A DNA stretch of 64,000 nt from the IMG/VR virus record IMGVR_UViG_3300042888_002665; one strand, 5' to 3'. Below the pieces are notes generated by a model. That model worked only from the letters and a program-made list of their open reading frames with translations, did no database searches and was not told the origin of the DNA. This stretch comes from a virus. Shown piece after piece: positions 1 to 64,000 of this stretch; within the stretch, counting starts at the first letter, position 1, and every line of letters starts with the position of its first letter. A program made the position numbers and the translations under genes.

Positions 1-37
1 ATTATGATGTAAATATAATCTGGAAACTGATTAATCC

Positions 38-205
38 CTAATCAGCCCATTCGGCTATGTACTTTACTTCCTCCGGTGTTAGATTATCCACCATCTCATC
101 TAAGCGATCCGCCTTAGTAATGGTTGTGTAACCGATCTGATCAATGTCTGAATTGATATCCCACTGTAATTTTTTGAATTCGATACACTTCTGAATGTTA
201 AGCAT
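38..205 (-). CDS. small hypothetical protein (55 aa, below ORF-track cutoff)
   Basis: Hand-translated MLNIQKCIEFKKLQWD...; AAACAAAC before ATG; promoter-like motif near 228-245. Confidence 0.55.
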   Translation of the reverse strand: MLNIQKCIEFKKLQWDINSDIDQIGYTTITKADRLDEMVDNLTPEEVKYIAEWAD

Positions 206-253
206 GTTTGTTTGTTTTTATGTACAAGGTAAAGTTAATCAGGACACACGCAC

Positions 254-469
254 CTATCTAATCATTATAGGCGCTTTTTTAACTCTGCGTTTCGTATGTT
301 TCTTAACTGTCTTCATCTTGTAATACACTACATTGTTGATTGTAATGAATTCTTCATGACGTGAAGTACAGTAATCGAATCTAATATACATGTCACCGTT
401 TAACTTTCTGAACGGTATTACAGTTGAATTGTTGTTCTTGATTCCTGGGTTGTGAATTGTCGCTGACAT
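254..469 (-). CDS. hypothetical protein
   Basis: ORF track; A-rich start context and promoter motif near 503-520. Confidence 0.6.
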   Translation of the reverse strand: MSATIHNPGIKNNNSTVIPFRKLNGDMYIRFDYCTSRHEEFITINNVVYYKMKTVKKHTKRRVKKAPIMIR

Positions 470-522
470 ATTTTGTTTGTTTAGTTAATTATTTATTACA
501 TGGTAATGATAATCTGGAAAGT

Positions 523-771
523 TTATTCAATCACCATTTCAGTAATCATCAATTCAATAGTAAAATCACTCAACTCATATTCCTCCTTTGGGAATAATTG
601 TCTCACCTCGGCTACTGCCTTTTCCTTTGAATCAAACGCGGCCCAGGGAAATGAGTTCCCATATTGCTCCTTCATCACTATGTATACTATTTTATTCATG
701 TTCGTTTGTTTTAAGTACAGTGTAAATGTAGTAAGGACAAAGATGGAGGACAACGTCCTCCTCTTATGCAT
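523..771 (-). CDS. hypothetical protein
   Basis: ORF track; true start may be the internal MNKIVY (AAACAAACGAAC ATG). Confidence 0.55.
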   Translation of the reverse strand: MHKRRTLSSIFVLTTFTLYLKQTNMNKIVYIVMKEQYGNSFPWAAFDSKEKAVAEVRQLFPKEEYELSDFTIELMITEMVIE

Positions 772-800
772 CTGTAATAATTAACTAATAAACAATATAG

Positions 801-872
801 TGTGATAGAATGGTAACGATCCATTTTCTCTGGCTCCACAAACCAGCGCTTCACCTTAAAGCTTCAATCACC
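801..872 (-). tRNA. trnH: tRNA-His(GTG), non-canonical (A8/U14 and A54/U58 swapped; G-1 present; no encoded CCA)
   Basis: G GTGATTG AA GCTT TAAGGTG AAGC G CTGGT TTGTGGA GCCAG AGAA AATGG ATCGTTA CCATT CTATCAC A folds into a complete cloverleaf. Confidence 0.8.
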
Positions 873-880
873 ATGTACTC

Positions 881-1042
881 TTAATTTGCCTTCACAAATC
901 GTCCGTTACGGATATCACGTTTACGAGTTACGCCACGGCGATCAACCACCGTCTCGAAATAACGATTTGAAAGTGCTGTGTAAGCGAAATATCCACCTAC
1001 TACTAATAATGCGGCTGAGCCTAAAATTTGAAATAATTGCAT
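881..1042 (-). CDS. small membrane protein (53 aa) with C-terminal RDxxxGRF motif
   Basis: Hand-translated MQLFQILGSAALLVVGGYFAYTALSNRYFETVVDRRGVTRKRDIRNGRFVKAN; AAACAAACAT ATG; promoter motif 1067-1083. Confidence 0.65.
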   Translation of the reverse strand: MQLFQILGSAALLVVGGYFAYTALSNRYFETVVDRRGVTRKRDIRNGRFVKAN

Positions 1043-1113
1043 ATGTTTGTTTTATTTTTTACATCGTAAATATAATTAAGACACTTTTTGGAAACAAATT
1101 TTGTTTTTGCAGC

Positions 1114-1546
1114 GCTTCGTCATTTGACTAACCACTGTTTAACACGTTTAAACGGTGCTTCGTCATTTGACTCAGCATCACGCTTAGTCATTTAACTAAG
1201 TGGGCTATTCTACTAGGGATGCGACCCTTTATATACGAACATGTCACCCTCGTGTGGACTATTCTACTAACAAAAAAATATATACAAAATAGTTATAAAA
1301 ATGGTAGGAGGGGTGGGAAAAAAATTGGATGACACAAAAACACAACCACACTACCATCCATTCCCATTCCACATACGACACGCTTAGTTGTTCAACTAAT
1401 TAGTCGTTCAACTAACCACATTCCCTACTAACAAAATATTATTCCACCGTTCACTACAAAAAAATAATACACAAATCACGTTAGATTCGTGTGGATATTG
1501 CGCTACCTATTATACTCCACTACACTATGTGCTAACAAAAAAATAT
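1114..1546. repeat. non-coding tract with several families of short direct/inverted repeats (origin- or terminus-like)
   Basis: GCTTCGTCATTTGACT at 1114 and 1157, variants at 1182, 1382, 1400; GTGGRCTATTCTACTA at 1200 and 1254; CTAACAAAAAAATAT at 1267 and 1532; CGTGTGGA at 1251 and 1488. Confidence 0.75.
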
Positions 1547-1547
1547 G

Positions 1548-1787
1548 TTATTTCCGGCGCAATTTATTTATTCTATAATAGCGCTTAATAAACCAATATA
1601 CGTGTACTAAACAAACTAATATGTTTACTATAATGGTTGGATTGTTATTGATTACATATCCGTACCCAACCCACGTTAAACACGCTACTAAATTTACCGT
1701 ACGAATAAAGCGTTGTTTTTGTAGCGTAAACGAGAGTATACTTAAACCCATCGCCACGTAACCTAATATGTCTATGTTATTTATCAT
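1548..1787 (-). CDS. small 3-TM membrane protein, YgjV/SemiSWEET-like
   Basis: ILGYVAMGLSILSF...IRTVNLVACLTWVGYG...PTIIVNILV pattern. Confidence 0.5.
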   Translation of the reverse strand: MINNIDILGYVAMGLSILSFTLQKQRFIRTVNLVACLTWVGYGYVINNNPTIIVNILVCLVHVYWFIKRYYRINKLRRK

Positions 1788-2208
1788 CTATTAATTCATC
1801 TATTAAATGTTTAACTATAAAAACGATCATAATCACTAACCAAGTTAGGAATGTATATATTCCAAAATGAAGTAAATAACCAATCGTATATAACCAATAT
1901 ATAAACCCGAACGTACCTAACGTAGCTATTACCGCCGCAATCCAACGTTCCGTATCTGACCACCTCGTTTTAGTCTGGATATTATTATTCGTCATCTTAT
2001 TCTCTATATGTTCTTTTAATTCATCCGTTTCCTCATCCGTTACGGGTCTACCTTTGAACCAATCAATTTCTTGTTGACTTAGAAGTGTTTCACCCGCGTC
2101 TTGTCTACGTTTGAGTTTTTCAATAAGTTCGAGTTGTAATGCTCGTTGGCGTTGACGTTGCTCGTCAACATTCCAATCATCTAAATCTGATCTGTTAGCT
2201 TTTGCCAT
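1777..2208 (-). CDS. hypothetical protein with two C-terminal TM helices
   Basis: ORF track; hydrophobic C-terminus; promoter motif near 2214. Confidence 0.65.
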   Translation of the reverse strand: MAKANRSDLDDWNVDEQRQRQRALQLELIEKLKRRQDAGETLLSQQEIDWFKGRPVTDEETDELKEHIENKMTNNNIQTKTRWSDTERWIAAVIATLGTFGFIYWLYTIGYLLHFGIYTFLTWLVIMIVFIVKHLIDELIDDK

Positions 2209-2232
2209 ATTGTAAATGTAATTGAGAGAATT

Positions 2233-2883
2233 TTAATTTTCAAATCCATCATCTTTAAACACTAACCCCATCAACGTTTTAAAACAGTATATTAAACCAC
2301 CAATAAGACCTAATCCCAAGGTCCAAGTAAATACATCCAATGCTATTTTATGTTCTGCTATAAACCAACACACACCCAACATTACTGATAGTGCTAATGC
2401 TGCTCTAACCCAATACAATGTTTGACGTAGCCATGGTTTTGGTTTACTTTGTGTTTGTGGTGCGTCATATCCTTTCATGTTATTATCTATATATTGATCA
2501 ATTACTTCATTCATTGATTTAGGTTTGGTCATTATTTTATTTACCTCTTGTTGTTGTTTTCTAAACGAGTTGATTGATGTGCGCCACACGTCTGTTACTA
2601 ATCGTTCTGCCATTTCTTGAAACGCTGCTGATCGTGCTTCGCCGAGTTCGTTTTTATCATTGATTTGGAATTTATATTTCAATAACCAATTCCATTGCCC
2701 ATTAACGAGTTGTTCCTTAATTCCACATGTACAATCATAATAATCTGAATGCCAACCCATACCCTCGGATGGTGTATATTGAAATTCGATTACTACGTTT
2801 TCGTATCCTTCAATCGTGTTGAGCATACGTTGTATTTCTTCTAATTTCCAATATCGCATTGGATTAATTGGTGATGTTACCAT
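2233..2883 (-). CDS. hypothetical protein with two C-terminal TM helices
   Basis: ORF track; hydrophobic C-terminus. Confidence 0.65.
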   Translation of the reverse strand: MVTSPINPMRYWKLEEIQRMLNTIEGYENVVIEFQYTPSEGMGWHSDYYDCTCGIKEQLVNGQWNWLLKYKFQINDKNELGEARSAAFQEMAERLVTDVWRTSINSFRKQQQEVNKIMTKPKSMNEVIDQYIDNNMKGYDAPQTQSKPKPWLRQTLYWVRAALALSVMLGVCWFIAEHKIALDVFTWTLGLGLIGGLIYCFKTLMGLVFKDDGFEN

Positions 2884-3077
2884 TTATCTTGATGTTTTCT
2901 AATTGCGTTCGATATCTGTTCACCGAAGTTGTCTATTAGGTATTTACCTAATTTACTATAGGGTAATGGTTGTCCTTGAGCGTTATGTAGTTTTGATTTA
3001 CCATTTTTGAGCTGTTCCATATGTTGGATTTGCTCTTTGGTAGCATCTAATTTAACTGATATCTTATTTCCACTCAT
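2877..3077 (-). CDS. hypothetical protein
   Basis: ORF track; overlaps neighbouring start/stop codons. Confidence 0.6.
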   Translation of the reverse strand: MSGNKISVKLDATKEQIQHMEQLKNGKSKLHNAQGQPLPYSKLGKYLIDNFGEQISNAIRKHQDKW

Positions 3078-3279
3078 TATTCTTGTTGTAGTATAATTTA
3101 TAGTTCTTACTGTTTATTTCCTCGTACCAATGTGTTTCGACCCAATCACCTGTTTGTTCTTTCTCCATTTGATGAGCCTGCTTAAATGAACGTGCATTGT
3201 GTACCAAATCTTCAACACTTTCTGGAAAAATGATGATTGTATCATAAAGCCATTCTACTGCTGTTTGCTTATTTTCCAT
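3064..3279 (-). CDS. hypothetical phage protein (KQTAVEWL-type N-terminus)
   Basis: MENKQTAVEWL start typical of small Bacteroidota-phage proteins (from memory). Confidence 0.6.
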   Translation of the reverse strand: MENKQTAVEWLYDTIIIFPESVEDLVHNARSFKQAHQMEKEQTGDWVETHWYEEINSKNYKLYYNKNNEWK

Positions 3280-3526
3280 TATATACGTGTTCTAATTCTT
3301 CTAATTGTTCGTCGTATTCTAATTTTTTAAATAATCCACTCCAATGATAGAATGGTAATTCAACGAATTGATACCAATCACCCTCCTTAGCGTTATATTT
3401 TGCTGCTTCCGGGAAGTATGTGTGTGGTCGTATATCTAATATATGATATATTTCACCACGTTTAATGTGTGGTCGTTCTGGATGATAAACATTAGTTCCA
3501 TCCTGAATGCATATTACTTTATCCAT
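3269..3526 (-). CDS. hypothetical protein
   Basis: ORF track; tightly packed operon. Confidence 0.6.
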   Translation of the reverse strand: MDKVICIQDGTNVYHPERPHIKRGEIYHILDIRPHTYFPEAAKYNAKEGDWYQFVELPFYHWSGLFKKLEYDEQLEELEHVYNGK

Positions 3527-3527
3527 G

Positions 3528-3734
3528 TTATTTAAATATTACAATGTCTGCTGTAAATCCGTTATGATCTTTATACATACTGGGACATATCATAGCATCA
3601 TACATTCCTGTATGCTGTGATATTGTCTCCCAATCTGTTAATGTTTTTATTTGAGCTACTAATACACCATTATAGATAGTTAATACACTACCATTAAAAT
3701 CGTAATCGTCGCACTTATATACTGGATGAAACAT
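3528..3734 (-). CDS. hypothetical protein
   Basis: ORF track; promoter motif 3762-3778. Confidence 0.65.
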   Translation of the reverse strand: MFHPVYKCDDYDFNGSVLTIYNGVLVAQIKTLTDWETISQHTGMYDAMICPSMYKDHNGFTADIVIFK

Positions 3735-3784
3735 ATTGTTTGCTTATTTATTTGAACAATGTAAATATAATTAAGAGAGTCATT

Positions 3785-4147
3785 CTACTCCATTGGAGTA
3801 AAATGACTTTCTAATACGTGTTTGATTATTTTCTCCATACGGTACTTATCGTATGTAACGTCTTCAAGATATATTTCGTTAGCGTTGATTCCGTATGTTT
3901 GGTCTTCGAGTAATTCTACACCTTCATTATCTAAATCTGAAACGATATCTTCTGCGATTTGATCTATTACCATTGGTGATAATATTCTTGTTCCTAACAT
4001 GTCTGTAGCAACACCTAATTGCGACTTCATTTGATCGGTCATTCCTGTTTTTTCAAGGATGTGCTCCATTGTTTCGCCATCAACGTCGATTCCGTTTAAT
4101 AATGCGATTACTGCTGTTACGATTGTTTTTTGATCTTCGTTTACCAT
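3785..4147 (-). CDS. acidic hypothetical protein
   Basis: ORF track; own promoter 4180-4196. Confidence 0.65.
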   Translation of the reverse strand: MVNEDQKTIVTAVIALLNGIDVDGETMEHILEKTGMTDQMKSQLGVATDMLGTRILSPMVIDQIAEDIVSDLDNEGVELLEDQTYGINANEIYLEDVTYDKYRMEKIIKHVLESHFTPME

Positions 4148-4189
4148 TGTCTGTTTATTTATTGGTTTAACTTATATTGTAAATATAAT

Positions 4190-4459
4190 CTAGAAATTTA
4201 TTAAATCATCGGCATCTGCCCACTCATTTATATAACACATAATAGCACCTTCCCGATCTCCATAGTCTTCTTCATCATCACCGATAAAGTTATCTAATTC
4301 CTCGTCTGTTACCTCATTTAGGTATCGATCTATGATTGCGTTGATTTCTTTCATACTGAATTTTGACCATCCGGAATCTTCTCCGTATGCTTCGATTTCG
4401 TCATTAATCATTTCGATTAATCCATCTTTTAAATCTTCGGGACTTGTTGCTGCTGTCAT
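4190..4459 (-). CDS. very acidic small protein (candidate DNA mimic)
   Basis: About 27 D/E vs 5 K/R in 89 aa (hand count); own promoter near 4497. Confidence 0.6.
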   Translation of the reverse strand: MTAATSPEDLKDGLIEMINDEIEAYGEDSGWSKFSMKEINAIIDRYLNEVTDEELDNFIGDDEEDYGDREGAIMCYINEWADADDLINF

Positions 4460-4515
4460 TGTTTGTTTATTTATTGGTTTAAATTCTTATTATATTTAAA
4501 TATAATTTAGAAATT

Positions 4516-4830
4516 TTATTTAACCAAGGTATGCGTTTCATTTACCTCGTATACTTTACAATTTAAATGTTTTAATTTAATTTGGAAACTAGATCCGTCT
4601 ACCATTTTATCATTTTCATCTACTTTAGCTTTTAAACTTGTAAATGTTGTTTCTAAATCAAAGTTTTTAGTAGTGGAGAAATATTTCGAATCTTTAGTTA
4701 CATGTCTGCCTGTATAATATGGATTTATGTAACCAAATTTAATGTTGTATTTATAGAACTCATTTAATTCATTAGCACCTAATTCATTTAAACCTGTTAC
4801 TTCAACATAGTAGTGTTTTTTATCTTTCAT
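4516..4830 (-). CDS. hypothetical protein
   Basis: ORF track; AAACAAAC ATG; promoter near 4853. Confidence 0.65.
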   Translation of the reverse strand: MKDKKHYYVEVTGLNELGANELNEFYKYNIKFGYINPYYTGRHVTKDSKYFSTTKNFDLETTFTSLKAKVDENDKMVDGSSFQIKLKHLNCKVYEVNETHTLVK

Positions 4831-5004
4831 GTTTGTTTGTTTTAATACATTGTAAAGATAATTTAGAAAGTTTAATCTTTCAAGCTATATACGTAATACC
4901 TTATTGGTTCGCCACTACTACTTTGTATTTCGTTCATTTGTGGTTCTGATCCAATGGATTCGAATAGCTGTTGTGATCCTGTAGGGTCCACTTGAAACAT
5001 GTAA

Positions 5005-5187
5005 TTAATCGTTGTTTGTAGGTAGATTTGCTTCATGTTCCATTAAGTCTGTTACGTAATCATCTAATATTTTATATAGTTTTGCCATATTCACTGGTAG
5101 TTCTGTATTTTTTTGGAGTTCAAATGCAGCTGATGATGCTTCGTCCAAGTGGAATATTAATCGTTGTAGAGGTGTTGGTTGTGCCAT
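5005..5187 (-). CDS. hypothetical protein
   Basis: ORF track. Confidence 0.55.
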   Translation of the reverse strand: MAQPTPLQRLIFHLDEASSAAFELQKNTELPVNMAKLYKILDDYVTDLMEHEANLPTNND

Positions 5188-5188
5188 G

Positions 5189-5413
5189 TTAATATTCGTT
5201 TAAAATCATTTCAATACATTTAGTTGCCAATAACTTATCGTCATTGGAAAACTTATTATCATAATATGGTTCGGTTAGAAATGAGGTCATCGCCGCGATT
5301 CGTTCTATTTTTGAATAACCTTTACCACTTAACGGATGTTTAAAATCCCTCATATTATTGTATTTTGATAAGATATATTCTTTATTTTCCATCATATAGT
5401 TATTAATGTCCAT
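5189..5413 (-). CDS. hypothetical protein
   Basis: ORF track; promoter near 5453. Confidence 0.55.
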   Translation of the reverse strand: MDINNYMMENKEYILSKYNNMRDFKHPLSGKGYSKIERIAAMTSFLTEPYYDNKFSNDDKLLATKCIEMILNEY

Positions 5414-5468
5414 TTATATCTATTTTGGTTTTTTATTTTTTCTTATACGTTCAAGGTAATTAAGAAAT

Positions 5469-6062
5469 TTACTTAATACTCGCTCCTTTACTTTTATTAT
5501 CTAAGGCCCACAATGGTTGGAGATTAGTATAATGATTTAATCTATATATTTCATCTTCGGTTTTAGCTGATGCTAATGGTATGATATGATCCACATGCCA
5601 ACCGTCTTGAGTCCAATTGTCCCAATTCATACCTTCAATCCACTGTGATTCGATGTGTTGTCTTAATTGTTCGAATGTACAACCTAATATTTGTTCTGTA
5701 TGTATTGACTTCTCACCTTGAATATAACGCCGAGTATTATTTCGTAATAAATGTTTTAATTTAAATAATGAATCGTTATTGTATCGATCCATTATATATT
5801 CGGCCACTCGTTCTTTATTATTGGTATTGTACTTTTTGCTACGTTTTTGATATTCTTCTTTAGTGTTTACGTAGTGTTGTTTATTATATGATTTATGATA
5901 TTTTGGATTATTTATTTTCCACTGTTTGAAATGATCTGATTTACATGATTTACACTGCTTTTGTAATCCATCTACAGATGATTTATCCTTACTGAATTCG
6001 GAAGTATTTTTAGATAAGGTGCATTTAGGGCACACCTTCATTGGAGGAGCGATATTTATCAT
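5469..6062 (-). CDS. HNH/endonuclease VII-like endonuclease (probable free-standing homing endonuclease)
   Basis: N-terminal CxxC...CxxC zinc knuckle; C-terminal WHVDHIIPL...NHYTNLQPLWALDNKSKG. Confidence 0.85.
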   Translation of the reverse strand: MINIAPPMKVCPKCTLSKNTSEFSKDKSSVDGLQKQCKSCKSDHFKQWKINNPKYHKSYNKQHYVNTKEEYQKRSKKYNTNNKERVAEYIMDRYNNDSLFKLKHLLRNNTRRYIQGEKSIHTEQILGCTFEQLRQHIESQWIEGMNWDNWTQDGWHVDHIIPLASAKTEDEIYRLNHYTNLQPLWALDNKSKGASIK

Positions 6063-6124
6063 CGATTTTAATTATTTTAGTCGATAATAAATATCACTCT
6101 TAATAACCCTTTAAGCATATTTGT

Positions 6125-6436
6125 TTAGAGGGTTTTTATTTTATTTTCCAATGCGTTGATAAATTCTAAAGCATCTGTTTTACCACCAATATGGAATATC
6201 TGTAATTCATTCATCGTATATTCGCGATCATATGTTTTCCAATCATACGCTGTGTAATAGTTATTTTTAAATTTAACTACCCATTCCACTTGTGTTTTAT
6301 CATCGAGTGATGCTTCGCTGAATGTAGGAGGTCCTAATACTTCTACTAATCGTTTGTAAGTAGCTTTAGTATAGCCTTTTAATGATGTGCCGCATATTTG
6401 ATTTGATGCGAATTCTTTGCTTCTTAATGTTCTCAT
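6125..6436 (-). CDS. conserved hypothetical phage protein
   Basis: GTSLKGY...DKTQVEW...YDWK motif; promoter 6460-6476. Confidence 0.65.
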   Translation of the reverse strand: MRTLRSKEFASNQICGTSLKGYTKATYKRLVEVLGPPTFSEASLDDKTQVEWVVKFKNNYYTAYDWKTYDREYTMNELQIFHIGGKTDALEFINALENKIKTL

Positions 6437-6480
6437 GTTTGTTTGCTTTTATTACAGGTTAAAGATAATAAGGACATCTT

Positions 6481-6795
6481 TTAGATCCTATTCATACGGA
6501 ATCGATTTCTAATATTCCATATGTCTGAACTTGAATCGGCTTCAATCAAATCACCTTTAATTAGTTTACCTGATTTACCTACGGTTGTGTTGTAGATATT
6601 GTAGCCGTATTTTGAATGTTGAACAATGATTGATCGTCCATTATATGATAACCACTTTAAATCACGTACCTTTTCTAATTTAACTTCTGAATTGGCTGAT
6701 TTAACTCGCGGTTCAATCATTTTATCTATCAACGATGTAATCGATTGTAGTTGCTCTACTGGTAATTCGTTGATTAATTTTAGTATCTCTTCCAT
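6481..6795 (-). CDS. hypothetical protein
   Basis: ORF track; AAACAAACAT ATG. Confidence 0.6.
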   Translation of the reverse strand: MEEILKLINELPVEQLQSITSLIDKMIEPRVKSANSEVKLEKVRDLKWLSYNGRSIIVQHSKYGYNIYNTTVGKSGKLIKGDLIEADSSSDIWNIRNRFRMNRI

Positions 6796-6803
6796 ATGTT
6801 TGT

Positions 6804-7022
6804 TTATACATAGCCGTTTTCATTAGCGTATGTACTTAAGTATTTATTAATTGCATCAAATGGATCATTTCCACTGTAGTTAAATACATCGATTTCTTCA
6901 CCATAACTGAATACTATGTATTCGTTTCCACCATTGTTTTCAATTTTGATATGACTTAGATCCACATCACCGAATTCTACTATGTAGACAGTCTGCTTAT
7001 ATATTCCGAAGTTCAATTCCAT
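6804..7022 (-). CDS. hypothetical protein
   Basis: ORF track. Confidence 0.55.
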   Translation of the reverse strand: MELNFGIYKQTVYIVEFGDVDLSHIKIENNGGNEYIVFSYGEEIDVFNYSGNDPFDAINKYLSTYANENGYV

Positions 7023-7024
7023 GA

Positions 7025-7213
7025 TTATTTCTTTTTAGTTAGTGAATTAACTTTTGATTGGATATCTTTAGCTACCATTGCTGGATATCCCGAAGCAAAT
7101 AGTAGACGATGGCCTGTAGCTTCTCCGGCTTCAATTTCCTTTTCGAAATTTTCAACCCATAGCTCTAATGCTTGCTCAATTACGTACTGATCGAATTTAT
7201 TAAATTTTGTCAT
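7025..7213 (-). CDS. hypothetical protein
   Basis: ORF track; promoter 7238-7254. Confidence 0.6.
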   Translation of the reverse strand: MTKFNKFDQYVIEQALELWVENFEKEIEAGEATGHRLLFASGYPAMVAKDIQSKVNSLTKKK

Positions 7214-7260
7214 GTTAGTTTATTTATTTGTACAGATTAAAGATAATTAAGAGAGGTAGT

Positions 7261-7614
7261 TTATACTACCTCTTCTTCTAATTCTAATTCGGCTAATTCT
7301 AACTTTAAATAGTTGATTTTAGCTTTACGATATTCTTCACTTACATCTACAAGTAGATTATGTAATTCTACGTCTGTGATATCGATTGGAAATGTTACTT
7401 TGTAGCTATTATCACGAGTTGAATATCTCATGATTTCTACCTTTTCATTGTAGCGCTCCCCAAATGTAACTGATGTTACGTTATGATTCTCGGAATACCA
7501 CACAGTAATATGATCTGAAAATTTAGTGTGAGTATCGTTTGGTAGGTTTTGTAATATACCTAATCCACGTACTTGCTCGAATAATGTTTTGAATTGATTT
7601 AATTCGTTTCTCAT
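7261..7614 (-). CDS. hypothetical protein
   Basis: ORF track; promoter 7653-7669. Confidence 0.6.
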   Translation of the reverse strand: MRNELNQFKTLFEQVRGLGILQNLPNDTHTKFSDHITVWYSENHNVTSVTFGERYNEKVEIMRYSTRDNSYKVTFPIDITDVELHNLLVDVSEEYRKAKINYLKLELAELELEEEVV

Positions 7615-7676
7615 GTTTTTGTTTATTTATTGGTTTAACTTTTATTACAGGTTAAAGATAATAAGGACAATCTTGA

Positions 7677-8030
7677 TTACCAACTTGAACTGTAGTATAA
7701 TTCATCTAAACAGTATGACTTATATTCGAGTATTTCATCAATGATTTGTACTGTATTTCTTAAATCATTGAAATACCACATATCGTAAGCAGTATTGCCG
7801 AAGAAGAATCCACTCTGTGTTGGTAATAGTTGTTCTGCTAGATTTACATCATTCAATACATCATTACAGGTATTATGTAATTGAATTAAATGTTCTTTAG
7901 TTACTTTATACTGACCACAATCATCAACACCGTCTTGAACGTTGTCTACGAACCATTTGTGTATAGCATTTGCTTTACGCCATGATATAATCTCATTACC
8001 ATCATGAACCAACATCATATCTAATCCCAT
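7677..8030 (-). CDS. conserved phage protein (MGLDM...WRKANAIH...GFFFG family)
   Basis: Recognisable motifs of a widespread uncharacterised phage family (from memory). Confidence 0.7.
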   Translation of the reverse strand: MGLDMMLVHDGNEIISWRKANAIHKWFVDNVQDGVDDCGQYKVTKEHLIQLHNTCNDVLNDVNLAEQLLPTQSGFFFGNTAYDMWYFNDLRNTVQIIDEILEYKSYCLDELYYSSSW

Positions 8031-8031
8031 A

Positions 8032-8250
8032 TTATTTTTTTAAGTTTAAACGCATGTGTTCTTTACTAATGAAGTAATCTAAACTCAATGCTGCGTCTTG
8101 TAGCATTACTAATAAATCAATCTGTGCATTGATTCCACCTTTATCTAACGTGTTGATATCTAAAGTGCGTTGGCTTTTAGCTACTTCGGAGATAATATCT
8201 GCGTAGTACTTAATTTTGGGCATGTAGCCGTTTGGGTATTTATTTTTCAT
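8032..8250 (-). CDS. hypothetical protein
   Basis: ORF track; promoter near 8273. Confidence 0.6.
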   Translation of the reverse strand: MKNKYPNGYMPKIKYYADIISEVAKSQRTLDINTLDKGGINAQIDLLVMLQDAALSLDYFISKEHMRLNLKK

Positions 8251-8281
8251 GTTTGTTTGTTTTAATACATTATAAATGTAA

Positions 8282-8545
8282 TTAAGAAATCTCGATCATG
8301 GAAATGGGTACATTGTAAGAAGCGAACGCGCCTTCAACTTGTAATGTTGCTGTAGTTCGTTTTACTTTCTTTACAATTAATTTCTTACCTAATAGTTTAG
8401 GATGATTTACCTTCACCTTGTCTCCGATATTCAATTCGAATTGAGCGATTAACTGCTTACGTTTTGCTTTAATCGTATTTACAACTAACTTATTTAAGTT
8501 ACTTAGTTGTTCTAATGTCAGGTTATTCAGTTGTGCTTGTGTCAT
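8282..8545 (-). CDS. hypothetical protein, KOW/SH3-like C-terminal half
   Basis: LNIGDKVKV...GKKLIVKKVKRTTATL pattern. Confidence 0.5.
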   Translation of the reverse strand: MTQAQLNNLTLEQLSNLNKLVVNTIKAKRKQLIAQFELNIGDKVKVNHPKLLGKKLIVKKVKRTTATLQVEGAFASYNVPISMIEIS

Positions 8546-8550
8546 TTGAT

Positions 8551-9018
8551 TTATTTATTTGTTGTTTCGTATTTTAATAATAACTGAGTATTTCCCACTT
8601 GTTTTCTATCTTGGGAATTGTATGAAGAACTCCATCGAAATTCATTCCCATAAAATGTAGCTTCATTAAAATATTCATCATGTGGAATTTCGAATATTCT
8701 TTTATTTATTCCATCAATAATTCTAATAACATCAAACCCACCATATTTATTTTCTCCTGCACTATTGATTCTTATTTCACCTGTAGGCATGGTGTAATTA
8801 GTAAATTTGGTTTCAATACGTAAATTATCTTTTGATAATTCGTCATGACCTACTTCATTTACAAACATACTACCAGCATCATCGGCTACTTTAACTTCTA
8901 CTATAAGTGCTTGGAATCTGCAGTTATTTAATAATAAGTCTGCATTTTTGAATAAGAAATCACCGTAACCATTCTTTAAATATTCTTTTAAATCTTCTTT
9001 ACCGTAAGTATATTTCAT
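8551..9018 (-). CDS. hypothetical protein
   Basis: ORF track; promoter 9041-9057. Confidence 0.6.
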   Translation of the reverse strand: MKYTYGKEDLKEYLKNGYGDFLFKNADLLLNNCRFQALIVEVKVADDAGSMFVNEVGHDELSKDNLRIETKFTNYTMPTGEIRINSAGENKYGGFDVIRIIDGINKRIFEIPHDEYFNEATFYGNEFRWSSSYNSQDRKQVGNTQLLLKYETTNK

Positions 9019-9068
9019 TGGTTTATTTATTTGTACAGATTAAAGATAATTAGGAAAACTTCAACACC

Positions 9069-9815
9069 CTATTGGGCGTTGAAGTAATCCATAACCTCGT
9101 TGATTGACATTTTTCTGAATATAACATCTACTTTCTCATGTACATATTCCTTATCACGAGTACTATACACTTCAAATGTTACATAACTACCTGATTTGAA
9201 TGTAACTGTAACAGTATCAAATTCAGTATAATTACGACCACGACTATAACCTTTACCTGCTGTTACTTCAGCGTCTGGATATAATTTCTTATACTTATCA
9301 ACTGTATATTCTACTGTTGATTTGGTTTTATTAGCAATTTCGTATTTGTATTTAGCAGTTTCAGCTGCTTTAGCGATGTTAGCTAATATTGTAGCAGGTT
9401 TCATTGCTCGTGAATTGTTATTTAACCAATAACATTCCATTTTATCACCACGTAGATCAACTGATGCTTTACGTTTAATGATTTCATTCTTACCCTTATC
9501 GTATTCATCAAACACAATATAGAAGTTACCTTTGAAATGATCTAATTCAACTTCAACCATTTTATGTTCTTCTCTCCATGAATTAACATTAATTTCACGC
9601 ATCACTTTAATACAGTCAATGCTGTAGCCGTAATGATTTGATGTGAATCCAGCAGCATCTACTATTGCTGCTTTACGTATTACTTCTAATCTCTGACGAT
9701 CCATTTGCTTTGTAGCGTCTGCTTTAGCAGTGACAACACGTTGTTCTTGTTCTACCGTTAGCATATCTGCGAATAATGGTAGTTGATTTGGGGCAATTTC
9801 GATTGTATTTTCCAT
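9069..9815 (-). CDS. hypothetical protein
   Basis: ORF track 248 aa; promoter near 9838. Confidence 0.7.
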   Translation of the reverse strand: MENTIEIAPNQLPLFADMLTVEQEQRVVTAKADATKQMDRQRLEVIRKAAIVDAAGFTSNHYGYSIDCIKVMREINVNSWREEHKMVEVELDHFKGNFYIVFDEYDKGKNEIIKRKASVDLRGDKMECYWLNNNSRAMKPATILANIAKAAETAKYKYEIANKTKSTVEYTVDKYKKLYPDAEVTAGKGYSRGRNYTEFDTVTVTFKSGSYVTFEVYSTRDKEYVHEKVDVIFRKMSINEVMDYFNAQ

Positions 9816-9846
9816 ATGTTTGTTTATTTGTACAGAGTAAATGTAA

Positions 9847-10128
9847 TTAGGAAAGTTGTTCTAACCTATCAGCCTCAGGAATAATAACTGTTTGAATGTA
9901 ATCGTTGAACAGCGTTTCGTGTTCAATCATTTCGGCAGGTGCCCAATTGTAAGTACATACATCATAATATGATCTATGATATGACATTGACTCGTTTGGA
10001 TAATTTTCATTTGTCAATGTATACGTTCCATCACCCTCAACATCGTCTACTTCGTATTCGGGATAATTTTCTGATAACCACGTTAGGAACGTTTTGTTAA
10101 TTAATTTGCGTTTTTCTGTCTTATTCAT
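9847..10128 (-). CDS. hypothetical protein (start moved to MNKTEK)
   Basis: AAACAAACAT ATG at 10128, downstream of promoter 10159-10175; the longer ORF-track start lies upstream of the promoter. Confidence 0.6.
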   Translation of the reverse strand: MNKTEKRKLINKTFLTWLSENYPEYEVDDVEGDGTYTLTNENYPNESMSYHRSYYDVCTYNWAPAEMIEHETLFNDYIQTVIIPEADRLEQLS

Positions 10129-10158
10129 ATGTTTGTTTGTTTTAATTTTCGAACATAG

Positions 10159-10175
10159 TAAAGATAATAAGGAAA
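10159..10175 (-). promoter_or_regulatory. representative copy of the recurrent phage promoter TTTCYTWATTAnnTTTA
   Basis: Similar copies at 1067, 3762, 4180, 6460, 7238, 7653, 9041, 12285, 15263, 16134, 17206, 24499, 41484, 46144, 63413 and others; always 15-45 nt upstream of a minus-strand start. Confidence 0.8.
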
Positions 10176-10192
10176 GAGGGCCGAAGCCCTCT
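10175..10192 (-). terminator. hairpin AGAGGGC-TTCG-GCCCTCT fused to the promoter motif
   Basis: 7-bp GC stem, UUCG loop, followed by TTCCTTATT that is also the upstream part of the promoter motif. Confidence 0.7.
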
Positions 10193-10198
10193 GTCCAT

Positions 10199-10459
10199 TT
10201 ATTCACCTCTGTTTCCCGCTTTTTGGAATTTCTTATAATCAGGAATACCCTCGAAATTACGTTGCCAATAATCGAAGTCCTTCTCGCTCATTGGCATTCC
10301 GAATACATGATATTCTTTTAATTTGCGATCGCCTTGTGGGATTAATGCAGGTCCGTCTGAATTGTGTAGTTGTTTTTTACCACCACGATCTAAATAATAT
10401 CCGATCGTTCCGTCTGCTGTTTTAAATTTACCGTACTTTAGTTTATTGTACTTTTCCAT
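10199..10459 (-). CDS. hypothetical protein with HxxDGPA motif
   Basis: LHNSDGPALI motif common in phage proteins. Confidence 0.6.
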   Translation of the reverse strand: MEKYNKLKYGKFKTADGTIGYYLDRGGKKQLHNSDGPALIPQGDRKLKEYHVFGMPMSEKDFDYWQRNFEGIPDYKKFQKAGNRGE

Positions 10460-10584
10460 AATTTATTTTTTAATATTCCACTTTTTTTCTAAATAATCGT
10501 AATAGCGTTGTGTTTTATTTCCATTATATAGGAAATATACTAAATGGATATCAATCCACAATTCAATTTTACTTAGTAACTGTT

Positions 10585-11310
10585 TCATCTTTTATATGTG
10601 TTAAATTTAATTTCACCGTTATCCGTACTAATTTGTTCTAAAATCATATACTGACCTGATGTGCCTAATGTATCAATATAGTAGTAACGACCACCTGTTG
10701 ATTTACCTTCAGTATCAATTTTACCTTGTGTAGTATGACCTACAACTTGAATATAATGTGATCGTAATACATCATAATTTGATCTCTGTAATGCATCCGG
10801 TCGAATCCAAATTGGAGACGACTCAACACTATCACCATATGGATCACGTCCTGTAAATTTAAATTTATTTGGTTTATATCTCCATATATCATTTACAAAA
10901 TCAGATACATACTCTCCATTCCATCCATTATTTTTCAACCAATTAGCTGATACACCAGCATGACTAAATACGAACACGCCCATTTGATAACACATCTGTA
11001 AATGTTCTTTATTATCTTCTAATAATTGTTCAATAGCAGCTCTAGCTCCGGCTTGGTATCCTGAATAATGCTCAGTAATACCTCTCATATAATGATAATC
11101 ATGATTACCAATCAACATAATCACTTCAGACTGTCCTGATTTCTTCCAATCAATAATTTCCTGAAAGTTATACATCTGCTCAGCCGCAGTATAATTATCA
11201 TATGAATCAAAGTAATCACCTATGAATATAACTCGGTCTGGAGCTTCATTTGCTACAATACCTTTCCAACAATCACGTCCGTGAATGTCACCTATTATAA
11301 CTGTTTTCAT
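10585..11310 (-). CDS. calcineurin-like metallophosphoesterase
   Basis: GDIHG, GDYFD, GNHD, HAG and GHT motifs. Confidence 0.9.
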   Translation of the reverse strand: MKTVIIGDIHGRDCWKGIVANEAPDRVIFIGDYFDSYDNYTAAEQMYNFQEIIDWKKSGQSEVIMLIGNHDYHYMRGITEHYSGYQAGARAAIEQLLEDNKEHLQMCYQMGVFVFSHAGVSANWLKNNGWNGEYVSDFVNDIWRYKPNKFKFTGRDPYGDSVESSPIWIRPDALQRSNYDVLRSHYIQVVGHTTQGKIDTEGKSTGGRYYYIDTLGTSGQYMILEQISTDNGEIKFNTYKR

Positions 11311-11312
11311 AA

Positions 11313-11531
11313 CTATATATGTAAATGGTCTTTAATGTTTTGAATATGCTTACACACTTTAGTACGTCCACATTGGAATGCTAAGCAATTGCATCTCAAT
11401 TGGTTATCTTGATTTCGTACTACCTTATAATTCTGATATTTACCTTTTGTATCTTTGGACCCCATCACTACGTAAGTAATAGTCCATTTTTCAGTTGGTA
11501 TCTGTGTTGATTTTGGTCGTCCTCTGGGCAT
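11313..11531 (-). CDS. SWIM zinc-finger protein
   Basis: CNCLAF...CKHI (CxC-xn-CxH). Confidence 0.7.
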   Translation of the reverse strand: MPRGRPKSTQIPTEKWTITYVVMGSKDTKGKYQNYKVVRNQDNQLRCNCLAFQCGRTKVCKHIQNIKDHLHI

Positions 11532-11676
11532 CTGATAGTTGGTTTTGTAATTGACGTATTTCTAATTGTAACATTTTATATTCATTTGAGCGTAGTCCAT
11601 CTTTACTCGACAACAATATTATTGTTGACTGATTGTGTAAATTCATCAGTTGAGTAATTATGGTATTTGTTTCCAC
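11491..11676 (-). CDS. hypothetical coiled-coil protein
   Basis: ORF track. Confidence 0.5.
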   Translation of the reverse strand: METNTIITQLMNLHNQSTIILLSSKDGLRSNEYKMLQLEIRQLQNQLSDAQRTTKINTDTN

Positions 11677-11684
11677 TGCTCATA

Positions 11685-11879
11685 TTATATACACATATAA
11701 ATATAATGGGACATATCTCTATGTCCCTTATGTTTTACTTGATATAATTTATCTCGTTTACCTTTACCTGTTCGTTGCGTAGTCATTCTAGATATAATAT
11801 GACAACTTTCACCTATTGATAGTGGTTCCGGTTTGAATTGATCTAAAATTTCTGCAAATGTTAATTTATTCATTTTCAT
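11685..11879 (-). CDS. hypothetical protein
   Basis: ORF track; promoter near 11884. Confidence 0.5.
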   Translation of the reverse strand: MKMNKLTFAEILDQFKPEPLSIGESCHIISRMTTQRTGKGKRDKLYQVKHKGHRDMSHYIYMCI

Positions 11880-11902
11880 ACCTTAAAGGTAATTAAGAAA
11901 TC

Positions 11903-12262
11903 TTATTTATCCAAGCCTGCTAATTTTTCAAAACGCTCATACATCGAAGCATAATCACGAGGTACTTCACGGTTCGCTTCTTCATCCTCGTATTTATCAA
12001 CTGTTGCTTGGTCTTCAGGTGACAATTCATTTGAAATAGGTACTAATTCATACCAAAACAACCAACCTGTATCTTCATCATAATCATCTATTTCATTTGC
12101 TTTTAGACCTAATTTAGCTAAACCAGCGTTTAATCCCTCTAAATCTCTTTGACGATTCCAATATCCTGTTCTGATATATGGTCTTTCACCTTGTAAACGA
12201 TCAATTTGAGCATTAGGTTCTAATTCTAAAACGCCTTGTATTTGTTCTGGAGTTAATTTCAT
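11903..12262 (-). CDS. hypothetical protein
   Basis: ORF track; promoter 12285-12301. Confidence 0.6.
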   Translation of the reverse strand: MKLTPEQIQGVLELEPNAQIDRLQGERPYIRTGYWNRQRDLEGLNAGLAKLGLKANEIDDYDEDTGWLFWYELVPISNELSPEDQATVDKYEDEEANREVPRDYASMYERFEKLAGLDK

Positions 12263-12300
12263 TTTATTATTTATTCATTTGATATAAATATAATTAAGAA

Positions 12301-12320
12301 AGGGGAACCGAAGCCCCCCT
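12301..12320 (-). terminator. hairpin AGGGGGGC-TTCG-GTTCCCCT fused to the promoter motif
   Basis: 8-bp stem with two G-U pairs, UUCG loop, then TTCTTAATTATATTTAT. Confidence 0.7.
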
Positions 12321-12341
12321 TAATCAAAATACTAATGTTAA

Positions 12342-12515
12342 TTACTGGACATTCTTAGCAGTATCAGCAGCAGCAGTGTCGGCTACAACTGTATCAGCAG
12401 CAATAGTATCTACTGTAGTTGAATCAGCAGTAGTAGATTCTGTTTTAGAACCACATGATGTAGCTGCTAATGCGATAAATAATGCAACGAATGTTAGTGC
12501 GAATAAATTTTTCAT
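12342..12515 (-). CDS. small Bacteroidota-type lipoprotein (57 aa) with five D-S/T-x O-glycosylation sequons
   Basis: Hand-translated MKNLFALTFVALFIALAATSC-GSKTESTTADSTTVDTIAADTVVADTAAADTAKNVQ; lipobox ATSC; ATATTTAT promoter core near 12538. Confidence 0.75.
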   Translation of the reverse strand: MKNLFALTFVALFIALAATSCGSKTESTTADSTTVDTIAADTVVADTAAADTAKNVQ

Positions 12516-12545
12516 TTTTACTTGGTTTTGGTTTATTATAAATAT

Positions 12546-12770
12546 TTACTTTTTATTTGAAGGTATAATTATTATACTCTGTCTACGTTTTGGTGAATGA
12601 GGTATAATAATTCTGTTATATCTACGATTAGGCAAATGATATCCATTAACGCCTATACGATGATAAGGTTGTAATCTAGTGTTTACACGTCTAACTCCAA
12701 ATCCAGGAATGTAGGTATAACAACTCGACGTCATAGTAGCAATCAATAACAATAATATTAATTTTTTCAT
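12546..12770 (-). CDS. small basic lipoprotein (start moved to MKKLIL)
   Basis: MKKLILLLLIATMTSSC lipobox-like signal. Confidence 0.55.
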   Translation of the reverse strand: MKKLILLLLIATMTSSCYTYIPGFGVRRVNTRLQPYHRIGVNGYHLPNRRYNRIIIPHSPKRRQSIIIIPSNKK

Positions 12771-12795
12771 ATGATTAAATGTAATGAAGACACTT

Positions 12796-13902
12796 TTAAA
12801 ATCCAATTTTACGTTTTGTATCTACAGCTTTATATTCGATTTCCTGTAAATTATATATTTCAGTTAATGTCATATCATCAGTAGCGATGTGATCCATTCC
12901 TAAATGTTTGATTAACTTATTTGCATCGTCGACTTTTAACTTATCGAATTTATGTTCAGCAATTAATCTACCTTTACGTAATAATGCTGTATCAATCTTT
13001 TTACGATCCATATTAAACGTGGCGACTATTTGAATGTTTAATATATCTCCCAGAATACCGTCAGTCAAGTTTAGTATATTAGATACACCGTTGGCTCCGT
13101 TAGTATCTCGGTCAGTAATAACACGTTCAGCATCTTCAATGAATAGAATTGAATCGCTGTTTTCAATTAAAAACGGAGTCATTTCAGGGGAGGTGATGAA
13201 GTCTACTAAATATGGTGGAACGAACATCACCTTCTTGTCCTTGATTTTAGAGGCTAAATATTTTAAGTAGTGTGTCTTGCCTGTACCTGGTTCACCATGT
13301 AATAGAACTAATCCATTAGCGTTCTTTTTATTTAGTGTTGATAATATCTTATCATGCACTGGTATAAATGACGAACCATAATTATGTTCTAAATCCAATT
13401 TTTGCTTAGGCAGATCGAATGTTTGAGTATCATATCCGTGACGAGTCTGAACAATTAGTGATATATTGTTTTCTTTTGTTTTGTGTTTTTTAAGAATTTT
13501 AAATAATTCTTCCCTAAATAATTCAAATCCACTATCACTTATGTTTGAATAAATAATAATAGTACGTTCGTTTTCATCTTCCCAATCATTATCTTCACCA
13601 CCATTAATTTTTTTAAACGCGTATGGTGATATCTTCAACGCAATCATTGATGGTTGTCCTTTCTCATTAATAACTGTTTTGCCAAAGTATTTATGTTGGC
13701 TACGCTTTTTAGGTGTAGAGTAATAAGTTGAATACAACTCAGTAAAATTCCATTTACTAAGAAACTTACTTAAATCATCATTTTTAAATGAATAATCATT
13801 GATACTCTCATAATGACTAACCCATCTATCTGTTGCTTCAAATATTTTATGGGCAACAGGATATTCATTATCTTCAACATTAACGTATGGAGCTTTATTC
13901 AT
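12796..13902 (-). CDS. AAA+ ATPase
   Basis: Walker A GEPGTGKT, Walker B ILFIEDAE, LNLTDG, sensor TFN, arginine finger ALLRKGRL. Confidence 0.9.
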   Translation of the reverse strand: MNKAPYVNVEDNEYPVAHKIFEATDRWVSHYESINDYSFKNDDLSKFLSKWNFTELYSTYYSTPKKRSQHKYFGKTVINEKGQPSMIALKISPYAFKKINGGEDNDWEDENERTIIIYSNISDSGFELFREELFKILKKHKTKENNISLIVQTRHGYDTQTFDLPKQKLDLEHNYGSSFIPVHDKILSTLNKKNANGLVLLHGEPGTGKTHYLKYLASKIKDKKVMFVPPYLVDFITSPEMTPFLIENSDSILFIEDAERVITDRDTNGANGVSNILNLTDGILGDILNIQIVATFNMDRKKIDTALLRKGRLIAEHKFDKLKVDDANKLIKHLGMDHIATDDMTLTEIYNLQEIEYKAVDTKRKIGF

Positions 13903-14141
13903 TATTTAATATAAATGTACTGTGACTTATTACGTTTTTCAAATGCTTTATCAGCTTTCCAATTTTGAATTTGCCATTCAGCTAATTTTTGTGTTTGAAA
14001 TGAAGCATAATGTTCTACCCAATGTAGTCCAACTCGTTTAGACGGAGTATAATATGTTTGGGATTCGGTTTCATTTACCCTAACACGATAAGCTGAACAA
14101 CTGCTTAATAATAATGTTCCTAATATTAATAACTTTTTCAT
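13902..14141 (-). CDS. small lipoprotein
   Basis: MKKLLILGTLLLSSC lipobox. Confidence 0.6.
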   Translation of the reverse strand: MKKLLILGTLLLSSCSAYRVRVNETESQTYYTPSKRVGLHWVEHYASFQTQKLAEWQIQNWKADKAFEKRNKSQYIYIK

Positions 14142-14776
14142 TATACAAATCGTTTTATGTGATGATCAAATTCAAATCCTGATTTAATCGGTTGATTACC
14201 CATTAATCGTTTAATGTCTGATGTGTGTAGTGGATTTAATCCATTTCCATCTACACCTACATCCATTGTTTTACCTTTACCAATACGCCGATCAGCAGAT
14301 AAGTGAACGTGTCCGTGTAAATGTATTACACCATCATTCATTTTATTCCAAGATATAATTGGGTAATGCATCAAAACATAGTTTTGTTCCCAATCTTTAC
14401 CTTTAACTTCTAACTCTAAGTACTGATTAACTGAAGTAAATAATCCTCTAATACCTTCACGATCGCGTTCGATGTGATGATCATGATTACCTAAAATGAT
14501 ATGTATGTTTCTACAATTAATACGATTACGAAATTGTTCAATCATTTCAAACCCACCAAACGACCAATCACCTAAGTGAAATAGTATATCGTCTTGACCA
14601 ACTGCTGAATTAATTCCATTTACAATTCTATCATTCATTTGATCTAATGTATCAAAATCACGAGTAAATCCATCAGCATTACTCCACCTTGTAGTACCAC
14701 GACATATGTTTGTATGCATATAGTGTGTATCTGAAGTAAAGTACAATTGTTGGGTTGGTTCTAATTTAATTTTCAT
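14141..14776 (-). CDS. calcineurin-like metallophosphoesterase
   Basis: SDTH, HLGDW, LGNHD, MHYP, HGHVH, DVGVD. Confidence 0.9.
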   Translation of the reverse strand: MKIKLEPTQQLYFTSDTHYMHTNICRGTTRWSNADGFTRDFDTLDQMNDRIVNGINSAVGQDDILFHLGDWSFGGFEMIEQFRNRINCRNIHIILGNHDHHIERDREGIRGLFTSVNQYLELEVKGKDWEQNYVLMHYPIISWNKMNDGVIHLHGHVHLSADRRIGKGKTMDVGVDGNGLNPLHTSDIKRLMGNQPIKSGFEFDHHIKRFV

Positions 14777-14917
14777 GTTTCTGTTTATATCTTATTACAG
14801 CAGCCCATTTTAACCATCCTATAGTTAATGTCCCTCTATTGTATTCTCCCCACCCATTATAATAAGTAATAGCTGGGATTAATTCGAATACATTTACTTG
14901 TTTTTTAAATTCGATTA

Positions 14918-15076
14918 TCATCCTATTTGTGTTTTATCGTCGTCATCTAATCCGAACAAGTCATTACCTGTATAATCAGGGTGGTTCTTATCCATGTAGT
15001 CAAATCCACGTATCCATAACCAAATAAATGGTGATGCTAATAATACAATAAATCCAAACAATGCTAAGAATTCCAT
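14918..15076 (-). CDS. small membrane protein (52 aa)
   Basis: Hand-translated MEFLALFGFIVLLASPFIWLWIRGFDYMDKNHPDYTGNDLF... Confidence 0.55.
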   Translation of the reverse strand: MEFLALFGFIVLLASPFIWLWIRGFDYMDKNHPDYTGNDLFGLDDDDKTQIG

Positions 15077-15274
15077 ACTTCAAACGATGTTTTTGATTTA
15101 TTCTGCTTTAATTCAGTTAAATTATACTTACGCATATATTCTTGTTTTTGGCGAGTATAATACGCTTTTAATTCTTTATCAATATGATCATCCCATCCTA
15201 TAGGAGTAGATTGAATATTAAAGATATCCTTTTTAGCTGTCATAATGTTTGTTTTTATATTCTAAAAATAATAA

Positions 15275-15300
15275 AGAAAAGGGGCCGAAGCCCCCTTTCT
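15275..15300 (-). terminator. hairpin AGAAAGGGGGC-TTCG-GCCCCTTTTCT fused to the promoter motif
   Basis: 11-bp stem directly after the DUF932 stop; 3' arm runs into TTTATTATTTTTA. Confidence 0.75.
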
Positions 15301-15301
15301 A

Positions 15302-16105
15302 TTAAGCTACTTCAGCGTATTCGCTTACATACTGATCGGCTAACTCCCATAATTCGGAATTGAATTCGATGTTCTGTGTGAAGTTCTTCAACGCTCTTGC
15401 TTTGCGTGTTTTGCCTTTTTCGTTTTGGTAATTAAATCCACCACCAACTAGCTTCTCCTGAACGCGGTTCAAAATTGCCCACATTGACATACCAGCATCT
15501 TCTTTACGTTCAACTAACAGTAATTGATCTGTATTAATTTCTTTCAAATTATCTCCAAAACGTAATTGAGCTGCTTTAGCTGCAAACGCATTAGCCATTT
15601 CATCTGAAATAGTTACATTGTTGAATTTATTAATACGGCCTACTACATCAGGTAATTTTTCAACCATTGTATGAATTAATGAACGTAATGCTTCAAAATC
15701 ATAACCTTGATGACGGATCTTTAATGTGCCCATATCTTGGTCTTTAATTACTAAACCATTCGAACACACTAAACGGAATATACCTACCTCGAATCGGAAT
15801 GTAGACGAGCCGTCGTGTGAATTGGTTAATAAAATTTCAATATATGAATCAACATTACCATCTGCATCAGCCATATACACACCCTCATTACGGAATTTAA
15901 CTAAGTGCTTTTTAATTGCTGAATTACCACCTTTACGGGCCTTAACACCAAGTGCTTGAATTGGTTCCCATCCTAATTTTCTCATGTCTTCAACTACCTG
16001 AATGGTAGGAATCTGAGTGTAGTGATCTGATAAACCGGCCTTGTGCTCGGTTGACATTACTGCGGGTGCGATCGCTTGGATCTGCTCGTTTGATAAAATG
16101 TTCAT
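15302..16105 (-). CDS. DUF932/DUF945 (YubP-like) family protein
   Basis: YTQIPT...KHLVKFR...LLTNSHDGSSTFRFEVGIFRLVCSNGLV. Confidence 0.85.
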   Translation of the reverse strand: MNILSNEQIQAIAPAVMSTEHKAGLSDHYTQIPTIQVVEDMRKLGWEPIQALGVKARKGGNSAIKKHLVKFRNEGVYMADADGNVDSYIEILLTNSHDGSSTFRFEVGIFRLVCSNGLVIKDQDMGTLKIRHQGYDFEALRSLIHTMVEKLPDVVGRINKFNNVTISDEMANAFAAKAAQLRFGDNLKEINTDQLLLVERKEDAGMSMWAILNRVQEKLVGGGFNYQNEKGKTRKARALKNFTQNIEFNSELWELADQYVSEYAEVA

Positions 16106-16161
16106 ATTTTGTTTATTTATTTGTTTTACAAATTAAAGATAATAAGGAAATTCTCACTTTC

Positions 16162-16374
16162 CTAGAATTTATAAGTAGTTTCTTCAATATCTTCACTTGA
16201 TCCTTGTCTAACAGGACGAGTCGAAATCGGGGAAATTGAATAGCCTATAGTTTCAAGCATTGCGTTCAAGTTAGCTACTTTAGGGTATGCCATTTTTTCT
16301 AATTCAGAGCCGATACCTTTAAGTAAAAGCATCTCTTTGTAATCGCGTGTTGTTTTTTTGTTTGTACTCTCCAT
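16162..16374 (-). CDS. hypothetical protein
   Basis: ORF track; promoter near 16412. Confidence 0.55.
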   Translation of the reverse strand: MESTNKKTTRDYKEMLLLKGIGSELEKMAYPKVANLNAMLETIGYSISPISTRPVRQGSSEDIEETTYKF

Positions 16375-16431
16375 TTTGTTTGTTTTTTAAATTGAAAATT
16401 TATTTTATAAGGTAAATATAATAAGGAAATC

Positions 16432-17052
16432 TTATATTGATCTGTATGCTTGACTAATTCGTTTAGCGACTAGTTCTTTATAATCATCAGCAGCAGCGAT
16501 AAATTCACCACGTGACGCATTCCATAATACTAATTCAGCTTTACGTCTGCGTACTAATCCTTTACGAACACGTCCACCTGCTAATTTATATTGAGATAGA
16601 TACGGTTCAATGTTACGTCCACGCTTAATTGCTCTACCTAATCCATCAGTGGTAAAACGCATTCCGATGTTGTAGGCAATCATTGATGTTAATATAATCT
16701 TTTTACGTGATTTTAATTCTGGGAAACGACGTTTAACGTCTTTAATGAATTTAGCATAATCCTTATCAAATAATTCATCTGCTTGCTTAACTGAAATGCC
16801 ATTACGGTATAAACGGCGTTCCTTTCTGGTCATGACGTGACCCCACCCAATGGTCCATTTACCGCCTGGGCATTTATACGGTTTTAATTTTAATGATTCT
16901 TCTGATTTGATAAATAAAGCAGCGGTGTTGTAGAGTTTGTCGTCTGATGTGTCTACTGCTTCGATAATTGGGGGTTCGACTTTGGGTTTGTGTTTGTCGT
17001 TATAACCTACCCACAATGCGGCTAGCATAGCCGTTATGACTATTTTCTTCAT
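16432..17052 (-). CDS. GH24 phage lysozyme with N-terminal signal/anchor
   Basis: SEESLKLKPYKCPGGKWTIGWGH (E-x8-C-x5-T triad), YNIG, GLVRRRKAE; hydrophobic N-terminus. Confidence 0.85.
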   Translation of the reverse strand: MKKIVITAMLAALWVGYNDKHKPKVEPPIIEAVDTSDDKLYNTAALFIKSEESLKLKPYKCPGGKWTIGWGHVMTRKERRLYRNGISVKQADELFDKDYAKFIKDVKRRFPELKSRKKIILTSMIAYNIGMRFTTDGLGRAIKRGRNIEPYLSQYKLAGGRVRKGLVRRRKAELVLWNASRGEFIAAADDYKELVAKRISQAYRSI

Positions 17053-17114
17053 AAGTAATGTTGGTTAAATTGTTAAACTTATAATCTAAAGTTAATTAAG
17101 AGAACCTTAGTTTC

Positions 17115-17183
17115 CTAAGGTTCATCTTCAAATTCGGGATATCCGTATCCACTTTCAATCCATTCTTCTAATTCTAACTTCAT
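17115..17183 (-). CDS. 22-aa acidic peptide with dedicated promoter
   Basis: MKLELEEWIESGYGYPEFEDEP; promoter motif 17206-17222 upstream, hairpin 17102-17123 over the stop. Confidence 0.4.
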   Translation of the reverse strand: MKLELEEWIESGYGYPEFEDEP

Positions 17184-17232
17184 GGTCTTATCTTTTAGTA
17201 CGTAGTAAAGATAATAAAGAAACTTTAAATTA

Positions 17233-18435
17233 CTAATTTCCTTTTGTAGGGAATTTAGTCCAACCATTAGTCCAAGTTGGTTTTGCTAAAGTTTCAATTT
17301 CAGTTGCAGTTAAAGTTATTTCAGTATTACCTTCACTTAATGCTTTCGTTTTAACCAAATCAGATGTTATAATAGTAGTTGCTTTACTAATGAAGTTTAA
17401 TCCATTAAATGAACCTATTTTATTATTCTGAAATTTACTTATACCATCTTTGTAGAATTGTGCTGTCTCATTACTTTCCATACTAAATCCACCTTTCATA
17501 TATCCAATGATTGTAGAGTTATATACTTCAAATTGAGTTGCTCTTCTCCAACGCATTGCTAAATTATGATTAGTTAAAGCAGTAGCATCATTTGGTCCAA
17601 TTAAAATGATACCATCTAAAATAGGATGTGTGAATGGTTCTGCTGTTGAACCTGTTCCATCATTATCACATTCTACACCATTACCCGCATCACCATTATC
17701 TACAAATTGTGGATCTCTTTTAGAAACTGAATTAGATACCTTACCTCTATATCCAAAATCAAAATCGTAATCATCATCAGCAGTTCCGTATGCATATAAG
17801 TTTTTAGCATTTACAGTTCCACCAAAGAATTCAAATGCATCATCATTTGCATAGATTGTCTGTACATTTTCAATTGTTGTTCCACTACCAACACCACCTA
17901 ATGTTAATGCATTGATTTCAGAGTTTGGCATTGCTGCAATACCAGCATATTCAATACGAACATATTTTAGAATACCACTATTATCTAAATCATTTGTTCC
18001 ACCGAACGCTCTACCAATACCACCTTCGATGGTTGGTTCTGAAGTGCGATTTGTTTTAGCTCTACCTAAAATAACAATTCCACCCCAATCACCTGGTGTT
18101 CTTTCACCTGCTGGTCTGCCTGATGTAAATATAATTGGTTTAGCTGCAGTTCCTTCTGCTACAATTTGTGCTCCTCTTTCAATACATAATGCGCCCTTCT
18201 CACTTATATCCGATTTGATAATTGTGCCAGGTTGAATGATAAGTTTAGCACCATCGGTTACATAAACATATCCTTTTAATATCCATTCTTTATCCGATGT
18301 AAGAGTTGTAGTTGTGGTAATATTACCAGTTAAAGTTGTTGATGTTGGTACATTGATTGGTGTAACTTCTCCACCTAAATCCTTTGAACATGCAAACATT
18401 GTTAAACTTGCGAACAATACTAATAATTTTTTCAT
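17233..18435 (-). CDS. Bacteroidota surface lipoprotein, beta-helix type, partner of TonB-dependent receptor
   Basis: Lipobox MFAC; WGGIVILG, DNSGILKYVRIEYAG, NDDAFEFFGG, DDDYDFDFGY motifs; TGA/ATG overlap with the receptor gene. Confidence 0.75.
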   Translation of the reverse strand: MKKLLVLFASLTMFACSKDLGGEVTPINVPTSTTLTGNITTTTTLTSDKEWILKGYVYVTDGAKLIIQPGTIIKSDISEKGALCIERGAQIVAEGTAAKPIIFTSGRPAGERTPGDWGGIVILGRAKTNRTSEPTIEGGIGRAFGGTNDLDNSGILKYVRIEYAGIAAMPNSEINALTLGGVGSGTTIENVQTIYANDDAFEFFGGTVNAKNLYAYGTADDDYDFDFGYRGKVSNSVSKRDPQFVDNGDAGNGVECDNDGTGSTAEPFTHPILDGIILIGPNDATALTNHNLAMRWRRATQFEVYNSTIIGYMKGGFSMESNETAQFYKDGISKFQNNKIGSFNGLNFISKATTIITSDLVKTKALSEGNTEITLTATEIETLAKPTWTNGWTKFPTKGN

Positions 18436-20921
18436 AGGTTGTAATTTAGTGTTATTGAAACTGTTGTTTCGTTATTGGTTTTTATTAAAGTACGATTTGG
18501 TTTTTGGTAATATTCAAATGGTTGTCTGAATATATCCGATACTGCTAATTTAATTTCTCCGTTTTTAATTTTACGAAGAATAACAATATCAACTACATCA
18601 CGAGAGTTCTCAAATATATCAGGATATCCTTGAAATCCTACTGCTGATATTCTATCTCCAACTCTATTATATGATATGTTGAATGTATTGTTATTTTTAT
18701 GTAAGTTCAATCCACCATTTAGTACATAGTTTGATTGTCCTTGCAATTGTCTTTTAACTCCGTTTATATCAACTTCCGAATTGATGAATGATGTGTTTGA
18801 ATATAAATCTAACCAATCATTTAATTTTTTACGAAGTTCAATCTCAACTCCATATACCAATGCCTCATTTGGATTTTTATATGTTAGTAAAAGGTTTGAT
18901 GGAACTGAACCATCTGCTACAACTTGCTCAATTGGATTGAAGAACTTTTTACCAAAGAAACCGATTGATATGTTCTCACCTGATTTAGGATACAACTCAA
19001 ACTTTATATCTGAATTGAATATATCCGTTTTTTGTAAGTTTGGATTTCCTAATAGTTGTGCGTTTCTAACAAAATCATAATATGCAAAATTAGCTACCTC
19101 TCTAAACTCTGGTCTTGCTAATGTTTTACTTACGGATAATCTAACCTTTGTTTTTTCCGATGTAGAATAGGTTGCGTTTAATGATGGTAGTAAATCCAAA
19201 TACTCTCTATCTACTGAAATCCGTTGTCCACCAAAATCAGATGTTTGAACTTTGAATAAATTATATTCCGTTCTAAATCCGGTATTCAATTTTAGTTTAT
19301 CAATTTCCTTTTCATACATTATATATGCATTTGCTAAATCAAAATCGGCAGTATATCTATCCGTATTGTTTGTAATTTCATTTAATAAATCAGTTGATTC
19401 ATATCTGAATATTCTTGCTTTGAAGTTTCTCAATTTCTTCAAATACCCCACTCCTAAACGAATATCTCCTATGGATTTGTTTAATCCCCCATTGAATGAG
19501 TTTTCATCCATTACACTCCAAAAACGATAGGTGTCTCTCCATGCTATTGAGTAAGGAGTTGATGTGTATAAAGATGATATGTAAGGTGTTACTCTATAAT
19601 CAGGTTGGTCTCTTAACATAAGATTATATCCTATATTAAAATCCCATGTTTTAATCTTACCTTCAAATTGTGTATTGAATACTAACTTTTGAATTGAGTT
19701 AGATGATTTACTATCTACATACTGAACATTATCATAGTTTTCACCAACTCTACTTAAAAATGATTTTTCGTTTTGGTAGTTAGCAAGTGTTTTCCAACTA
19801 TAACGATTCTCACCTAAATAAACTATATTTAATAATCCATTTAATGATTGTATATTTGAATAGTTCTGGTCTTTATATTTGTATGCTAATTCTGTTGATG
19901 ATTGATAATCTATTCTTTCGGTTGTGTTAGCTGAAAATGTGTTTCTTGCAGTTGAACTGAATAAGATGTTCCATTTGTTTTTCGCAACACCAAATGATAA
20001 GTTACCATTTAAGTTTGGAATAGATGTTGATGTTTCGGTTTGAGGTGAACCTATTAGTTTAGTGTATGCTCTTCTATCACCTATACCTGCTATTCGGTAT
20101 CCATTTGTTGATGGAAATGATGTTGGGAATTGTATTGGGTCTACCAACCTAAAATCCTGTCCTGTTGATAATGAACCCCAACTTCCTCCCAATGATATAT
20201 TAAAGAAATCACCACTAACTTCTTTTGTTGTTATTTGGACTAATCCACCTGCAAAGTCGCCTGGTAGATTTGCCGATGCTCCTTTATTAATGATGATATT
20301 ATCTATAAGTGATGCTGGGATAATATCAAATGAGAATGCTCTTCTATCGGGTTCGGTTGATGGTAGGATTGATTTGTTTAGTAGAGCCGAGTTGTATCTA
20401 TCAGCTAAACCTCTAACTAAAACAAACTTATCATTTTGGATTGTTACACCACTAACTCTTTTAAGTGCATCTCCAACAGTTCTATCTGGTGTTTTCTTTA
20501 TTGATTCGATTGATAAACCATCTGCTACAATGTAAGATGTTTTAAGTGTGTTGATAAGTGCAGTTGCAGTTTCTTTCTTTACTACTTGCCTTACCATAAC
20601 TTCTTGTAATATCTTTATATCTTCTTTTAACTGAATGTTAAAGTTAGTTGTAGTATCAATTGTAATATCTTTGATATATTCTTTGTATCCAACAAATGAT
20701 GCTTTAATTGAATAGTTACCAATAGGTACATTACTAAAGATATATCTTGAGTCTATATCAGAAGTTGTACCTATTTTTTTATTTGTGTCTTTATTTGTTA
20801 ACCAAACTGTTACACCTATTAAATCTTCTTTTTGGGTTTTTGTGCTGCCGGTTAAATTTACTTGAGCAACTAAAGGGAAAACTAAAAAATAACTAATTAA
20901 AAAACTAAGTAATAACTTCAT
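18432..20921 (-). CDS. TonB-dependent outer-membrane receptor
   Basis: Signal peptide, carboxypeptidase-regulatory-like N domain, plug VRGLADRY...FDIIP...GDFAGG, barrel motifs GNPNLQKTDIFNSDIKFELYP, C-terminal beta-strand. Confidence 0.92.
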   Translation of the reverse strand: MKLLLSFLISYFLVFPLVAQVNLTGSTKTQKEDLIGVTVWLTNKDTNKKIGTTSDIDSRYIFSNVPIGNYSIKASFVGYKEYIKDITIDTTTNFNIQLKEDIKILQEVMVRQVVKKETATALINTLKTSYIVADGLSIESIKKTPDRTVGDALKRVSGVTIQNDKFVLVRGLADRYNSALLNKSILPSTEPDRRAFSFDIIPASLIDNIIINKGASANLPGDFAGGLVQITTKEVSGDFFNISLGGSWGSLSTGQDFRLVDPIQFPTSFPSTNGYRIAGIGDRRAYTKLIGSPQTETSTSIPNLNGNLSFGVAKNKWNILFSSTARNTFSANTTERIDYQSSTELAYKYKDQNYSNIQSLNGLLNIVYLGENRYSWKTLANYQNEKSFLSRVGENYDNVQYVDSKSSNSIQKLVFNTQFEGKIKTWDFNIGYNLMLRDQPDYRVTPYISSLYTSTPYSIAWRDTYRFWSVMDENSFNGGLNKSIGDIRLGVGYLKKLRNFKARIFRYESTDLLNEITNNTDRYTADFDLANAYIMYEKEIDKLKLNTGFRTEYNLFKVQTSDFGGQRISVDREYLDLLPSLNATYSTSEKTKVRLSVSKTLARPEFREVANFAYYDFVRNAQLLGNPNLQKTDIFNSDIKFELYPKSGENISIGFFGKKFFNPIEQVVADGSVPSNLLLTYKNPNEALVYGVEIELRKKLNDWLDLYSNTSFINSEVDINGVKRQLQGQSNYVLNGGLNLHKNNNTFNISYNRVGDRISAVGFQGYPDIFENSRDVVDIVILRKIKNGEIKLAVSDIFRQPFEYYQKPNRTLIKTNNETTVSITLNYNL

Positions 20922-20960
20922 CTATATTGGGTTTTAAATCCATGTATAGATATAAAAGAA

Positions 20961-21000
20961 AATATTACTAAACAACGTCTAATATTACTATTGTATTACT
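20961..21000 (-). promoter_or_regulatory. direct-repeat operator (AGTAATA x3) upstream of the TBDT promoter
   Basis: TATTACT at 20963, 20983, 20994 on + (spacings 20 and 11 nt), next to promoter variant TTTTCTTTTATATCTAT. Confidence 0.45.
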
Positions 21001-21532
21001 CTACGAGTTTATAAATTTCGTCTAAACAGCGTCCTTGCTCATCGTAGTCTAATCCAAAACCAATAATAAACTCATCATCGGTTAATTCCATTCCTACGTA
21101 ATCAACAACCACATTAGTCTTGTAATTCTTGGGGCGTGTAAATAAAGAACATATTTTAACGCTATTAACTTGCTTCTCATTAATTAGATAGTCTTTTAAT
21201 TCAACCATTGTCAAGCCTGTCTCAACAATATCCTCGACTATAATTATATTACGTTTATAGAGATCGCGGGATATTCCAAGAACTTGTTTTACAGTGCCTG
21301 TAGATTCGATACCTTCATATGATGACAATCTAACGAATTCTAATTCTGGACTTAATGGATATAATTGTTCAGCTAGATGCGCTCCGAATATACCTGCTCC
21401 CTTTAATACTATAACTAATACTGGATTGTAGTTTTGATCATGTATTATTTCCATTGCTAATGCCTTAACCATAGCATTTAGCTTTTGTTTTGGTATTAGT
21501 GGTTCGAAATGTTTATCTTTTATCTTTAGCAT
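20996..21532 (-). CDS. hpt: hypoxanthine phosphoribosyltransferase
   Basis: VLKGA, PRPP-binding IIIVEDIVETGLT, FIIGFGLDY. Confidence 0.92.
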   Translation of the reverse strand: MLKIKDKHFEPLIPKQKLNAMVKALAMEIIHDQNYNPVLVIVLKGAGIFGAHLAEQLYPLSPELEFVRLSSYEGIESTGTVKQVLGISRDLYKRNIIIVEDIVETGLTMVELKDYLINEKQVNSVKICSLFTRPKNYKTNVVVDYVGMELTDDEFIIGFGLDYDEQGRCLDEIYKLVE

Positions 21533-21675
21533 GTTCTCGTTTCAAATCCTCAGCTATTTGCTTAATAATTTCGTCTGGTGTCAGTACTAATAGAGTATTT
21601 AATTTGTATTGTCCTCTATATTTGTCGTATGAAGTAAGTACTTCACGAATTAGGCTCTCCGTTATCGGAGTTTGA
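21490..21675 (+). other. ORF-track call on + strand; probably not a gene
   Basis: Opposes the universal minus-strand orientation; the real gene here is more likely an untracked minus-strand small ORF. Confidence 0.15.
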
Positions 21676-21858
21676 ATATCGTTCTGCATAACCTATTGTA
21701 TGATGTGTTGTTGTTATTTTATGTCCCATATTGTATGGGTTGTAGTTTATTTCTAATGTCAATGTAGATAAATCATCATCTTCACATTGTATGTATAAAT
21801 CATCTAATGCTTTTATAAGCATACGACGTTGAGCCCGTTTAACTTCTTTATAGGTCAT
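21643..21858 (-). CDS. hypothetical protein
   Basis: ORF track. Confidence 0.55.
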   Translation of the reverse strand: MTYKEVKRAQRRMLIKALDDLYIQCEDDDLSTLTLEINYNPYNMGHKITTTHHTIGYAERYSNSDNGEPNS

Positions 21859-21860
21859 AA

Positions 21861-22121
21861 TTAATCTACAAAGTCGCTTACATTTTCATCAGCGAATAGA
21901 TCTTCTGGAAATTCCTCGTAATCATCGTCATCATCTAGTAAATCTTCATCTGCCCAAATTACTTCCCATTTATCACCATCCAATTCATTTAATGGATCAA
22001 TGATTTCTTCTAATCCATAGTATTCTAGATCCTCCTCATATGTTTCGTTATAAGCGATGTTATCGATGTCAACATCAAGTGGAGTTTTTGGATCGCGTGG
22101 TTTATAAGTCTGTGATTGCAT
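21861..22121 (-). CDS. extremely acidic small protein
   Basis: About 32 D/E vs 4 K/R in 86 aa (hand count). Confidence 0.55.
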   Translation of the reverse strand: MQSQTYKPRDPKTPLDVDIDNIAYNETYEEDLEYYGLEEIIDPLNELDGDKWEVIWADEDLLDDDDDYEEFPEDLFADENVSDFVD

Positions 22122-22485
22122 CTACAATTGATTTTTTAAGTTTTTTACGAGTAAATTTAATTGTTGGTACTAATTCCTTTAATTTAATAACCTTAGCACA
22201 ATACTCATATTCTTCTGCTTCTTCTAATGTTGGTAGACAGCCATCTAAATTCTCTAAATAATCAGTATCGTCCATTGCTAATGATGTAGCCATATTCATA
22301 CCTCCTATTGTTGGTGACAATATGATACAAGCAATAACATATTTTACCTTGTATCTACAAGCAAATTCGACCGCTTTAACAGTTTGTTTAGCAATTTCCA
22401 ACCTGTATTCAGGTCCGGGTGTGCCAAACTTACCTCCTTTAATTATAAGGGGTTCAAACGGATCGAATTCGTCTTGTTCTTTCAT
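22102..22485 (-). CDS. hypothetical protein with UVR-like C-terminal motif
   Basis: LEEAEEYEYCAKVIKLKE. Confidence 0.6.
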   Translation of the reverse strand: MKEQDEFDPFEPLIIKGGKFGTPGPEYRLEIAKQTVKAVEFACRYKVKYVIACIILSPTIGGMNMATSLAMDDTDYLENLDGCLPTLEEAEEYEYCAKVIKLKELVPTIKFTRKKLKKSIVDAITDL

Positions 22486-22497
22486 TGCTGATAAATA

Positions 22498-22707
22498 TTA
22501 GGCTTCAATTACTGAAACAATATTTGATTTAGATGCTGATTTTACTTCAAAATCATTCTCACCACGTTCAGCTAAGTATTCTGTAATGCGTACTTCAGCT
22601 TCTGTAACTGACATTGCATCAACTAAATACGTTTCTGTTTGTTTTTTAATTTTACCTTTTGCGTCTTCAACTTCGAAAACGGCTTTCACTGTGAAATATT
22701 GTGCCAT
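22498..22707 (-). CDS. DUF4494-like protein (Bacteroidota family)
   Basis: YFTVKAVF...KKQTETYLVDAMSVTEAEVRI. Confidence 0.75.
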   Translation of the reverse strand: MAQYFTVKAVFEVEDAKGKIKKQTETYLVDAMSVTEAEVRITEYLAERGENDFEVKSASKSNIVSVIEA

Positions 22708-22746
22708 ATATATTTTGTTTTAATTAATTAAAATTAATAAGGAAAA

Positions 22747-23391
22747 TTATTTATTCCTAGCAATTAAGCTATTTTCTTCAGGCTCGTCATCTTCCCACAA
22801 TCCAAGCGCTTTCATATTAGCAATTTGATCCTCGTCTAATTGCCAGTCAAAATCTACTTGCTTAGTTTCCTGATTTGATTCTATAGAACGTATTTGGTTG
22901 CCTGTAAGTACTTCACCTACATATAGATAGTAACAGTTATAACATAGTAATTGTAGGTTTTCTAATCTATAATCTACTTTATTACCATTTCTAAAATGCA
23001 TCAATAACGGCATCTTATAATCTGTAACTCGTCGTTCTGAAAAGTCACACATGTCACAACATTCTTTTAGATATCCTTCTTCGACTGCTCTGATTTTGAT
23101 CTTCTCAGGAGTAAAGCTCTGCCAGCCGTCCTCACCTTCGAGTATAGCCTTAACATTCGGTTCTTTACGACGGTTAGGAAGGAATTTAGGAATACCCACT
23201 CCGGTTTGGTTCTTATGTACCTCGAACAGAGTAGGAGAATTAGGATCGTTATCATCTATACGATATGATTTCATAAATGGCCATAAGTGCTGATATGAAC
23301 AACCTAAATAACGAGCAGCTGCTCGGATTGATTTGGTATGTCTCATGGCCCTTAATAGGTCCTCTTTATTGAATGGTTTAGCTTTAGCCAT
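22747..23391 (-). CDS. HTH + degenerate HNH/zinc domain protein
   Basis: N-terminal SIRAAARYLGCSY helix-turn-helix; CDMC...LMHFRNGNKVDYRLENLQLLCYNC. Confidence 0.7.
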   Translation of the reverse strand: MAKAKPFNKEDLLRAMRHTKSIRAAARYLGCSYQHLWPFMKSYRIDDNDPNSPTLFEVHKNQTGVGIPKFLPNRRKEPNVKAILEGEDGWQSFTPEKIKIRAVEEGYLKECCDMCDFSERRVTDYKMPLLMHFRNGNKVDYRLENLQLLCYNCYYLYVGEVLTGNQIRSIESNQETKQVDFDWQLDEDQIANMKALGLWEDDEPEENSLIARNK

Positions 23392-23392
23392 T

Positions 23393-23788
23393 TTATAACA
23401 ATTGTTTTACAGCTACCCACAGCTGTTCTGGGTTTGATATTTCACGTTCAACTCCTTTTATATCAGTATATGGGATAGAACCATCCATTTCTAGTCGATC
23501 ATAACAGTAGTGAATAATTAATTCAGCAGCTTGTGTTCCAAACGATAAGTAAATTAAATTATCGATGATTTGTAAATACATCTCATCATAGTCTGATAAA
23601 TCGATTTTAAAGTCTGAATGTACTAATGTAGAACGATTGATTACTAATTCAATTTGAGTAATGATATTAATGAATAATTCGTGTTTGATATCTTCATTAT
23701 TCTTCTTACGGCGTACTATTTTAGTGTTAGTACCAATAAGACTATTAATTTGGTTTTGAATCCCCTCAATCTCTTTATCTACGTTCAT
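23393..23788 (-). CDS. hypothetical protein
   Basis: ORF track; operon overlap. Confidence 0.65.
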   Translation of the reverse strand: MNVDKEIEGIQNQINSLIGTNTKIVRRKKNNEDIKHELFINIITQIELVINRSTLVHSDFKIDLSDYDEMYLQIIDNLIYLSFGTQAAELIIHYCYDRLEMDGSIPYTDIKGVEREISNPEQLWVAVKQLL

Positions 23789-24093
23789 AACTTTTCTTTT
23801 AATTTTATAATTTCAGCACACGTTTCATAATCTTCAAACTTTTCATAGTATGAGATTGACTTATTTAATGCGGATTCAAAATCTTGTTTATCTACTGTTA
23901 AATAATTTCCAGTTGAGTTGATTTCTATTATTTTAGCGTGTTTTAATTTACGCTTAATAGCTTCTCTAATCCCCCATACTGTTTGAGAATAAACAATATC
24001 TTGTATTATTTCATTTTCTCCGATTACTGAGTAATCAGGTTCGCCGTCTCCGTTTATATTAAACTGTAGGTTCGGTATTACTCGTTTGCTCAT
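23785..24093 (-). CDS. hypothetical protein with UVR-like C-terminal motif
   Basis: YEKFEDYETCAEIIKLKEKL. Confidence 0.65.
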   Translation of the reverse strand: MSKRVIPNLQFNINGDGEPDYSVIGENEIIQDIVYSQTVWGIREAIKRKLKHAKIIEINSTGNYLTVDKQDFESALNKSISYYEKFEDYETCAEIIKLKEKL

Positions 24094-24475
24094 CAGAATT
24101 AGGGTTTAAAATGTTTTTGATAAATAATTTAAAGCTCTCTAATCGGATTAAGAATCCAATTACATTCTGATATGGTACGTCTAAATCGGTATCGACTGAT
24201 AATCCAATATCAGCTAATCCTTTATTTAATTTGGTTTTTAATTTTTGGGTAATTTCTTCCTTTCTAGCCTCGTCTGTGCCTTGAGGAACGATGAATTGAA
24301 CTTTAATACCCTTTTTAGTTGGATTCTTGTTCACATCTACTACCATCTTTAATCCACTATCTGGGGATTGAGGTGGAGTCATATCAACTGCTGGTGATGT
24401 TGGTTCAGCAGCTGTTACTTCTTCTCCTACCTCACCTATAATAGCTTTAATTTCGTCTTCTAATAAGTGATGCAT
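24059..24475 (-). CDS. hypothetical protein
   Basis: ORF track; promoter 24499-24515. Confidence 0.6.
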   Translation of the reverse strand: MHHLLEDEIKAIIGEVGEEVTAAEPTSPAVDMTPPQSPDSGLKMVVDVNKNPTKKGIKVQFIVPQGTDEARKEEITQKLKTKLNKGLADIGLSVDTDLDVPYQNVIGFLIRLESFKLFIKNILNPNSDEQTSNTEPTV

Positions 24476-24512
24476 ATTTTAGTATTTATTTTCATACATA
24501 AATATAATAAAG

Positions 24513-24537
24513 AAAGGCCCTAGAAACTAGGACCTTT
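24513..24537 (-). terminator. hairpin AAAGGTCCTAG-TTT-CTAGGGCCTTT fused to the promoter motif
   Basis: 11-bp stem, then CTTTATTATATTTAT. Confidence 0.65.
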
Positions 24538-24555
24538 AACTTTAATCGTGTGTTA

Positions 24556-24912
24556 TTACTTCTTCTTAGGATAGTAACGACGCTTCTTCTTAGCTGGTTT
24601 AGGAGCTTCAACTGCAGGAGCAGCTTCAACTACTGGAGGTAGTTCTTCAGTAATCTCTACTTTTGGGGCAGTTACTTCAGGAGTAGGTACAGCAGCTAAT
24701 GCTTCGTCAATCTTTTTAGTCATTTTGTCTAACTTTTTATCGATTTTTAAAGCAGCTTGTTGAGCTTCCTTTAATTTAGCTTCTGTTTCATCAAATGATG
24801 GATTAGAAGCGGCAACATCCTCTTGTGAAAGAGTAACGGTCTGCGTTTGCTTACTAGCAAAGTACCAGATGGCACCAGCAAGACCTAACAACACTAAAAT
24901 TGCAATTAACAT
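24556..24912 (-). CDS. membrane-anchored Pro/Ala/Lys-rich protein
   Basis: N-terminal TM, coiled coil, PAVEAP repeats, basic tail. Confidence 0.7.
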   Translation of the reverse strand: MLIAILVLLGLAGAIWYFASKQTQTVTLSQEDVAASNPSFDETEAKLKEAQQAALKIDKKLDKMTKKIDEALAAVPTPEVTAPKVEITEELPPVVEAAPAVEAPKPAKKKRRYYPKKK

Positions 24913-24937
24913 AATTGTTTGGGTTTTGGTTTAAAAT

Positions 24938-25174
24938 TTAATCTTCAAATAAACTAATGACATAAGCATATGTAAATACACCACATAATGCAATCATTAA
25001 TATCACTAATATCACTTCTGGAAGTCCAGGTATTAATAGGAACTTTTTGTATTTTGACTTATACCATCCATTACTATCAACTTCTTCTAATAGTGAATGA
25101 GTAATGTGGGCTATAATAACGTGAGCCATAAAAGCTACAAATATAAGAAAGGCAAGCATTAAGTAATAAAACAT
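24938..25174 (-). CDS. small membrane protein
   Basis: Two hydrophobic segments. Confidence 0.6.
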   Translation of the reverse strand: MFYYLMLAFLIFVAFMAHVIIAHITHSLLEEVDSNGWYKSKYKKFLLIPGLPEVILVILMIALCGVFTYAYVISLFED

Positions 25175-25175
25175 A

Positions 25176-25352
25176 TTATTCGTCTTTATGTTGTTTAGTT
25201 GTGTTATGATAAATGAAAAATGTAAGTAATACCCATCCGAATTTAGATGAATCCGTCCAATTAACTAGAGCAACATCATAGTTAATTAATGTAAATACTC
25301 CGAATGAAAGTAACATTGCTACGACTGCGTATTGTATTAAAACTTTATTCAT
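25176..25352 (-). CDS. small membrane protein (58 aa)
   Basis: Hand-translated MNKVLIQYAVVAMLLSFGVFTL... Confidence 0.5.
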   Translation of the reverse strand: MNKVLIQYAVVAMLLSFGVFTLINYDVALVNWTDSSKFGWVLLTFFIYHNTTKQHKDE

Positions 25353-25379
25353 AATATGAATTTAATGAGGACATTTTAC

Positions 25380-26144
25380 TTAGACAAATATTTTGTTAGT
25401 CTGAGGATCTCGTTTCATATAGTCACCCCATTTATATTTAAATGTTTCATGACACATTTGTTCTTTATATAAAGACTCTTTAATACGTTCTTCAGATTTA
25501 GTACCTACTGAAACGAAATGGTAAAATGAGACATTATATAAACGAATACTTCCTATGTTGTTTAAATTACATTTCATAAAGAATTCACAATCAACAACCC
25601 ACCCACCAGGATATGATTCATCCCATCCACCTACTTTTAAATAATCTTTTTTAGACATGAATATAGGTAAAGTAGATCCGTTTATATCTTTAACCATTTT
25701 GGAGGATTTAACTTCAAATACTCTAAACGCTTCTAAATCAAATGTTTTAGGGTCACGTCCTAAATCCTTAATTATAAATTGACTAAATATGCTTGGGGTC
25801 GGTTCAATTTGATTCGGGGCATAAACAGCACCTGGTTGATATTGTGATTCTAAACGTGTGTCCCAATCAGCCGGAAATACATTATCATCATTTACAATTA
25901 ATATTAAATCATTAGACGCATTATAAACACCTAAATTAGTTGCTCGAGCTAATCCTACATTCTCTTTTAAATTAAGTACTGAAATATAATCTTGGTATTT
26001 ATCTAATACTTCTTTATTTTCATCATAGAATCCATCTACAACAACGATAATTTCATTTTTGTTTGTTTGACCTTCAATGCAGGATTTTAAACACAAATCA
26101 AGTACTTCTGGTTCTCTGTAAGTAGGAATTATAACTGATATCAT
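25380..26144 (-). CDS. glycosyltransferase family 2
   Basis: MISVIIPTY start (26144, ATGA overlap with upstream gene), VVVDG, NDD motif, VGGWDE, D-x-E. Confidence 0.88.
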   Translation of the reverse strand: MISVIIPTYREPEVLDLCLKSCIEGQTNKNEIIVVVDGFYDENKEVLDKYQDYISVLNLKENVGLARATNLGVYNASNDLILIVNDDNVFPADWDTRLESQYQPGAVYAPNQIEPTPSIFSQFIIKDLGRDPKTFDLEAFRVFEVKSSKMVKDINGSTLPIFMSKKDYLKVGGWDESYPGGWVVDCEFFMKCNLNNIGSIRLYNVSFYHFVSVGTKSEERIKESLYKEQMCHETFKYKWGDYMKRDPQTNKIFV

Positions 26145-26833
26145 ATTTTTTTCCAATTGATTAAAGGTGTTAGCCAAGCTGTCTCACCGTGAGTGGAATA
26201 GCCTGGTATTGGAGTAACTAAGTAATGAGCTGAATTGTATAATGAGACAAACATGTCGAAATCACGGGGATAACTGCCTTGAGTATATTCACGCAATACA
26301 TTTTCCGTCTTACGTAATGTCTTCACTTTAGACGCGAATGTCATCGTTGTTGAATTAGTAACTTTCCAATGTGTAGATGTAGATAACATGACACGAGTCA
26401 TTTCACCTCCACCTTGTACGTATGGATTAGCACCATCAATGTATTTATCTGGATGATCGTATAATGAAACGAAATCGGCTCCAATTTCATTTAGTCCTTC
26501 CTCAATTATTGTCTTAGAGTTAGGTAAATGTAGATAGTCGTTTTCAATAAAGTATACTATTTCATTATCATCAAATGTTAGTGCTTTATCTAATGCTAAA
26601 TTAAATGTACCAGCACCATGTCCAACTGAAACATATTCGATGCTTTCTCTAGGTATATAACTTTGAATTATTACATCTGTTTCTTCAGATACATTATCGG
26701 CTATTACAGTCCAATCTTCAAAAGCAACGTCTTGGAATATATTAACTGCATTCCATAAGCAATTTCTATTATTGATGTACTTCGGTTTTACTTTATTGTA
26801 ACCGGCATCTGATATTCTATATATTATTTTCAT
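26141..26833 (-). CDS. GT-A fold glycosyltransferase-like protein
   Basis: YFIENDYLH (DxD-like), FVSLYDHPD; island context. Confidence 0.65.
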   Translation of the reverse strand: MKIIYRISDAGYNKVKPKYINNRNCLWNAVNIFQDVAFEDWTVIADNVSEETDVIIQSYIPRESIEYVSVGHGAGTFNLALDKALTFDDNEIVYFIENDYLHLPNSKTIIEEGLNEIGADFVSLYDHPDKYIDGANPYVQGGGEMTRVMLSTSTHWKVTNSTTMTFASKVKTLRKTENVLREYTQGSYPRDFDMFVSLYNSAHYLVTPIPGYSTHGETAWLTPLINWKKI

Positions 26834-27902
26834 TATTTAGTAATTTAACTTGATGTAATGCTGAAGCAATAACTTGATGCATGTCATAATATTTGTAATC
26901 TGCTAATCGACCACCGAATATAATTTTATCTTCTTTATCCATTAATGATTTATATTGATTATATCTATCATTATTTACTTCATCATTTACTGGGTAATAC
27001 GGCTCACCTTCAGTAGCTGGGTATTCACGAGTAATAACAGTATGTTTTTGTTTACCAAATTCAAAATGTTTATGTTCAACAATTCTAGTATAGGGCACAC
27101 TAGCTTCAGTATAATTTATAGCAGCATTACCTTGATAATCATTAATATCTAAATATTCACTTTCAAAACGTAATGAACGATATTCTAATTTACCAAACTC
27201 ATAATCATAAAACTTATCAACGGGTCCCGTATAAATAACTTTATTGTGTTCTGGTAGTGTATCTTTAAAATAATCAACACCTAGCTTAACTTTGATACCA
27301 TCCAATAACTTATCAAATATTTGAGTATAACCACCTATTGGGATACCTTGGTATCTGTCATTAAAGTAATTATCATCATATGTTAATCTAATAGGTAATC
27401 GTTTAATAATTGAAGTAGGTAATTGTTTTGGATCACGTCCCCACTGTTTAGTAGTATATCCTTTAATAAATTTTTCATATAATTTAGGTCCAACTTGAGA
27501 TAATATCCATTCCTCTAAATTATCTGGTTTATTATTAGGTATTCTTTCTAATTCTAATATTGACTCAGCTTGTGTAGGTGTTGTTACCCCATATATTTGA
27601 TATAATGTCATTAAGTTAATTGGGAAAGAATAAATATTGCTACCATATTTGACTTTAGGTCTGTAGGTAAAATGATTAAATTCAGCGTATTGATTTATGT
27701 AATCCCACACTTGCTTATTATTAGTGTGAAATATATGAGGACCATAAACATGAACATTAATTCCATCTACATCAGCAGTAAAACAATTACCCCCAATGTG
27801 ATCTCGTTTATCTATTACTAATACCTTTCTACCAGCATTAGTTAATTCTCTAGCACATATAGAGCCAAATAAACCAGCTCCAACAATTAAATAATCATAC
27901 AT
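26817..27902 (-). CDS. glf: UDP-galactopyranose mutase
   Basis: YDYLIVGAGLFG, HIGGNC, HVYGPHIFHT, YTKQWG-like, YFNDRYQGIP, YRSLRFE, YTRIVEHKHF, GRLADYKYYDMHQ. Confidence 0.96.
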   Translation of the reverse strand: MYDYLIVGAGLFGSICARELTNAGRKVLVIDKRDHIGGNCFTADVDGINVHVYGPHIFHTNNKQVWDYINQYAEFNHFTYRPKVKYGSNIYSFPINLMTLYQIYGVTTPTQAESILELERIPNNKPDNLEEWILSQVGPKLYEKFIKGYTTKQWGRDPKQLPTSIIKRLPIRLTYDDNYFNDRYQGIPIGGYTQIFDKLLDGIKVKLGVDYFKDTLPEHNKVIYTGPVDKFYDYEFGKLEYRSLRFESEYLDINDYQGNAAINYTEASVPYTRIVEHKHFEFGKQKHTVITREYPATEGEPYYPVNDEVNNDRYNQYKSLMDKEDKIIFGGRLADYKYYDMHQVIASALHQVKLLNNENNI

Positions 27903-28578
27903 TGATTTCTAAATCTATTACAACATTATTTTTATTACCACTATTCCAGAACAAACTAATTAAATGGTTTCTTCTTTCAAATATATTTTTCCAACTTTTA
28001 TATAACTTAATAAAGTCTTTTTTCTTTTTAATTGTTACAATGGTCATCCCCCATGATTTTGGATAATTACATACTCTAATAAATTCATCTTCATAATTTA
28101 AATAGGAAATATCAAAAAAATCCTTTATACCTTCTTCTACACGAGGCCAAGATTCATTATTAAAAGTATCACACTTACCTTCAGGCCAATTACTATCATG
28201 AAATGCAATAAATCCACCTTCAACAACATGAGGGTACCAATGATATAATTCAGACATAACTTGTTCTTTGATATGAAATGTATCAACAAATAATCCTTGA
28301 ATTGGTGTTTCCCAATATTTTCCAACTGTAGATGAATCACCTAATATTTTAGTATATCGAGGGTTGTTCCCAACTGATGGTTCTAAATACTTCCAATCTA
28401 CATCTACACCAAATACTTTATTAGTTTCATCTGTCATTAATAAGACTGCTGAAGATACTCCTGTACGAACACCTAAATCAACAAATGTTGAATTTGTATA
28501 ATTAGATGCTACTTCTAATAAAGGAACTGCATTAGTACCTATATCAGTGTTAAAAAATTGAGCTATTGCTGGGTTCAT
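27895..28578 (-). CDS. class I SAM-dependent methyltransferase (Methyltransf_24-like)
   Basis: VDLGVRTGVS, LFVDTFH, GGFIAFHD. Confidence 0.8.
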   Translation of the reverse strand: MNPAIAQFFNTDIGTNAVPLLEVASNYTNSTFVDLGVRTGVSSAVLLMTDETNKVFGVDVDWKYLEPSVGNNPRYTKILGDSSTVGKYWETPIQGLFVDTFHIKEQVMSELYHWYPHVVEGGFIAFHDSNWPEGKCDTFNNESWPRVEEGIKDFFDISYLNYEDEFIRVCNYPKSWGMTIVTIKKKKDFIKLYKSWKNIFERRNHLISLFWNSGNKNNVVIDLEINV

Positions 28579-28579
28579 C

Positions 28580-29560
28580 TTAATAATATGTGTTTTGGAT
28601 TTGATTCATAAATACTTCTACTTCATTTCCAATCATTTTACGATATAAGTTAAAATTATTAAAATGCCAATCAAAATTTGTAAATATATCTTCAATTAAT
28701 TCTTTAACTCCATCAGTACTATCAAACTTATATTTTGAATCTATTGTCACATCTTGAAAGAATCGAGCACTGCCATTAAATGATGTTATTAAAGCACAAC
28801 CACAAGTTGCTGCTTCGCGTGGGAATTTATCTTTGCCTGGATGATTGCCAAAATCAATATATAATTTACTTTTAAGCATTAGTTCACGTAATTGATCCCT
28901 ATTCATATCAATCAATGGAATAAATTTAATATCCGGGTTTTCATCCATTAATTGTTTAGTTATTTCAATACCTTTTTTAGGATTATACAACACAACATTA
29001 TCTCTATTTTCATGAGTTATATCTGTAATGTAATCTCTATTAATATAATCAAATAATGGATAAACATATTGAGCGCCATTATTAAGTAAGAACCAATATG
29101 CGTATTGTGATTGATAGAAATGATGTACGTTTAGGTATTCGGGTTGTGTTAGTTTTAAGTGAAAGTCTTTCTGATCACTACCTAATCCATTATCTACTGA
29201 TAACCACCATATTGATTTCTGTATATTAGTAAATTGATCTAATACATCTGGCCATATTTCAGGGATAATAATTAAATTTTCAGGTGAATCAATAATCTCA
29301 CTTGTAATATCGTCTTTAGTAATATATTTGTTATATGCTAGTGGGATATTGATTTTTGATTTATGATAATCTGATTGTACTATCTCATACCAATTACTAT
29401 TATGTTGGGGATGTACTGCTGGGTGGATTAATACCATTTTAGTATTAAATCCTAATTCTTTATAAGCTGCGGCCAAACTATAAGAGCATTCAATCCCTCC
29501 AGTTTCAATATCAGACGGCCCAAAAATATAAACTATAGAATCTTTAGTTAATTTAATCAT
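28580..29560 (-). CDS. GT-B fold glycosyltransferase-like protein
   Basis: GGIE, IPEIWP, WWLSVDN, YNPKKG, YIDFGNHPGKDKFPREAA. Confidence 0.7.
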   Translation of the reverse strand: MIKLTKDSIVYIFGPSDIETGGIECSYSLAAAYKELGFNTKMVLIHPAVHPQHNSNWYEIVQSDYHKSKINIPLAYNKYITKDDITSEIIDSPENLIIIPEIWPDVLDQFTNIQKSIWWLSVDNGLGSDQKDFHLKLTQPEYLNVHHFYQSQYAYWFLLNNGAQYVYPLFDYINRDYITDITHENRDNVVLYNPKKGIEITKQLMDENPDIKFIPLIDMNRDQLRELMLKSKLYIDFGNHPGKDKFPREAATCGCALITSFNGSARFFQDVTIDSKYKFDSTDGVKELIEDIFTNFDWHFNNFNLYRKMIGNEVEVFMNQIQNTYY

Positions 29561-29562
29561 AT

Positions 29563-30360
29563 TTAAATGTACATTATATTAAATTGTGGAAAGTGAAGAT
29601 GACATATATTCTCCATCATTAAATTTTTGTGACTTGGATCGTGAAGTGTTAATTTTTGGATTGTTTCCAATAATTTAATGTATGTTGATTCTTGAAGTAA
29701 GTGCTCTTTTTTTAAATTATTACGTTCAACGCATTTTTTTAAAAATGTTTCACAACTCCATCCTTCAATATATTCCCATATTCTTCCATTATATTCGGAA
29801 AGAGATTGAACATGATTGTATGTTTCATCTATATAATGAGCATCATTTAAATAATCAGTTTTAGATACATTAATAATGTAAAAATTTGTTTGTGGCATGA
29901 AATCTTCTTTTATAATTCGATCAAAATCAAAATCATAATTTACCATACCTCCATATCCGATTCCATTTAAATAATAAAAATCAGCTTCACTAATTTCCTT
30001 ATCTAATAATTCTGAATGAATAACCATATCATTAGCTGATTTGAATAACCATTCAATGTTGTTTTCTTTACAATAATTAAATATAGCATTATCTAAATCA
30101 GCAGTTCCAAAATTATGTCCCCTATTATTAGTTGAATTTAGTAAAATGCAATTTGGAAAATGATGTCTGCACATTTTAGAATAATCTTCTACAAACTCAT
30201 CACTATCAAAGTTAGTTGCTATTATAACATGTGCTGCTTGATTAATTACATCCCTACTATAAGCAAAAAACTTATCTGAATTGATTAAGTCATCATATTT
30301 GCCTATATAACCTATAGTACCGTATGCTGCTTTACTAAAAAGTTGATTTAAATTCATCAA
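29563..30360 (-). CDS. putative glycosyltransferase (GT-A-like)
   Basis: Island context; NRGHNFG, KSAND; weak motifs only. Confidence 0.45.
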   Translation of the reverse strand: MMNLNQLFSKAAYGTIGYIGKYDDLINSDKFFAYSRDVINQAAHVIIATNFDSDEFVEDYSKMCRHHFPNCILLNSTNNRGHNFGTADLDNAIFNYCKENNIEWLFKSANDMVIHSELLDKEISEADFYYLNGIGYGGMVNYDFDFDRIIKEDFMPQTNFYIINVSKTDYLNDAHYIDETYNHVQSLSEYNGRIWEYIEGWSCETFLKKCVERNNLKKEHLLQESTYIKLLETIQKLTLHDPSHKNLMMENICHLHFPQFNIMYI

Positions 30361-30997
30361 ATGTAATTAGATTTAATAGTTCTTTTCGATTATCATTAAA
30401 ATACTCCCAATCGGTAATTTGTGGATTTATATCTTCTACAAATTGGTTCTGGAAGTAATGTACATATTGAATAACTCCTACTCCAAAATCTGTATCAACA
30501 ACACATGATTTAATATTTGGATAATGAGCTTTAAAATCAACAAATGATTTCCAAACATCTCCATTCCATGCGATTGTTTCTCGTGGAATTAATTGAGCTT
30601 CATAACTTGTTGGGTTGCAATCATGCATTAATATAAATCCCCCATCTACTACATGTTTTAATGCATTTTTGATGTCTTTTTCTACTTGATCAGCATGATG
30701 CAAACCATCGATGAATATAATATCGTATTTAATATCATGTCCATCAATTAATTTAAAAAATTCATCTGATGTTACTGGGTAATTTGTTTCTGGTGCTTTA
30801 AATCCTTCAGCTGCTGGATCGACTCCATCTTTATGAGTTGCTTTAACTTCTCTGATATTTTCTCCTTTAAATACTCCAATTTCTAAATAATTAACTAAAC
30901 TGTATTGTTCAATTAAATAATTAATTATATCATGACGTTTAACTTCACTATTTAAATATCTAATTACTTCTGGATGGTCTAAATTATTTGTGTACAT
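30335..30997 (-). CDS. class I SAM-dependent methyltransferase (Methyltransf_24-like)
   Basis: YLEIGV, DGVDP, SDEFF, YDIIFIDGLH, GGFILMHD. Confidence 0.85.
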   Translation of the reverse strand: MYTNNLDHPEVIRYLNSEVKRHDIINYLIEQYSLVNYLEIGVFKGENIREVKATHKDGVDPAAEGFKAPETNYPVTSDEFFKLIDGHDIKYDIIFIDGLHHADQVEKDIKNALKHVVDGGFILMHDCNPTSYEAQLIPRETIAWNGDVWKSFVDFKAHYPNIKSCVVDTDFGVGVIQYVHYFQNQFVEDINPQITDWEYFNDNRKELLNLITFDEFKSTF

Positions 30998-31629
30998 TAT
31001 AATGTGTCGTAATATGCGTTTTGTTTTTCTTGACGTTTAATATCTTTATGATGCCATAAAAATAATTCAGCAGGAATATATGAAAGAGTTTTATGTCCTT
31101 CAAGTACTTCATGTACTTTATTTTTCCACTTAATAGATCCATCATTTTTGAATATACGATGTTGCCAATCTGGGAAGTTGATTAATTCCTTATTATCAAT
31201 TTTTTGAACTTTCCATCCCCATTTATCGATATGCTCTTGAGTTAGCCCATCAACTGTATTACGTCGCGCAATATAAAATGATTCAGCTAATCCACGATTA
31301 GATTCAAATATAGCTGGTAAATATGCCCAAAATTCTTTAGATGGTAACTCATCAGCATCAATTTGAACAATGTAATCGCCCGTACAATATTCTAGGAATT
31401 GGTTCTTCCAATCAGCAAAATGACCATTAAAATCTAATTTACGCCACGTTTGTACATTTGGTAATTTATTGAATGAAAGTAAGTACTCCAATACTTCAGG
31501 AGTACCATTTTTTTCATCATACAAGATAACGATTTCATCTTGTACTTGTTTATTTTCTAATAAATTGGGGAGAAGTTGTTTTATCTCCTCCAATTCATTA
31601 CATACTGTTACTGCAAAACTAAACTTCAT
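30997..31629 (-). CDS. glycosyltransferase family 2
   Basis: FAVTVCNE, QIDADE (DxD), FPDWQHRIF, VHE. Confidence 0.85.
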   Translation of the reverse strand: MKFSFAVTVCNELEEIKQLLPNLLENKQVQDEIVILYDEKNGTPEVLEYLLSFNKLPNVQTWRKLDFNGHFADWKNQFLEYCTGDYIVQIDADELPSKEFWAYLPAIFESNRGLAESFYIARRNTVDGLTQEHIDKWGWKVQKIDNKELINFPDWQHRIFKNDGSIKWKNKVHEVLEGHKTLSYIPAELFLWHHKDIKRQEKQNAYYDTL

Positions 31630-32065
31630 CGTCGTTTTTAATTAATGTTGAATAAGCATATAAAGCGGCTGGAAACATTATATTAGGATATACAACTGAA
31701 TTTTCCATATCTAATTTATGAGTTTGTCCTACTAATGCTTTATCATTTTCTCCAATCAAAACATATTTAGCTACTCTCCACCCCCAATTATCAGCATTCT
31801 TTCCATCTGGAAATAACATAGCTTGATTTTGTTCGTTTAATACTGTTGGATACCATACAAATCCATCATCATCAATTAATTTTAAATCTTTAAACAATTC
31901 AGGTTGGGATTCATAAATTGACTTTTCCAAATCAGTCCTATCGACCATACCTTCATTAGTTTGGTATCCACAACTTTGACAAATACGAGTATTAACTCCC
32001 TGCATTTTAAGTGCTACTACTGATTTATCAGTTCCACAAATAGGGCAATCAAACATTTCTTCCAT
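31619..32065 (-). CDS. zinc-ribbon protein
   Basis: CPIC...CQSC. Confidence 0.65.
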   Translation of the reverse strand: MEEMFDCPICGTDKSVVALKMQGVNTRICQSCGYQTNEGMVDRTDLEKSIYESQPELFKDLKLIDDDGFVWYPTVLNEQNQAMLFPDGKNADNWGWRVAKYVLIGENDKALVGQTHKLDMENSVVYPNIMFPAALYAYSTLIKNDDEV

Positions 32066-33369
32066 TATTTACTGAGTTTAGGTAATTCTAGTTTATTTAG
32101 TTTAGGTAATGTAAGTGGGATAAATTTAGGTACTGGTTGTGTTTTTTCATCTAGAATTTGACTTAATCGCTCAGTCATTTTATCTAATGAAAATTTAGTT
32201 TTAGATATGTTTGCTTGTTTTTTAGCTAATGGAAGATATTTTTTATAATTTTCAAATACTTCTTTTAAAGCATATCCTGCTTGTCCATCATTTGGAGCAA
32301 ACCATTGCGATTCAGCAATTAACATATTAGGTACTACTGCAGATGCGTGTATATTTTTTAATTCACCACCAACTAAAATCGCAGCCTCTTTATCTAAGAA
32401 ATCAATATGACCTGACCATCCAGAAGCAATTACTGGTTTTTCTACAACTGAAAATTCTAATAATGGACGACCGAATCCTTCACCTTTAGTAAACGATACC
32501 ATTGCTTTTACTTTAGAGTGATTGTATAAATCATTAATATCCTCATCCTCTAAATCACCATGTAGTAAATAAATGTTAGGTACACGACCTTTTACTGTTT
32601 TACGAACCGCTTCAATTTTTTCTAACATTGAGTTACGATCCATAATTGAAGTTGTAGCTGAATTAGTTTTCATAATTAAAGCAGGAGCATTAGTTTTACC
32701 TTTAAATACCTCTAAAAATGCTTTAATCATATACCCAACATTCTTTCTATCCTCACCGAAATCACCCTGTAGCCAATGCCCTACAAACAAAAATGCAAAA
32801 TCTTCTTTAATTTTAGATATTTGTTGTACTAGATCCGTTTGTGATGGAGATGTTTTAAAATATTTATTTAAATCTACACCTTCAAATAATACTTCAACAG
32901 GTGACATTAATTTAATAATAGCTGTTGTTTTATTTGTTATTTTATCCTTCTGCTCGAATTGGCTATTCTCAAATACTGTTTTAGCATGTTGGGATGATAC
33001 TAAATTTAAATCCATTCTATTACATCCTTCAAGCCAAGACGGATCACATATTGTAGTTTCAATACCTGCTGTTACGCCTATATTTAAATGTTTACCTACC
33101 TTCTGGAATTCATTAGGTACTGTAATCTGAAACCAAGCATCAGGTTGTGTGGTCATTTGAGGAATGATACGATCTAATAGATCTTTTTCATTTTCAATTT
33201 CCTCATTTAAGAAACCAAATGGAGTAGATCCCCAACGTTGAGATAATAATTTAATATCCCATTCATCACCTTTGGCTTTAATTAACGATTTGATAAAATC
33301 TCTTGAGCGTGCACCGTAGCCACTAAATGTGTCTACGGGTGAGCTTACTATACATAACGGCTTATTCAT
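32065..33369 (-). CDS. glycosyltransferase family 4-like
   Basis: SGYG, FLFVGHW, LYNHSK...KGEGFGRPLLE, PVIASGWSG. Confidence 0.85.
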   Translation of the reverse strand: MNKPLCIVSSPVDTFSGYGARSRDFIKSLIKAKGDEWDIKLLSQRWGSTPFGFLNEEIENEKDLLDRIIPQMTTQPDAWFQITVPNEFQKVGKHLNIGVTAGIETTICDPSWLEGCNRMDLNLVSSQHAKTVFENSQFEQKDKITNKTTAIIKLMSPVEVLFEGVDLNKYFKTSPSQTDLVQQISKIKEDFAFLFVGHWLQGDFGEDRKNVGYMIKAFLEVFKGKTNAPALIMKTNSATTSIMDRNSMLEKIEAVRKTVKGRVPNIYLLHGDLEDEDINDLYNHSKVKAMVSFTKGEGFGRPLLEFSVVEKPVIASGWSGHIDFLDKEAAILVGGELKNIHASAVVPNMLIAESQWFAPNDGQAGYALKEVFENYKKYLPLAKKQANISKTKFSLDKMTERLSQILDEKTQPVPKFIPLTLPKLNKLELPKLSK

Positions 33370-34804
33370 GTTCTGCTACTGGGTATTTTAAATAATTTGG
33401 TTTATAATCTTCAATTTTAATTAGATCAAATAATGAGCGTGGTGTCCATGTATTGAATGTTTCATCAATACCATCAATAACATTAACACACATGTTAGCG
33501 GCTGTCATCATTGCTTCGTCTGATGTTACCCACTCACGAGCTAATTCACCTAATTTATTATATTCATTAGCATCTTCCATTTTTAAAGCGTATGCTGATG
33601 CTAATTGATTAGCTACATCTCTAAAGTCACATCTATCATCAAAAATATATGGTGTTGGAGGAGATCCGATTAATGAAACATTGCTTGGAAATACTGGGAA
33701 TGCCCATTTACCGTGTTTTTTATATTTACCTAAATGATTCGATCCAAATGATTCAGTAAATTTAATCCAATTACCATCTGCATCCTCAAAACGCATTTGA
33801 TCTTGCATACCTCCAGTTACATTTGCTAAAATCGGAGTACCCGCCATCATTGACTCGGTAAGCGATAATCCCCAACCCTCATTCGAGGATATCAATGCTG
33901 TAATGTCGGCTAGATTATAATAACTATTTAATTGAGATTGAGTAATTTTTTGATTTGAAATGAATATGTTTTTCTGATTATTTCCCATTAACATTTCAAT
34001 TACCTTAGGTAAATCAGTACCATTATCATCAATAGCGTCTGTATGCATAATTAAAGCACATTTATCAGCTTGTTGTTTTGGTAATGTATCTAAAAATGTT
34101 TTAAATGCTAAAATCAAATCAGATGTTGATTTACGTCTTAAATTACGAGCATTATGGAAAGTAATAAAATCAAATTGATTATCTCCTAATACTTGTTGTT
34201 TAAATGATTTAAAATCTTCTGTTGTTTTATCTAATGGATAAAAATACTTTGCATTAATTCCATGAGGAACATACTTAATCAATTTATCCTTAGCTACATC
34301 ACCTAATACTACATGATTGATATTTTCTGTTTGTTTTGAAATAGCAAACAGTGCATCGCATGATTCATAGTATGGTTTGTTATACAATGGATAAGGTAAA
34401 TCATCCCAAATATTTAAATAAATGATAGGTACTTGCTGACGTAATTCACGCTCATGCTGAAATAACCAAATCCAATAACGTGGATCAGTAAATAACATAA
34501 TTGCGTCTGGTTTTTCAATTTGAAGGATTTGTCTTACAAATTCGATACTACCATATCCATCTGTAGGATAAATCATAACTGATGCATCTTCAATACCAGC
34601 ATTTTTATTAGTATCTGAAGATAAATCTAATCGAGTACCTTTTTCTGGGTGGTTAATAGCACCACCAACATTAATCCAATTAAAATGATGTGCAGTACCA
34701 ACAACGATTTCTCTAGCCATAGTTGCTATACCAGAGGTAAATCTAATGTCGTCGCACATTAATAGAATTTTTTTCCTTTGATCTTTAGGAATGTAATTTT
34801 GCAT
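33362..34804 (-). CDS. glycosyltransferase family 4
   Basis: SGIA, YVPHGIN, NARNLRRK, YYNLAD...SSNEGWGLSLTESMMAGTP. Confidence 0.88.
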   Translation of the reverse strand: MQNYIPKDQRKKILLMCDDIRFTSGIATMAREIVVGTAHHFNWINVGGAINHPEKGTRLDLSSDTNKNAGIEDASVMIYPTDGYGSIEFVRQILQIEKPDAIMLFTDPRYWIWLFQHERELRQQVPIIYLNIWDDLPYPLYNKPYYESCDALFAISKQTENINHVVLGDVAKDKLIKYVPHGINAKYFYPLDKTTEDFKSFKQQVLGDNQFDFITFHNARNLRRKSTSDLILAFKTFLDTLPKQQADKCALIMHTDAIDDNGTDLPKVIEMLMGNNQKNIFISNQKITQSQLNSYYNLADITALISSNEGWGLSLTESMMAGTPILANVTGGMQDQMRFEDADGNWIKFTESFGSNHLGKYKKHGKWAFPVFPSNVSLIGSPPTPYIFDDRCDFRDVANQLASAYALKMEDANEYNKLGELAREWVTSDEAMMTAANMCVNVIDGIDETFNTWTPRSLFDLIKIEDYKPNYLKYPVAEHE

Positions 34805-34821
34805 AACTGATTATTTTGTGT

Positions 34822-35022
34822 TTATAGACTTCCTGACATTACTAATGCATTGTGGTCATGTATTTGTTTTTTGAATTCATCATTCGTTAAATACAAGTGC
34901 ATAGCTCTGTTCATTAATTTCTGTAGATTGAATTTATCTTTTATAGAGGCCATTTTAAATCCCTCAAATAAGTCTCCGTGTACTTTTACACTTGTCAAGA
35001 CTAATTGTTCATTTTTTCCCAT
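34822..35022 (-). CDS. small DNA-binding protein, ribbon-helix-helix-like
   Basis: LTSVKV strand followed by two short helices; ATATTTAT promoter core near 35047. Confidence 0.5.
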   Translation of the reverse strand: MGKNEQLVLTSVKVHGDLFEGFKMASIKDKFNLQKLMNRAMHLYLTNDEFKKQIHDHNALVMSGSL

Positions 35023-35063
35023 TTTTGTATATTATTATATTTGTATATAAATATATAACAGAA

Positions 35064-36017
35064 TTAAAAAGATGAATCTTTATTACATAGTTCTTTATTG
35101 TCTTTGAATGGGCACCACTGACATGATTCCTTAGACACGTTCTTGACTAGCTCTGCTGATTTATAAGTGCCATCAGCGTTGAATACTGTATTGATAAATT
35201 CTGTAATGTGTGATACCGCTTTAGTGCGTTTGCCTTTACCTGATGCGGGTTCAACGATTTGAATGCGTTTTTGAGGAAAATCAAGATTTTCATATAATTT
35301 ACGTTTAACGATGAAGAATTCTACATCTATTTGTTCTGGGTCGATATTATACTGTTTAGCGAAGTATTCCTTATATAGAATAATCTGCTGCATTTTTAGT
35401 TCATCTTTCTTTTCCTTATCCTTCCACCCCAACTTAGATGTTTTAATATCGAATATCTTAATTTTATTTGCATTTTCGTTATATAATACGAAGTCAATAT
35501 ATCCTTTTAAATAAACGTTAGGATGGTTATCATCAATTGGTTGCACTAATGGCATTTCGATTCCAACTAGATCCCATTTTCTAGTACTGAAGTACTCGCC
35601 TTTATTCTTTTTAAAGTAGTCAATAATAGCTAATCCATCTTCATAATACTCACGCATTTCTGATGCTGAGGAGAAATGTATACCTTTATTTTCTTTAAGT
35701 GTTTTCTTATACTCGTCTGAGAATGTCTGTTGAAAGAATGACTCAATATCTAAACGATCTGCTTCAGCACCGCTTGTATCGAACATAACCTGAATATAAT
35801 GTTGCATCGCAACGTGAACTGATGTTCCGAACACTGCAGCCATTGATGGCTGATAGATACGATACCCTTCTCTATATTCTAAACCCCAACGAAATGGACA
35901 TTTAGCATAGATAGAGAATTGAGAATACGATATTGTTTTATCATTTTGATAATTTATTTCTCTTACCGCTTTGTTTTTTATTTCCTTTAGAAGGGCGGGT
36001 ATCGGTGTTTTGGCCAT
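35064..36017 (-). CDS. PD-(D/E)XK nuclease (RecB/Cas4-like)
   Basis: SYSQ...KCP, FGTSVH, GYIDFV, FDIKTS, QIILY, terminal CQWCPF. Confidence 0.88.
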   Translation of the reverse strand: MAKTPIPALLKEIKNKAVREINYQNDKTISYSQFSIYAKCPFRWGLEYREGYRIYQPSMAAVFGTSVHVAMQHYIQVMFDTSGAEADRLDIESFFQQTFSDEYKKTLKENKGIHFSSASEMREYYEDGLAIIDYFKKNKGEYFSTRKWDLVGIEMPLVQPIDDNHPNVYLKGYIDFVLYNENANKIKIFDIKTSKLGWKDKEKKDELKMQQIILYKEYFAKQYNIDPEQIDVEFFIVKRKLYENLDFPQKRIQIVEPASGKGKRTKAVSHITEFINTVFNADGTYKSAELVKNVSKESCQWCPFKDNKELCNKDSSF

Positions 36018-36390
36018 AACTGTTTAATATGTCTTGAAATTGATCGTTGCTTAATAAAGCAAGATAATCGTTTGCTTCTCTTTGAGATACTTGTAATAAT
36101 GAAGATAATTTAGAAACTTTATCCTTATCTATCTTTTCGGAAGCGGCTTTAGTGTATTTAAAATACTTTTTAGCTTTTGGTAATAATGATAAATAAATAT
36201 TATATACTTGTTCTGGTGTTAAGTTAGGTATAGCTTGTACTTCATTAGCAAATACACAATATTCCGAACTCATAGATAGGTACCTATGTAGCATGTAAAC
36301 ATTAATGCTTTTAATTTCAGCATCAGTTAATTTGCTATAAGGTACCTTATCGTATGATAAGTAAGATAATATCTTAAAGAATTCATTCAT
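35941..36390 (-). CDS. clamp loader small subunit (T4 gp62-like)
   Basis: YMLHRYLSM...LLPKAKKYFKY; adjacent to the large subunit. Confidence 0.7.
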   Translation of the reverse strand: MNEFFKILSYLSYDKVPYSKLTDAEIKSINVYMLHRYLSMSSEYCVFANEVQAIPNLTPEQVYNIYLSLLPKAKKYFKYTKAASEKIDKDKVSKLSSLLQVSQREANDYLALLSNDQFQDILNSYGQNTDTRPSKGNKKQSGKRNKLSK

Positions 36391-36674
36391 TACTCAGGAC
36401 GTGGAAAACGTGAACGTTTTGGAGCATCGCTTACATCTTCAACTGATGGAGCACCTGCTGTAGGTTGTGTTTTAGGCATGAATTGTACGTTTACGTGACC
36501 ACATTTATCACAAGCAAACACAGGAATAGGCATCATACCATCTTGAGCTGTTCCGGTGATAAAGCGGGAAATACTGCGTAATACTACTGCTTCATGAAAT
36601 GTAGCGTTACCACACTCGTCACATATTATCTCGGTGGTATCTTCGAGACTAATGTTCATTTTTACTGGATCCAT
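36390..36674 (-). CDS. zinc-ribbon protein
   Basis: CDECG...CDKCGH; start moved to MDPVK (ATAATG overlap with upstream stop). Confidence 0.6.
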   Translation of the reverse strand: MDPVKMNISLEDTTEIICDECGNATFHEAVVLRSISRFITGTAQDGMMPIPVFACDKCGHVNVQFMPKTQPTAGAPSVEDVSDAPKRSRFPRPE

Positions 36675-37561
36675 TATTTGATTATGTTTATGATTGAGGC
36701 GATACACGCCATAAAATTGATTTCTTTATCTACTACTGTTGCATGCTTATACTGATAGTCAGCTAATGTCATTGTAATCAATCCATTATCTTTACCTAAT
36801 TCATCATATAACACTCTATACATTGGTTCAAAGTCAGATATACTATTATCTACTAAGTATTGTCTGACTGATTTAAATGCGTCTTTACCTTGAATTAATT
36901 TAATTACATCTTGTATATCAAATCTAGTACCAGCTTTAACAAGAGTTAACTTACCATCAATACTATTCTGTTGAGTTACATTGATGATTTTACGAATATC
37001 TGGATAGAAATTAGTAACGATAGCAGATATGTCTGGTAGGTTATATGTAGTATTTTCTGCTTCTAATATAGAAACTAAATGACGAGCAATATCTGGTTTA
37101 GATAATGTTTCGATTTTGAATGCTTGGCATCTAGATTGTAATGGTTCAATAATACGCTCAACGTAATTACAAGTTAGAATGAAGCGTGTTTTAGCTGAGA
37201 ATGTTTCGATTATATTACGTAATGATGCTTGTGCGTTGATAGTTAAATAATCGGACTCATCTAGTATTACTACCTTTAATGGTTGGAATGTAGATGTAGA
37301 AGCGAATGATTTTACTTTATCACGAATCGTATCAATACCGTTTTCGTCTGATGCATTGATATACATCATATCACAGTTGATATTCTGAGTGATTAATTTA
37401 GCTAATGTAGTTTTACCTGTACCTGCTTTACCGTATAATAATAAGTGTGGAATATCGTTTTTTAAAATCCAACTACCGATTGTAGTTTTTAATTCTGAAT
37501 TGCCAATGTATTGATCTAATGTTTGTGAGCGGTACTTTTCAGTCCAAAGAGTGTGTTGCAT
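36674..37561 (-). CDS. clamp loader large subunit (T4 gp44/RFC-like AAA+)
   Basis: LWTEKYR, GKAGTGKTT, INASDE, ILDESDYL, SRC motif. Confidence 0.93.
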   Translation of the reverse strand: MQHTLWTEKYRSQTLDQYIGNSELKTTIGSWILKNDIPHLLLYGKAGTGKTTLAKLITQNINCDMMYINASDENGIDTIRDKVKSFASTSTFQPLKVVILDESDYLTINAQASLRNIIETFSAKTRFILTCNYVERIIEPLQSRCQAFKIETLSKPDIARHLVSILEAENTTYNLPDISAIVTNFYPDIRKIINVTQQNSIDGKLTLVKAGTRFDIQDVIKLIQGKDAFKSVRQYLVDNSISDFEPMYRVLYDELGKDNGLITMTLADYQYKHATVVDKEINFMACIASIINIIK

Positions 37562-37562
37562 A

Positions 37563-37733
37563 TTAATTACCTGGAATATTATATTTTTCTTGAATATAAT
37601 TAAGAGCTTTTAATTTATCAATTGTATCTTCAAATATAGCAATTTTTGCTTCAAGTTCTTTAACTAATTGATGTAGGAGAGCGTTTTCCTCTTGAGCACG
37701 TTCTAATTGTAGTTTTACTGATTTTACTGTCAT
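37563..37733 (-). CDS. small coiled-coil protein (56 aa)
   Basis: Hand-translated MTVKSVKLQLERAQEENALL... Confidence 0.5.
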   Translation of the reverse strand: MTVKSVKLQLERAQEENALLHQLVKELEAKIAIFEDTIDKLKALNYIQEKYNIPGN

Positions 37734-37738
37734 AACAT

Positions 37739-37954
37739 TTATTTTCTAATTTTAATCACATAATTTATAGATTCAGGTTTATGTGAGTCTGAATATGAGT
37801 GGTATGTAATGTATGAATTAATAACTTCTATATTTTCTTTATTTACTGCTTTAATAAACTCCCCATGCCGTTTCATACCACCAGTAGTTCCAATAAGAAA
37901 CGATGCATGATGTACCTCATATTTGGGGAATAATAGTCTAAATAATTTTTTCAT
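37739..37954 (-). CDS. hypothetical protein
   Basis: ORF track; AAATGTT ATG context shared with neighbours. Confidence 0.6.
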   Translation of the reverse strand: MKKLFRLLFPKYEVHHASFLIGTTGGMKRHGEFIKAVNKENIEVINSYITYHSYSDSHKPESINYVIKIRK

Positions 37955-37959
37955 AACAT

Positions 37960-38208
37960 TTATTTTAATTTAACTATTGTTACTACCTCACCTGACTTTA
38001 AAGGACATTTATCAGGAATGCCATTTACATTACCACTATTTATAATCATATTTTCATATGGGTCCCATCCATCATCTTCCGTTATATAAATAAATCTTCT
38101 TTCTTCCGCTCTTTTCTTAAAATATGGGTGTCTACATTCCATACCATCCATACTATTTCCCCAAAATGGACAATCGTTACACTTTGTTACTTCTTCTACT
38201 ATTGTCAT
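37960..38208 (-). CDS. hypothetical Cys-containing protein
   Basis: CNDCPF...CRHP...CPLK. Confidence 0.6.
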   Translation of the reverse strand: MTIVEEVTKCNDCPFWGNSMDGMECRHPYFKKRAEERRFIYITEDDGWDPYENMIINSGNVNGIPDKCPLKSGEVVTIVKLK

Positions 38209-38441
38209 AGCTTTTCTATTTCTTGTTTAACTTCTTGCCAATATTCCATAGTTGAATATTCAACATTTGTAAATGTATTAGAATGTGGATTAGCTAATAT
38301 TATCTCATCTACTGCAATTAATGCACATTGTTTGGCATTATATTTATGTAAATCTTCATCATATAATCCTATATAATTTCTTGATTCGGCATTACTAAAG
38401 AATCTACCATATAGTTCTAATGCTTGTTCTTTTGGTGTCAT
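38205..38441 (-). CDS. hypothetical phage protein (MTPKEQA family)
   Basis: MTPKEQALELY...AKQCALIAVDEII...YWQEVKQEIEKL pattern. Confidence 0.7.
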   Translation of the reverse strand: MTPKEQALELYGRFFSNAESRNYIGLYDEDLHKYNAKQCALIAVDEIILANPHSNTFTNVEYSTMEYWQEVKQEIEKL

Positions 38442-38456
38442 AACATTTATTTTAAG

Positions 38457-38530
38457 TGGACCAGGTAGGAATCGAACCTACTACCTTTTGATTATGAGTC
38501 AACTGCTCTAACCGAGTGAGCTACAAGTCC
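38457..38530 (-). tRNA. tRNA(CAT), most likely Ile2 (lysidine) rather than Met
   Basis: GGACTTG TA GCTC ACTCGGTTA GAGC A GTTGA CTCATAA TCAAA AGGTA GTAGG TTCGATT CCTAC CTGGTCC A; U6-U67 mismatch; no CCA. Confidence 0.88.
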
Positions 38531-38655
38531 AAATGGGGGATTGAAAAAGCCCGGCCCCCGTCCGTCCAACCAACGATTTGGCCCACGCGCAGTTCTTATG
38601 GGATGCTTAATGGTGATTTCGATCTAGCTGCCCTGCAGAACAGACTAGCGGTATG
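38531..38655 (-). ncRNA. putative structured RNA between tRNA genes
   Basis: About 53% GC (hand count) in an AT-rich genome; four local hairpins. Confidence 0.35.
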
Positions 38656-38833
38656 CTGTAGTGGGTGGATTCGAACCACCATAGGGCAATTAGGTAAAGG
38701 ACAATAGCGCTTGCAAGCTGGTGGTCTACCCCGATATCCTTACTTTATTTCGTTATTCCCCGCCCCCGAGACAGGAGGGTGCGTATGCCTCAGATTAGAG
38801 ATACTATCTCTTTTCTTCTTTCGCCACACTACA
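38656..38833 (-). ncRNA. 178-nt tRNA-Asp(GTC)-like RNA with enlarged D-loop and 82-nt variable arm
   Basis: Acceptor TGTAGTG/CACTACA + G73, D-stem GCG/CGC with GG, anticodon arm CCCTC-CTGTCTC-GGGGG, T-arm GGTGG-TTCGAAT-CCACC. Confidence 0.75.
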
Positions 38834-38839
38834 ATTTAT

Positions 38840-39256
38840 TTACTTTAAATCTAACTCTAATTGATTACTTCCTGTCGTTGGTTGTTGTTGTGGTAATGTA
38901 GATGTATAACTCCAATTAGAACCACTAGGATTCCACAACGTCGTTGTAGATGGATTATATGTAATAGTTCCACCACTTCCGGTTGCCACCGTCAATATTC
39001 CACTAGTTGTACCACAATGTATCTTATATGGATTAAATGGGTCTGATGGGTATGGTTGGATAAATGGTATTGTTTGTATTGGTGCTGAATTTGGTGTTCC
39101 CCATCCACCTTCACCAATCGGAGAACCATAATCAGGGCAGTCTTTAATTTTGTCCAATTCCGAAACAATGGTTTCCCATTGCTTCGGTGTTGGTCCTTCT
39201 TCATTTACTGCTTTAGTAAATCCTTTAAGCCAGAATATAAATTGTTCCTTATTCAT
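38840..39256 (-). CDS. hypothetical protein with Pro/Thr/Gly-rich tail
   Basis: EQFIFWLKGF...PTPKQWETI motif. Confidence 0.65.
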   Translation of the reverse strand: MNKEQFIFWLKGFTKAVNEEGPTPKQWETIVSELDKIKDCPDYGSPIGEGGWGTPNSAPIQTIPFIQPYPSDPFNPYKIHCGTTSGILTVATGSGGTITYNPSTTTLWNPSGSNWSYTSTLPQQQPTTGSNQLELDLK

Positions 39257-40877
39257 ACATGTTTATGTCTACTGGTTGGTCTGATTTTTTATCTTCAGGT
39301 TTATTATATACAATCGATTCTGTAATCAAAATCGTACCTGCAACTGATACTGCGTTTTCTAATGCTAATCGAGTTACTTTAGTAGGATCGATAATACCAT
39401 CATTAATTAGATTATTAATGGTTTTAGTTTTTAGATTGTATCCATGTTCTGAAGTAACATCAGATAATCGATTTACAATACCGAATGATTCTAAATTTTC
39501 GTATCCGGCATTAGATAATATCTTTAGGAATGGAGAAGTACAAGCACGATAAACAATATCACGTCCTAAATCTAAATCTACATTATCGTATTTTTTATCA
39601 GCTAGTACTTGACGAGCATGAATTAAAGCAACTCCACCACCAGGTAATATACCTTCCTGTAGGGCTGCTTTGGTTGCGTGTAAAGCATCATCAACACGGT
39701 CCTTTTTCTCTCTCATTTCTACTTCCGTAGGAGCGCCGATATTAATTACTGCTACACCACCTGATAATTTGCCTAAACGTTCTTGTAATTTTTCACGTTC
39801 AAACATTGATTTAGCATTATCGATTTGTTGTTTTAAATCATCAATACGTTGCTCAATTTCCTCAACATTACCTTTACCATCAACAATTGTAGTTGTTTCT
39901 TTAGCCACTGTAACTAAGCGAGCCGAACCTAGCCAATCGGAATTGAATTTCTCCAATTTCATTCCCTTTTCTGGTGAGATAACTTGCCCGCCTGTTACTG
40001 TAGCAATGTCTTCTAAGATATGCAAACGGCGATCTCCAAAATCAGGTGCTTTAACTACTGCTGCTTTTAGAATACCACGCATTTTATTTACTAATAATGT
40101 TGATAGCGCTTCACCATCAATATCTTCAGCAATAACTAACAATTCATCATTTGATTGTGATAATGAATTTAGTAATGGTAGTAATTCTTTAACTTGAGTT
40201 AAACGACCATTATACAATAAAATCTTAGGATTGTTTAATGTAGCAGTCATTGTATCGTTATTTGTAACAAAGTATAATGATTTATATCCCTTATCGATTT
40301 GGATACCTTCTACAATCTCTAATGATGTTTCGCCAATACGAGATTCCTCTACTGTAACTACACCATCTACACCTACTGCTTGCATTGCTTCAGAAATTAA
40401 TGCACCGATTTCCTCATCACCATTAGCTGAAATAACTGCTACTTGTTTGATTTGCTCGTCTGAAGTAATATCTTTGGATATTTCTTTGATTCGGGTAATA
40501 ATTTCTTTTGTTGCTTGCTCAATACCACGTTTAACTTCTACTGCATTTGATCCAGCTTTAATAGCGTTGAATCCGTCTGCAATCATAGTTGATGCAAGTA
40601 ATGTAGTTGTAGTAGTGCCATCACCAGCTAAATCAGCTGTTTTAATAGCTGCTTGCTTTAATAGTTGTGCTCCAATGTTTTCAATTGGATTTTCTAACTC
40701 AATAGAACGAGCAACCGTAACACCGTCTTTAGTTGATACTGGGTTTTCACCTGCATTATCGATAATTACGTTACGACCGTTTGGTCCTAATGTACACGTA
40801 ACTGCATCTGATAATTTGATGACGCCTTTTAATAATTTGGTTTTTGCGTCTTGATTAAATACTATTTGCTTACTCAT
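39249..40877 (-). CDS. groEL: chaperonin GroEL
   Basis: TLGPNGRNV, TKDGVTVA, AGDGTTT, GIQIDKGY, ERLGKLSGGVAVI, GGGVAL, IIDPTKVTR; lacks the GGM tail. Confidence 0.97.
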   Translation of the reverse strand: MSKQIVFNQDAKTKLLKGVIKLSDAVTCTLGPNGRNVIIDNAGENPVSTKDGVTVARSIELENPIENIGAQLLKQAAIKTADLAGDGTTTTTLLASTMIADGFNAIKAGSNAVEVKRGIEQATKEIITRIKEISKDITSDEQIKQVAVISANGDEEIGALISEAMQAVGVDGVVTVEESRIGETSLEIVEGIQIDKGYKSLYFVTNNDTMTATLNNPKILLYNGRLTQVKELLPLLNSLSQSNDELLVIAEDIDGEALSTLLVNKMRGILKAAVVKAPDFGDRRLHILEDIATVTGGQVISPEKGMKLEKFNSDWLGSARLVTVAKETTTIVDGKGNVEEIEQRIDDLKQQIDNAKSMFEREKLQERLGKLSGGVAVINIGAPTEVEMREKKDRVDDALHATKAALQEGILPGGGVALIHARQVLADKKYDNVDLDLGRDIVYRACTSPFLKILSNAGYENLESFGIVNRLSDVTSEHGYNLKTKTINNLINDGIIDPTKVTRLALENAVSVAGTILITESIVYNKPEDKKSDQPVDINMYE

Positions 40878-41169
40878 TGTCTTCTGTTTCTATTAATGCT
40901 AAAACGTTATTTTCTGATGTAACGAGGTATTCTACCCCATCATACTCTACTCTTACTGGTCCTATTTTAGGTAGGATAACTTTATCACCTACTTTAAATG
41001 TAGATGGAATTAATTTACCTTCTCCATTTCGGCGTCCAGGTCCTACTCCGATAATAGTTCCAACGTGGGGCATTTCCTTGCCCATATCTGGTACTACAAT
41101 TGAACCGTAGAATTTCTCTCCCGATTCTTCATTTTTAACGACGATATTGTCGAATACTGCTTTTATCAT
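40870..41169 (-). CDS. groES: co-chaperonin GroES
   Basis: AVFDNIVV, GSIVVPD, VGPGR, VGDKV; ATGA-type overlap with groEL. Confidence 0.93.
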   Translation of the reverse strand: MIKAVFDNIVVKNEESGEKFYGSIVVPDMGKEMPHVGTIIGVGPGRRNGEGKLIPSTFKVGDKVILPKIGPVRVEYDGVEYLVTSENNVLALIETEDNE

Positions 41170-41462
41170 GCTGTTACTAAGTTTTTAATTTCTTCTTTTA
41201 CTGATGTATAATTACTTAAAAATTCTCGGAGTGAATAAGTCTCGCGCTTATTTGCTACTTGGTAACGAATAATTTTATCCATTGCGTTTGATAATGAAGT
41301 AAAACTACCACAGAAATTGTTTCCAGTTTTTGTTGAATCAATTACAGTATAACTGTATTCATCTACTTGGATCTCATATGGAGCTAATAATTTATCAGCA
41401 ATAATGGATTGGGACTTGGTTTGACCTTTTACTCGGCCGAATGATTTTTTTTCTTCTGACAT
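41166..41462 (-). CDS. hypothetical protein
   Basis: ORF track; promoter 41484-41500. Confidence 0.65.
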   Translation of the reverse strand: MSEEKKSFGRVKGQTKSQSIIADKLLAPYEIQVDEYSYTVIDSTKTGNNFCGSFTSLSNAMDKIIRYQVANKRETYSLREFLSNYTSVKEEIKNLVTA

Positions 41463-41498
41463 AACTTTTATTTTCGTTTATCGTAAATTTAATTAAGA

Positions 41499-41521
41499 AA
41501 AGGACGGGAACCACGTCCTTT
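41499..41521 (-). terminator. hairpin AAAGGACG-(TGGTTCC)-CGTCCTTT fused to the promoter motif
   Basis: 8-bp stem after the Hsp20 stop, followed by TCTTAATTAAATTTA. Confidence 0.7.
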
Positions 41522-41524
41522 AAT

Positions 41525-42001
41525 TTATTTAAGTGCTTTTTTATTTGCTTTAGATACGATTTCTACCCTTTTAGATATTTTAGGTTCAGGTGTCTTTTTG
41601 GCAATTTCGATATTTAAGATACCTTCATTAAATTCAGCTGATACATTTTCCATATCGAATTTATTACCAAAAGTAAATGAACGTTTAAATGATGAATGTT
41701 TTAGTTCCTTAATTAAATAAGTACCCTCTTCATCGTTTTTAACTTGTGAATCACCTGAAATAGTCATAACATATTCATCAATATCAATCTTGATATCATC
41801 CTTAGTTAGCCCAGCAATTTCAGCTACGATTCTAACTTTATCATCGAACTCAATAACATTAACTTTAGGATATGATCCTTGTGAAAATGATAGTCCGGTT
41901 TCTTTTTGTAATTCTGGGAATTGTTTTTTTAATAAGTCGTCAAAGACTTTGTCGAATGCGGTAACGGAGTTATTCCTCTCGTTTAAGAGTGTTAAATACA
42001 T
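41525..42001 (-). CDS. small heat-shock protein (Hsp20/alpha-crystallin)
   Basis: YPKVNV, AEIAGLTKDDIKI, ISG, FKRSFTF, AEFNEGILNI. Confidence 0.93.
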   Translation of the reverse strand: MYLTLLNERNNSVTAFDKVFDDLLKKQFPELQKETGLSFSQGSYPKVNVIEFDDKVRIVAEIAGLTKDDIKIDIDEYVMTISGDSQVKNDEEGTYLIKELKHSSFKRSFTFGNKFDMENVSAEFNEGILNIEIAKKTPEPKISKRVEIVSKANKKALK

Positions 42002-42090
42002 GGTTTTTAAATTTTAAAGTTATTAAATTAATCAACTTTTAACGTCATACTCCATTTGGACCTATGACGGGTTCCATAATATAAATATAT

Positions 42091-42807
42091 TTAATTTAAA
42101 GAAGCCATAATAAAGTACTGAGAGATAGCATCTCCTTCAATAAACATTAGATGCATTAATCCATCTTCGTTTACTTTCATTTCAGCTTTATCAAAGTTTT
42201 TATTTGCTGTTAATATTTCACGTAACACATCTGATGGAAATAATAATGGAGCAAATGGCATTCCTTCGGTTTTGGATGGAATATTGAATTCTAATTTATT
42301 AGCATATCCTGATGGATCGCCTAATATGATACGTGCTGTATCGTTATGTGGCTCTAATGTAAATGTTTTAATGTCTGGTCCTAATGCTTTCTTACAATCA
42401 ATAAATCGAGTAACGAAATCAGGTTCCATATCGTAATGCAACTGATAAGTTACATCAATCGCATTTGGTGTTTTAGGAATTAATGATATATCAGATGCTG
42501 AAAACATCATTTTGTATTGATTATCTTCAATCAGCAATTTTTCTACTATACCGAATTTCTCCTGGTACTGAATATCCACATTCGTATCTAAGATATGCAG
42601 TAATTTCAGTAATGGAGATGTTTCGAATATACCGAATTCAGCATTAGGTAATTCGATTGGTAATACAACTTCACCTACTACATCACGATTAGTAGTAGAG
42701 AATGGAATAACTAATACATTATTTTTAATGTTGAACTTAACTGCTTCAGTCAGTCCATTCAGATAATATTTTTCAATACTATCTACTAATTTACGTTTAT
42801 CGATCAT
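42091..42807 (-). CDS. DNA polymerase sliding clamp (T4 gp45-like)
   Basis: Size 238 aa, FGIFETSPLLKLL pattern; context with PolB and clamp loaders. Confidence 0.7.
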   Translation of the reverse strand: MIDKRKLVDSIEKYYLNGLTEAVKFNIKNNVLVIPFSTTNRDVVGEVVLPIELPNAEFGIFETSPLLKLLHILDTNVDIQYQEKFGIVEKLLIEDNQYKMMFSASDISLIPKTPNAIDVTYQLHYDMEPDFVTRFIDCKKALGPDIKTFTLEPHNDTARIILGDPSGYANKLEFNIPSKTEGMPFAPLLFPSDVLREILTANKNFDKAEMKVNEDGLMHLMFIEGDAISQYFIMASLN

Positions 42808-42829
42808 AACCTTAATTTAATGAAGAAAT

Positions 42830-43468
42830 TTACTTTAACTTTAAAAGCATACCAACTCCCATATAAGCATTTGGTTTCATAGTACCTTCATGTACATTAC
42901 CACCAACTTGTAATTGAATTAAGTTATCGTTTAATGATTTACGAATAACTGATATACCGAATGATTGAATTGGTTGTGTAAAGTTTGTAGTAATAAGCGG
43001 CCCAACATACCATTGTATTTCTTTTGGACGATATACTTCTACGATTCGTTCCTTAACTTTTGGTTTAATATCAGCAATCCATCTTCTACTTACTAAACGA
43101 TTATGTGAAATTGTATCTGTAATTATAACATTACCAACGCCTTCTTCCAATGTTAGTACTTCTCTATGTACATTTTTTGGGTAATATTGTTGTAGAATAG
43201 CAACAGTATCTAATGCTGTAGGAGCAGTTGGTACTGGTACCATTGTGTATTTTAATACTTCAACTGTTTTAGTAACTGTTCTAACTCGTGGTTTTGGTGC
43301 CTTAGCAACAGGTACAATTACTGGTTTTGGTGTTGGAACAGGAATTGGAATTACTTTAGATACGGTAGCAATTCCGTTCTTATATGATTTAACAATAATA
43401 AATTTTTGTTTTTGGCCAAACGCTGACACTCCCATCAGCATTAGTAGTAGTATGTGTAACTTTTTCAT
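42830..43468 (-). CDS. secreted/membrane protein of unknown function
   Basis: Signal peptide, Pro/Val/Thr-rich stretch, C-terminal beta-hairpin. Confidence 0.65.
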   Translation of the reverse strand: MKKLHILLLMLMGVSAFGQKQKFIIVKSYKNGIATVSKVIPIPVPTPKPVIVPVAKAPKPRVRTVTKTVEVLKYTMVPVPTAPTALDTVAILQQYYPKNVHREVLTLEEGVGNVIITDTISHNRLVSRRWIADIKPKVKERIVEVYRPKEIQWYVGPLITTNFTQPIQSFGISVIRKSLNDNLIQLQVGGNVHEGTMKPNAYMGVGMLLKLK

Positions 43469-43488
43469 CGTATATAAATATATATTTT

Positions 43489-46128
43489 TTAATCAAAAGT
43501 GAAAAACTTGTTAAAATTAGCATTAAATATAGGCATTCCCCATCCAATATCGGAATATAATCCTTCAATTTTATTTTTCATTACTGAATCAAATAATAAT
43601 CCTCGGTTAATGTATTTTTCAATAAATTCAATAATTTGTGGTGGATCATTATAACCATTAAATCCTATACAATCAATCTTAAATGGATTATCTTTTAAAT
43701 AAGCAATTAGCATTTTATCGCCAATCTGGAATTTAGAGTATTGTTTATCTAATCCTTTAAATTGTAGTAAGTCATTATAGCGAATAGCAGCTTTAGTATT
43801 GATTGGACATTTTAATCGTAATTTACTAAATATCTCACCATTTCTAGGACGTGAATCAATATATGATCCTAACTGCTTTAATCCAGTCGGCTTAAGGAGC
43901 TGACGCCAATCGATTGTGTTTACTTTAGTTTTAAAATCAAGTATCTGCTTATCGATATCTTGCTTTTGCTTTCCGAACATGATTTGATTTAGAATCGACT
44001 CACCAAATTCACGGAATAATGGTGGAAAATTCGATTTCATTAGATCTAATCCCTTCATGTCTAGCTCTTCAACTGTAACACCTTCCTTATTTACAATATA
44101 CATTGCGTAACGACGTTTACCTGAGAAGTAGCCCCGTTCGATTACTACTTCTTGTTTTAATTCAAAGTAGTGAGGTCGATCATGTAAATTAAATAAATCA
44201 ACTACTAGTGTATCTAAATGTTTATTTGCTAATAATTGAATCTCGGTAGCAATCTCTAATGTAGCTGCAATACAAGCCGCTTTATCAGTTAAATCAACAC
44301 CTTCAGCTCGTAGTAAATCCTTAACATGAATGAATAATGAGTCGGTATCTGAAGTAATAATATAATCTTTATTATTTGTACCTAATCGCTCATTCATTAT
44401 TTTATTACAGAATATAATCGATTCTTGAGTTAATCGTTGTCCTGTTAATGTAATGGCTTTAGATATCATCTTATGTCCATCAGTATAACGCCACGAGTTC
44501 AGAGCAAATACACCATACACATCATTTAATTTAATTTTATATGCATGTTGGCGTCGGTTATAAAACTCGCCCATAGCAGTATCACCTGCCTTATATGCTT
44601 GTTTCATTAGGTTCTTATACTCGACACGTTTATTAAACCAGTCAGTTAGGATTTCACACACGACTGATTGTTTATTCTTATCGAATATAACACCAGCAGC
44701 TGATATAATTAGGTTATTGTTTTTAACGAAATTATACATTATACCTGCTGTGGTATCTGTTAGCTTTAATGTTTTATCTGCTAGTAGTTTTTCGACTGTA
44801 ATCTTAGTGTTTGGATCCATGTGCTTTAGCTCATCTAAGGACCATTGACTATCGGTTTTATGTTTATTTACAATACGACCTACTAGCGTTTCAATACCAA
44901 TGTTTAAAGAACGAATAATTGATGGATACAGTGATGTAAAGTCTAAGTCAATTACCCACTCGTATAGGCCCGGTTCTGGATCCTTTAAATATCCACCGGC
45001 ATATTCGGATAATTCAATAATTTCATCTAATTGTTCTTTAGTGATTTTACCTGTTTTATAATCAAATTCAGCTTTCTTACGTGATAATCCACCTAATTTA
45101 GGATTTGATGTAGTAGGTTTATTAGGCGATACAATATTCTTACGTTTTAAGTAAGTTAAAATAGCACCATCATTCAGTGCAGTTGAGTAGTAGATGTTAT
45201 CGTAGGTAGTATGACATAAGTGACCAACAGTAACTGTTAGATCGATAAATTTCATTTTTTCCTCTAACTTAACTAGAATCTCAACGTCGCGAATGTTATA
45301 TTCGATAAATTTCTGTACGTCTTCCTTAAATAATTTATCTAATGAACCATAATACTCAATTTTACCTAACTTAACGTATTTAGTTCCAATATTACCTAAT
45401 GCGTATGATGGTTCTTGTTTAGTTACATATTTTTTAAATAGTAACATGTAATCTAGGTGATTTAAACCACCAATTTTAACTACTTGCTCACCATCATTTT
45501 CACCTACAGCTACTTTTCTAATCGGAGATAAGCGGTCAGCTTGCGTTTTACCTAATACTTTGGCAATTCTGTTGTATGTGTAAGGTACATCGAAGAATTC
45601 ACTATTCCACCCCGAGATTATCGTAGGATCTAATTCATTCCATTTATCTAGGAACGTTTGCAGCAGGATTTTTTCCGAAATACAAGAGATAACAAATGTA
45701 TTATCTTTTTCAGAATTTGTGAGTAATTGATCTTCATCTAATATATAACAATAATATTGCTTTAATGTATTATCATATAAAGCAATTGATGTAATTTTAG
45801 TTGGAGCATTAGCTACCGTTTGTGGTGTTAATGCACCCGCAATCTCACACTCAATATCAAAGAATACTGTATTATGAAATTCTGGTGTATCGTCTGATTC
45901 TGAGTATAAATCAACTAATACTCGAGTATGTTTGTCAACATCTGTTTCGTAGCAATCACCTGAGTATGTTTTAGTAGGGGATACCTTATCACCGAACAAT
46001 GTTAAATATTGTCCGTTAGTATCTGGTTTGTAAAATGTGGGTTGGTACTCGAATGAGTTCCAACCCAATTTATCATCACGTAAGTGATATTTCTTTTCTC
46101 TGGAATCGTAATAGATTGATTGATACAT
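43489..46128 (-). CDS. family B DNA polymerase with 3'-5' exonuclease (T4 gp43-like)
   Basis: ExoI FFDIEC, ExoII WNSEFFD, ExoIII YNIRD, motif A DLDFTSLYPS, motif B KIKLNDVYG, motif C SDTDS, KRRYA. Confidence 0.97.
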   Translation of the reverse strand: MYQSIYYDSREKKYHLRDDKLGWNSFEYQPTFYKPDTNGQYLTLFGDKVSPTKTYSGDCYETDVDKHTRVLVDLYSESDDTPEFHNTVFFDIECEIAGALTPQTVANAPTKITSIALYDNTLKQYYCYILDEDQLLTNSEKDNTFVISCISEKILLQTFLDKWNELDPTIISGWNSEFFDVPYTYNRIAKVLGKTQADRLSPIRKVAVGENDGEQVVKIGGLNHLDYMLLFKKYVTKQEPSYALGNIGTKYVKLGKIEYYGSLDKLFKEDVQKFIEYNIRDVEILVKLEEKMKFIDLTVTVGHLCHTTYDNIYYSTALNDGAILTYLKRKNIVSPNKPTTSNPKLGGLSRKKAEFDYKTGKITKEQLDEIIELSEYAGGYLKDPEPGLYEWVIDLDFTSLYPSIIRSLNIGIETLVGRIVNKHKTDSQWSLDELKHMDPNTKITVEKLLADKTLKLTDTTAGIMYNFVKNNNLIISAAGVIFDKNKQSVVCEILTDWFNKRVEYKNLMKQAYKAGDTAMGEFYNRRQHAYKIKLNDVYGVFALNSWRYTDGHKMISKAITLTGQRLTQESIIFCNKIMNERLGTNNKDYIITSDTDSLFIHVKDLLRAEGVDLTDKAACIAATLEIATEIQLLANKHLDTLVVDLFNLHDRPHYFELKQEVVIERGYFSGKRRYAMYIVNKEGVTVEELDMKGLDLMKSNFPPLFREFGESILNQIMFGKQKQDIDKQILDFKTKVNTIDWRQLLKPTGLKQLGSYIDSRPRNGEIFSKLRLKCPINTKAAIRYNDLLQFKGLDKQYSKFQIGDKMLIAYLKDNPFKIDCIGFNGYNDPPQIIEFIEKYINRGLLFDSVMKNKIEGLYSDIGWGMPIFNANFNKFFTFD

Positions 46129-46160
46129 ATAACCTTTTTGTTGTAAACATAATTAAGAAA

Positions 46161-46994
46161 TTATTTATCTAAAATAATAAATCCATTATCATATTTTGTA
46201 GGGATTTTAATCCAATTTTCACACCAAATATCTTGAGGATCTTCCTTTACCCCAGGACCAAACCATGTACTAGGAGATACAACTACTTTATTTGTATTTC
46301 TTGACATCCAAGCACCCCACCAAGAATATGTTGAATTTGAAATTATGAAATGATCACATAAACTTAATAACCAAATACCTTCTTCATTCCAAAATTTTGA
46401 ATTATCATTAAACACCATATTAGGTAAATTAATGTTTTCTTTACACCATTCTATATCATCACTCATTATTAATAACACATCATGTTGAGGTAAATATTTG
46501 TAAGCTTCATTAATATATTCTAATGATATAGAAGGATGATTAAATGATTGATCTGAATGTAAATAATCTCCTCTTCTTACATTTATTGCTGCTACTGTTG
46601 AATTTTGGAAAAATGGATATTCATTATAAACTTTATCAATAAATTCTAAAGGGTATGAGAATAAAGATTTAATAGCTTCGGTGTGTTTTTTAAAATATTT
46701 TTCACTCTGATAATATCCTGAAAATATAGTTGGGTGATTATCATTTGGGGGTAATTTTTCAAAATAAAATTTTCCTTGAATTGATTCATTTCCATATGTT
46801 GATACAGATGAATCAAATTCTAATTTTCTAAATAAGGTATTTTTTAAATTTGGTAATGGAAATTCATTTTCAGGTAAAAGGAATTGTCTGTTATACTCTA
46901 AAGATTTGGCATAAGCATGAGCGATTTGAAACATTAAATTCCCAGTTCTTCCAATTAATCTACAAGTTATATAATTATAAGTCTTTGTTATCAT
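46161..46994 (-). CDS. alpha-1,2-fucosyltransferase (GT11)
   Basis: GRTGNLMFQ, GYYQSEKYF, NVRRGDY, SDD, ISNSTYSWWGAW. Confidence 0.9.
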   Translation of the reverse strand: MITKTYNYITCRLIGRTGNLMFQIAHAYAKSLEYNRQFLLPENEFPLPNLKNTLFRKLEFDSSVSTYGNESIQGKFYFEKLPPNDNHPTIFSGYYQSEKYFKKHTEAIKSLFSYPLEFIDKVYNEYPFFQNSTVAAINVRRGDYLHSDQSFNHPSISLEYINEAYKYLPQHDVLLIMSDDIEWCKENINLPNMVFNDNSKFWNEEGIWLLSLCDHFIISNSTYSWWGAWMSRNTNKVVVSPSTWFGPGVKEDPQDIWCENWIKIPTKYDNGFIILDK

Positions 46995-46996
46995 AT

Positions 46997-47647
46997 TTAC
47001 TTTTTTTCTACTCGTGAATAGCAATTTATATAATCATTCTCACTACTGATATGTCCATGAGCATCTAAATCACTAGTAACAGGTCGTTGATATATCAATG
47101 GAATACTTGTTATATATTTATTAAGTTGGGGAGAATTACCATACCAACCATCAATAGCTCCATCTTCAAAGGGTTTATAGTTATCTAAAACATATTTTAT
47201 AGTTTTTCTTTTATATCCAACAGCATGAAGCCCTAACACCCATTCAATCTTAGATAAATTTTTAGAAACTGATTTCATTTCAAATAAAGGACACCCTCCA
47301 AAATAAATTAAATTCCAATCAAAATCTTTTAAATCATCGAGGGAGTTTTCTATAAGTTCTATTGTTGGAGTATCATAATGTTTATAAAATGCTGCATCAT
47401 CTTCAAATATTAAAACACATTCATGCCCTTCCTCATATATTTTTTTAAATAGTTTATAATAACTAGCAGCACAGTAGTGGTGCCTTTTCATCATATCAAG
47501 CTCATTAATTCCATCTAAAGCAGATACTCGTTCAAAGAATGTGTCTAAATTATGAGATTTCATTTCTTCAATAAAAAGTTCATTTCTATCAGTTCTTCTA
47601 TCTAAATTAATATAATAGCCTTTTTGGAAAAAATCTGTTATTTTCAT
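46997..47647 (-). CDS. glycosyltransferase family 25
   Basis: YINLDRRTDR, FERVSALDG, LIFEDD, AID. Confidence 0.85.
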   Translation of the reverse strand: MKITDFFQKGYYINLDRRTDRNELFIEEMKSHNLDTFFERVSALDGINELDMMKRHHYCAASYYKLFKKIYEEGHECVLIFEDDAAFYKHYDTPTIELIENSLDDLKDFDWNLIYFGGCPLFEMKSVSKNLSKIEWVLGLHAVGYKRKTIKYVLDNYKPFEDGAIDGWYGNSPQLNKYITSIPLIYQRPVTSDLDAHGHISSENDYINCYSRVEKK

Positions 47648-47654
47648 TTTATTA

Positions 47655-48836
47655 TTAAACGTTATTTAAATTATTTATAAATTCATCCCAAATTGATCCT
47701 ATTTTGTTAATATTAAAATTATCTAAAATATATTGTTTTCCTGCATTTTTATAATGTTCTTTAATTTGTGGATTTTGTTCTAAATAATTTATTTTATCTA
47801 CAATATGATTTACTTGATTGAATTTTCCTTCTTCATCTCTAATTAAATCTAAATCTTTAATTTCATCTAAATTTACGCCATCAGGAGCATCTAACCAAAC
47901 ACAATAATCTTTATAATTACCTGGTAATGCACCTAGAGGGTATGTTAAAACTATAACACCTAAAGCTAAAGCTTCGGCAACAGTTAAAGCGAATGTATCT
48001 TTTCTAATAATTTTATGGATCGTATTTAAAGGGTTTATTAGATATTCACTTTCAGCTAAATGAGTAAATACAGTTTTTCTATCACAAGATCCATGGTTAT
48101 AAAAGAAATCATCAGTGTGATGATCTACTGTAATGAAATAATCAAATGCATGGAATTCTTTATTAGGTACATTTACTTGTCTAACTGCTTCTAATGAGGT
48201 GTTTCCTCCAGTAGTCCAAGTAGAATGGAATATAAATTTACCTGGTTTTTTTGTTGGTATTTCATTGATTACTTCATTAATTATTTCATCGAATATTGGA
48301 TTAGGAATTAAAGCATTAAGGGATCTTGGATAATTTTCTATAATATGATTTATTATTCCCTGATTACATGATTGTTGCCAATCTGAAACATTTACTATTC
48401 CTATAGATAAATTATTATTTGTAGCATATTTGATCAATTCATCTAACCCATATATCCACTGCATATGAGACCAATATATAATAGATTTAGTTACAGTTAT
48501 AGGTAATTCATTATAATCGGTGTACCACAACATGCTTACTAATATATCAAAAGTTTTATTATCAATACCTTCAAATTCCGTATTTGTATATTTTACCCCA
48601 TAGAATTCTTCTCCTGGAGTATATATACCACCATTAGCTTTAAATTCATTTTCTAAAGGTTCATCTAGTATATCTGTTACTACAACAACTTCATGCCCTT
48701 GTTTTGCTAAATATTCAGCTACTAATATAGAGGAGGTATCAGTACCTGATGCTCCTGCCCCTCCATAACGTAAAGAATAACCATTTAGATACTTATTTCG
48801 TCGAGTATTACCTCTTACAATGAATGCTATTCTCAT
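47655..48836 (-). CDS. GT-B glycosyltransferase-like protein (paralog 1)
   Basis: GASGTDTS, KDTFALTVAEALALG; clearly homologous to 48833-50008. Confidence 0.75.
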   Translation of the reverse strand: MRIAFIVRGNTRRNKYLNGYSLRYGGAGASGTDTSSILVAEYLAKQGHEVVVVTDILDEPLENEFKANGGIYTPGEEFYGVKYTNTEFEGIDNKTFDILVSMLWYTDYNELPITVTKSIIYWSHMQWIYGLDELIKYATNNNLSIGIVNVSDWQQSCNQGIINHIIENYPRSLNALIPNPIFDEIINEVINEIPTKKPGKFIFHSTWTTGGNTSLEAVRQVNVPNKEFHAFDYFITVDHHTDDFFYNHGSCDRKTVFTHLAESEYLINPLNTIHKIIRKDTFALTVAEALALGVIVLTYPLGALPGNYKDYCVWLDAPDGVNLDEIKDLDLIRDEEGKFNQVNHIVDKINYLEQNPQIKEHYKNAGKQYILDNFNINKIGSIWDEFINNLNNV

Positions 48837-50008
48837 TTTATTAAATCATTTACAAATGTTTCCCACATTTTACCTATTTTGTTAATATTAAAATTATCTA
48901 AAATGTATTGTTTCCCTATATTTTTATAATGTTGTTTTAATTCAGGATTAGATTCTAAATATTTTATTTTTGTTGTAATATTATCAGTGTATTTAAAAAT
49001 TCCATCTTCATCTTTAGATAAGCTTTCTAATTGCATTTTTTCAAAATTAGCTCCTGGAGGGGCATCTAACCAAACACAATAATCATTAAAATTTTCAGGT
49101 AATGCTCCTAAAGGATAAGTGATAACAATAACTCCTAAGGCTAAAGCTTCTGCTACAGCACATGAAAATGTATCTTTATGAACATCTTGATAAGGAGTAT
49201 ATAGAGGGTAAATAAAATACTCACTTTCAGCTAAATGTCTAAATAAAGTTTTTTTATCCACACTCATATGATTATGAAAAAATGAATCTGAATGGTCATG
49301 GAGGGACAATAAATAGGTAAAAGCATGAAGTTCAGAATCTTCATATTCTAATTCTCTAATAGCTTGTACGGCCACATCTCCTCCTCTTGCCCATAATGGA
49401 TGAAATATAAATTTATGTTTTTTCTTCGGAATATTTTCTAATAAAACTTCATTAATAACATCATCCATTACTGGATTAGGAATTAAGGTAGATTTTATTT
49501 CTGAATTATTTAATAGAGCATGATTGATTATACCACTATTCATACTCTTTTCCCATTCTGATATATTAACAAATCCTAATTTTAAGTTATTAATTTTAGT
49601 ATATTCTACCATTTCCCCAATACCATAAATCCACTGCATATGGCACCAATATATTACTGCTTTGGTGATTTTAGGTAGTTTATGATATTCTTGAAACCAT
49701 AAACTATTTATTAAAACATCATATTCAGTAAATGACACATTGGTAAATTCAAAATCGGTGTATATTACTCCCCTAACTTTTTTACCTTGATTAAATACTA
49801 TACCTTTTTCAGCATATGCTTCTTCTAAAGCTGGTTCTAATTTATCTAAAGCTATAACAACATCATGCCCTTGAGATGCTAGATATTCTGCTACTAATAT
49901 GGAGGAGGTATCAGTACCTGATCCTCCACCATTTCCATATCTTAATGTATCTCCATCTAAATAATTACTTCTTCTGCTATTCCCTAAAACGGTAAATAAT
50001 ATTCTCAT
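48833..50008 (-). CDS. GT-B glycosyltransferase-like protein (paralog 2)
   Basis: GGSGTDTS, KDTFSCAVAEALALG. Confidence 0.75.
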   Translation of the reverse strand: MRILFTVLGNSRRSNYLDGDTLRYGNGGGSGTDTSSILVAEYLASQGHDVVIALDKLEPALEEAYAEKGIVFNQGKKVRGVIYTDFEFTNVSFTEYDVLINSLWFQEYHKLPKITKAVIYWCHMQWIYGIGEMVEYTKINNLKLGFVNISEWEKSMNSGIINHALLNNSEIKSTLIPNPVMDDVINEVLLENIPKKKHKFIFHPLWARGGDVAVQAIRELEYEDSELHAFTYLLSLHDHSDSFFHNHMSVDKKTLFRHLAESEYFIYPLYTPYQDVHKDTFSCAVAEALALGVIVITYPLGALPENFNDYCVWLDAPPGANFEKMQLESLSKDEDGIFKYTDNITTKIKYLESNPELKQHYKNIGKQYILDNFNINKIGKMWETFVNDLIK

Positions 50009-51271
50009 TTATATAAGTTTTTCGTAACGTGGACTCCATCCTTGTTCTTCATCAAATAAATACATTACTATTTTAGATGGTTTATCTATAGATTGAATAT
50101 TAACTGTAAATTGATTATTTTCTAAATTTACATATTGGGGTTGAGTCTCGATTTGGAAATCATGTCTGTATAACTCAACATCAGATTTAGTTAATACTCC
50201 TAAAGTTAAAAATTTAGGTTTTTTAAATTGACATTTCTTAAAGAAGTCAATATCCCAATTAATAGACACATCATATTTATTAGTTATAAATCCTTCATCC
50301 CACGGTAATGAATTAGGTGGTTCATTTACTTTTAATGTATAATCTTGAATTCTTTGTTTCTTAAAATCAATACCAGTAAATAACTCATATTCACGAAGTG
50401 TTCTTGCTGTACCTAATCCAAAACCAGTTAAATCAATACCATTATCTTCTTGATCAAATAATTGACGAGTTTTTCGACGAGCAAAAACATCACGTTCGCC
50501 ACTAGTTTTATTAGTTTCTGATTTGATTCCATGATCATCCCAATGTTTAGGGCGACCTTGGCGAGTATATTCATGCCAGATATAAGGACGATATGGGCTA
50601 AAGAAATCATATCCTGAAGTCCAAGCACGTACACTCATTGTTGTTTCTTCTGTATAACCACCAAAGTAAATATCTGGATCGTATGGTACTTCTTTAATGA
50701 ATTTACTATCTACAAAATAGAAATGACCACTAATAGTACGAGCTTTAATAACTGTATTGCGTTCTTTCCAGTCTTGAATATACCAAGGCATAGACATCAA
50801 TAGTTTATCGGAACTAAACTCGTATTGAGACATTAATGATGGTAATTTCTGTAAGTTGCAACGACATGTATCAGCAGATGCTACATCGAATGGAGATAAA
50901 TAAGTTGTAATTATAGGATTATCAGACATTGTTAATGCCTGTTTATAATCTTCAATCATCATTGTATCCCACCCCATTTCAAATCTATGATGAGAATCTA
51001 ATTGTAATGTATATGGTTCTCCTTCCCATAATTCAGCTACTTTATTACGAGCCCACCCTAATCCTTGACTTTCAGTATAATCAAATATTTGATATCTAAC
51101 TTGAGGATGATCAGCAAATTCCTCTAGAGATTCATCATCATCTTTTTGCCAGCATATTCCAAATATTAAATTCTCAGGACGATGAGCTTGTTTTAAAGCA
51201 TCTCGCATAGTAGGAACTAATTGAGGATCTCTATATGATGCTAATTGAACAAATATTTTATCGTTTTGCAT
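50009..51271 (-). CDS. Gnt1/GT60-like N-acetylglucosaminyltransferase (Skp1-hydroxyproline GlcNAc-T family)
   Basis: IFVQLASYRD, FGICWQ, SQGLGWAR, LQLDSHHRF...WD, GHFYF, YFGGYTEE, WTSGYDFFSP. Confidence 0.82.
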   Translation of the reverse strand: MQNDKIFVQLASYRDPQLVPTMRDALKQAHRPENLIFGICWQKDDDESLEEFADHPQVRYQIFDYTESQGLGWARNKVAELWEGEPYTLQLDSHHRFEMGWDTMMIEDYKQALTMSDNPIITTYLSPFDVASADTCRCNLQKLPSLMSQYEFSSDKLLMSMPWYIQDWKERNTVIKARTISGHFYFVDSKFIKEVPYDPDIYFGGYTEETTMSVRAWTSGYDFFSPYRPYIWHEYTRQGRPKHWDDHGIKSETNKTSGERDVFARRKTRQLFDQEDNGIDLTGFGLGTARTLREYELFTGIDFKKQRIQDYTLKVNEPPNSLPWDEGFITNKYDVSINWDIDFFKKCQFKKPKFLTLGVLTKSDVELYRHDFQIETQPQYVNLENNQFTVNIQSIDKPSKIVMYLFDEEQGWSPRYEKLI

Positions 51272-51794
51272 TTTTTAATTCGTCTTCTGTAAAGAATTGT
51301 TTTAAATTAGGAGCGAAATATGATAGTGATTTCTGTACTTTACGATCTTCTGAACGATATACTACAAATTTATCACCACGTTTTTCAAAGTGACATGGAC
51401 GGCCAGATGCTGCTGTTCTAAATTTAGCAGTTGCATCAGCTTCTTCCTCTGTAGCACATGATTTAGATAAATTAGATTCCTGTACTTCATTATATGCAGC
51501 TAGGAATTTATCTTTTAATCCAAACGCCATAATACCAGCTGATAAAACGTACATAATATCACAGAATGCATCTAGTACTTCTACGATGTCACCATCTTCA
51601 GCTGCTACTTTATACTCGTCTAATTCCTCTAAAATAAAGTTATAGATAAAATCACGTTCCATTTTTTCAGGAATGGTAGGTATTTTGTTATTTAGTTTAC
51701 CGAATAACTTATTGAATGTTTCTACTTCAGTAATGAAGTGTAATCGATCATTATCGATCATTTTTTTAATAACTCCGTCTTGATAATTTTCCAT
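51258..51794 (-). CDS. MazG-like / PRA-PH all-alpha NTP pyrophosphohydrolase
   Basis: EELDEY...EVLDAFCDIMYV...EVQESNLSK. Confidence 0.85.
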   Translation of the reverse strand: MENYQDGVIKKMIDNDRLHFITEVETFNKLFGKLNNKIPTIPEKMERDFIYNFILEELDEYKVAAEDGDIVEVLDAFCDIMYVLSAGIMAFGLKDKFLAAYNEVQESNLSKSCATEEEADATAKFRTAASGRPCHFEKRGDKFVVYRSEDRKVQKSLSYFAPNLKQFFTEDELKNAKR

Positions 51795-52504
51795 TAAATG
51801 TATGCTTGTAGGTTAAATTTTAACATTTCTAATACTTCTTGTTTAGCTGTTTTAGCGTGGTCAGCAAATACACCTGATACTTCTGATGTCATCATACTAG
51901 CACCCATATGCTTAACTCCGCGACACGATACACAATTGTGAGTTGCATGCATCATTACCATAATACCTTCATTACCTACAATTAATTTATCCATAGCATT
52001 ATGAATAGCCATAGTTAATTGTTCTTGAATAGCACCTCTACGTGAGAAATGCTCAACTACACGATTTAATTTTGATAATCCGATTACCTTTGATTCAGGA
52101 CCAGGTACATATGCAATATGACATTTACCTAAAATTGCTTGGTGGTGATGAGAACACATTGATATTACTGGAATATCACGCTCTAATACAATACCATTAT
52201 AACCATCTGATGGGAATGCTGTAACATCGCCTAATACTTCGTAACGACCTCTCCATAAATCATTAACGTATGCTTTAGCAACACGTTTTGGAGTGTTTGA
52301 TGAATTTGGATCGTTTTTCCAATCAACACCTAATGCGTCTAAGAAATTACCATATGCAACAGTTGCATTATCGATAATAGTTTGTTTTTCTTCTACGGTT
52401 AGAGAGCGCTCTTTACCTTCGGTTTTAATGATTTCTTGTAAATGGAGTGAGATACCATTTGCATTACCTGAATTGGTAATTTCTAAATTGTCGATTTTAC
52501 ACAT
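51794..52504 (-). CDS. folE: GTP cyclohydrolase I
   Basis: TPKRVAK, SMCSHH, GLSKLNR, QEQLT, HNCVSCRGV. Confidence 0.96.
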   Translation of the reverse strand: MCKIDNLEITNSGNANGISLHLQEIIKTEGKERSLTVEEKQTIIDNATVAYGNFLDALGVDWKNDPNSSNTPKRVAKAYVNDLWRGRYEVLGDVTAFPSDGYNGIVLERDIPVISMCSHHHQAILGKCHIAYVPGPESKVIGLSKLNRVVEHFSRRGAIQEQLTMAIHNAMDKLIVGNEGIMVMMHATHNCVSCRGVKHMGASMMTSEVSGVFADHAKTAKQEVLEMLKFNLQAYI

Positions 52505-52539
52505 AACTTATTGTTTAAATTTATAACTGAATTTAATTA

Positions 52540-52566
52540 GGAAAGACTTGATTGACAAGTCCTTCC
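52540..52566 (-). terminator. hairpin GGAAGGACTTG-TCAAT-CAAGTCTTTCC fused to the folE promoter motif
   Basis: 11-bp stem followed by TAATTAAATTCA. Confidence 0.6.
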
Positions 52567-52589
52567 ATTATTTAATATTTTATTTGATA

Positions 52590-52901
52590 TTATTTAATAC
52601 CTGCAATCTTGTACCAGCGATATGAAACTTCATCTAGTTCTTCTGGTTTTTCATGCATATTATCTTCAACTGCATTCATTCCAGAAGTAGCAGCTTTGTC
52701 TTCTTTAGAACCAACAATTTCATCGTATTGTTCCATCTGCATTATATCACCATCAGCACACATTTCGATTAATTTTTCAGCTACATCATGTAACATCATA
52801 TCATCAGTTGCATCTTCGCGAGCGAATTCTAGTAAACGTATAAATAATGGAACATCAACTGTGATGACGTCCATTTTGTTTTCTTGTTCTTGATCTTCCA
52901 T
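52590..52901 (-). CDS. acidic hypothetical phage protein
   Basis: ITVDVPLFIRLLEFAREDA...LHDVAE motif. Confidence 0.65.
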   Translation of the reverse strand: MEDQEQENKMDVITVDVPLFIRLLEFAREDATDDMMLHDVAEKLIEMCADGDIMQMEQYDEIVGSKEDKAATSGMNAVEDNMHEKPEELDEVSYRWYKIAGIK

Positions 52902-52940
52902 ATTATTATTTGATATAAATATAGTAAAGAAATAAAAATA

Positions 52941-53537
52941 TTAAATAAAGTCAAACCAACCTGTTAGTATATATTTAGTTTTAGTATAACTAATTTGCCC
53001 CCTGTGTGTATGAGTCCAATCTGGGGGCCATATTAGTAATTTACCTACTTCTGCTTTTTCTGTATGTTCTTGATATAGAAATTCTGTTCCACCATCTTCT
53101 ACATCATTTAGATAGATCATCCAAACTAATACACGAGTACTAGTAGGACCATGTGAACGTTCGCAATGCCATGTATAAAATCCTTCACCAGGTTCGTATT
53201 TTTGTAAATTGAATCGAAGTATTGAAAACGGGGGTAGAACATCAATTGCTTGAAATTGTGCTGCATAATATTCTAATCCTTCCTGCACCGCAGGAAATAG
53301 AGTTTTCATTAATGGCTCCCATAATTCGATCTCTTTTTCATCCCAACTACTGATTGAATCTGAGGTAAAACTAATATCGGTAGATTTTTTAGTTTCTGTT
53401 TTATTATGAGCAGACATCCCATTATCTTGGGATACAACTCTACCTGGTTTCTTTTGTGAAGATTTTTCAAATGCATCTATAAATTTAGAGCATTCTTCGG
53501 GGGTAAGCACATTTCGCTGTGAGTAGATAAACTGCAT
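52941..53537 (-). CDS. 2OG-Fe(II) oxygenase (prolyl-4-hydroxylase-like phage family)
   Basis: LQKYEPG, WHCE (HxE), WMIYLNDV, GGTEF, HTHRG, KYILTGW. Confidence 0.9.
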   Translation of the reverse strand: MQFIYSQRNVLTPEECSKFIDAFEKSSQKKPGRVVSQDNGMSAHNKTETKKSTDISFTSDSISSWDEKEIELWEPLMKTLFPAVQEGLEYYAAQFQAIDVLPPFSILRFNLQKYEPGEGFYTWHCERSHGPTSTRVLVWMIYLNDVEDGGTEFLYQEHTEKAEVGKLLIWPPDWTHTHRGQISYTKTKYILTGWFDFI

Positions 53538-53567
53538 ATAACTAATTATAATAAGGAAATAAATTAA

Positions 53568-55085
53568 TTACAAATTTAACTTAGACCCTATAGTAAAGAA
53601 GAATGTTGGTTTATCAAATGTAGATGGTATATTTGATTTTATATTAAAGTTAATTCGGAAACGTTTAGATAACGGAATATCGAATGAATTTCCTAACATA
53701 ACATTAAAATCTTTATTTACTTTCATTATCGGATCACTTGTAATATAAGATGTCGGAGAATAAAGTAGAAACACTTCAGGTGTAAATTTAATTTTAGTTT
53801 TTGTTTCTAATGGTCGCATATAGAATCCAGTTAGAGATGGGCCATACATTTGATCGCCTGATCCTAAGAATCCAGCAATTAATGATACGTTATAACCTGT
53901 AACACCTTTTTTACCTAATAATTTAATATAAGTATAACCTCCAAATGTTAAATGGTCTGTAAATGTAGTTGCGTATGTTAATGAATAATTTCGAACATGA
54001 CTGATAGCACCATTTGTAGTATACATTTTAGTATACTTACCTGTTAATGCTAATTGTTTGAAATTTAAATGAATCATTGAAGTAGCACCCCACGATTCAT
54101 TTCCCATCAATGATGCTTTTGAAGCTGATACACCCAATACTGGGGTAAATGTATTGTCTGCATTTTGCATTAATGCAAAGTCACCTTGTACTACTAATGG
54201 ATTAGTTGTGTTTACTGTTTTAGCTTTCTTTTCGTCTTTCTTACTGTCTGATTTCTTCTCTTCTTTTTTGCTTTCACTTTTAGCATCGTCTTTCTTTTCT
54301 TCCTTACTTTCGGATTTGGATTCGGATTTGCTTTCTTCTTTAGATTCCGACTTTGATTCGCTTTTAGATTCAGACTTGGCTTCAGCTTTAGCCTCTGCTT
54401 TAGCTTCAGCCTTTGCTTCGGCTTTAGCTCCTCCCGGAGATCCACCGCCTCCTCCACCACCACCTCCACCTCCACCACCTGTAGCGCCTCCACCACTTGG
54501 AGCGGAACTACCCGCTGATGATGCGCTTGAACTCGCTGTAGATGATGCACTTGATGACGCACTACTTGATGCCGTAGATGAAGCTGTACTTGATGCTGTA
54601 CTAGCGGCTGCACCTGCAGCAGTATTAGATGCTGTATTTGAAGCTGTACTAGCAGCAGTAGAAGCTGCGGTTGAAGCAGCAGTTGATGCTGCAGTACTTG
54701 CTGCTGTTGATGCTGCAGTTTGAGCTGCTGTTTGAGCAGCAGTCTGGGCGGCTGTCTGTGCTGCAACTTGTGCTGCTGCTTGAGCTACTACTGCTGAAAT
54801 TGTATTTGAAATTGTTTGAGTTTGGGTTTGGGCAACTACTTCTTGTGCTTTACACACATATGCTTTCATTTGCTCATTTACCCATAATTGTACCTCTCCT
54901 TTAGCTGCTTCTTCATATGAAAATGAACGAGCAGAACTACGATATACAATCAATACAGAACCCCCGATCGGAACAGTGTATAATACCATTTGTTTCGAAC
55001 AGGGGTCAAAGTATGCGTTGGTAAGTACTTGTGCCTTACTTAAAAATGAAACAGTTAAGAGTAAGAATACAAGTACATACTTCAC
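53568..55085 (-). CDS. secreted/outer-membrane protein with long low-complexity linker
   Basis: Signal peptide; AQTA/ASTA, poly-Gly, AKAE and SESK repeats; C-terminal alternating beta-strands. Confidence 0.75.
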   Translation of the reverse strand: MKYVLVFLLLTVSFLSKAQVLTNAYFDPCSKQMVLYTVPIGGSVLIVYRSSARSFSYEEAAKGEVQLWVNEQMKAYVCKAQEVVAQTQTQTISNTISAVVAQAAAQVAAQTAAQTAAQTAAQTAASTAASTAASTAASTAASTAASTASNTASNTAAGAAASTASSTASSTASSSASSSASSTASSSASSAGSSAPSGGGATGGGGGGGGGGGGGSPGGAKAEAKAEAKAEAKAEAKSESKSESKSESKEESKSESKSESKEEKKDDAKSESKKEEKKSDSKKDEKKAKTVNTTNPLVVQGDFALMQNADNTFTPVLGVSASKASLMGNESWGATSMIHLNFKQLALTGKYTKMYTTNGAISHVRNYSLTYATTFTDHLTFGGYTYIKLLGKKGVTGYNVSLIAGFLGSGDQMYGPSLTGFYMRPLETKTKIKFTPEVFLLYSPTSYITSDPIMKVNKDFNVMLGNSFDIPLSKRFRINFNIKSNIPSTFDKPTFFFTIGSKLNL

Positions 55086-55088
55086 TTA

Positions 55089-55889
55089 TTACGCTCCTAT
55101 TGCTTTACTAAATCCGTTAGGACAAGTTCTAGTACATACTAAAGATGCAACAACTGGTGCTACTGCAGCTCCGATTGCAATGCCAACTCCTGCTGGAGTA
55201 GCCCACAATGCAGCCGAATCTAAACTATAGTAAATACAATTTGAACATACATTTTTCAATAATTGTGGATCAACATTTCCACCAACACCAGGTATTGCTA
55301 AAAATCCGTCTGCTACTATTGAACCCATTGCTGTTGCTGCTACTGATTTAGCTGCCATATCTGCTGTATAAAGAACAGGTGTAGCCATTAATGATAATGT
55401 AGTTGAAGTTGCTGCTCCAGCTGGTTGAGCTGGTGTGAATGCTGCAACACATCCCATAGAGATTGCTGCGGTTATTCCAATCGTACAAGCATTTGCATCT
55501 GCCCAATTATATGCAGCTACTGCACCTGCTGCCACTATTTCAACACCCGCAACAATTTGTTGTTCAGCTTGTTTAGATAATTGAACAAATTCGTTTTGAG
55601 TTACATCGAATCCTACCTTTGCAAATTCTTCGGTAGTACTTGCAATAGTACACGCTGCACTTTCTACTCTGTGTGCACTATCGGTAGCAAATGCTACTGA
55701 ATAGTTGTATGCATCTTCTACACTACCTATTGCAGTGTTTATACCACTTCCAATTGGTTGAATTACATTATCATTAATTGCATTTCCTGCATCTACAAAT
55801 GCATTACCAATTGGCTGAATAACATTATCATTAATTGCATTTCCCGCATCTACGAATGCGTTTTCAATTGCTTTTCCGGCTCCGCCCAT
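55089..55889 (-). CDS. Ala/Gly-rich protein with 18-aa tandem repeat and hydrophobic C-terminus
   Basis: NAFVDAGNAINDNVIQPIG x2. Confidence 0.7.
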   Translation of the reverse strand: MGGAGKAIENAFVDAGNAINDNVIQPIGNAFVDAGNAINDNVIQPIGSGINTAIGSVEDAYNYSVAFATDSAHRVESAACTIASTTEEFAKVGFDVTQNEFVQLSKQAEQQIVAGVEIVAAGAVAAYNWADANACTIGITAAISMGCVAAFTPAQPAGAATSTTLSLMATPVLYTADMAAKSVAATAMGSIVADGFLAIPGVGGNVDPQLLKNVCSNCIYYSLDSAALWATPAGVGIAIGAAVAPVVASLVCTRTCPNGFSKAIGA

Positions 55890-55900
55890 ATTTTTTTAGT

Positions 55901-56209
55901 TTAGTTTATTTCCATTCTCATTAAATATAACTCGTTGTTTTCAAACCAATCTTTGAATCCAAACATTTTTGCTAATTTCTTTGCTTTAAGATTACCCTTT
56001 AAAGGTGCTCCGTATATTTCATTATATCCTTCTTTTTTAAAATTATTAAGAATACCATCATAGATATACATCATTCTTTTAAAAAAGGAATGTGACCAAA
56101 TATTCTCATCAAAAGTTATATGCATTGCAATCTTACTTTTATTGAATAGATAATCACATTCTACTAATACATCTTTATCTTCATATAACGTTACTCTTAT
56201 TGGTAGCAT
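55901..56209 (-). CDS. putative GNAT-like protein
   Basis: C-terminal NLKAKKLAKMFGF resembles GNAT motif B. Confidence 0.45.
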   Translation of the reverse strand: MLPIRVTLYEDKDVLVECDYLFNKSKIAMHITFDENIWSHSFFKRMMYIYDGILNNFKKEGYNEIYGAPLKGNLKAKKLAKMFGFKDWFENNELYLMRMEIN

Positions 56210-56221
56210 AATTACTTTATA

Positions 56222-57064
56222 TTAAGCAAGTAATTTGTAATACTCTTTAAAATGTTTGATGCGATCTGGTAGACCAATTGTACCACCATTAACGCGTTTT
56301 GTAATTTGAGTAACTACAGCATCGGAAGCACCACTATCAGCCATCTTGTGTAATCCGTTTTTAGAGAAAAACCAAGCAGCTGAGAGTAAGGCATATTTCG
56401 ATGAAACCACATCTGGGTTAGACAAAATGTCTTCTCCAATGGACTTACCGAATGCTGTATAGTTCTCCTTTCCAGTTAGTTGTATATAACCTCTTCCACG
56501 AAACTTATATCCTTCACCTGATGCTTCATTGCCATTACCCATTCTACCTCCGTAGACACGAGCAGCAATTTTAGCAGGTTTGCGTTCGTATTGAGCAGCT
56601 AATGCAGCATTTGGGAAATATTTTTTAAATATTCCCATTAATCCTTTAGCTGAATAATTTAAATTTTCTTGAGTTGCACGGAACCCACCTGATTCGTGTC
56701 CGCACTGTGCTAAAAAGTGAGCTAAACGTAGTGGTGTATTAATACCAAATTTAGCTGCTGTATCGGGAATCATTGCGATTACTGCATCTGGAATATGTCC
56801 TTTTAAATTAGATAATTTTAAATTGCCTGAATTAGCAATTGGAGCCGCAGGGGCAGCAGGTGCAGTAGCTACTGGAGCAGCACCACCAAACATTTTTGAC
56901 CAAGTACCAGCACCAACAATACCATCAGCTGTTAATCCATTAGCTGATTGCCATGCTTTAACAGCGGCGTCTGTTTTAGGTCCAAATTTACCAATGGCTT
57001 CTATACCTAATTTTACTTGAAGCTTTTTTACATCTTCACCCTCGGATCCTAGCTTTAATAGCAT
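56222..57064 (-). CDS. endolysin: peptidoglycan-binding domain + GH19 chitinase-like domain
   Basis: LGSEGEDVKKLQ...ADGIVG; RLAHFLAQCGHESGGF, FRGRGYIQLTGKENY, TKRVNGG. Confidence 0.92.
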   Translation of the reverse strand: MLLKLGSEGEDVKKLQVKLGIEAIGKFGPKTDAAVKAWQSANGLTADGIVGAGTWSKMFGGAAPVATAPAAPAAPIANSGNLKLSNLKGHIPDAVIAMIPDTAAKFGINTPLRLAHFLAQCGHESGGFRATQENLNYSAKGLMGIFKKYFPNAALAAQYERKPAKIAARVYGGRMGNGNEASGEGYKFRGRGYIQLTGKENYTAFGKSIGEDILSNPDVVSSKYALLSAAWFFSKNGLHKMADSGASDAVVTQITKRVNGGTIGLPDRIKHFKEYYKLLA

Positions 57065-57110
57065 CGTTTATTGTTTTTATAGTTAATTATTACAGTTGTA
57101 CTCTTTGTTC

Positions 57111-57530
57111 TTAGAATTGGATTTTATCCAATTTGTAAGTTAAACCTAAGCCTGGTGTAAAGTTGTTTCCAACTAAATTACCAATAACCCAAATTTTAAG
57201 TCCTTCAGATTTTAATGGAGCGTATCCTATCCACACGTTAGGCTTATTTACATTATCTACAGGTTGAATACCCATACCTAACATTAAGCGCTCACTAGCA
57301 AACATACGAATAACACCAAATTTCATAGTTTTATCAAAACTACCTGTTTTAGTTGATACCATTGGATCAGCATCATACTTAAAACCAGCATAAATACCCC
57401 ATCCTTTTTTGATATAACCACCTGTTAAATATCCGTCCATACCTTTATTAGTAGCAGAACCGAAAAATTCTTGTGCGTTAGCAGCTACTGCAGACAAACA
57501 CAAAATTGCAATCAATAATAACTTTTTCAT
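57111..57530 (-). CDS. small outer-membrane beta-barrel-like protein
   Basis: Signal peptide, alternating Gly/aromatic strands, terminal Phe. Confidence 0.6.
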   Translation of the reverse strand: MKKLLLIAILCLSAVAANAQEFFGSATNKGMDGYLTGGYIKKGWGIYAGFKYDADPMVSTKTGSFDKTMKFGVIRMFASERLMLGMGIQPVDNVNKPNVWIGYAPLKSEGLKIWVIGNLVGNNFTPGLGLTYKLDKIQF

Positions 57531-57533
57531 AGT

Positions 57534-58247
57534 TTAATTTTTAAATATATTCTTTTTTATCATACGTGATACTATCCTAGAAGCTGCTGTTTCCAACGCT
57601 TTTTTAGTGGTAATTCCGATTGTTGATTGATTAAATTTAATCTCATCAAATGAATCAGATAACGCACCTTGTTTTACTGTACTTGCCTCGCCTAAGCCTG
57701 AACCAGTGATATACTCAGCAGTCTCAGCGTTAACGAACTTAACTTGTAGACCCAACCGGGTAGTTTGAGTTTGCTTAACACCATCTTTTAATTTTAATTG
57801 CTCGTCTTCAGAAACAGAGAAGTCGTATACCTCTACATATACAAAATATTGTGCAAGCTTAATTTTTCCTCTACCATCTAATTTATTTTCTGTAAAACCC
57901 GATTGAGACGCCTGGAATTGTTTTACCATTCTGTTCTTAATCTCGGCTTTATCTTCAGTAAATGTAAATCGATTTGTTTCTTCTAAAAATTCAACTACAA
58001 TATTTGTTAAACCTAAACCAACACGTTTGTCTTTAAGTTCAGGATACATTGCAAATATCTCATCTGTAATTCCAATACTTAATAATTGAATTGGGATTTT
58101 AGGTCCTTCATAATCAGATACAACATCAATTGATTGTTTCTTTTCAAAATCAGCTTGGTATGCTTCTGTCTTTACAGAACCAATAGTTTGTCCAAGCACT
58201 GGTAAACATAATAAAGACAGGAATAATACCAATAAATTATCCTTCAT
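57534..58247 (-). CDS. CsgG/HfaB-family envelope protein
   Basis: LEETNRF, AQYFVYVEVYDFS, RLGLQVKFVNAETAEYI, ALETAA. Confidence 0.78.
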   Translation of the reverse strand: MKDNLLVLFLSLLCLPVLGQTIGSVKTEAYQADFEKKQSIDVVSDYEGPKIPIQLLSIGITDEIFAMYPELKDKRVGLGLTNIVVEFLEETNRFTFTEDKAEIKNRMVKQFQASQSGFTENKLDGRGKIKLAQYFVYVEVYDFSVSEDEQLKLKDGVKQTQTTRLGLQVKFVNAETAEYITGSGLGEASTVKQGALSDSFDEIKFNQSTIGITTKKALETAASRIVSRMIKKNIFKN

Positions 58248-58533
58248 ATTCTTCTTCTTTTTTTTCTGCTTTAGTAGCTTCTGAAATTTGTTTTTTCATT
58301 CCTGTAAATTTATCTACTGAAGATAAACCTAATGAACCGAATGCTAATAATGCTACTGCATTTACTAATGATTCTGCAGGTGCGATATGTGCTTCAGAGA
58401 ATGAATTTTGATACATTGTAATGCACAATGTTAATGCAGCTAATAAACCAACAAATCGTTTTGATGATACAGCACCTTTTTCATCAGCTAGTAATGAATT
58501 AGCACCTGCCATAAATTTTTTTAATATTTCCAT
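58237..58533 (-). CDS. two-TM membrane protein (holin-like)
   Basis: SSKRFVGLLAAL, two TM segments, charged tail; near the endolysin. Confidence 0.55.
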   Translation of the reverse strand: MEILKKFMAGANSLLADEKGAVSSKRFVGLLAALTLCITMYQNSFSEAHIAPAESLVNAVALLAFGSLGLSSVDKFTGMKKQISEATKAEKKEEEYEG

Positions 58534-58534
58534 T

Positions 58535-58687
58535 TTACCAAGGTTGTTTTGATATTTTAGCCGCTATTTGGTTTGCTTTATCATTCTGATTGGTAAAATG
58601 TAGGTATACAAAATACATCTGAGTGCTAAAGCCAATTACAATTCCAGCTAAAACTAATTTTGAATAAATTTTATATACCTTTTCCAT
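58535..58687 (-). CDS. small single-TM protein (50 aa)
   Basis: Hand-translated MEKVYKIYSKLVLAGIVIGFSTQMYFVYLHF... Confidence 0.5.
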   Translation of the reverse strand: MEKVYKIYSKLVLAGIVIGFSTQMYFVYLHFTNQNDKANQIAAKISKQPW

Positions 58688-58691
58688 TTTA

Positions 58692-59264
58692 TTATTCTTC
58701 TATAGACTCTTCTACGTCCTTTATTTTCCCACACTTTAAACATTCTTCATCACCATCACCGTCTGAATCACCCCATACGTGTTCGCATTGGCGATGAGCG
58801 AAGTATTCATCAATTTGGCCATCACCATCGAAATCAATACCATCCATTGTACCATCTCCATCTTCATCAACTTCAATGCCAATTCTAGGTTCTGGTTTAG
58901 GTTCTGGAGCCGGTGCAGGAGCAGGTGCGTCACCTCCTTTAGTATCGGATAATGACACACCATCTTCCTCGTCCATTTTCTGAACTAGCATTTTATCTTT
59001 ATCTGTATCAGAGAACCAATAATCAATTATTTTACTATATGAACCAATGAATGCTCCAAGTAACAACAACATTAATTCTTTCCACTCACCTGCAATTTCA
59101 GTGCCTTGAACAATAGCGGCAAATATACCACCAATTATTAACATAAATCCACCTAAAACCATAGCGGTAATATACCATCTACGTTTCATCATTGCATTTA
59201 ATAGTTCCTTAAATCCCGTAGGAGTAGGTTGTGCCATAGGTTGTTCTTCTTTAAATAACTTCAT
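58692..59264 (-). CDS. membrane protein with DxDxDG Ca-binding-like repeats
   Basis: Two TM helices; DEDGDG, DFDGDG, DSDGDG; C-H-x-W...CLKCG. Confidence 0.7.
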   Translation of the reverse strand: MKLFKEEQPMAQPTPTGFKELLNAMMKRRWYITAMVLGGFMLIIGGIFAAIVQGTEIAGEWKELMLLLLGAFIGSYSKIIDYWFSDTDKDKMLVQKMDEEDGVSLSDTKGGDAPAPAPAPEPKPEPRIGIEVDEDGDGTMDGIDFDGDGQIDEYFAHRQCEHVWGDSDGDGDEECLKCGKIKDVEESIEE

Positions 59265-59270
59265 TGTTAA

Positions 59271-59570
59271 TTACCATTTAGGAGCTTCTTCTAGCTCTTC
59301 TTTAGCTGTTTTAGGTTTTGGTTTAGGAGCAGGAGCAGGTTTTGTACCACTACCACCACCACCTACAACATTCTTTTGTTGTTGTGTGTTGTTTGTAGTA
59401 ATATTAATTACTGGTGCTGGAGCTGTTACTGCTTGTGGTGCTGGTTCATCACCTTCACCTGTAAGAGTTTTTGTTACGTACCCACCAACACCTAATGCTA
59501 CTGTGCTTGCTAGACCAATAATGATGCTTTTAAATGATCCTCCTCCTGAGTTTTCTGATTCTTCTGCCAT
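59271..59570 (-). CDS. membrane-anchored Pro/Gly-rich protein
   Basis: One TM, PAPVINIT, PAPAPKPKP. Confidence 0.65.
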   Translation of the reverse strand: MAEESENSGGGSFKSIIIGLASTVALGVGGYVTKTLTGEGDEPAPQAVTAPAPVINITTNNTQQQKNVVGGGGSGTKPAPAPKPKPKTAKEELEEAPKW

Positions 59571-59577
59571 GTTATTT

Positions 59578-59946
59578 TTAACGTTTAATTACTAATGGTT
59601 TTTTAACTGATACCCCATTGATATCAGTTAATGTTATATCGTATATTCCATCTTCTAAATCTTTGAAATCGTATATTTTAGTTACAATCTCGCTTTCAGC
59701 AGTTAATGGCAATGTTTTTGTAGGTTCAATAGCAGCAAATTTATATACTTGTACAGAGTACTTAGCTCCAGTCGTAACCGCGTATTGTACTGTAACTGTA
59801 CCACCTGTTGATACTACACTAAGTATATCTGTGGATTTTGCTGTAACTCCTAATTTAATTTCAGGTGTAGATAAAACTTCTATATCACTGCATCCTGCGG
59901 TAATAAATATAAGGCCGATTAAAACAATTGATAATAAGTTTTTCAT
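59578..59946 (-). CDS. lipoprotein resembling a T9SS C-terminal sorting domain
   Basis: Lipobox TAGC; YSVQVY...YDFKDLEDGIYDITL...KKPLVIKR. Confidence 0.55.
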   Translation of the reverse strand: MKNLLSIVLIGLIFITAGCSDIEVLSTPEIKLGVTAKSTDILSVVSTGGTVTVQYAVTTGAKYSVQVYKFAAIEPTKTLPLTAESEIVTKIYDFKDLEDGIYDITLTDINGVSVKKPLVIKR

Positions 59947-59948
59947 AT

Positions 59949-61742
59949 TTAAAAGTTGTTATATCCTGTTAATTTTATTGTTTCTGTATTTAAGTTAATT
60001 CCCAACTGAGATCCGCTAGTTGATGCAGCATCTGTTGCAGAAGTAATTTTAATAAATGAATTAATATCTAATCCGCTTACTAATGTGCTGAATTTCAATT
60101 TAAATGGAATCGCAGCACCTTTAATTGGAGTTTTTAACTTTTGATCAATTGCTCCGAATTTAACTTTACCTGTTGCCGAGTTAGCAAATACATACCACTC
60201 GTTAGGTACTTCTGAAGCCATTGATTCGAACTTAACTTTGCTTGGATCGTATGCGAATTCAAACTGTAGAGCCGCTACTTCATTTCCGTTTGTATTAACT
60301 GCAACTGGTATTTCAATTGAATTTGAAGTTACTGTTACGTTTTTAATATTAACATCAATAGCAGGAACAGATTGAGGAGTATTAATAAATCCTATAGTTC
60401 TATTCATTATAGCTTTATTAGCAATACTTTTATTTAATGATACTACTGCATTTGTTTTTATGACACCACCAACAACTACTTGAGATGAATGTGAACGATT
60501 TATATCACCAGGAAGTACATATTTTACATTAATTGTTAATGGTGTTCCTGGGGTAGCTGGAGTAGTGTATTCATAAGCACGCTGTGCATTAGTAGGTAAA
60601 GTAGTAAATACGTTAGATGGAGTAGCAGCGTCAAATTCCGTAGCTTTAAACGTAGGTAAACTCATCCACCCATTAGACCCAACTGTATATCCTTCTGGTA
60701 ATACGATTAATTGATTTACACCAACTGCTTGTGCATATAATTTAGTTAAATCACCACCATCAAATCCGTTTGATCTGTTAACATCTACCGCCCAATATCC
60801 CATACCAGTTATAATACTAGTATTTTTATATGTTCTATCTAGATTTTGAGATACAAATTCTGATTGTGCTGTTGTATAATCAGATACCGATACTGCTGAA
60901 TTCATTATAGCTGGTAATTGATCCATATTAGCCATTACCATAATTTGATAAGCGGTATTTGCAGTCAATAATGAATCTACAATATTTACTGTACCATTTG
61001 CAGTTACATTAAACATTGGTCCAGTATTATCAGCTTTCTTAAATAATACTTTAACGTGAGTTGGATTAATATTTCCATTTAAATCCAATACTGCTTTAAC
61101 GAATTTCTTAGCGTCTGGGTTTTGTGTAATTACTGTAGTTAATGGAATTTCGTTTACCGCAGCGCCTGATGAACCATTTTGGTTAAATGATGCTGCAAAG
61201 TTCATTTTAATTGGATCCCATGCATCACCTACTGCTGTTGTTTTTAATCTAAAACGCAATTTCAATAAATCACCATAAGTATTATAAGGTAGTGGTGAAT
61301 TTGATGCCCAGTTTAAATAAACACGAATAATTGTTTTAGGACCACCTTGAGTAAAACTGTATCCCGCACTGTTGTAATTTTGATTACCATTAGGGGATGT
61401 GTTATTACCATTTCCAGCAAATGAATAACCTGGATATGTGTAATTATCCATTGTAATACTAGCACCTGTAGGTAATACACCACCATTTCCACCTGTTCCA
61501 GTGTGCCCAACACTTACAAAATCAAATGCAGCGTTATTGAATTCAAAATCGAAATACAATGAACGAGAAGTTGTATTTCCATTACCATTTAATTGGACAT
61601 TGACGATGAATTCATCACCTTTATCAATTACTCCACCAGCAATATCTACCTTAGTAGAGTCATCAGCTAACCTAATTTTTGGTTCTTGCGCAAACGCGGT
61701 TAAACTTACTAATGATAATAGTAAGAATAATAATTTTTTCAT
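59949..61742 (-). CDS. secreted protein with cohesin-like and dockerin-like domains
   Basis: Signal peptide; GDEFIVNV...LYFDFEFNNAAFDF and IEIPV...ALQFEFAYDPSKVKF cohesin-like; DVNRSNGFDGGD and GDINRS dockerin-like. Confidence 0.7.
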   Translation of the reverse strand: MKKLLFLLLSLVSLTAFAQEPKIRLADDSTKVDIAGGVIDKGDEFIVNVQLNGNGNTTSRSLYFDFEFNNAAFDFVSVGHTGTGGNGGVLPTGASITMDNYTYPGYSFAGNGNNTSPNGNQNYNSAGYSFTQGGPKTIIRVYLNWASNSPLPYNTYGDLLKLRFRLKTTAVGDAWDPIKMNFAASFNQNGSSGAAVNEIPLTTVITQNPDAKKFVKAVLDLNGNINPTHVKVLFKKADNTGPMFNVTANGTVNIVDSLLTANTAYQIMVMANMDQLPAIMNSAVSVSDYTTAQSEFVSQNLDRTYKNTSIITGMGYWAVDVNRSNGFDGGDLTKLYAQAVGVNQLIVLPEGYTVGSNGWMSLPTFKATEFDAATPSNVFTTLPTNAQRAYEYTTPATPGTPLTINVKYVLPGDINRSHSSQVVVGGVIKTNAVVSLNKSIANKAIMNRTIGFINTPQSVPAIDVNIKNVTVTSNSIEIPVAVNTNGNEVAALQFEFAYDPSKVKFESMASEVPNEWYVFANSATGKVKFGAIDQKLKTPIKGAAIPFKLKFSTLVSGLDINSFIKITSATDAASTSGSQLGINLNTETIKLTGYNNF

Positions 61743-62230
61743 ATTTTGTCTAATAATTTAGTAGTTAATGAAACCGATGCTTTCTTCAATGCATTACTTA
61801 ATGACGTTTGATTAAAACCACCAGCTTCAGAAATTACTAAAGTAGACATTGATATCTCACTTGATTTTTCTGTTGTTGTTTTTGTTTTGACGACTTTATC
61901 GCCCTTTAATAATTTACCCACCATACTAATAACGACGGATTGTTTATCTTGATGCATTATACCTATACTTACATTTGATTGTTCAACATCTAAAAATACG
62001 ATGTCGATTTGTACTGAATAATCAGCAGCTTCTTTAGTAGGTACTAATGAATAATTTTCGGATAATAGTTCTTCAACTATATTTTTAACACCAAATGCTA
62101 AATTGCGGTTTCCTGCTAATTTACCAATTTGTATTTTATTTTCTACATTATGTAGAAATAACTTAGGAGTTTGCGCTTGGCTAATGAATGATGCCAAAAC
62201 CAATATTAATATAGCAATTACTTTCTTCAT
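61739..62230 (-). CDS. secreted envelope protein of the CsgG-associated module
   Basis: Start moved to MKKVIAIL; signal peptide; ATGA overlap with the cohesin gene. Confidence 0.65.
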   Translation of the reverse strand: MKKVIAILILVLASFISQAQTPKLFLHNVENKIQIGKLAGNRNLAFGVKNIVEELLSENYSLVPTKEAADYSVQIDIVFLDVEQSNVSIGIMHQDKQSVVISMVGKLLKGDKVVKTKTTTEKSSEISMSTLVISEAGGFNQTSLSNALKKASVSLTTKLLDKI

Positions 62231-62468
62231 AGATAGAACTAGTTCCCCCATAAATATAGTATATACTACAAAGCCAAATTTGAATATTATAGGCGTAGTG
62301 TGGATTTTTCAACGAACATTATGGCAATTTGTCGTTTTCGTAGAAGTGTTATATACGTATTATCGAACAAAATATAAAATAAAATGCCATTATTAGCAAT
62401 CTCATTATTAATTAGTACATTATTTAGCGTAGTTTTAGTCAAATTTGACAATACTGAGCGGAAATCAA

Positions 62469-62517
62469 AACAACCCATCTCTAACCGCAGACATACTGGT
62501 GGAAGAAACGGGTTGTT
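62469..62517 (-). other. 14-bp hairpin (small RNA or terminator)
   Basis: AACAACCCGTTTCT/AGAGATGGGTTGTT with two G-U pairs on the minus strand, followed by TTGATTT. Confidence 0.5.
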
Positions 62518-62559
62518 AAATATTAATAAAGAAGTAATAGATTAGTAAAAACGTTATAC

Positions 62560-62907
62560 CTATAATGTTATAGGTTCTATTTTAATGCGCTCTAATGAAT
62601 CTTTTTCAATGATTTGTTTTAGCGCTTTAATTTTCTTCTTAGTTTGAGTAAGATCTTTTTTATGTTGGATTAATTTATCATCAGTTTTTTTCTCTTTAAA
62701 CCAACTAGCGGCAAAATCAGTTTTTTCTGTTTTATTTGCTTCATCCCATATTTTACGATATTCAAGTGCTTTAATTTCAGCATTGAGTTTCTGCTCCATA
62801 CCTAATTCAGTACCTAATTTTTGTCTGTAAAATGTCATGTCTTGACTAGGCATCGGACCTCCAACGGCTAATCCCAGCATTATAAGTAATTCTTTTAAAT
62901 CTAGCAT
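62560..62907 (-). CDS. hypothetical protein with N-terminal hydrophobic segment
   Basis: ORF track. Confidence 0.65.
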   Translation of the reverse strand: MLDLKELLIMLGLAVGGPMPSQDMTFYRQKLGTELGMEQKLNAEIKALEYRKIWDEANKTEKTDFAASWFKEKKTDDKLIQHKKDLTQTKKKIKALKQIIEKDSLERIKIEPITL

Positions 62908-62910
62908 AAC

Positions 62911-63042
62911 TTATCCTTTTAGTAATTGTTTTTTATTATCGTTGCACTCACATCTACATTTAGGGCAATCAAATGCTAATAGAGTACAAATACATCCTAA
63001 ACCAAATCCAGCCAATGAGGCAATTGCAATTGTTGTTATCAT
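62911..63042 (-). CDS. small membrane, Cys-rich protein (43 aa)
   Basis: Hand-translated MITTIAIASLAGFGLGCICTLLAFDCPKCRCECNDNKKQLLKG; ATATTTAT core at 63048-63055. Confidence 0.5.
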   Translation of the reverse strand: MITTIAIASLAGFGLGCICTLLAFDCPKCRCECNDNKKQLLKG

Positions 63043-63057
63043 AATAATAAATATTTG

Positions 63058-63129
63058 TAGCCCCAACGGGAATCGAACCCGTGACTCATCCGTGAAAGGG
63101 ACGTGACTTAACCGCTTGTCGATAGGGCC
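63058..63129 (-). tRNA. trnE: tRNA-Glu(TTC)
   Basis: GGCCCTA...CGTCC-CTTTCAC-GGATG...CACGGGTTCGATTCCCGT TGGGGCT A. Confidence 0.93.
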
Positions 63130-63136
63130 ATTACTG

Positions 63137-63209
63137 AGCTTCCGGTCGGGGTCGAACCAACGGCCTGCTGATTACAAGTCAGCTGCTCTACCATCTGAGC
63201 TACGGAAGC
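63137..63209 (-). tRNA. trnT: tRNA-Thr(TGT)
   Basis: GCTTCCG TAGCTCAGATGGTAGAGCA GCTGA-CTTGTAA-TCAGC...GTTGGTTCGACCCCGAC CGGAAGC T. Confidence 0.93.
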
Positions 63210-63213
63210 AATT

Positions 63214-63314
63214 TAGGAAAGTAGAAGATGGGTGCGTGGACATCTACTTTTATGATTGGCATTTCTAACCGATCGTACCCGCCCTTCCTACAGTTAAAGG
63301 ATACATCCCAATCA
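63214..63314. ncRNA. putative multi-pseudoknot RNA between tRNA-Ser and tRNA-Thr
   Basis: Four helices of 6-10 bp in 101 nt (see findings). Confidence 0.4.
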
Positions 63315-63321
63315 ACCTATG

Positions 63322-63406
63322 AGGAGAGTGAGGGATTCGAACCCCCGGTCCTGTTACAGACAATAGTTTTCAAGACTACCTCGTTCGACCGCTCTGACAA
63401 CTCTCC
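63322..63406 (-). tRNA. trnS: tRNA-Ser(TGA)
   Basis: GGAGAGT acceptor, GTAGT-CTTGAAA-ACTAT, long variable arm, GGGGGTTCGAATCCCTC. Confidence 0.92.
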
Positions 63407-63412
63407 TTACAT

Positions 63413-63429
63413 AATAAACATAATCAGGA
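63413..63429 (-). promoter_or_regulatory. phage promoter motif upstream of tRNA-Ser/Thr/Glu
   Basis: TTTCCTGATTATGTTTA, matches consensus TTTCYTWATTAnnTTTA; hairpin AGGAAAT/ATTTCCT at 63426-63444. Confidence 0.6.
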
Positions 63430-63446
63430 AATCTTTTATTTCCTAG

Positions 63447-63521
63447 AGTTGAGTGCTGGATTCGAACCAGCGATTTTGTCGTTTTGCAAACGAGTGCGTT
63501 TGGCCACTCCGCCAACTCAAC
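63447..63521 (-). tRNA. trnC: tRNA-Cys(GCA)
   Basis: GTTGAGT/ACTCAAC + U73, anticodon loop TTGCAAA, GCTGGTTCGAATCCAGC. Confidence 0.9.
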
Positions 63522-63526
63522 TTATG

Positions 63527-63597
63527 CACGTCCTAAAGGATTCGAACCTTTATCATCGCTTTTGGAGAGCGGTATGCTACCATTGCACCAAGGACAT
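63527..63597 (-). tRNA. trnW: tRNA-Trp(CCA)
   Basis: ATGTCCT/AGGACGT + G73, loop CTCCAAA, AAAGGTTCGAATCCTTT. Confidence 0.9.
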
Positions 63598-63601
63598 AAA
63601 T

Positions 63602-63630
63602 AAAAAACCCCTAACTTGTGATTAGGGGCC
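63602..63630 (-). terminator. intrinsic terminator immediately upstream of tRNA-Trp
   Basis: GGCCCCTAA-TCACAAG-TTAGGGG-TTTTTT. Confidence 0.85.
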
Positions 63631-63657
63631 GATTTAATATATTATACGTTATCTATA

Positions 63658-63720
63658 CTATACCCCTATCCTAGCTGTTTCCTGCCAAGTCGAATTACAA
63701 TATGTAGATGTTGTTTTCAT
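63658..63720 (-). CDS. putative attenuator leader peptide MKTTSTYCNSTWQETARIGV (20 aa)
   Basis: ATG 4 nt after a TATATTTAT promoter core (63725-63733); ORF ends over a TAGGGG complementary to the terminator 5' arm. Confidence 0.6.
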   Translation of the reverse strand: MKTTSTYCNSTWQETARIGV

Positions 63721-63740
63721 TTCGTATAAATATATTTACT

Positions 63741-63944
63741 CTAATCTTTCTGTAATTCTTGTTTTAATTTTTCTAGGTATAAAATACCATCCATTAATTC
63801 ATCTTGGGCGTGATTAATCCAATCAACTTTCTCTAAATCAGTACGATCTAAATCAGTACCGTATTTTTGGTTTCCCATACGAGCTCTACGCTCAAATTTA
63901 GCAATAATACTTGCTACTACTGTGTCTACTTTAAATTGATCCAT
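63741..63944 (-). CDS. small all-alpha NTP-pyrophosphohydrolase-like phage protein
   Basis: GNQKYGTDLDRTDL...WINHAQDELMDGILYL. Confidence 0.6.
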   Translation of the reverse strand: MDQFKVDTVVASIIAKFERRARMGNQKYGTDLDRTDLEKVDWINHAQDELMDGILYLEKLKQELQKD

Positions 63945-64000
63945 TGTGTCCTATAACTTGTTCTAATGATTTATAATTCATTTCTTCACCATGATAAAAT

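Follow-up and report, generated by a model that had tools for sequence, protein, structure and literature searches.

A probable phosphate-starvation-family uptake pair carried as a mobile cassette by T4-like freshwater phages

The 64,000-nucleotide stretch of DNA from a large lake phage analysed here (the window) carries a gene for a TonB-dependent transporter (TBDT) followed directly by one for a surface-type lipoprotein. We consider it probable, at roughly 0.6, that the pair is an outer-membrane uptake module of the phosphate-starvation family, borne as a mobile cassette by T4-like freshwater phages. The phages that carry it probably infect Aquirufa, and the pair probably helps infected, phosphate-starved cells to collect phosphorus for new phage, since it is closely related to the phosphate-starvation genes of Aquirufa. 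The features on which this reading is based are collected in Table 1.

Table 1. The transporter–lipoprotein cassette, its neighbours and its signals in the window
Feature	Position	Strand	Remarks
TonB-dependent transporter (TBDT), 829 aa	18432..20921	(-)	Intact ORF; signal peptide, N-terminal CarbopepD_reg-like beta-sandwich, TonB-box-like LQEVMVR, plug, 22-strand-type barrel, short loops
Surface-type lipoprotein, 400 aa	17233..18435	(-)	Intact ORF; lipobox ..FAC, then SKDLGG
Direct repeat GTAATAcaataGTAATA	20983..20999	(-)	Period of 11 bp; located 77 nt upstream of the ATG of the TBDT gene
Promoter box CTTTTATATCTATA	20945..20958	(-)	Variant of the promoter box that recurs in this phage (CTTAATTATCTTTA type)
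Hairpin, 9-bp stem	17102..17123	(-)	The lysozyme gene's phage promoter box comes next
Phosphoribosyltransferase (PRTase) gene	20996..21532	(-)	Upstream neighbour, phage backbone; conserved only in L001
Phage lysozyme gene	16432..17052	(-)	Downstream neighbour, phage backbone
Empty site	55085..55089	(-)	Between a 266-aa gene (55089-55889) and a 505-aa gene (53568-55085)

Results

The original prediction described an intact 829-aa transporter with signal, plug and barrel. The ORF proved exact, and Pfam matched the domains: behind a signal peptide (MKLLLSFLISYFLVFPLVA, followed by Q) lie CarbopepD_reg_2 at residues 27–110 (49.7 bits), Plug PF07715 at residues 136–226 (34.3 bits, above the cut-off of 23.9) and OMP_b-brl_3 PF14905 at residues 476–827 (87.5 bits). 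The LQEVMVR segment (residues ~103–109), judged by eye to be a candidate TonB box ahead of the plug, falls inside a conserved LxEVxV block in which V108 is nearly invariant. SusC-family models are absent among the NCBIfam and Pfam matches of the protein, and the best NCBIfam match, TIGR01782, scores 187 bits, under its cut-off of 310. The AF2 model has a pLDDT of 78 overall, with the barrel at 80–90 and the plug poorly modelled (30–57); in Foldseek it retrieves FepA, PhuR, Cir and FecA at E ~1e-20 (4.5e-20 for FepA, 1fep). Transporters of the phage/Aquirufa type measure 825–833 aa, as opposed to 905–944 aa in other Bacteroidota, whose ~100 residues of extracellular loops are missing from the former; some phage copies (~750 aa) have also lost the N-terminal domain.

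The partner had been read as a translationally coupled 400-aa lipoprotein with beta-helix-type repeats, and its ORF, lipobox and fold agree with this. Its start overlaps the TBDT stop by 4 nt (ATGA), its lipobox is LTMFA followed by C, the protein atlas assigns it to the family PF28492 (Beta_helix_4), and its AF2 model is a right-handed parallel beta-helix (pLDDT 88, pTM 0.88). The fold is shown by VIA-align, which aligns 281 residues of the model with 2pyg_A (Z 23.6, rmsd 3.7) and gives Z 21–24 against beta-helix enzymes; Foldseek returned weak rows at most (best E 3.6e-3). An invariant cluster of acidic, Arg and His residues in the lipoprotein comprises D198, D199, E202, D220–222, D224, D226, D249, E255, D257, H290, R295, R297 and R298. 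The protein has no match in NCBIfam or in a copy of Pfam without PF28492, a PDB sequence search with its profile gave nothing meaningful, and PHROGs matched neither it nor the TBDT. Pfam found no SusD domain in it. A SusCD reading of the pair was therefore rejected, given a transporter that matches no SusC model and a partner with a beta-helix fold and no such domain.

The surroundings of the pair are those of a phage. The window has genes for a phage-type DNA polymerase, GroEL, a clamp loader and a phage lysozyme, and at least 134 viral contigs, complete T4-like genomes included, carry the lipoprotein gene. Gp23 capsid genes occur together with the pair in complete records of 171, 221 and 326 kb, one of which has terminal repeats. 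When 80 loci were fetched, the TBDT gene stood directly upstream of the lipoprotein gene in all those with upstream DNA (75/75), and the ATGA overlap is kept in 58 of 61. No periplasmic or inner-membrane partner is brought by the phage; a TonB_C domain is present in none of five related phage records, PhoH in four of the five. A Terminase_6C search of four phage records gave no match, which we do not read as absence, and PHROGs were uninformative on the flanks of the related locus L004. In the GenBank phage collection, the window has a single weak DNA match, LR745206.

The base composition of the cassette has fully converged on that of the phage: its GC content is 31.7% versus 32–33% in the flanks, and its GC3 is 0.14–0.20 versus 0.31–0.36 in A. 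avitistagni and A. esocilacus and 0.28 in a third Aquirufa. Exactly matching contigs from further lake samples span the two cassette junctions, and the genes that neighbour the pair in Aquirufa were found in no viral locus. On these grounds, and given the recurrence of the pair in viral contigs, host contamination and misassembly, both raised with the original prediction, were rejected. No RNA run is listed as containing the stretch; library X20, labelled RNA-Seq, has only pieces 90–93% alike and may contain DNA, and it is therefore not counted as evidence of expression.

The local gene order of the window is common only to L001. In L004, L008, L013, L022, L027 and L065, the cassette lies instead in the region between homologues of the 266-aa and 505-aa genes that flank the empty site of the window. 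Since related phages hold it at another site, the pair moves as a cassette. Nucleotide homology to L004 (91.8%) extends from the lipoprotein stop codon to about codon 26 of the TBDT, and in the window the 5′ end of the cassette lacks homology to the corresponding end in most relatives. Phage copies of the TBDT are 61–97% identical to that of the window (differences up to ~39%), and a dN/dS of 0.05–0.25 for both genes indicates purifying selection.

The nearest cellular relatives of the pair belong to freshwater Aquirufa (about 80% and 71% identity). Phage copies form one clade, sister to the Aquirufa genes; the two share a long stem, which is placed among sequences of Chitinophagia and Sphingobacteriia, apart from Aquirufa's own family (37–54% identity); the phage clade is more diverse than the Aquirufa clade. 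The separate clade of bacteria from Aquirufa's own family may represent a paralogue.

Inspection of the gene neighbourhood of these closest cellular homologues places the Aquirufa pair within a phosphate-acquisition locus, in which TBDT and lipoprotein are followed by an alkaline-phosphatase (AP)-superfamily enzyme, the phosphate transporter PHO4 and the phosphate porin Porin_O_P; a gene for a GT28-type glycosyltransferase belongs to it as well. Among other Bacteroidota, a PHO4 gene lies near the pair in 22 of 70 loci. In Flavobacterium johnsoniae, the TBDT Fjoh_0545 and the lipoprotein Fjoh_0546 ('FII') belong to the cluster PUSIV in the phoBR region, with Pi depletion alone inducing the two genes (Lidbury et al., PMC8115612). 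The tie to phosphate starvation, which the original prediction had suggested, is thus borne out by gene neighbourhood and literature.

Upstream of the TBDT, the direct repeat overlaps the PRTase stop codon, and a third GTAATA is located at 20963–20968. The GTAATA repeat of the window matches the family's candidate Pho box, TAAYA-N6-TAAYA, once and in degenerate form. At −130 to −31, the pattern TAAYM-N6-TAAYM is present in 29 of 31 loci of other Bacteroidota, a set unseen when the pattern was defined, in 6 of 9 Aquirufa loci and in 39 of 61 phage loci, the other 22 phage copies being without it; the background is 0.007–0.015 per 100 nt, and across the family the signal is strong. The motif also precedes each Aquirufa PHO4 gene and was not found before the Aquirufa PBP_like_2 (PstS-like) genes. 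The TAAYA repeats with their 11-bp period are likely candidates for the binding site of host PhoB.

Closer to the gene, 24–37 nt upstream of the TBDT ATG, stands CTTTTATATCTATA, which was set beside ten further promoter boxes in the window and judged by eye. Because the repeat is degenerate, the nearby box is of phage type and the 5′ end differs from that of most relatives, the window's pair may be transcribed according to the phage's own programme and not under PhoB. The hairpin before the lysozyme gene marks where the transcription unit ends downstream.

Discussion

We propose that, in a phosphate-starved infected cell, host RNA polymerase would transcribe the pair from a promoter behind the TAAYA repeats, and that transporter and lipoprotein would be translated as a coupled pair and exported by the Sec, lipoprotein-export and BAM machineries of the host. 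The beta-helix lipoprotein, presumably surface-exposed, would act as a lid or substrate catcher on the TBDT, which host TonB-ExbBD would energise. The module would thereby raise the inflow of a phosphorus compound into the periplasm, from where host Pho enzymes and PHO4-type transporters would complete import and feed the synthesis of the 177-kb phage genome.

Several described pairs can be likened to that of the phage by architecture, context and descriptions. Fjoh_0545 and the phage TBDT share the Pfam trio PF07715, PF13715 and PF14905 (PMC8115612, Table 1), and Fjoh_0546, like the phage lipoprotein, has a pectin-lyase-type fold and is encoded directly downstream of the TBDT; moreover, the Fjoh cluster resembles the Aquirufa locus in having a phosphate porin (OprP) and a pf04101 glycosyltransferase (PMC8115612). 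The Fjoh pair, however, is chromosomal with phoBR in the cluster, whereas in the phage just the two genes travel as a cassette, and the loops are shorter. BT4055/56 and ElpS are probably homologous pairs of the lid type, likened here by their descriptions. In Bacteroides thetaiotaomicron, BT4055/BT4056 combines a TBDT with a putative non-SusD 'lid', a type of pairing conserved in 621 genera; the few high-confidence contacts stem from modelling only (Price et al., bioRxiv 10.1101/2023.03.17.533168). BT4055/56 agrees with the phage pair in having a non-SusC TBDT and an adjoining lipoprotein of the pectin-lyase superfamily, predicted on the outer face, but it comes from a gut bacterium, and the study reports neither phosphate data nor phage carriage. 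ElpS of Caulobacter crescentus adjoins the TBDT CCNA_00170 and has been linked to alkaline phosphatase activity (Le Blastier et al., PMC2996285); as in the phage pair, a surface-anchored lipoprotein stands next to a TBDT, and ElpS is made under phosphate starvation. It is distantly related, with 31–36% identity to FI–FIII (PMC8115612), and differs in being alphaproteobacterial and in being released by a T2SS-dependent protease. The SusC/SusD glycan importers of Bacteroidota, too, pair a TBDT with a surface lipoprotein lid from an adjacent gene; SusD, however, is TPR-like and helical rather than a beta-helix, and the phage barrel has short loops and matches no SusC model.

Among phages, there is a likeness in logic to cyanophage pstS and phoA, which are reportedly under host PhoBR control, as Zeng and Chisholm are said to have found in 2012. 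In both cases, a lytic phage carries part of the host phosphate kit and relies on the host for the rest, with a Pho-box-like site ahead of the cyanophage genes and a candidate one, degenerate in the window, ahead of the TBDT gene; the cyanophage products are a periplasmic binding protein and a phosphatase, whereas here an outer-membrane TBDT and its lid are carried by phages of heterotrophic Bacteroidota. [quoted passage not shown] We find that, in LR745206, a homologue of the beta-helix lipoprotein lies next to the TBDT. Identity to the window is low (27% for the TBDT, 39% for the lipoprotein) and the gene order is reversed, and the LR745206 pair is therefore regarded as a separate acquisition. 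Our literature search found no paper describing a phage-borne phosphate-starvation TBDT/lipoprotein pair, and none defining the 11-bp TAAYA repeat as a Bacteroidota Pho box.

A role at the cell surface has to be weighed, since outer-membrane proteins often serve as phage receptors, TonB-dependent transporters being classic examples. The short-loop transporter and lid could replace or mask host Pho-induced surface proteins, so that adsorption of competing phages, or of the phage's own progeny, to the infected cell or to debris from it would be reduced; this would amount to superinfection exclusion or receptor replacement, the alternatives named in the original prediction. The missing extracellular loops and the loss of the N-terminal domain from some phage copies would fit such remodelling. 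Yet plug, TonB-box-like segment, barrel and lid are all under purifying selection, which would be needless for a decoy or mask; an extra transporter leaves the host's own copy in place, and a nutrient logic is suggested by the motif that the pair and the PHO4 promoters have in common. We regard surface remodelling as unlikely. A similarly low probability attaches to import of another nutrient, be it carbohydrate, iron or a cofactor, with the phosphate neighbourhood reflecting regulatory co-location only. In its favour stand the reading of the megaphage TBDT as a carbohydrate-importing SusC (PMC9723777) and the lipoprotein fold, which is that of polyuronate-acting enzymes and NosD. TIGR01782, a model of mostly sugar transporters, might be added, although the match is below cut-off. 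The partner, however, is not SusD and no SusC-family model matches the transporter; the orthologous context is that of an AP-superfamily enzyme, PHO4 and a phosphate porin, and Fjoh_0545/0546 react to Pi depletion, not to N or Fe limitation (PMC8115612).

It is highly improbable that the pair is a passenger of little or no use to the phage, whether as a recent host fragment, contamination or a chimeric assembly. The restriction of the window's gene order to L001 might suggest so, but the pair is present in complete phage genomes, both its junctions are bridged in other samples, its composition is fully phage-like, and its copies in the many viral contigs have diverged widely while remaining under purifying selection.

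Where the phosphate-starvation module itself arose is a further question. Because of the reciprocal sister clades, the placement of their stem and the greater diversity on the phage side, the short-loop form is open to a phage origin. On the trees, we tentatively entertain the rather doubtful scenario that it evolved in phages, passed to the ancestor of Aquirufa and is now the importer that the bacterium itself uses under phosphate starvation. If true, phages would be a source of host nutrient transporters and not only borrowers.

Phosphate helper genes such as pstS and phoA are a textbook case in marine cyanophages. The module proposed here would carry the concept over to heterotrophic Bacteroidota of fresh water and to another step of uptake, energised transport through the outer membrane. 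For the uncharacterised ElpS/FII/BT4056 family, it provides a natural experiment in which phages retained just the transporter and its lid, which suggests that this pair is the limiting step and is sufficient alongside the other Pho proteins of the host. The shared 11-bp TAAYA repeat, in turn, gives Bacteroidota a concrete Pho-box candidate. Finally, since the cassette is abundant in lake metagenomes, it may affect the movement of phosphorus through lake food webs during infection.

A phage-resident gene pair

The window is AT-rich (GC 32%), bears nearly all of its ORFs on the minus strand and encodes a phage-type DNA polymerase, GroEL, a clamp loader, a phage lysozyme and many glycosyltransferases. 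Relatives of its lipoprotein, at 71–97% identity, occur in at least 134 IMG/VR contigs. Eighty viral loci were fetched; in all 75 for which upstream DNA is present, the TBDT gene lies directly upstream of the lipoprotein gene, and the ATGA formed by the overlapping lipoprotein start and TBDT stop codons is kept in 58/61 loci. Among the records bearing it are one genome of 171,171 bp, which has terminal repeats, and two rated complete, of 221 kb and 326 kb; a T4-type Gp23 capsid gene is present in each of the three.

That the pair is passenger DNA or was misassembled is effectively excluded; the original prediction had raised host contamination and misassembly against itself. The GC content of the cassette (31.7%) is like that of its flanks (32–33%), its GC3 (0.14–0.20) is below that of three Aquirufa (A. 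avitistagni and A. esocilacus, 0.31–0.36; a third, 0.28), and the neighbour genes of the Aquirufa pair appear in 0/80 viral loci. Exact contigs, each from another lake-water sample, bridge the lysozyme–lipoprotein junction (15300–17674) and the TBDT–PRTase junction (20434–22449), and both are also bridged by one 2016 run. The gene pair is phage DNA, not host DNA.

The pair moves as a cassette. Its local gene order in the window is shared only with one viral locus, L001, and in six others (L004, L008, L013, L022, L027, L065) it is sited elsewhere, between homologues of the gene at 55089–55889 and of the 505-aa ORF, which abut in the window with no cassette between them. The L004 copy is homologous at the nucleotide level (91.8% identity) from the stop codon of the lipoprotein gene up to roughly TBDT codon 26, where homology ends, so that the signal-peptide end and upstream region of the window's copy differ. 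Pairwise dN/dS among phage copies is 0.05–0.20 for the lipoprotein and 0.06–0.25 for the TBDT; the pair is kept by selection in phages.

Two phage TBDT variants exist, one of about 825–829 aa and one of about 750 aa without the N-terminal beta-sandwich domain. The shorter form, which lacks the CarbopepD_reg-like domain and in which the signal peptide passes straight into the plug linker, is found in L018, L020, L024, L030, L061, L068 and other loci. Beside the cassette TBDT, the phage of record G006 has a further Plug-domain ORF and may thus carry a second, SusC-sized transporter.

Elsewhere in the window, the sugar-modification kit is unusually large for a phage. The 505-aa ORF, a homologue of which borders the cassette in related phages, had no Pfam match, and its PHROG match to a virion RNA polymerase was weak.

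Coordinates of the gene pair and of other features in the window and related loci
Feature	Record	Position	Strand	Remark
TBDT ORF, 829 aa	Window	18432–20921	minus	ORF call
Lipoprotein ORF, 400 aa	Window	17233–18435	minus	ORF call
22-codon mini-ORF (MKLELEEWIESGYGYPEFEDEP)	Window	17115–17183	minus	After phage promoter box, just past lipoprotein stop; terminates inside hairpin
Hairpin	Window	17102–17123		
Phage lysozyme (cell-wall enzyme)	Window	16432–17052	minus	
PG_binding_1 + chitinase-class-I-like lysin (cell-wall enzyme)	Window	56222–57064	minus	
Long glycosyltransferase gene run	Window	25380–34804	minus	
Long glycosyltransferase gene run	Window	46161–52504	minus	
UDP-galactopyranose mutase	Window	26817–27902		Within glycosyltransferase runs
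505-aa ORF	Window	53568–55085	minus	GTG start; GC-rich patch (40% vs 32%)
Plug-domain ORF, ~1096 aa	G006 (record of L004)	C1:42986–43243		
TAACA repeats before PHO4	L084 (Aquirufa)	12451		
TAACA repeats before PHO4	L088 (Aquirufa)	12397; 15759–15781		
TAACA repeats before PHO4	L086 (Aquirufa)	15786–15808		
TAACA repeats before PHO4	L089 (Aquirufa)	14483–14494		
Lipoprotein homologue	L162 (LR745206.1, 74566–86760)	6480–5605	minus	Directly upstream of TBDT
TBDT	L162	5426–2910	minus	

Fold of the transporter and lipoprotein

An 829-aa TBDT coupled to a 400-aa lipoprotein with beta-helix-type repeats had been predicted from the sequence, and both parts of that description stand: the two ORFs lie where they were placed, with the ATGA overlap, and the lipoprotein model (pLDDT 88, pTM 0.88) is a predicted right-handed parallel beta-helix. 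The TBDT matched CarbopepD_reg_2 (27–110), Plug (136–226) and OMP_b-brl_3 (476–827) in Pfam, each above the cut-off; in NCBIfam, its top model, TIGR01782, scored below the cut-off and no SusC model matched. Its AF2 model, built from an alignment of 44 sequences, has a pLDDT of 78 (barrel 80–90, plug poor) and matches FepA, PhuR, Cir, FecA and BtuB with E ~1e-20 at 12–14% identity. These matches establish the fold of the modelled transporter and do not indicate its substrate.

The lipoprotein has a lipobox (..TMFA/C) followed by SKDLGG. It had no match in the local Pfam and NCBIfam copies; its family in the protein atlas is PF28492, Beta_helix_4. Its model aligned with mannuronan epimerases, PL6 lyases, tailspikes, NosD and polygalacturonases at VIA Z 21–24; Foldseek alone gave weak matches only. 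An acidic cluster, one His and three Arg are invariant among 43 phage and bacterial sequences and would suit a candidate metal-dependent site for an anionic ligand.

Origin of the pair

Aquirufa is a freshwater genus of the Cytophagales. It holds the closest cellular lipoproteins (75–80% identity), followed by Chitinophagaceae and Sphingobacteriales (50–62%). The 48 phage sequences in the tree fall into a single clade (SH-aLRT 99) that groups with Aquirufa (support 100), other Bacteroidota falling outside. Aquirufa (support 97) and phages (support 98) are reciprocal sister clades on a long stem, which is placed among Chitinophagia and Sphingobacteriia sequences. Their transporters also share a length of 825–833 aa, whereas those of other Bacteroidota have 905–944 aa, the absent residues being in loops. 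Within Aquirufa's own family, 58/61 genomes have a homologue, at only 37–54% identity and in a separate clade, which paralogy may explain. These sequences support well a single transfer, in either direction, between these phages and a cell of the Aquirufa lineage.

The only paper we found that mentions a phage TBDT concerns the megaphages Mar_Mega_1 and LR745206, where it is termed SusC and linked to carbohydrate uptake (PMC9723777); the partner lipoprotein of the LR745206 transporter goes unmentioned there. Our literature search found no paper describing a phosphate-type TBDT–lipoprotein module in phages. In the 634-kb LR745206, homologues of the beta-helix lipoprotein (39% identity) and the TBDT (27%) are adjacent, the lipoprotein gene coming before the TBDT gene, the reverse of the window's order. 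Given this reversal and the low identities, a pair of this kind was acquired separately in LR745206.

Link to phosphate starvation

The neighbourhood of the closest bacterial homologues, where the original prediction had sought a phosphate association, bears it out. Co-oriented genes downstream of the pair in A. avitistagni and A. esocilacus encode an alkaline-phosphatase-superfamily protein, one or two PHO4 transporters and a Porin_O_P phosphate porin, and a GT28-type glycosyltransferase lies near the Aquirufa pair. A PHO4 gene is within the locus in 22/70 other Bacteroidota. By published domains and gene context, the Aquirufa locus matches the phoBR cluster of F. johnsoniae, which holds Fjoh_0545/0546, OprP (pf07396) and a pf04101 glycosyltransferase (Lidbury et al., PMC8115612). 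There, Fjoh_0545 shares all three Pfam families with the window's TBDT, Fjoh_0546 is the lipoprotein 'FII', with a pectin-lyase fold and abundant in the exoproteome, and both are induced by Pi depletion, not by N or Fe limitation (PMC8115612). The homologous pair BT4055/BT4056 of B. thetaiotaomicron is conserved in 621 genera, its lipoprotein predicted on the transporter's outer face (Price et al., bioRxiv 10.1101/2023.03.17.533168). In Caulobacter, the gene for ElpS, a surface lipoprotein of phosphate starvation, adjoins a TBDT gene (PMC2996285).

Upstream of the phage and Aquirufa copies, TTAACA-type hexamers with an 11-bp period were seen by eye. The pattern TAAYM-N6-TAAYM, written before the loci of other Bacteroidota were inspected, was scored from -130 to -31 relative to the TBDT start; it occurs in 29/31 of those loci, 39/61 phage loci and 6/9 Aquirufa loci (background, 0.007–0.015 per 100 nt). 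Each PHO4 gene of Aquirufa likewise has the motif in front of it, as up to four tandem TAACA hexamers with an 11-bp period, and so does the glycosyltransferase operon; it was not found before the PstS-like gene. Regulators of the OmpR/PhoB family usually bind direct repeats with this period, and we infer that PhoB would bind those found here. The TAACA repeats are a candidate Pho box for the Aquirufa lineage, for which we found no defining paper. The window has GTAATAcaataGTAATA at -77, a position as in other phages, with a third GTAATA 20 nt onward. Since this repeat is one degenerate match to the pattern, and a box at -37 to -24 is like the phage's own recurrent promoter, phosphate control is less certain for the window's copy than for the family.

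Proposed role in the infected cell

Two other readings of the pair remain. It may remodel the cell surface or exclude superinfecting phages, a role at which the trimmed transporter loops hint, or it may import a nutrient other than phosphorus. As for its partners, no TonB was found in the five related phage records searched, and no PHO4 transporter or phosphatase gene around the pair in viral loci; phoH is present in 4/5 of the related records. The most economical reading is added outer-membrane uptake that leans on the host for the remaining steps: the phage would supply additional capacity at the outer membrane, and the energy supply, hydrolysis in the periplasm and transport across the inner membrane would fall to the host. 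Cyanophages likewise add pstS and rely on the host for the rest, a division between phage part and host supply that would be the same as that proposed for the window's pair.

Follow-up and report, generated by a model that had tools for sequence, protein, structure and literature searches.

Comparative sequence analysis of a giant-armed tRNA-Asp-like RNA family in Bacteroidota and their phages

Related RNAs and the architecture of the element

The variable arms of known class II tRNAs are about 13-21 nt long. Self-pairing loops and RNA homodimers or multimers are found in the HIV-1 dimerisation initiation site, the phi29 pRNA and the ROOL, GOLLD and raiA assemblies. YrlA RNAs enclose their tRNA-like part, their two ends pairing as a Ro-binding stem. 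Allo-tRNAs, a group of non-standard bacterial and phage tRNAs with a long arm, have a 12-bp acceptor branch arranged as 8/4 or 9/3 and serine identity; GUC is among their commonest anticodons, and a function in missense suppression or as regulatory RNAs was proposed for them (PMC5389517).

The window analysed here, a 64-kb stretch of viral DNA (IMGVR_UViG_3300042888_002665), encodes on its minus strand (38833-38656) a complete cloverleaf in which, as read from the sequence, the D loop is 38 nt and the variable region 82 nt long (Table 1). The tRNA core is kept (U8, A14, A15 with U48, G18G19 and the T loop TTCGAAT), and U33 is also found in the four-arm cloverleaf of the window copy. Its ends read UGUAGUG...CACUACA-G-C, with U1-A72, G2-C71, G73 and then an encoded C74 all present. 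The tRNA-Leu-like D arm, UG-GCG-A-AA(29-nt insert)GGCAUA-CGC, retains A14, A15 and G18G19 (within GGCAUA) and differs from the family form UG-RYG-R-AAYU-GGCAGA-CRY by one base (GGCAUA/GGCAGA) and by the insertion. The first-pass annotation had read a giant tRNA-Asp-like RNA here, and its observation is confirmed: the acceptor stem with G73, the T arm, the 3-bp D stem with a hairpin in its loop, the anticodon arm with GUC and a pyrimidine at 37, and the 82-nt variable region are all present as listed in Table 1. At the base of the arm it had drawn a helix GGGGAAT/ATTGCCC, but covariation supports the register GGGG/CCCT (4 bp) instead, AAT/ATT lying in the conserved joining strands. Its interpretation is partly supported, as discussed below.

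Table 1. Features of the giant-armed RNA in the window
Feature	Position	Strand	Remarks
Whole tRNA-like RNA gene, 178 nt	38656..38833	-	RNA position 1 = 38833; G73 = 38656; C74 encoded at 38655
Acceptor stem 5' strand UGUAGUG (U1, G2)	38827..38833	-	Pairs with 38657-38663, 7/7 pairs
Acceptor stem 3' strand CACUACA	38657..38663	-	Discriminator G73 at 38656
D arm	38781..38824	-	3-bp stem GCG (38822-38824) / CGC (38781-38783) around 38-nt D loop
D-loop insertion, lineage-specific	38790..38818	-	29 nt where 2 nt are usual (alignment A1)
D-loop hairpin AGAGAU-AGU-AUCUCU	38797-38811	-	Inside the D-loop insertion
Anticodon arm CCCUC-CUGUCUC-GGGGG	38763..38779	-	5 bp; anticodon GUC 38770-38772, U37 38769, C38 38768
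Variable region (giant arm), 82 nt	38681..38762	-	Order: position 44; P1; J1/2; P2; apical three-way region; J2/1; P1'; AU with U48
P1 5' strand GGGG	38758..38761	-	Pairs with CCCU 38683-38686; first pair G.U
J1/2 AAUAACGAAAUAAA, sequence-conserved joining strand with GAN motif	38744..38757	-	Conserved block in alignment A1
J2/1 CUAAUUG (UAA motif), partner strand of J1/2	38687-38693	-	Conserved block in alignment A1
P2 5' strand GUAAGGAUA	38735..38743	-	Pairs with UGUCCUUUAC 38694-38703; one U bulged
Small conserved hairpin GGGG-UAGA-CC-A-CC	38720..38732	-	GACCAC invariant wherever the hairpin is present
Apical palindrome GCUUGCAAGC, within AGCUUGCAAGCGCU (38706-38719)	38709..38718	-	Candidate self-pairing (dimerisation) site
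T arm GGUGG-UUCGAAU-CCACC	38664..38680	-	4/5 pairs with compensatory changes

The body of the RNA resembles class II tRNAs, especially tRNA-Leu (RF00005), in its 7/5 acceptor/T arms, its 3-bp D stem with the family loop AAYUGGCAGA, A15-U48, G18G19, the T loop and a helical arm between positions 44 and 48, and the family covariance model cross-matches ordinary 82-87-nt class II tRNAs at 50-60 bits. In contrast to class II tRNAs, the arm ranges in length between 21 and about 120 nt among family members, is branched and is conserved in sequence; in contrast to tRNA-Leu, the discriminator is G73 instead of A73, the loop carries GUC instead of a Leu anticodon, and position 37 is a pyrimidine. With canonical tRNA-Asp(GUC) the RNA shares C32, U33, G34, U35, C36 and C38, the C31-G39 closing pair, G73 and G2-C71, which make up the AspRS identity set, but it has a class II rather than a class I body, U1-A72 rather than G1-C72 and U37 rather than A37, so that the loop CCTGTCACG of the host tRNA-Asp copies stands against CCTGTCTCG in the giant-armed RNA. 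Unlike a replacement tRNA-Asp, it co-exists with the canonical gene. The likeness to allo-tRNAs, which come from other phyla, ends at the 7/5 register (which covaries), A72, the Leu-like D arm and the conserved anticodon, and allo-tRNAs offer no counterpart to the size and conserved sequence of the giant arm. YrlA Y RNAs are likewise non-coding, have a tRNA-like domain and are present in phages too (PMC4201824), whereas in the giant-armed RNA, which also has an anticodon arm, the ends pair as a normal acceptor stem followed by a discriminator. The Y-RNA-like scaffold entertained in the first-pass annotation is accordingly not upheld, given these ends and the lack of any Rfam Y-RNA or YrlA match at E up to 10.

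ARAGORN made no tRNA or tmRNA call at the element and Rfam gave no match there at the gathering threshold nor at E up to 10, so that the Rfam hit which, by the first-pass annotation, would remove the novelty did not occur; the arm likewise gave no Rfam match to a ribozyme, intron or riboswitch at E up to 10. The family covariance model (R1), of which the window copy is one of the 36 seed sequences, aligned that copy over its full length (143.6 bits, E 2.7e-34) and had no other match in 64 kb. Of the seven occurrences of the T-loop motif GGTTCRANYC in the window, six lie in called tRNAs and one in the giant-armed RNA, and the 24-nt segment formed by the T arm and the acceptor 3' strand occurs once (0 expected); the same segment was found in eight viral contigs, within full-length homologues. 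The MFE z-score was -0.21, the MFE structure mispairs the T arm with CCACC of the giant arm, and the covariation-supported fold lies at -43.8 kcal/mol versus -48.9 for the MFE. Thermodynamics by itself would not have revealed the element.

Distribution and covariation of the family

Copies were extracted from Bacteroidota and from phages, amounting to at least 90 distinct phage and at least 77 distinct chromosomal sequences, with at least 120 viral and at least 120 genome loci. The chromosomal hosts include Algoriphagus, Cyclobacterium, Arcicella, Spirosoma, Aquirufa, Saprospiraceae and Persicobacter, the last with five tandem copies, and the family model matched at more than 95 bits in 13-15 of the 151 sampled Bacteroidota genomes. 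No family or paper describing a giant-armed tRNA-Asp-like RNA was found in Rfam and the open literature searchable here, and the Rfam tRNA model stayed below threshold even on 90-nt members. The family thus occurs in about one in ten sampled Bacteroidota species and in more than 100 phage contigs, although tRNA is among the best-surveyed RNA families; tRNA annotation pipelines overlook its genes or label short members tRNA-Asp. Cultured carriers are available in Algoriphagus, Cyclobacterium, Arcicella, Spirosoma and Echinicola.

In an alignment of 36 phage copies (A1) all seven helices covary, with 96.5% of the cells paired and double compensatory changes in 25 of the 37 pairs (no value as high among 500 shuffles; 44-56% in slid controls), and the covariation was repeated in A2, a set of 22 model-collected copies of which 17 are chromosomal. 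Compensatory changes affect five of the seven acceptor pairs, U1-A72 and G2-C71 showing no change in the alignments, as well as three of the five anticodon-stem pairs, three of the four pairs of P1 (99% of cells paired) and seven of the nine pairs of P2; D-stem pairs 10-25 and 11-24 covary, and in other subfamilies the P2 helix is replaced entirely, for instance by AUUGGUAAUA/UGUUAUCAAU. Intact stems had already been taken as an argument against decay, and they do covary across more than 100 homologues, the helices of the giant arm included. Among the matches listed, G2, G73 and C74 occur in 167 of 167 copies, and so does U1 except for an A at position 1 in four of them.

The arm follows a family scheme of P1, J1/2 (..GAAAUAAA), J2/1 (CUAA..), P2 and an apical GACCAC hairpin, every part of which is present in the window. 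J1/2 and J2/1 also occur as CUGAUAAAC / SCUAAAG and GGAUAAAC / GCUAAC, and the internal loop that they form may resemble the UAA/GAN motif. Among the matches listed, 25 of the 90 phage copies have a hairpin at this site of the D loop and none of the 77 cell copies does; it is also absent from the nearest relatives of the window copy (L002/L006 and G001). Two structured insertions had been put forward as a pair, and both are indeed there, but they are not equivalent: judged by this comparison, the giant arm is the hallmark of the family and the D-loop hairpin an optional addition. By the same comparative evidence the element is a phage copy of a widespread RNA family of Bacteroidota and phages, real and selected.

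Aspartate marks and possible roles

Since the pattern searches forced the loop CCTGTCTCG, which is consequently fixed in the large pattern-collected sets, loop conservation was judged on smaller unbiased sets, A2 included. The 21 loops read in A2 were CUGUCUC (6), UUGUCUC (6), UCGUCUC (3), CUGUCCC (2), CUUUCUC (2), CGGUCUC (1) and UUGUCCC (1), so that GUC-Y-C is retained in 19 of 21 and positions 32, 33 and 37 drift. With CUGUCUC the window copy has a loop that shares first place in this count and fits the family pattern of a 5-bp stem with NNGUCYC; its nearest relative G001 has CUGUCCC, and two chromosomal copies have UUC where others have GUC. Position 33 is C or G in four unbiased copies, and all family members read have U or C at position 37. 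In decoding tRNAs a purine at position 37 is near-universal.

The strong determinants of AspRS are G73, G34, U35, C36 and C38, with G2-C71 a minor one, and G1-C72, conserved in bacterial tRNA-Asp, helps to position the 3' end in the enzyme (PMC9976931). The unbiased sample retains G34-U35-C36, C38, G73 and G2-C71, together with Y37, but not U33, and U1-A72 stands in place of G1-C72; the aspartate marks GUC, C38 and G73 reported for the window are thus present. Canonical tRNA-Asp genes with the loop CTGTCAC were found in five of five host genomes tested, and a related phage contig (G003) has a normal tRNA-Asp and the giant-armed RNA together. Class II synthetases approach the tRNA from the variable-arm side, and hence the 82-nt arm could hinder AspRS. 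Engineered tRNAs with an added aptamer hairpin stay active according to one report (PMC7590224), so that the tRNA machinery does tolerate decorated tRNAs.

We give roughly even odds (about 0.5) to the reading that the RNA is a tRNA look-alike which is processed as tRNAs are, is probably aspartylated and takes no part in decoding, combining a class II tRNA-Leu-like body with aspartate marks and using its arm as a handle. The general idea of a tRNA mimic, already proposed in the first-pass annotation, thus continues to be the best reading. The RNA would be transcribed from the minus strand together with the upstream GroEL gene and 138-aa ORF and the tRNA-Met gene 125 nt downstream, and would then be excised and receive CCA as a tRNA does, since the acceptor/T-arm minihelix is intact, the elbow nucleotides are kept and C74 is encoded as in the neighbouring tRNAs. 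Because G34, U35, C36, C38, G73 and G2-C71 are selectively kept, host AspRS would recognise and probably aspartylate it, and a role in routine decoding would be lacking because position 37 is a pyrimidine throughout, U33 is lost in some members and a normal tRNA-Asp co-exists. That the nucleotides read by AspRS are kept while those of decoding drift points to the use of a charged tRNA-like RNA outside the ribosome, in which case the large conserved RNA domain would be its working end. The arm could serve as a handle for a partner through its bent internal loop, the conserved GG-UWGA-CC-A-C hairpin and, in phages, a self-complementary tip that would most likely join two copies as a dimer, the D-loop hairpin being an optional addition to the elbow side that is confined to phage copies. 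As phages took the RNA up and added D-loop hairpins and self-pairing tips to it, the RNA likely matters in infection.

It appears rather unlikely that the RNA is instead a working tRNA-Asp isoacceptor supplied by the phage for GAU/GAC, in which the arm, the D-loop hairpin and U37 would evade host tRNA-cleaving defences. Such a role would agree with a window copy that has the entire cloverleaf, every core tertiary nucleotide and U33, with the phage tRNA genes that adjoin or surround the RNA in many contigs, with the calling of 90-98-nt members as tRNA-Asp by ARAGORN and with the failure of ARAGORN to find a canonical tRNA-Asp within the 64-kb window, and altered arms could matter given that the Septu defence cleaves the variable loop of tRNA-Tyr (PMC13096335). 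However, every member read has a pyrimidine at position 37, four unbiased copies have C or G at position 33, the arm is conserved in its very sequence, beyond mere difference, and the RNA is carried beside normal tRNA-Asp genes both by bacteria, which have no need to evade their own defences, and by phage G003. An uncharged decoy or sponge for an anticodon nuclease or for a queuine-inserting or other modification enzyme, never aminoacylated itself, also seems unlikely, as a loop decoy would not need the G73, G2-C71 and C74 that are invariant across the 167 copies listed, and the presence of the RNA on the chromosomes of many free-living bacteria favours a housekeeping role. The U33-G34-U35 context and tRNA-Asp-like loop of the window copy and the frequency of the family in phages would suit a bait, which a possible dimer tip would render two-headed, but U33, a requirement of the queuine-inserting enzyme, is not kept among the unbiased copies.

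Charging with serine by SerRS through the long arm and G73, as in allo-tRNAs and tRNA-Sec, would yield a missense or regulatory tRNA at Asp codons, but is very unlikely: the selective conservation of G34, U35, C36 and C38 would be left unexplained, SerRS not reading the anticodon, every member has A72 rather than C72, U-A replaces C11-G24 in most copies, the D arm is Leu-like rather than Ser-like and the acceptor/T arms are 7/5 rather than 8/4 or 9/3. What this reading has in its favour is that the long arm, G73 and G2-C71 match determinants of bacterial SerRS, whose identity list contains no anticodon base (PMC9976931), and that GUC is frequent in allo-tRNAs with serine identity (PMC5389517). 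The excisable small-RNA modules of the first-pass annotation would make the RNA a precursor from which the D-loop and arm inserts are cut out, so as to release small RNAs or to leave a tRNA that is split or of normal size. Each of the two inserts does form a hairpin domain of its own with a closing helix, but nothing like a splice motif was observed, no ribozyme or intron family matched in Rfam, the base helix and joining strands are conserved in one fold, the latter being the most conserved part of the arm and continuous with the tRNA core, and the smooth range of arm lengths fits expansion rather than a mobile insert, which makes this reading highly improbable. That the element arose by chance, is a tRNA gene in decay or is an attachment site copying a host tRNA 3' end is hardly credible in spite of the insignificant MFE z-score and the silence of the standard detectors, given the compensatory changes in every helix, the 5' half included, the full-length homologues at hundreds of loci and the uniqueness of the element in the window.

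Two more specific candidates were ruled out. An attP site or copied host tRNA end is contradicted by the covariation of the 5' half, the D arm and the anticodon arm. A tmRNA has no anticodon arm and carries a tag reading frame with pseudoknots; a tmRNA-like reading of the element, with frames such as GAU AAC GAA AUA AAG UAA running through J1/2, is contradicted by the intact anticodon arm, by U3-A70 in the window in place of the alanine mark G3.U70 of tmRNA, by the differences of J1/2 between subfamilies and by the lack of a tmRNA call, ARAGORN and Rfam having found tmRNAs in related phage contigs but none at the window element.

Gene neighbourhood and the tip of the giant arm

Directly upstream of the RNA, on the minus strand, no convincing sigma-70-type promoter was found, the Bacteroidota -7 motif (TAnnTTTG) being absent there, and no terminator of its own was found. 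The base that precedes position 1 and the one that follows C74 seemed to be linked, which proved to be a coincidence of counts. A census of ORFs within 4 kb of the 90 phage loci among the matches listed gave no universal neighbour that could be a conserved protein partner, the best ORF cluster being near the RNA at 21 of these loci, with no Pfam domain, and PhoH at 14. A neighbouring AsnC regulator was seen in Spirosoma and Flectobacillus only and is lineage-limited, as it lies beside the RNA at just two of the eight chromosomal loci with scanned neighbours.

A new observation of the present analysis is that the arm tips of the phage copies are palindromic. A perfect palindrome of 6-12 nt was found in 47 of 50 distinct phage arm tips, with 25 different cores, and one subfamily has 6-nt palindromes (GCUAGC, GCAUGC, GCGCGC, UGUACA) that are flanked by AA..AAUG and unable to fold back. 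The palindrome of the window is worth -0.1 kcal/mol as a hairpin versus -16.3 as a self-duplex, and the median values for the phage tips are 0.0 and -13.1 kcal/mol, respectively. Since the palindrome is weak as a hairpin and strong as a self-duplex, and since its sequence changes yet remains palindromic, these tips suggest the formation of RNA homodimers. The situation resembles that of kissing-loop RNAs, in which a loop-exposed palindrome likewise varies between lineages and stays self-complementary, a 6-nt palindrome flanked by A residues recurring in the one subfamily; unlike in those RNAs, the palindrome sits on a tRNA body and is missing from most chromosomal members, and the dimer is a putative one. 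Dimerisation cannot be the core function of the family, because most chromosomal copies are without the palindrome, and the palindromes could instead have a cause at the DNA level. We regard it as quite doubtful, although conceivable, that the phage copies are obligate symmetric homodimers, two-fold particles in which two tRNA-shaped molecules are joined head to head by their arm tips and which fit both tRNA sites of the dimeric AspRS. If this were true, the particle could capture or re-route the aspartate-charging enzyme of the host during infection, and copies in which the D-loop hairpin is palindromic as well could form larger assemblies.

Beside the palindrome lies the small apical hairpin, the outer pair of which covaries between G-C and U-A, and its GACCAC was found in 76 of 90 phage and 44 of 77 cell copies among the matches listed. 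One idea is that the invariant GAC of this hairpin may mimic an Asp codon and pair with a GUC anticodon, either that of the RNA itself or that of the normal tRNA-Asp.

Detection of the giant-armed RNA and its relatives

Direct reading of the minus strand showed all cloverleaf parts listed in the first-pass annotation. The acceptor stem consists of 7 perfect pairs and precedes G, the T arm is canonical, and the anticodon stem of 5 bp closes the loop CUGUCUC; the D stem, 3 bp long, encloses a D loop of 38 nt with a 6-bp hairpin inside it, and the variable region, here called the giant arm, measures 82 nt. Class II tRNAs are the nearest known kind for the body of this RNA, and tRNA-Asp for its identity marks. 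ARAGORN called the seven ordinary tRNAs of the window but not the tRNA-like RNA, Rfam gave no match to it at curated thresholds or at E values up to 10, and free-energy folding gave no signal (z = -0.21), the MFE optimum mispairing the T arm with a CCACC located inside the giant arm. Since these three approaches were silent, the case for the element rests on comparison with relatives.

The 24-nt strand spanning the T arm and acceptor occurs once in the window and was also found in eight IMG/VR contigs, with a full-length relative around each. Three more pattern scans anchored on different parts, together with one on the D loop and anticodon loop (at least 120 loci), brought the phage copies to at least 90 distinct sequences of 90-178 nt. 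Scanning one genome per prokaryotic species with the D-loop and anticodon-loop pattern (at least 120 loci) yielded chromosomal copies with at least 77 distinct sequences (108-192 nt), carried by Algoriphagus, Cyclobacterium, Echinicola, Belliella, Arcicella, Flectobacillus, Spirosoma, Aquirufa, Saprospiraceae, Roseivirgaceae and Persicobacter, among others. The five tandem Persicobacter copies (P. diffluens) lie at 172-nt spacing, and eight tandem canonical tRNA-Asp genes are found elsewhere in that genome.

The window copy, which is one of the 36 phage copies used to build a covariance model, scored 143.6 bits with that model, and nothing else in the window matched it. Of 151 Bacteroidota genomes sampled evenly, 13 gave matches above 95 bits (108-212 nt), with two weaker long matches in addition, while ordinary class II tRNAs in these genomes reached only 50-60 bits. 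No family in Rfam 15 matches, not even with the short members, and neither targeted literature searches nor two reviews of unusual tRNAs gave a description of such an RNA. The element is real and intact, and belongs to a widespread family of tRNA-derived RNAs that is uncatalogued.

Covariation and the two insertions

Seven helices were scored for covariation: the acceptor, D, anticodon and T stems, helices P1 and P2 of the giant arm, and a small hairpin at its apex. In the 36-sequence alignment, 96.5% of cells pair and both sides change in 25 of the 37 pairs; none of 500 shuffles attained any of five measures, and pairing fell to 44-56% when partner columns were slid by 1-3. A second alignment of 22 model-collected copies (17 chromosomal), which is model-fitted and leans towards the structure of the model, gave 97.2% pairing with double changes in 23 of 37 pairs. 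For the window copy, the covariation-supported fold has a free energy of -43.8 kcal/mol; the MFE, which lacks such support, is lower by 5 kcal/mol.

The giant arm starts with P1, a covarying helix of 4-5 bp, followed by joining strands conserved in sequence (5' strand ..ACGAAAUAAA, 3' strand CCUAAUUG; CUGAUAAAC/SCUAAAG or GGAUAAAC/GCUAAC in other subfamilies), by P2 of 7-10 bp, the entire sequence of which is swapped in some subfamilies, by an apical junction with a small hairpin, GG-UWGA-CC-A-C with invariant GACCAC, and finally by a variable tip. The base helix of the arm had previously been drawn as GGGGAAU/AUUGCCC; it is GGGG/CCCU. Across the family the length of the arm ranges from 21 nt, as a plain class II hairpin, to about 120 nt, and ARAGORN labels the 90-nt members with a 21-nt arm tRNA-Asp.

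Two large insertions had been described, and both are present, although they are not alike. The D loop is normal in the nearest record (G001) and in the closest relatives (loci L002 and L006), which have the flanking ORF and tRNA-Met in common with the window; in the window copy, 29 nt replace 2 between A15 and G18. Among the copies listed, 25 of the 90 from phages have a hairpin at exactly this site, unrelated in sequence from one to another, and 0 of the 77 chromosomal ones do, which makes it a recurrent phage-only decoration. Some of these hairpins contain G.U pairs, indicating RNA hairpins. The D-loop hairpin therefore differs in kind from the family-defining arm, and the window copy is unusual in having both.

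Identity nucleotides and decoding

All 167 copies listed have the pairs U1-A72 (A1-U72 in four copies) and G2-C71 as well as G73 with C74 encoded after it, and the rest of the body varies freely. As the loop sequence was preset by the search in the large pattern-collected sets, the model-collected copies provide the fair sample of loops: CUGUCUC (6), UUGUCUC (6), UCGUCUC (3), CUGUCCC (2, one of them the nearest relative of the window copy), CUUUCUC (2), CGGUCUC (1) and UUGUCCC (1). In this sample G34, U35, C36 and C38 are retained, as is a pyrimidine at position 37, and drift is seen at positions 32 and 33. Aspartate identity has five strong determinants, G73, G34, U35, C36 and C38, with G2-C71 as a minor one, whereas A73 marks leucine and C72 and C11-G24 mark serine (PMC9976931). 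C72 and A73 never occur in the family, and C11-G24 is found in a minority of copies only. Ordinary tRNA-Asp genes are also present in all five host genomes tested, and the related phage contig G003 carries both an ordinary tRNA-Asp and the giant-armed RNA.

Taken together, the kept aspartate marks, the drift at positions 32 and 33 and the ordinary tRNA-Asp alongside suggest, at the level of sequence, that the giant-armed RNA is selected to be seen by AspRS and not to decode; it is probably also selected for recognition by tRNA end-processing enzymes. The main reservations on AspRS recognition are the lack of G1-C72 and a possible clash of the arm with AspRS. The earlier proposal of a tRNA mimic or decoy, or of a tRNA with excisable sRNA modules, is partly supported; most likely, the window RNA is a tRNA-processed, AspRS-recognised, non-decoding RNA for which the giant arm would serve as a functional handle.

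Several copies deviate further from ordinary tRNAs. Two tandem chromosomal members of 109-110 nt (L300 and L301) have the loop CUUUCUC, in which UUC, a Glu-type anticodon, replaces GUC and U37 and C38 are kept, and position 33 is C or G in L297, L298, L299 and L304. In L010, L014, L017, L028 and other phage copies, the 5' strand of the T stem has a one-base U bulge (GGAUGG or GCAUGG opposite CCUCC or CCUGC). A bulge in the T stem is unusual in a tRNA that must bind EF-Tu. Allo-tRNAs, which are odd, long-armed and often GUC (PMC5389517), are also among the nearest known kinds; the 7/5 arrangement of the giant-armed RNA rules out membership of that family.

Palindromic arm tips, locus and other tRNA-like genes

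In 47 of 50 distinct phage arm tips, GACCAC is followed by a perfect palindrome of 6-12 nt, with 25 different cores. Folded as hairpins, these palindromes have a median energy of 0.0 kcal/mol (-0.1 for GCUUGCAAGC of the window), compared to -13.1 kcal/mol as self-duplexes (-16.3 for the window). In one subfamily, 6-nt palindromes (GCUAGC, GCAUGC, GCGCGC, UGUACA) lie between AA and AAUG, are unable to fold back on themselves, and yet change by paired substitutions. Most chromosomal copies have a U-rich linker at this position; the exceptions are one subtype in Cyclobacteriaceae (CGAGCUCG) and a few others. Extra hairpins in chromosomal copies are capped by GNRA or UUCG loops. Intermolecular pairing would be expected to select for self-complementarity and leave the sequence itself free to change, which suggests that the phage RNAs may form homodimers through the palindromic tip; a cause at the DNA level is a possible alternative.

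The window is AT-rich (about 32% G+C), derives from a large phage and has all of its genes on the minus strand. A 138-aa ORF and tRNA-Met(CAU) are separated by a non-coding gap of 305 nt in which the tRNA-like RNA sits, and genes for GroEL, a family B DNA polymerase and a clamp loader lie nearby. Neither a promoter nor a terminator signal was found adjoining the RNA gene in the window, and co-transcription with its neighbours is therefore assumed. Phage copies often lie in or beside tRNA clusters, frequently adjoining tRNA-Met(CAU), and a census of phage loci found no constant protein-gene neighbour. An AsnC-type regulator adjoins the chromosomal copies in Spirosoma and Flectobacillus and is absent at the other six neighbour-scanned loci.

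Coordinates of the tRNA-like RNA, its neighbours and other features
Feature	Sequence	Position	Strand
Giant-armed RNA	window	38833-38656	minus
138-aa ORF	window	38840-39256	minus
GroEL	window	39249-40877	minus
Spacer element	window	38531-38655	minus
tRNA-Met(CAU)	window	38456-38530	minus
Five giant-armed RNAs, P. diffluens	L214	6500-7250	
Eight canonical tRNA-Asp genes, Persicobacter	G007 contig 1	657176-658671	
Two tandem members (L300, L301)	G145 contig 1	3852069-3852399	
Second look-alike family	L033 (G003)	2766-2859; 6079-6193	
Second look-alike family	L034 (G005)	1336-1437	
Second look-alike family	L038 (G002)	998-1095	
100-nt tRNA-like gene	L033 (G003)	3567-3666	
100-nt tRNA-like gene	L034 (G005)	2717-2816	
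tmRNA	L035 (G004)	2157-2534	
tmRNA	L112	3960-4294	

The G+C-rich spacer of about 125 nt between the tRNA-like RNA and tRNA-Met is itself a conserved element, which also precedes tRNA-Met(CAU) in loci L023, L277 and L279, in L277 without a giant-armed RNA upstream; its invariant core GGCCAAATCGTTGGTTGGA precedes a different tRNA in L278. A stem near its 3' end, GGGGG/CCCCC, becomes GGAGG/CCUC in L023. Rfam gave no match to the spacer, including no HDV-like or other ribozyme, and folding gave an MFE z-score of +0.7. The spacer resembles a structured tRNA leader.

Related phage contigs carry a second odd family, absent from the window, of Leu-like class II tRNA look-alikes of 93-115 nt with a common acceptor (AGTCAGG.../...CCTGACTA) and T arm (ACAGGTTCGAATCCTGT) and with anticodon and arm regions wholly different between copies, one of which ARAGORN labels tRNA-Glu(CTC). 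A 100-nt tRNA-like gene (GTATTAGTAATTCAG...CCAACCTAATACT), conserved across two phage contigs, contains about 25 additional nucleotides following the anticodon region, and the Rfam tRNA model gives it a score of only about 36 bits. In two phage contigs, L035 and L112, the giant-armed RNA is accompanied by a tmRNA gene; the tag peptides end in ...YAVAA and ...VALAA.

Follow-up and report, generated by a model that had tools for sequence, protein, structure and literature searches.

A predicted ribosome-mediated transcription attenuator with a codon-matched leader in front of tRNA genes of an uncultured phage and its relatives

The DNA examined here (hereafter the window, meaning the whole 64,000-nucleotide stretch of IMG/VR virus record IMGVR_UViG_3300042888_002665) comes from an uncultured, AT-rich phage (32% G+C) and consists of a run of minus-strand genes. 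The DNA polymerase of this phage is only 34% identical to its best cultured match, and the longest contig carrying its proteins is 177 kb. A 67-codon gene (63944-63741) sits upstream of a promoter-like box, which is followed on the minus strand by a 20-codon ORF, an intrinsic terminator and then tRNA-Trp, Cys, Ser, Thr and Glu. The positions of the ORF, the terminator and the tRNAs agree with the order of parts claimed in the original prediction. The features are as follows:

63726-63734, minus strand: promoter-like box TATATTTAT, ending 5 nt before the ATG and invariant in five relatives
63658-63720, minus strand: leader ORF of 20 codons plus TAG, based on the ORF list, relatives and codon counts
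63662-63668, minus strand: antiterminator arm, TAGGGG and one further T, within the final ORF codons, pairing with 63629-63623 (hairpin of -11.8 kcal/mol)
63635-63660, minus strand: inner A-U helix of the antiterminator
63602-63630, minus strand: intrinsic terminator, with the stem at 63630-63606 and the U-run at 63607-63602 (-12.8 kcal/mol)
63526-63597, minus strand: tRNA-Trp(CCA), predicted to be directly gated
63446-63521, minus strand: tRNA-Cys(GCA), predicted to be directly gated
63415-63431, minus strand: second promoter-like motif before tRNA-Ser, probably driving Ser/Thr/Glu independently
63321-63406, minus strand: tRNA-Ser(TGA), tRNA call
63136-63209, minus strand: tRNA-Thr(TGT), tRNA call
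63057-63129, minus strand: tRNA-Glu(TTC), tRNA call

The TATATTTAT box resembles the Bacteroidota -7 element TAnnTTTG, and ATATTTATA occurs eight times on the minus strand of the window and never on the plus strand. From this promoter style, together with the cultured phages that carry the element (see below), a Bacteroidota host was inferred. The leader mRNA is probably nearly leaderless, the start site being unmapped. The box itself had been recognized before, but its coordinates were one base off (63734-63726 is correct). Similarly, pairing in the spacer had been proposed and a helix does exist there, but its exact strands had to be corrected to TAGTATA (63660-63654) and TATATTA (63641-63635); all cells of this helix (100%) were paired in five sequences, with one-sided changes only.

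As previously counted, 10 of the 20 leader codons belong to the five amino acids of the array (five Thr, two Ser, and one each of Cys, Trp and Glu), and the Trp codon indeed starts 19 nt before the antiterminator arm. Both Ser codons are TCN and could be read by the TGA anticodon. Codons 7-14 (Y C N S T W Q E) include one codon for each of the seven tRNA types in the longer array of relatives, which leads us to infer that the Tyr and Gln codons, which have no matching tRNA in the array of the window, are probably leftovers of tRNA genes lost by this strain.

Using the amino-acid frequencies of the window itself, 10 of 19 codons matched where 4.0 were expected (P=2.4e-3), and for codons 2-14, a range chosen post hoc, there were 9 matches in 13 (2.7 expected, P=2.6e-4). 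The leader RNA folded more stably than shuffles (z=-3.1). An Rfam search of the locus returned tRNAs only, the leader having no match at E values up to 5. As far as can be judged from sequence, the codon match at this locus alone is modest, and it is the comparison with other loci that decides. With one 20-codon ORF, the P value is no lower than about 2e-3, which would leave room for chance, in that AT-rich intergenic DNA could contain such an ORF and hairpins by coincidence; this idea is contradicted by the comparative tests presented below (codon tracking, arm specificity, ORF excess and frame, relatives), and the weight we give it is next to nil.

Loci of relatives were collected through the upstream gene. 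In the close relatives, the promoter box, the start codon, the TAGGGG arm (63668-63663 in the window, invariant), the spacer and the terminator were almost unchanged. Leader codons 6-15 varied, including a 3-nt indel, and a stop codon was never gained. Many relatives have the longer array, which consists of Tyr-Trp-Cys, the promoter motif and Ser-Thr-Glu(-Gln). Every short-leader variant kept at least one Tyr, one Cys and one Trp codon, with shifting positions. His and Pro codons were present in the leader of a relative with His and Pro tRNAs (L001), and an extra Ile codon in that of a relative with an Ile tRNA (L005). Leaders before arrays of 23-24 tRNAs (L008 and L109) contain all 20 amino acids; that of L008 has 43 codons and precedes 23 tRNAs. 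The joint loss of leader and terminator in L004 and L007 also agrees with an attenuator. Thus, the comparison of homologous loci that had been proposed as a check showed that the ORF frame was kept and that the codons track the tRNA set, but the expected two-sided changes of the arm were not seen among five close relatives; across unrelated modules, the arm changes along with the terminator. We also noticed unexplained spacers of 80-107 nt before tRNA-Trp in two relatives (L002:4430-4535 and L001:4515-4594), which are possibly degenerate tRNAs or other small RNAs.

The caveat that a second promoter might serve part of the array was borne out. The motif at 63431-63415 is the common promoter motif of this phage (15 minus-strand vs 3 plus-strand matches in the window) and precedes tRNA-Ser in every close short-leader relative whose contig extends that far. 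Because this conserved motif precedes tRNA-Ser, the attenuator would directly gate only the tRNAs ahead of the motif in this lineage, and its predicted targets are chiefly Trp and Cys (Tyr too in relatives). Read-through past it would add to the Ser/Thr/Glu supply. The second motif also fits the possibility that the ORF encodes a functional small peptide, that the terminator merely ends its transcript and that the tRNAs are made from other promoters; so does the absence of the element from some relatives, as in L004 and L007, in which leader, terminator and internal promoter are all missing together. However, only 4 nt separate the U-run and tRNA-Trp, so there is no room for a tRNA-Trp promoter after the terminator. 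In addition, the leader peptides of different modules show no sequence relationship, their make-up follows that of the tRNA set, and the pairing of each arm is specific for the terminator of the same module. A functional peptide is therefore very unlikely.

To assess how common such elements are, viral contigs were scanned with a pattern that required a tRNA T-arm after the end of a terminator. The pattern included no leader information and selects one terminator type; a preliminary terminator-only scan had returned mostly unrelated terminators. Leaders were then chosen by a rule blind to composition. They were present in 157 of 188 modules, representing 130 loci and 73 clusters at 40% identity, which are not fully independent. 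Among AT-rich modules, 132 of 154 had an ORF of 14-60 codons ending 20-37 nt before the terminator, compared with 12.2 ± 2.6 in shuffles; such an ORF was found in 8 of 26 GC-rich modules. The putative attenuator of the window is thus one member of a widespread class.

With one leader per cluster (73 clusters), the fraction of codons matching the module's own tRNAs was 0.376, vs 0.232 after permutation (z=12.8), and 0.91 of tRNA types had a leader codon (0.665 permuted). All 20 amino acids were commoner in the leader when their tRNA was present (1.2- to 5.9-fold). At 21 loci with several modules, the own leader beat that of the neighbour in 48 of 48 swaps (0.48 vs 0.16). Individual cases include a Leu-rich leader before seven tRNA-Leu (L234), a Tyr/Lys-rich leader before Tyr/Lys tRNAs (L203) and separate Ser/Arg and Lys modules (L224). 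The match was confined to the ORF frame (z=12.4), with z values of -1.0, -0.5 and -1.4 in the other frames and strand, which points to translation.

This frame dependence also bears on sensing without translation, in which tRNAs would pair directly with the leader RNA in a T-box-like manner, or the RNA would have some other role. Codons complementary to the downstream anticodons are present, as such pairing would require, but the matching is limited to one open frame with start and stop, the leader matches neither the T-box nor any other Rfam family, and many different codons stand in an unstructured row. We consider this explanation extremely unlikely. In T-box riboswitches, as in the phage leader, tRNA status sets the choice between terminator and antiterminator; unlike the phage leader, they bind uncharged tRNA directly via structured RNA and without translation. 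As judged by the missing Rfam match, the leader lacks the T-box hallmarks, a stem I with specifier loop and a T-box bulge, and its signal is frame-dependent; it is not a T-box.

Synonymous codons were tracked clearly for Arg. At the cluster level, leaders before CGN-reading tRNAs had 14 CGN and 1 AGR, and those before AGR-reading tRNAs had 10 AGR and 2 CGN (p=8e-5). Ser and Leu leaders mostly follow the amino acid, using both codon boxes even with one isoacceptor encoded, and synonymous tracking was weak or absent for Ser, Leu, Lys, Gln and Glu. Within modules, tRNAs tend to share anticodon base 36 (232 pairs vs 172 ± 8.5 expected at 21 viral multi-module loci, which are not independent). In such groupings, Pro/Gln/His/Leu/Arg occurred together, and so did Tyr/Ser/Trp/Phe/Cys.

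The pairing of the arm is also specific. The mean energy of the own antiterminator duplex was -11.4 kcal/mol, vs -7.9 kcal/mol with swapped arms or codon-shuffled leaders (permutation s.d. 0.23). The arm starts at a median of 25 nt before the end of the stop codon. Codons matching the tRNAs were over-represented between about 54 and 12 nt 5' of the arm (0.35-0.61 vs ∼0.22) and fell to background from -6 on; this drop near the arm is the edge that a ribosome footprint would produce. In the window, the antiterminator and the terminator are mutually exclusive. Folding with and without a ribosome had been suggested as a check; here the ribosome was represented by a mask assumed to extend 10 nt beyond the A-site codon. 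The 5' arm of the terminator was captured with a probability of 0.94-0.98 for A-site codons up to 14, and of at most 0.15 from codon 16; over 52 modules, the capture was 0.86 vs 0.16. It should be noted that the full-length RNA of the window favours the terminator for nearly every ribosome position, and since the terminator wins at equilibrium, control must be kinetic and co-transcriptional, as in trp.

The partial transcript without a ribosome was predicted to antiterminate in the window and in 87% of modules, by equilibrium folding only. The same type of folding predicted a 5' hairpin of -14.2 kcal/mol that covers the arm of the window. The element may therefore report general ribosome lag besides specific codons, and complete failure to translate the leader may, in these models, switch the tRNAs on. 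The geometry claimed in the original prediction, that of trp/his/thr-type attenuators, thus holds for the structural criteria but is complicated by the predicted antitermination of an untranslated leader; in strict trp/his attenuators, a 1:2 protector hairpin causes termination when the leader is not translated (superattenuation). The same switch might mainly gauge overall translation (lag, shut-off, antibiotics, infection timing), with the codons only providing fine-tuning. Besides the naked-leader prediction, this would suit the leaders with all 20 amino acids, and a trn operon of Anabaena is induced by general translational stress (PMC10272220). However, strict per-module, in-frame tracking and tracking of the Arg box would not be maintained in that case, and we regard it as unlikely.

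Taken together, we consider it highly probable that the element is a ribosome-mediated transcription attenuator that gates tRNA genes and forms a feedback loop on tRNA supply, although its switching in vivo is inferred. Its anatomy, conservation, codon tracking, arm specificity and geometry are observed. By contrast, that the ORF is translated, that this is coupled to transcription and that the element switches in vivo are inferences, as is the natural trigger; transcript, 3'-end and ribosome data are lacking, and transcription-translation coupling in the host is an assumption. RNA runs contained no more than 20% of the words and consisted of contigs from relatives, which reveal neither transcript ends nor levels. 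This reading, which the original prediction had already put forward, is supported by the ORF excess at a fixed distance from the terminator, the in-frame tracking, the leader-specific pairing and the placement of codons 5' of the arm. A leader written in the codons of its own tRNAs before a switchable stop suggests that the tRNAs are probably made only when these codons are read slowly. In the proposed mechanism, host RNA polymerase would start just before the leader ATG, with a ribosome trailing. If codons 2-14 were decoded at normal speed, the ribosome at codon 15 or beyond would cover the TAGGGG arm and the terminator would form, and no Trp or Cys tRNA (nor Tyr tRNA in relatives) would be made from the leader promoter. 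If a working charged tRNA were short, the ribosome would be slow at its codon, and the free arm would capture the emerging 5' strand of the terminator, allowing read-through into the array. The new tRNAs would read the same leader codons, closing a negative feedback loop.

The most likely natural trigger, also inferred, is the loss of functional tRNA during infection. A stalled ribosome is blind to whether a tRNA is uncharged, missing or cut. Since extra tRNA cures tRNA loss and not a lack of amino acids, and in view of the Arg box tracking and the base-36 grouping, we lean to a tRNA-centred signal. A more specific and still tentative hypothesis, to which we give slightly less than even chances and to which no defence gene or expression data can be tied, is that the leaders are inducible counter-defence sensors: destruction or inactivation of a specific host tRNA would stall the ribosome on the codon roster and induce the replacement tRNAs of that module. 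If so, the codons of each leader would name the tRNAs that stop working when that host is infected, and the grouping of modules by anticodon class would reflect which tRNAs are the targets of nucleases or modifications.

A related case is the E. coli pheST attenuator, in which a leader peptide responds to charged-tRNA supply and regulates an aminoacyl-tRNA synthetase operon; unlike the phage element, it concerns one amino acid and synthetase output and is chromosomal. The phage element meets the general criteria of leader-peptide attenuators: a short leader ORF, then an intrinsic terminator and then the genes under control, regulatory codons that correspond to what these genes do, an antiterminator exclusive with the terminator, and an arm that is freed by a stalled ribosome and covered, without the terminator, by a ribosome at the stop codon (given the assumed footprint). 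It shares with trpL, hisL, leuL, pheL, the multivalent thrL, ilvGMEDA and ilvB a short ORF with regulatory codons and an arm overlapping the ORF end before an intrinsic terminator. The strict trp/his criterion, that the genes under control serve synthesis, import or charging of the sensed amino acid, was not fulfilled, and the element falls outside the amino-acid-operon class because its regulated genes are tRNAs instead of enzymes. Unlike in amino-acid operons, the leaders sense 1 to 20 amino acids, often with one codon each and not runs, are phage-borne with several modules per genome, and have no clear dominant predicted 1:2 protector hairpin. For amino-acid-operon leaders, stalling was likewise predicted to give read-through (PMC1183508), and the Corynebacterium ilvB uORF motif is a related leader attenuator (PMC11109978). 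The closest functional parallel is the Anabaena trn operon, a spare tRNA array kept off by the repressor TrcR and induced by translational stress (PMC10272220); unlike the phage element, it uses a protein repressor at initiation and is not codon-specific. T5 tRNAs are reported to counter the tRNA-cleaving defence PARIS AriB (10.1101/2025.02.04.636281), which would give a phage a reason to supply tRNAs when host tRNA is destroyed; the abstract of that study deals with these tRNAs and the nuclease and does not mention conditional transcription. A literature search, in which most subscription journals were outside reach, found no published attenuator of this type controlling tRNA genes. Within that scope, leader-peptide attenuation, itself a known mechanism, would be new as a control of tRNA genes; the phenomenon is real and widespread.

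The presence of tRNA genes in phages has long called for an explanation, and codon bias, host tRNA decay and anti-tRNA defence have been considered. A codon-matched attenuator implies on-demand tRNAs, which speaks against codon bias with constitutive expression as their sole role, and makes the question testable. Attenuation is thereby extended beyond amino-acid supply and reaches tRNA gene dosage, and the natural sensors cover 1 to 20 amino acids. The leader itself can serve as a reporter that shows which tRNA fails, at what time and in which host.

The element was found in cultured phages, namely Cellulophaga phi38:1, Calle_1, phi4:1 and phi10:1 and Tenacibaculum Gundel_1, and the hypothesis is therefore testable now in phage-host pairs (Cellulophaga phi38:1, phi4:1 and phi10:1). 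Two modules each were found in phi38:1 and Calle_1; in phi38:1 (L551, KC821614), these are unannotated leader-terminator units at 1796-1910 and 3245-3412. A Tyr-like tRNA after the second terminator of phi38:1 was missed by ARAGORN. An RNA-seq study of phi38:1 infection reported six intergenic phage ncRNAs (PMC5335546). In Flavobacterium phage immuto_2-6A, which has few tRNAs, no terminator or leader was found, so the element is not universal. In cellular genomes it was sporadic, with matching leaders (judged by eye) before single tRNAs or small clusters, for example in Patescibacteria (Trp, Asn), an Acidobacteriota MAG (Cys), Puia (Pro/Gln/His/Arg) and others; some of these cases may be mobile DNA. 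The usual Bacteroidota Thr-Tyr-(Gly)-Thr cluster had no detectable leader element. Codon-matched leaders were seen in cellular assemblies L449, L491, L506, L525, L541 and L581, comprising Acidobacteriota (Cys), Puia (Pro/Gln/His/Arg), Terracidiphilus, Saprospiraceae (Gln) and two others (Asn). In a Ca. Shapirobacteria MAG (L497:1500-2900), a two-Trp leader, a terminator and tRNA-Trp are followed by a gene whose N-terminus looks like that of tryptophan synthase beta; this arrangement possibly connects the attenuators of trp operons with those that gate tRNA genes. A two-Trp leader also precedes tRNA-Trp in a member of Paceibacterota (L518).

Some other features of the window were observed. Between tRNA-Ser and tRNA-Thr lies a 110-nt structured non-coding element (63320-63210, minus strand), and a pattern derived from it matched 69 viral stretches, nearly all with the same motif. 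It shows compensatory changes in several helices, has no Rfam match and often does not adjoin a detected tRNA; it is possibly a ribozyme-like or processing element, its function being unassigned. A solitary tRNA-His is located at 871-800, where no leader-terminator was seen. Upstream of a tRNA-Met at 38530-38456 lies further sequence, tRNA-like or structured, that ARAGORN left uncalled (38456-38900, minus strand). Finally, phage genes resembling GroEL and GroES by their N-terminal sequences are present at 39249-41169.
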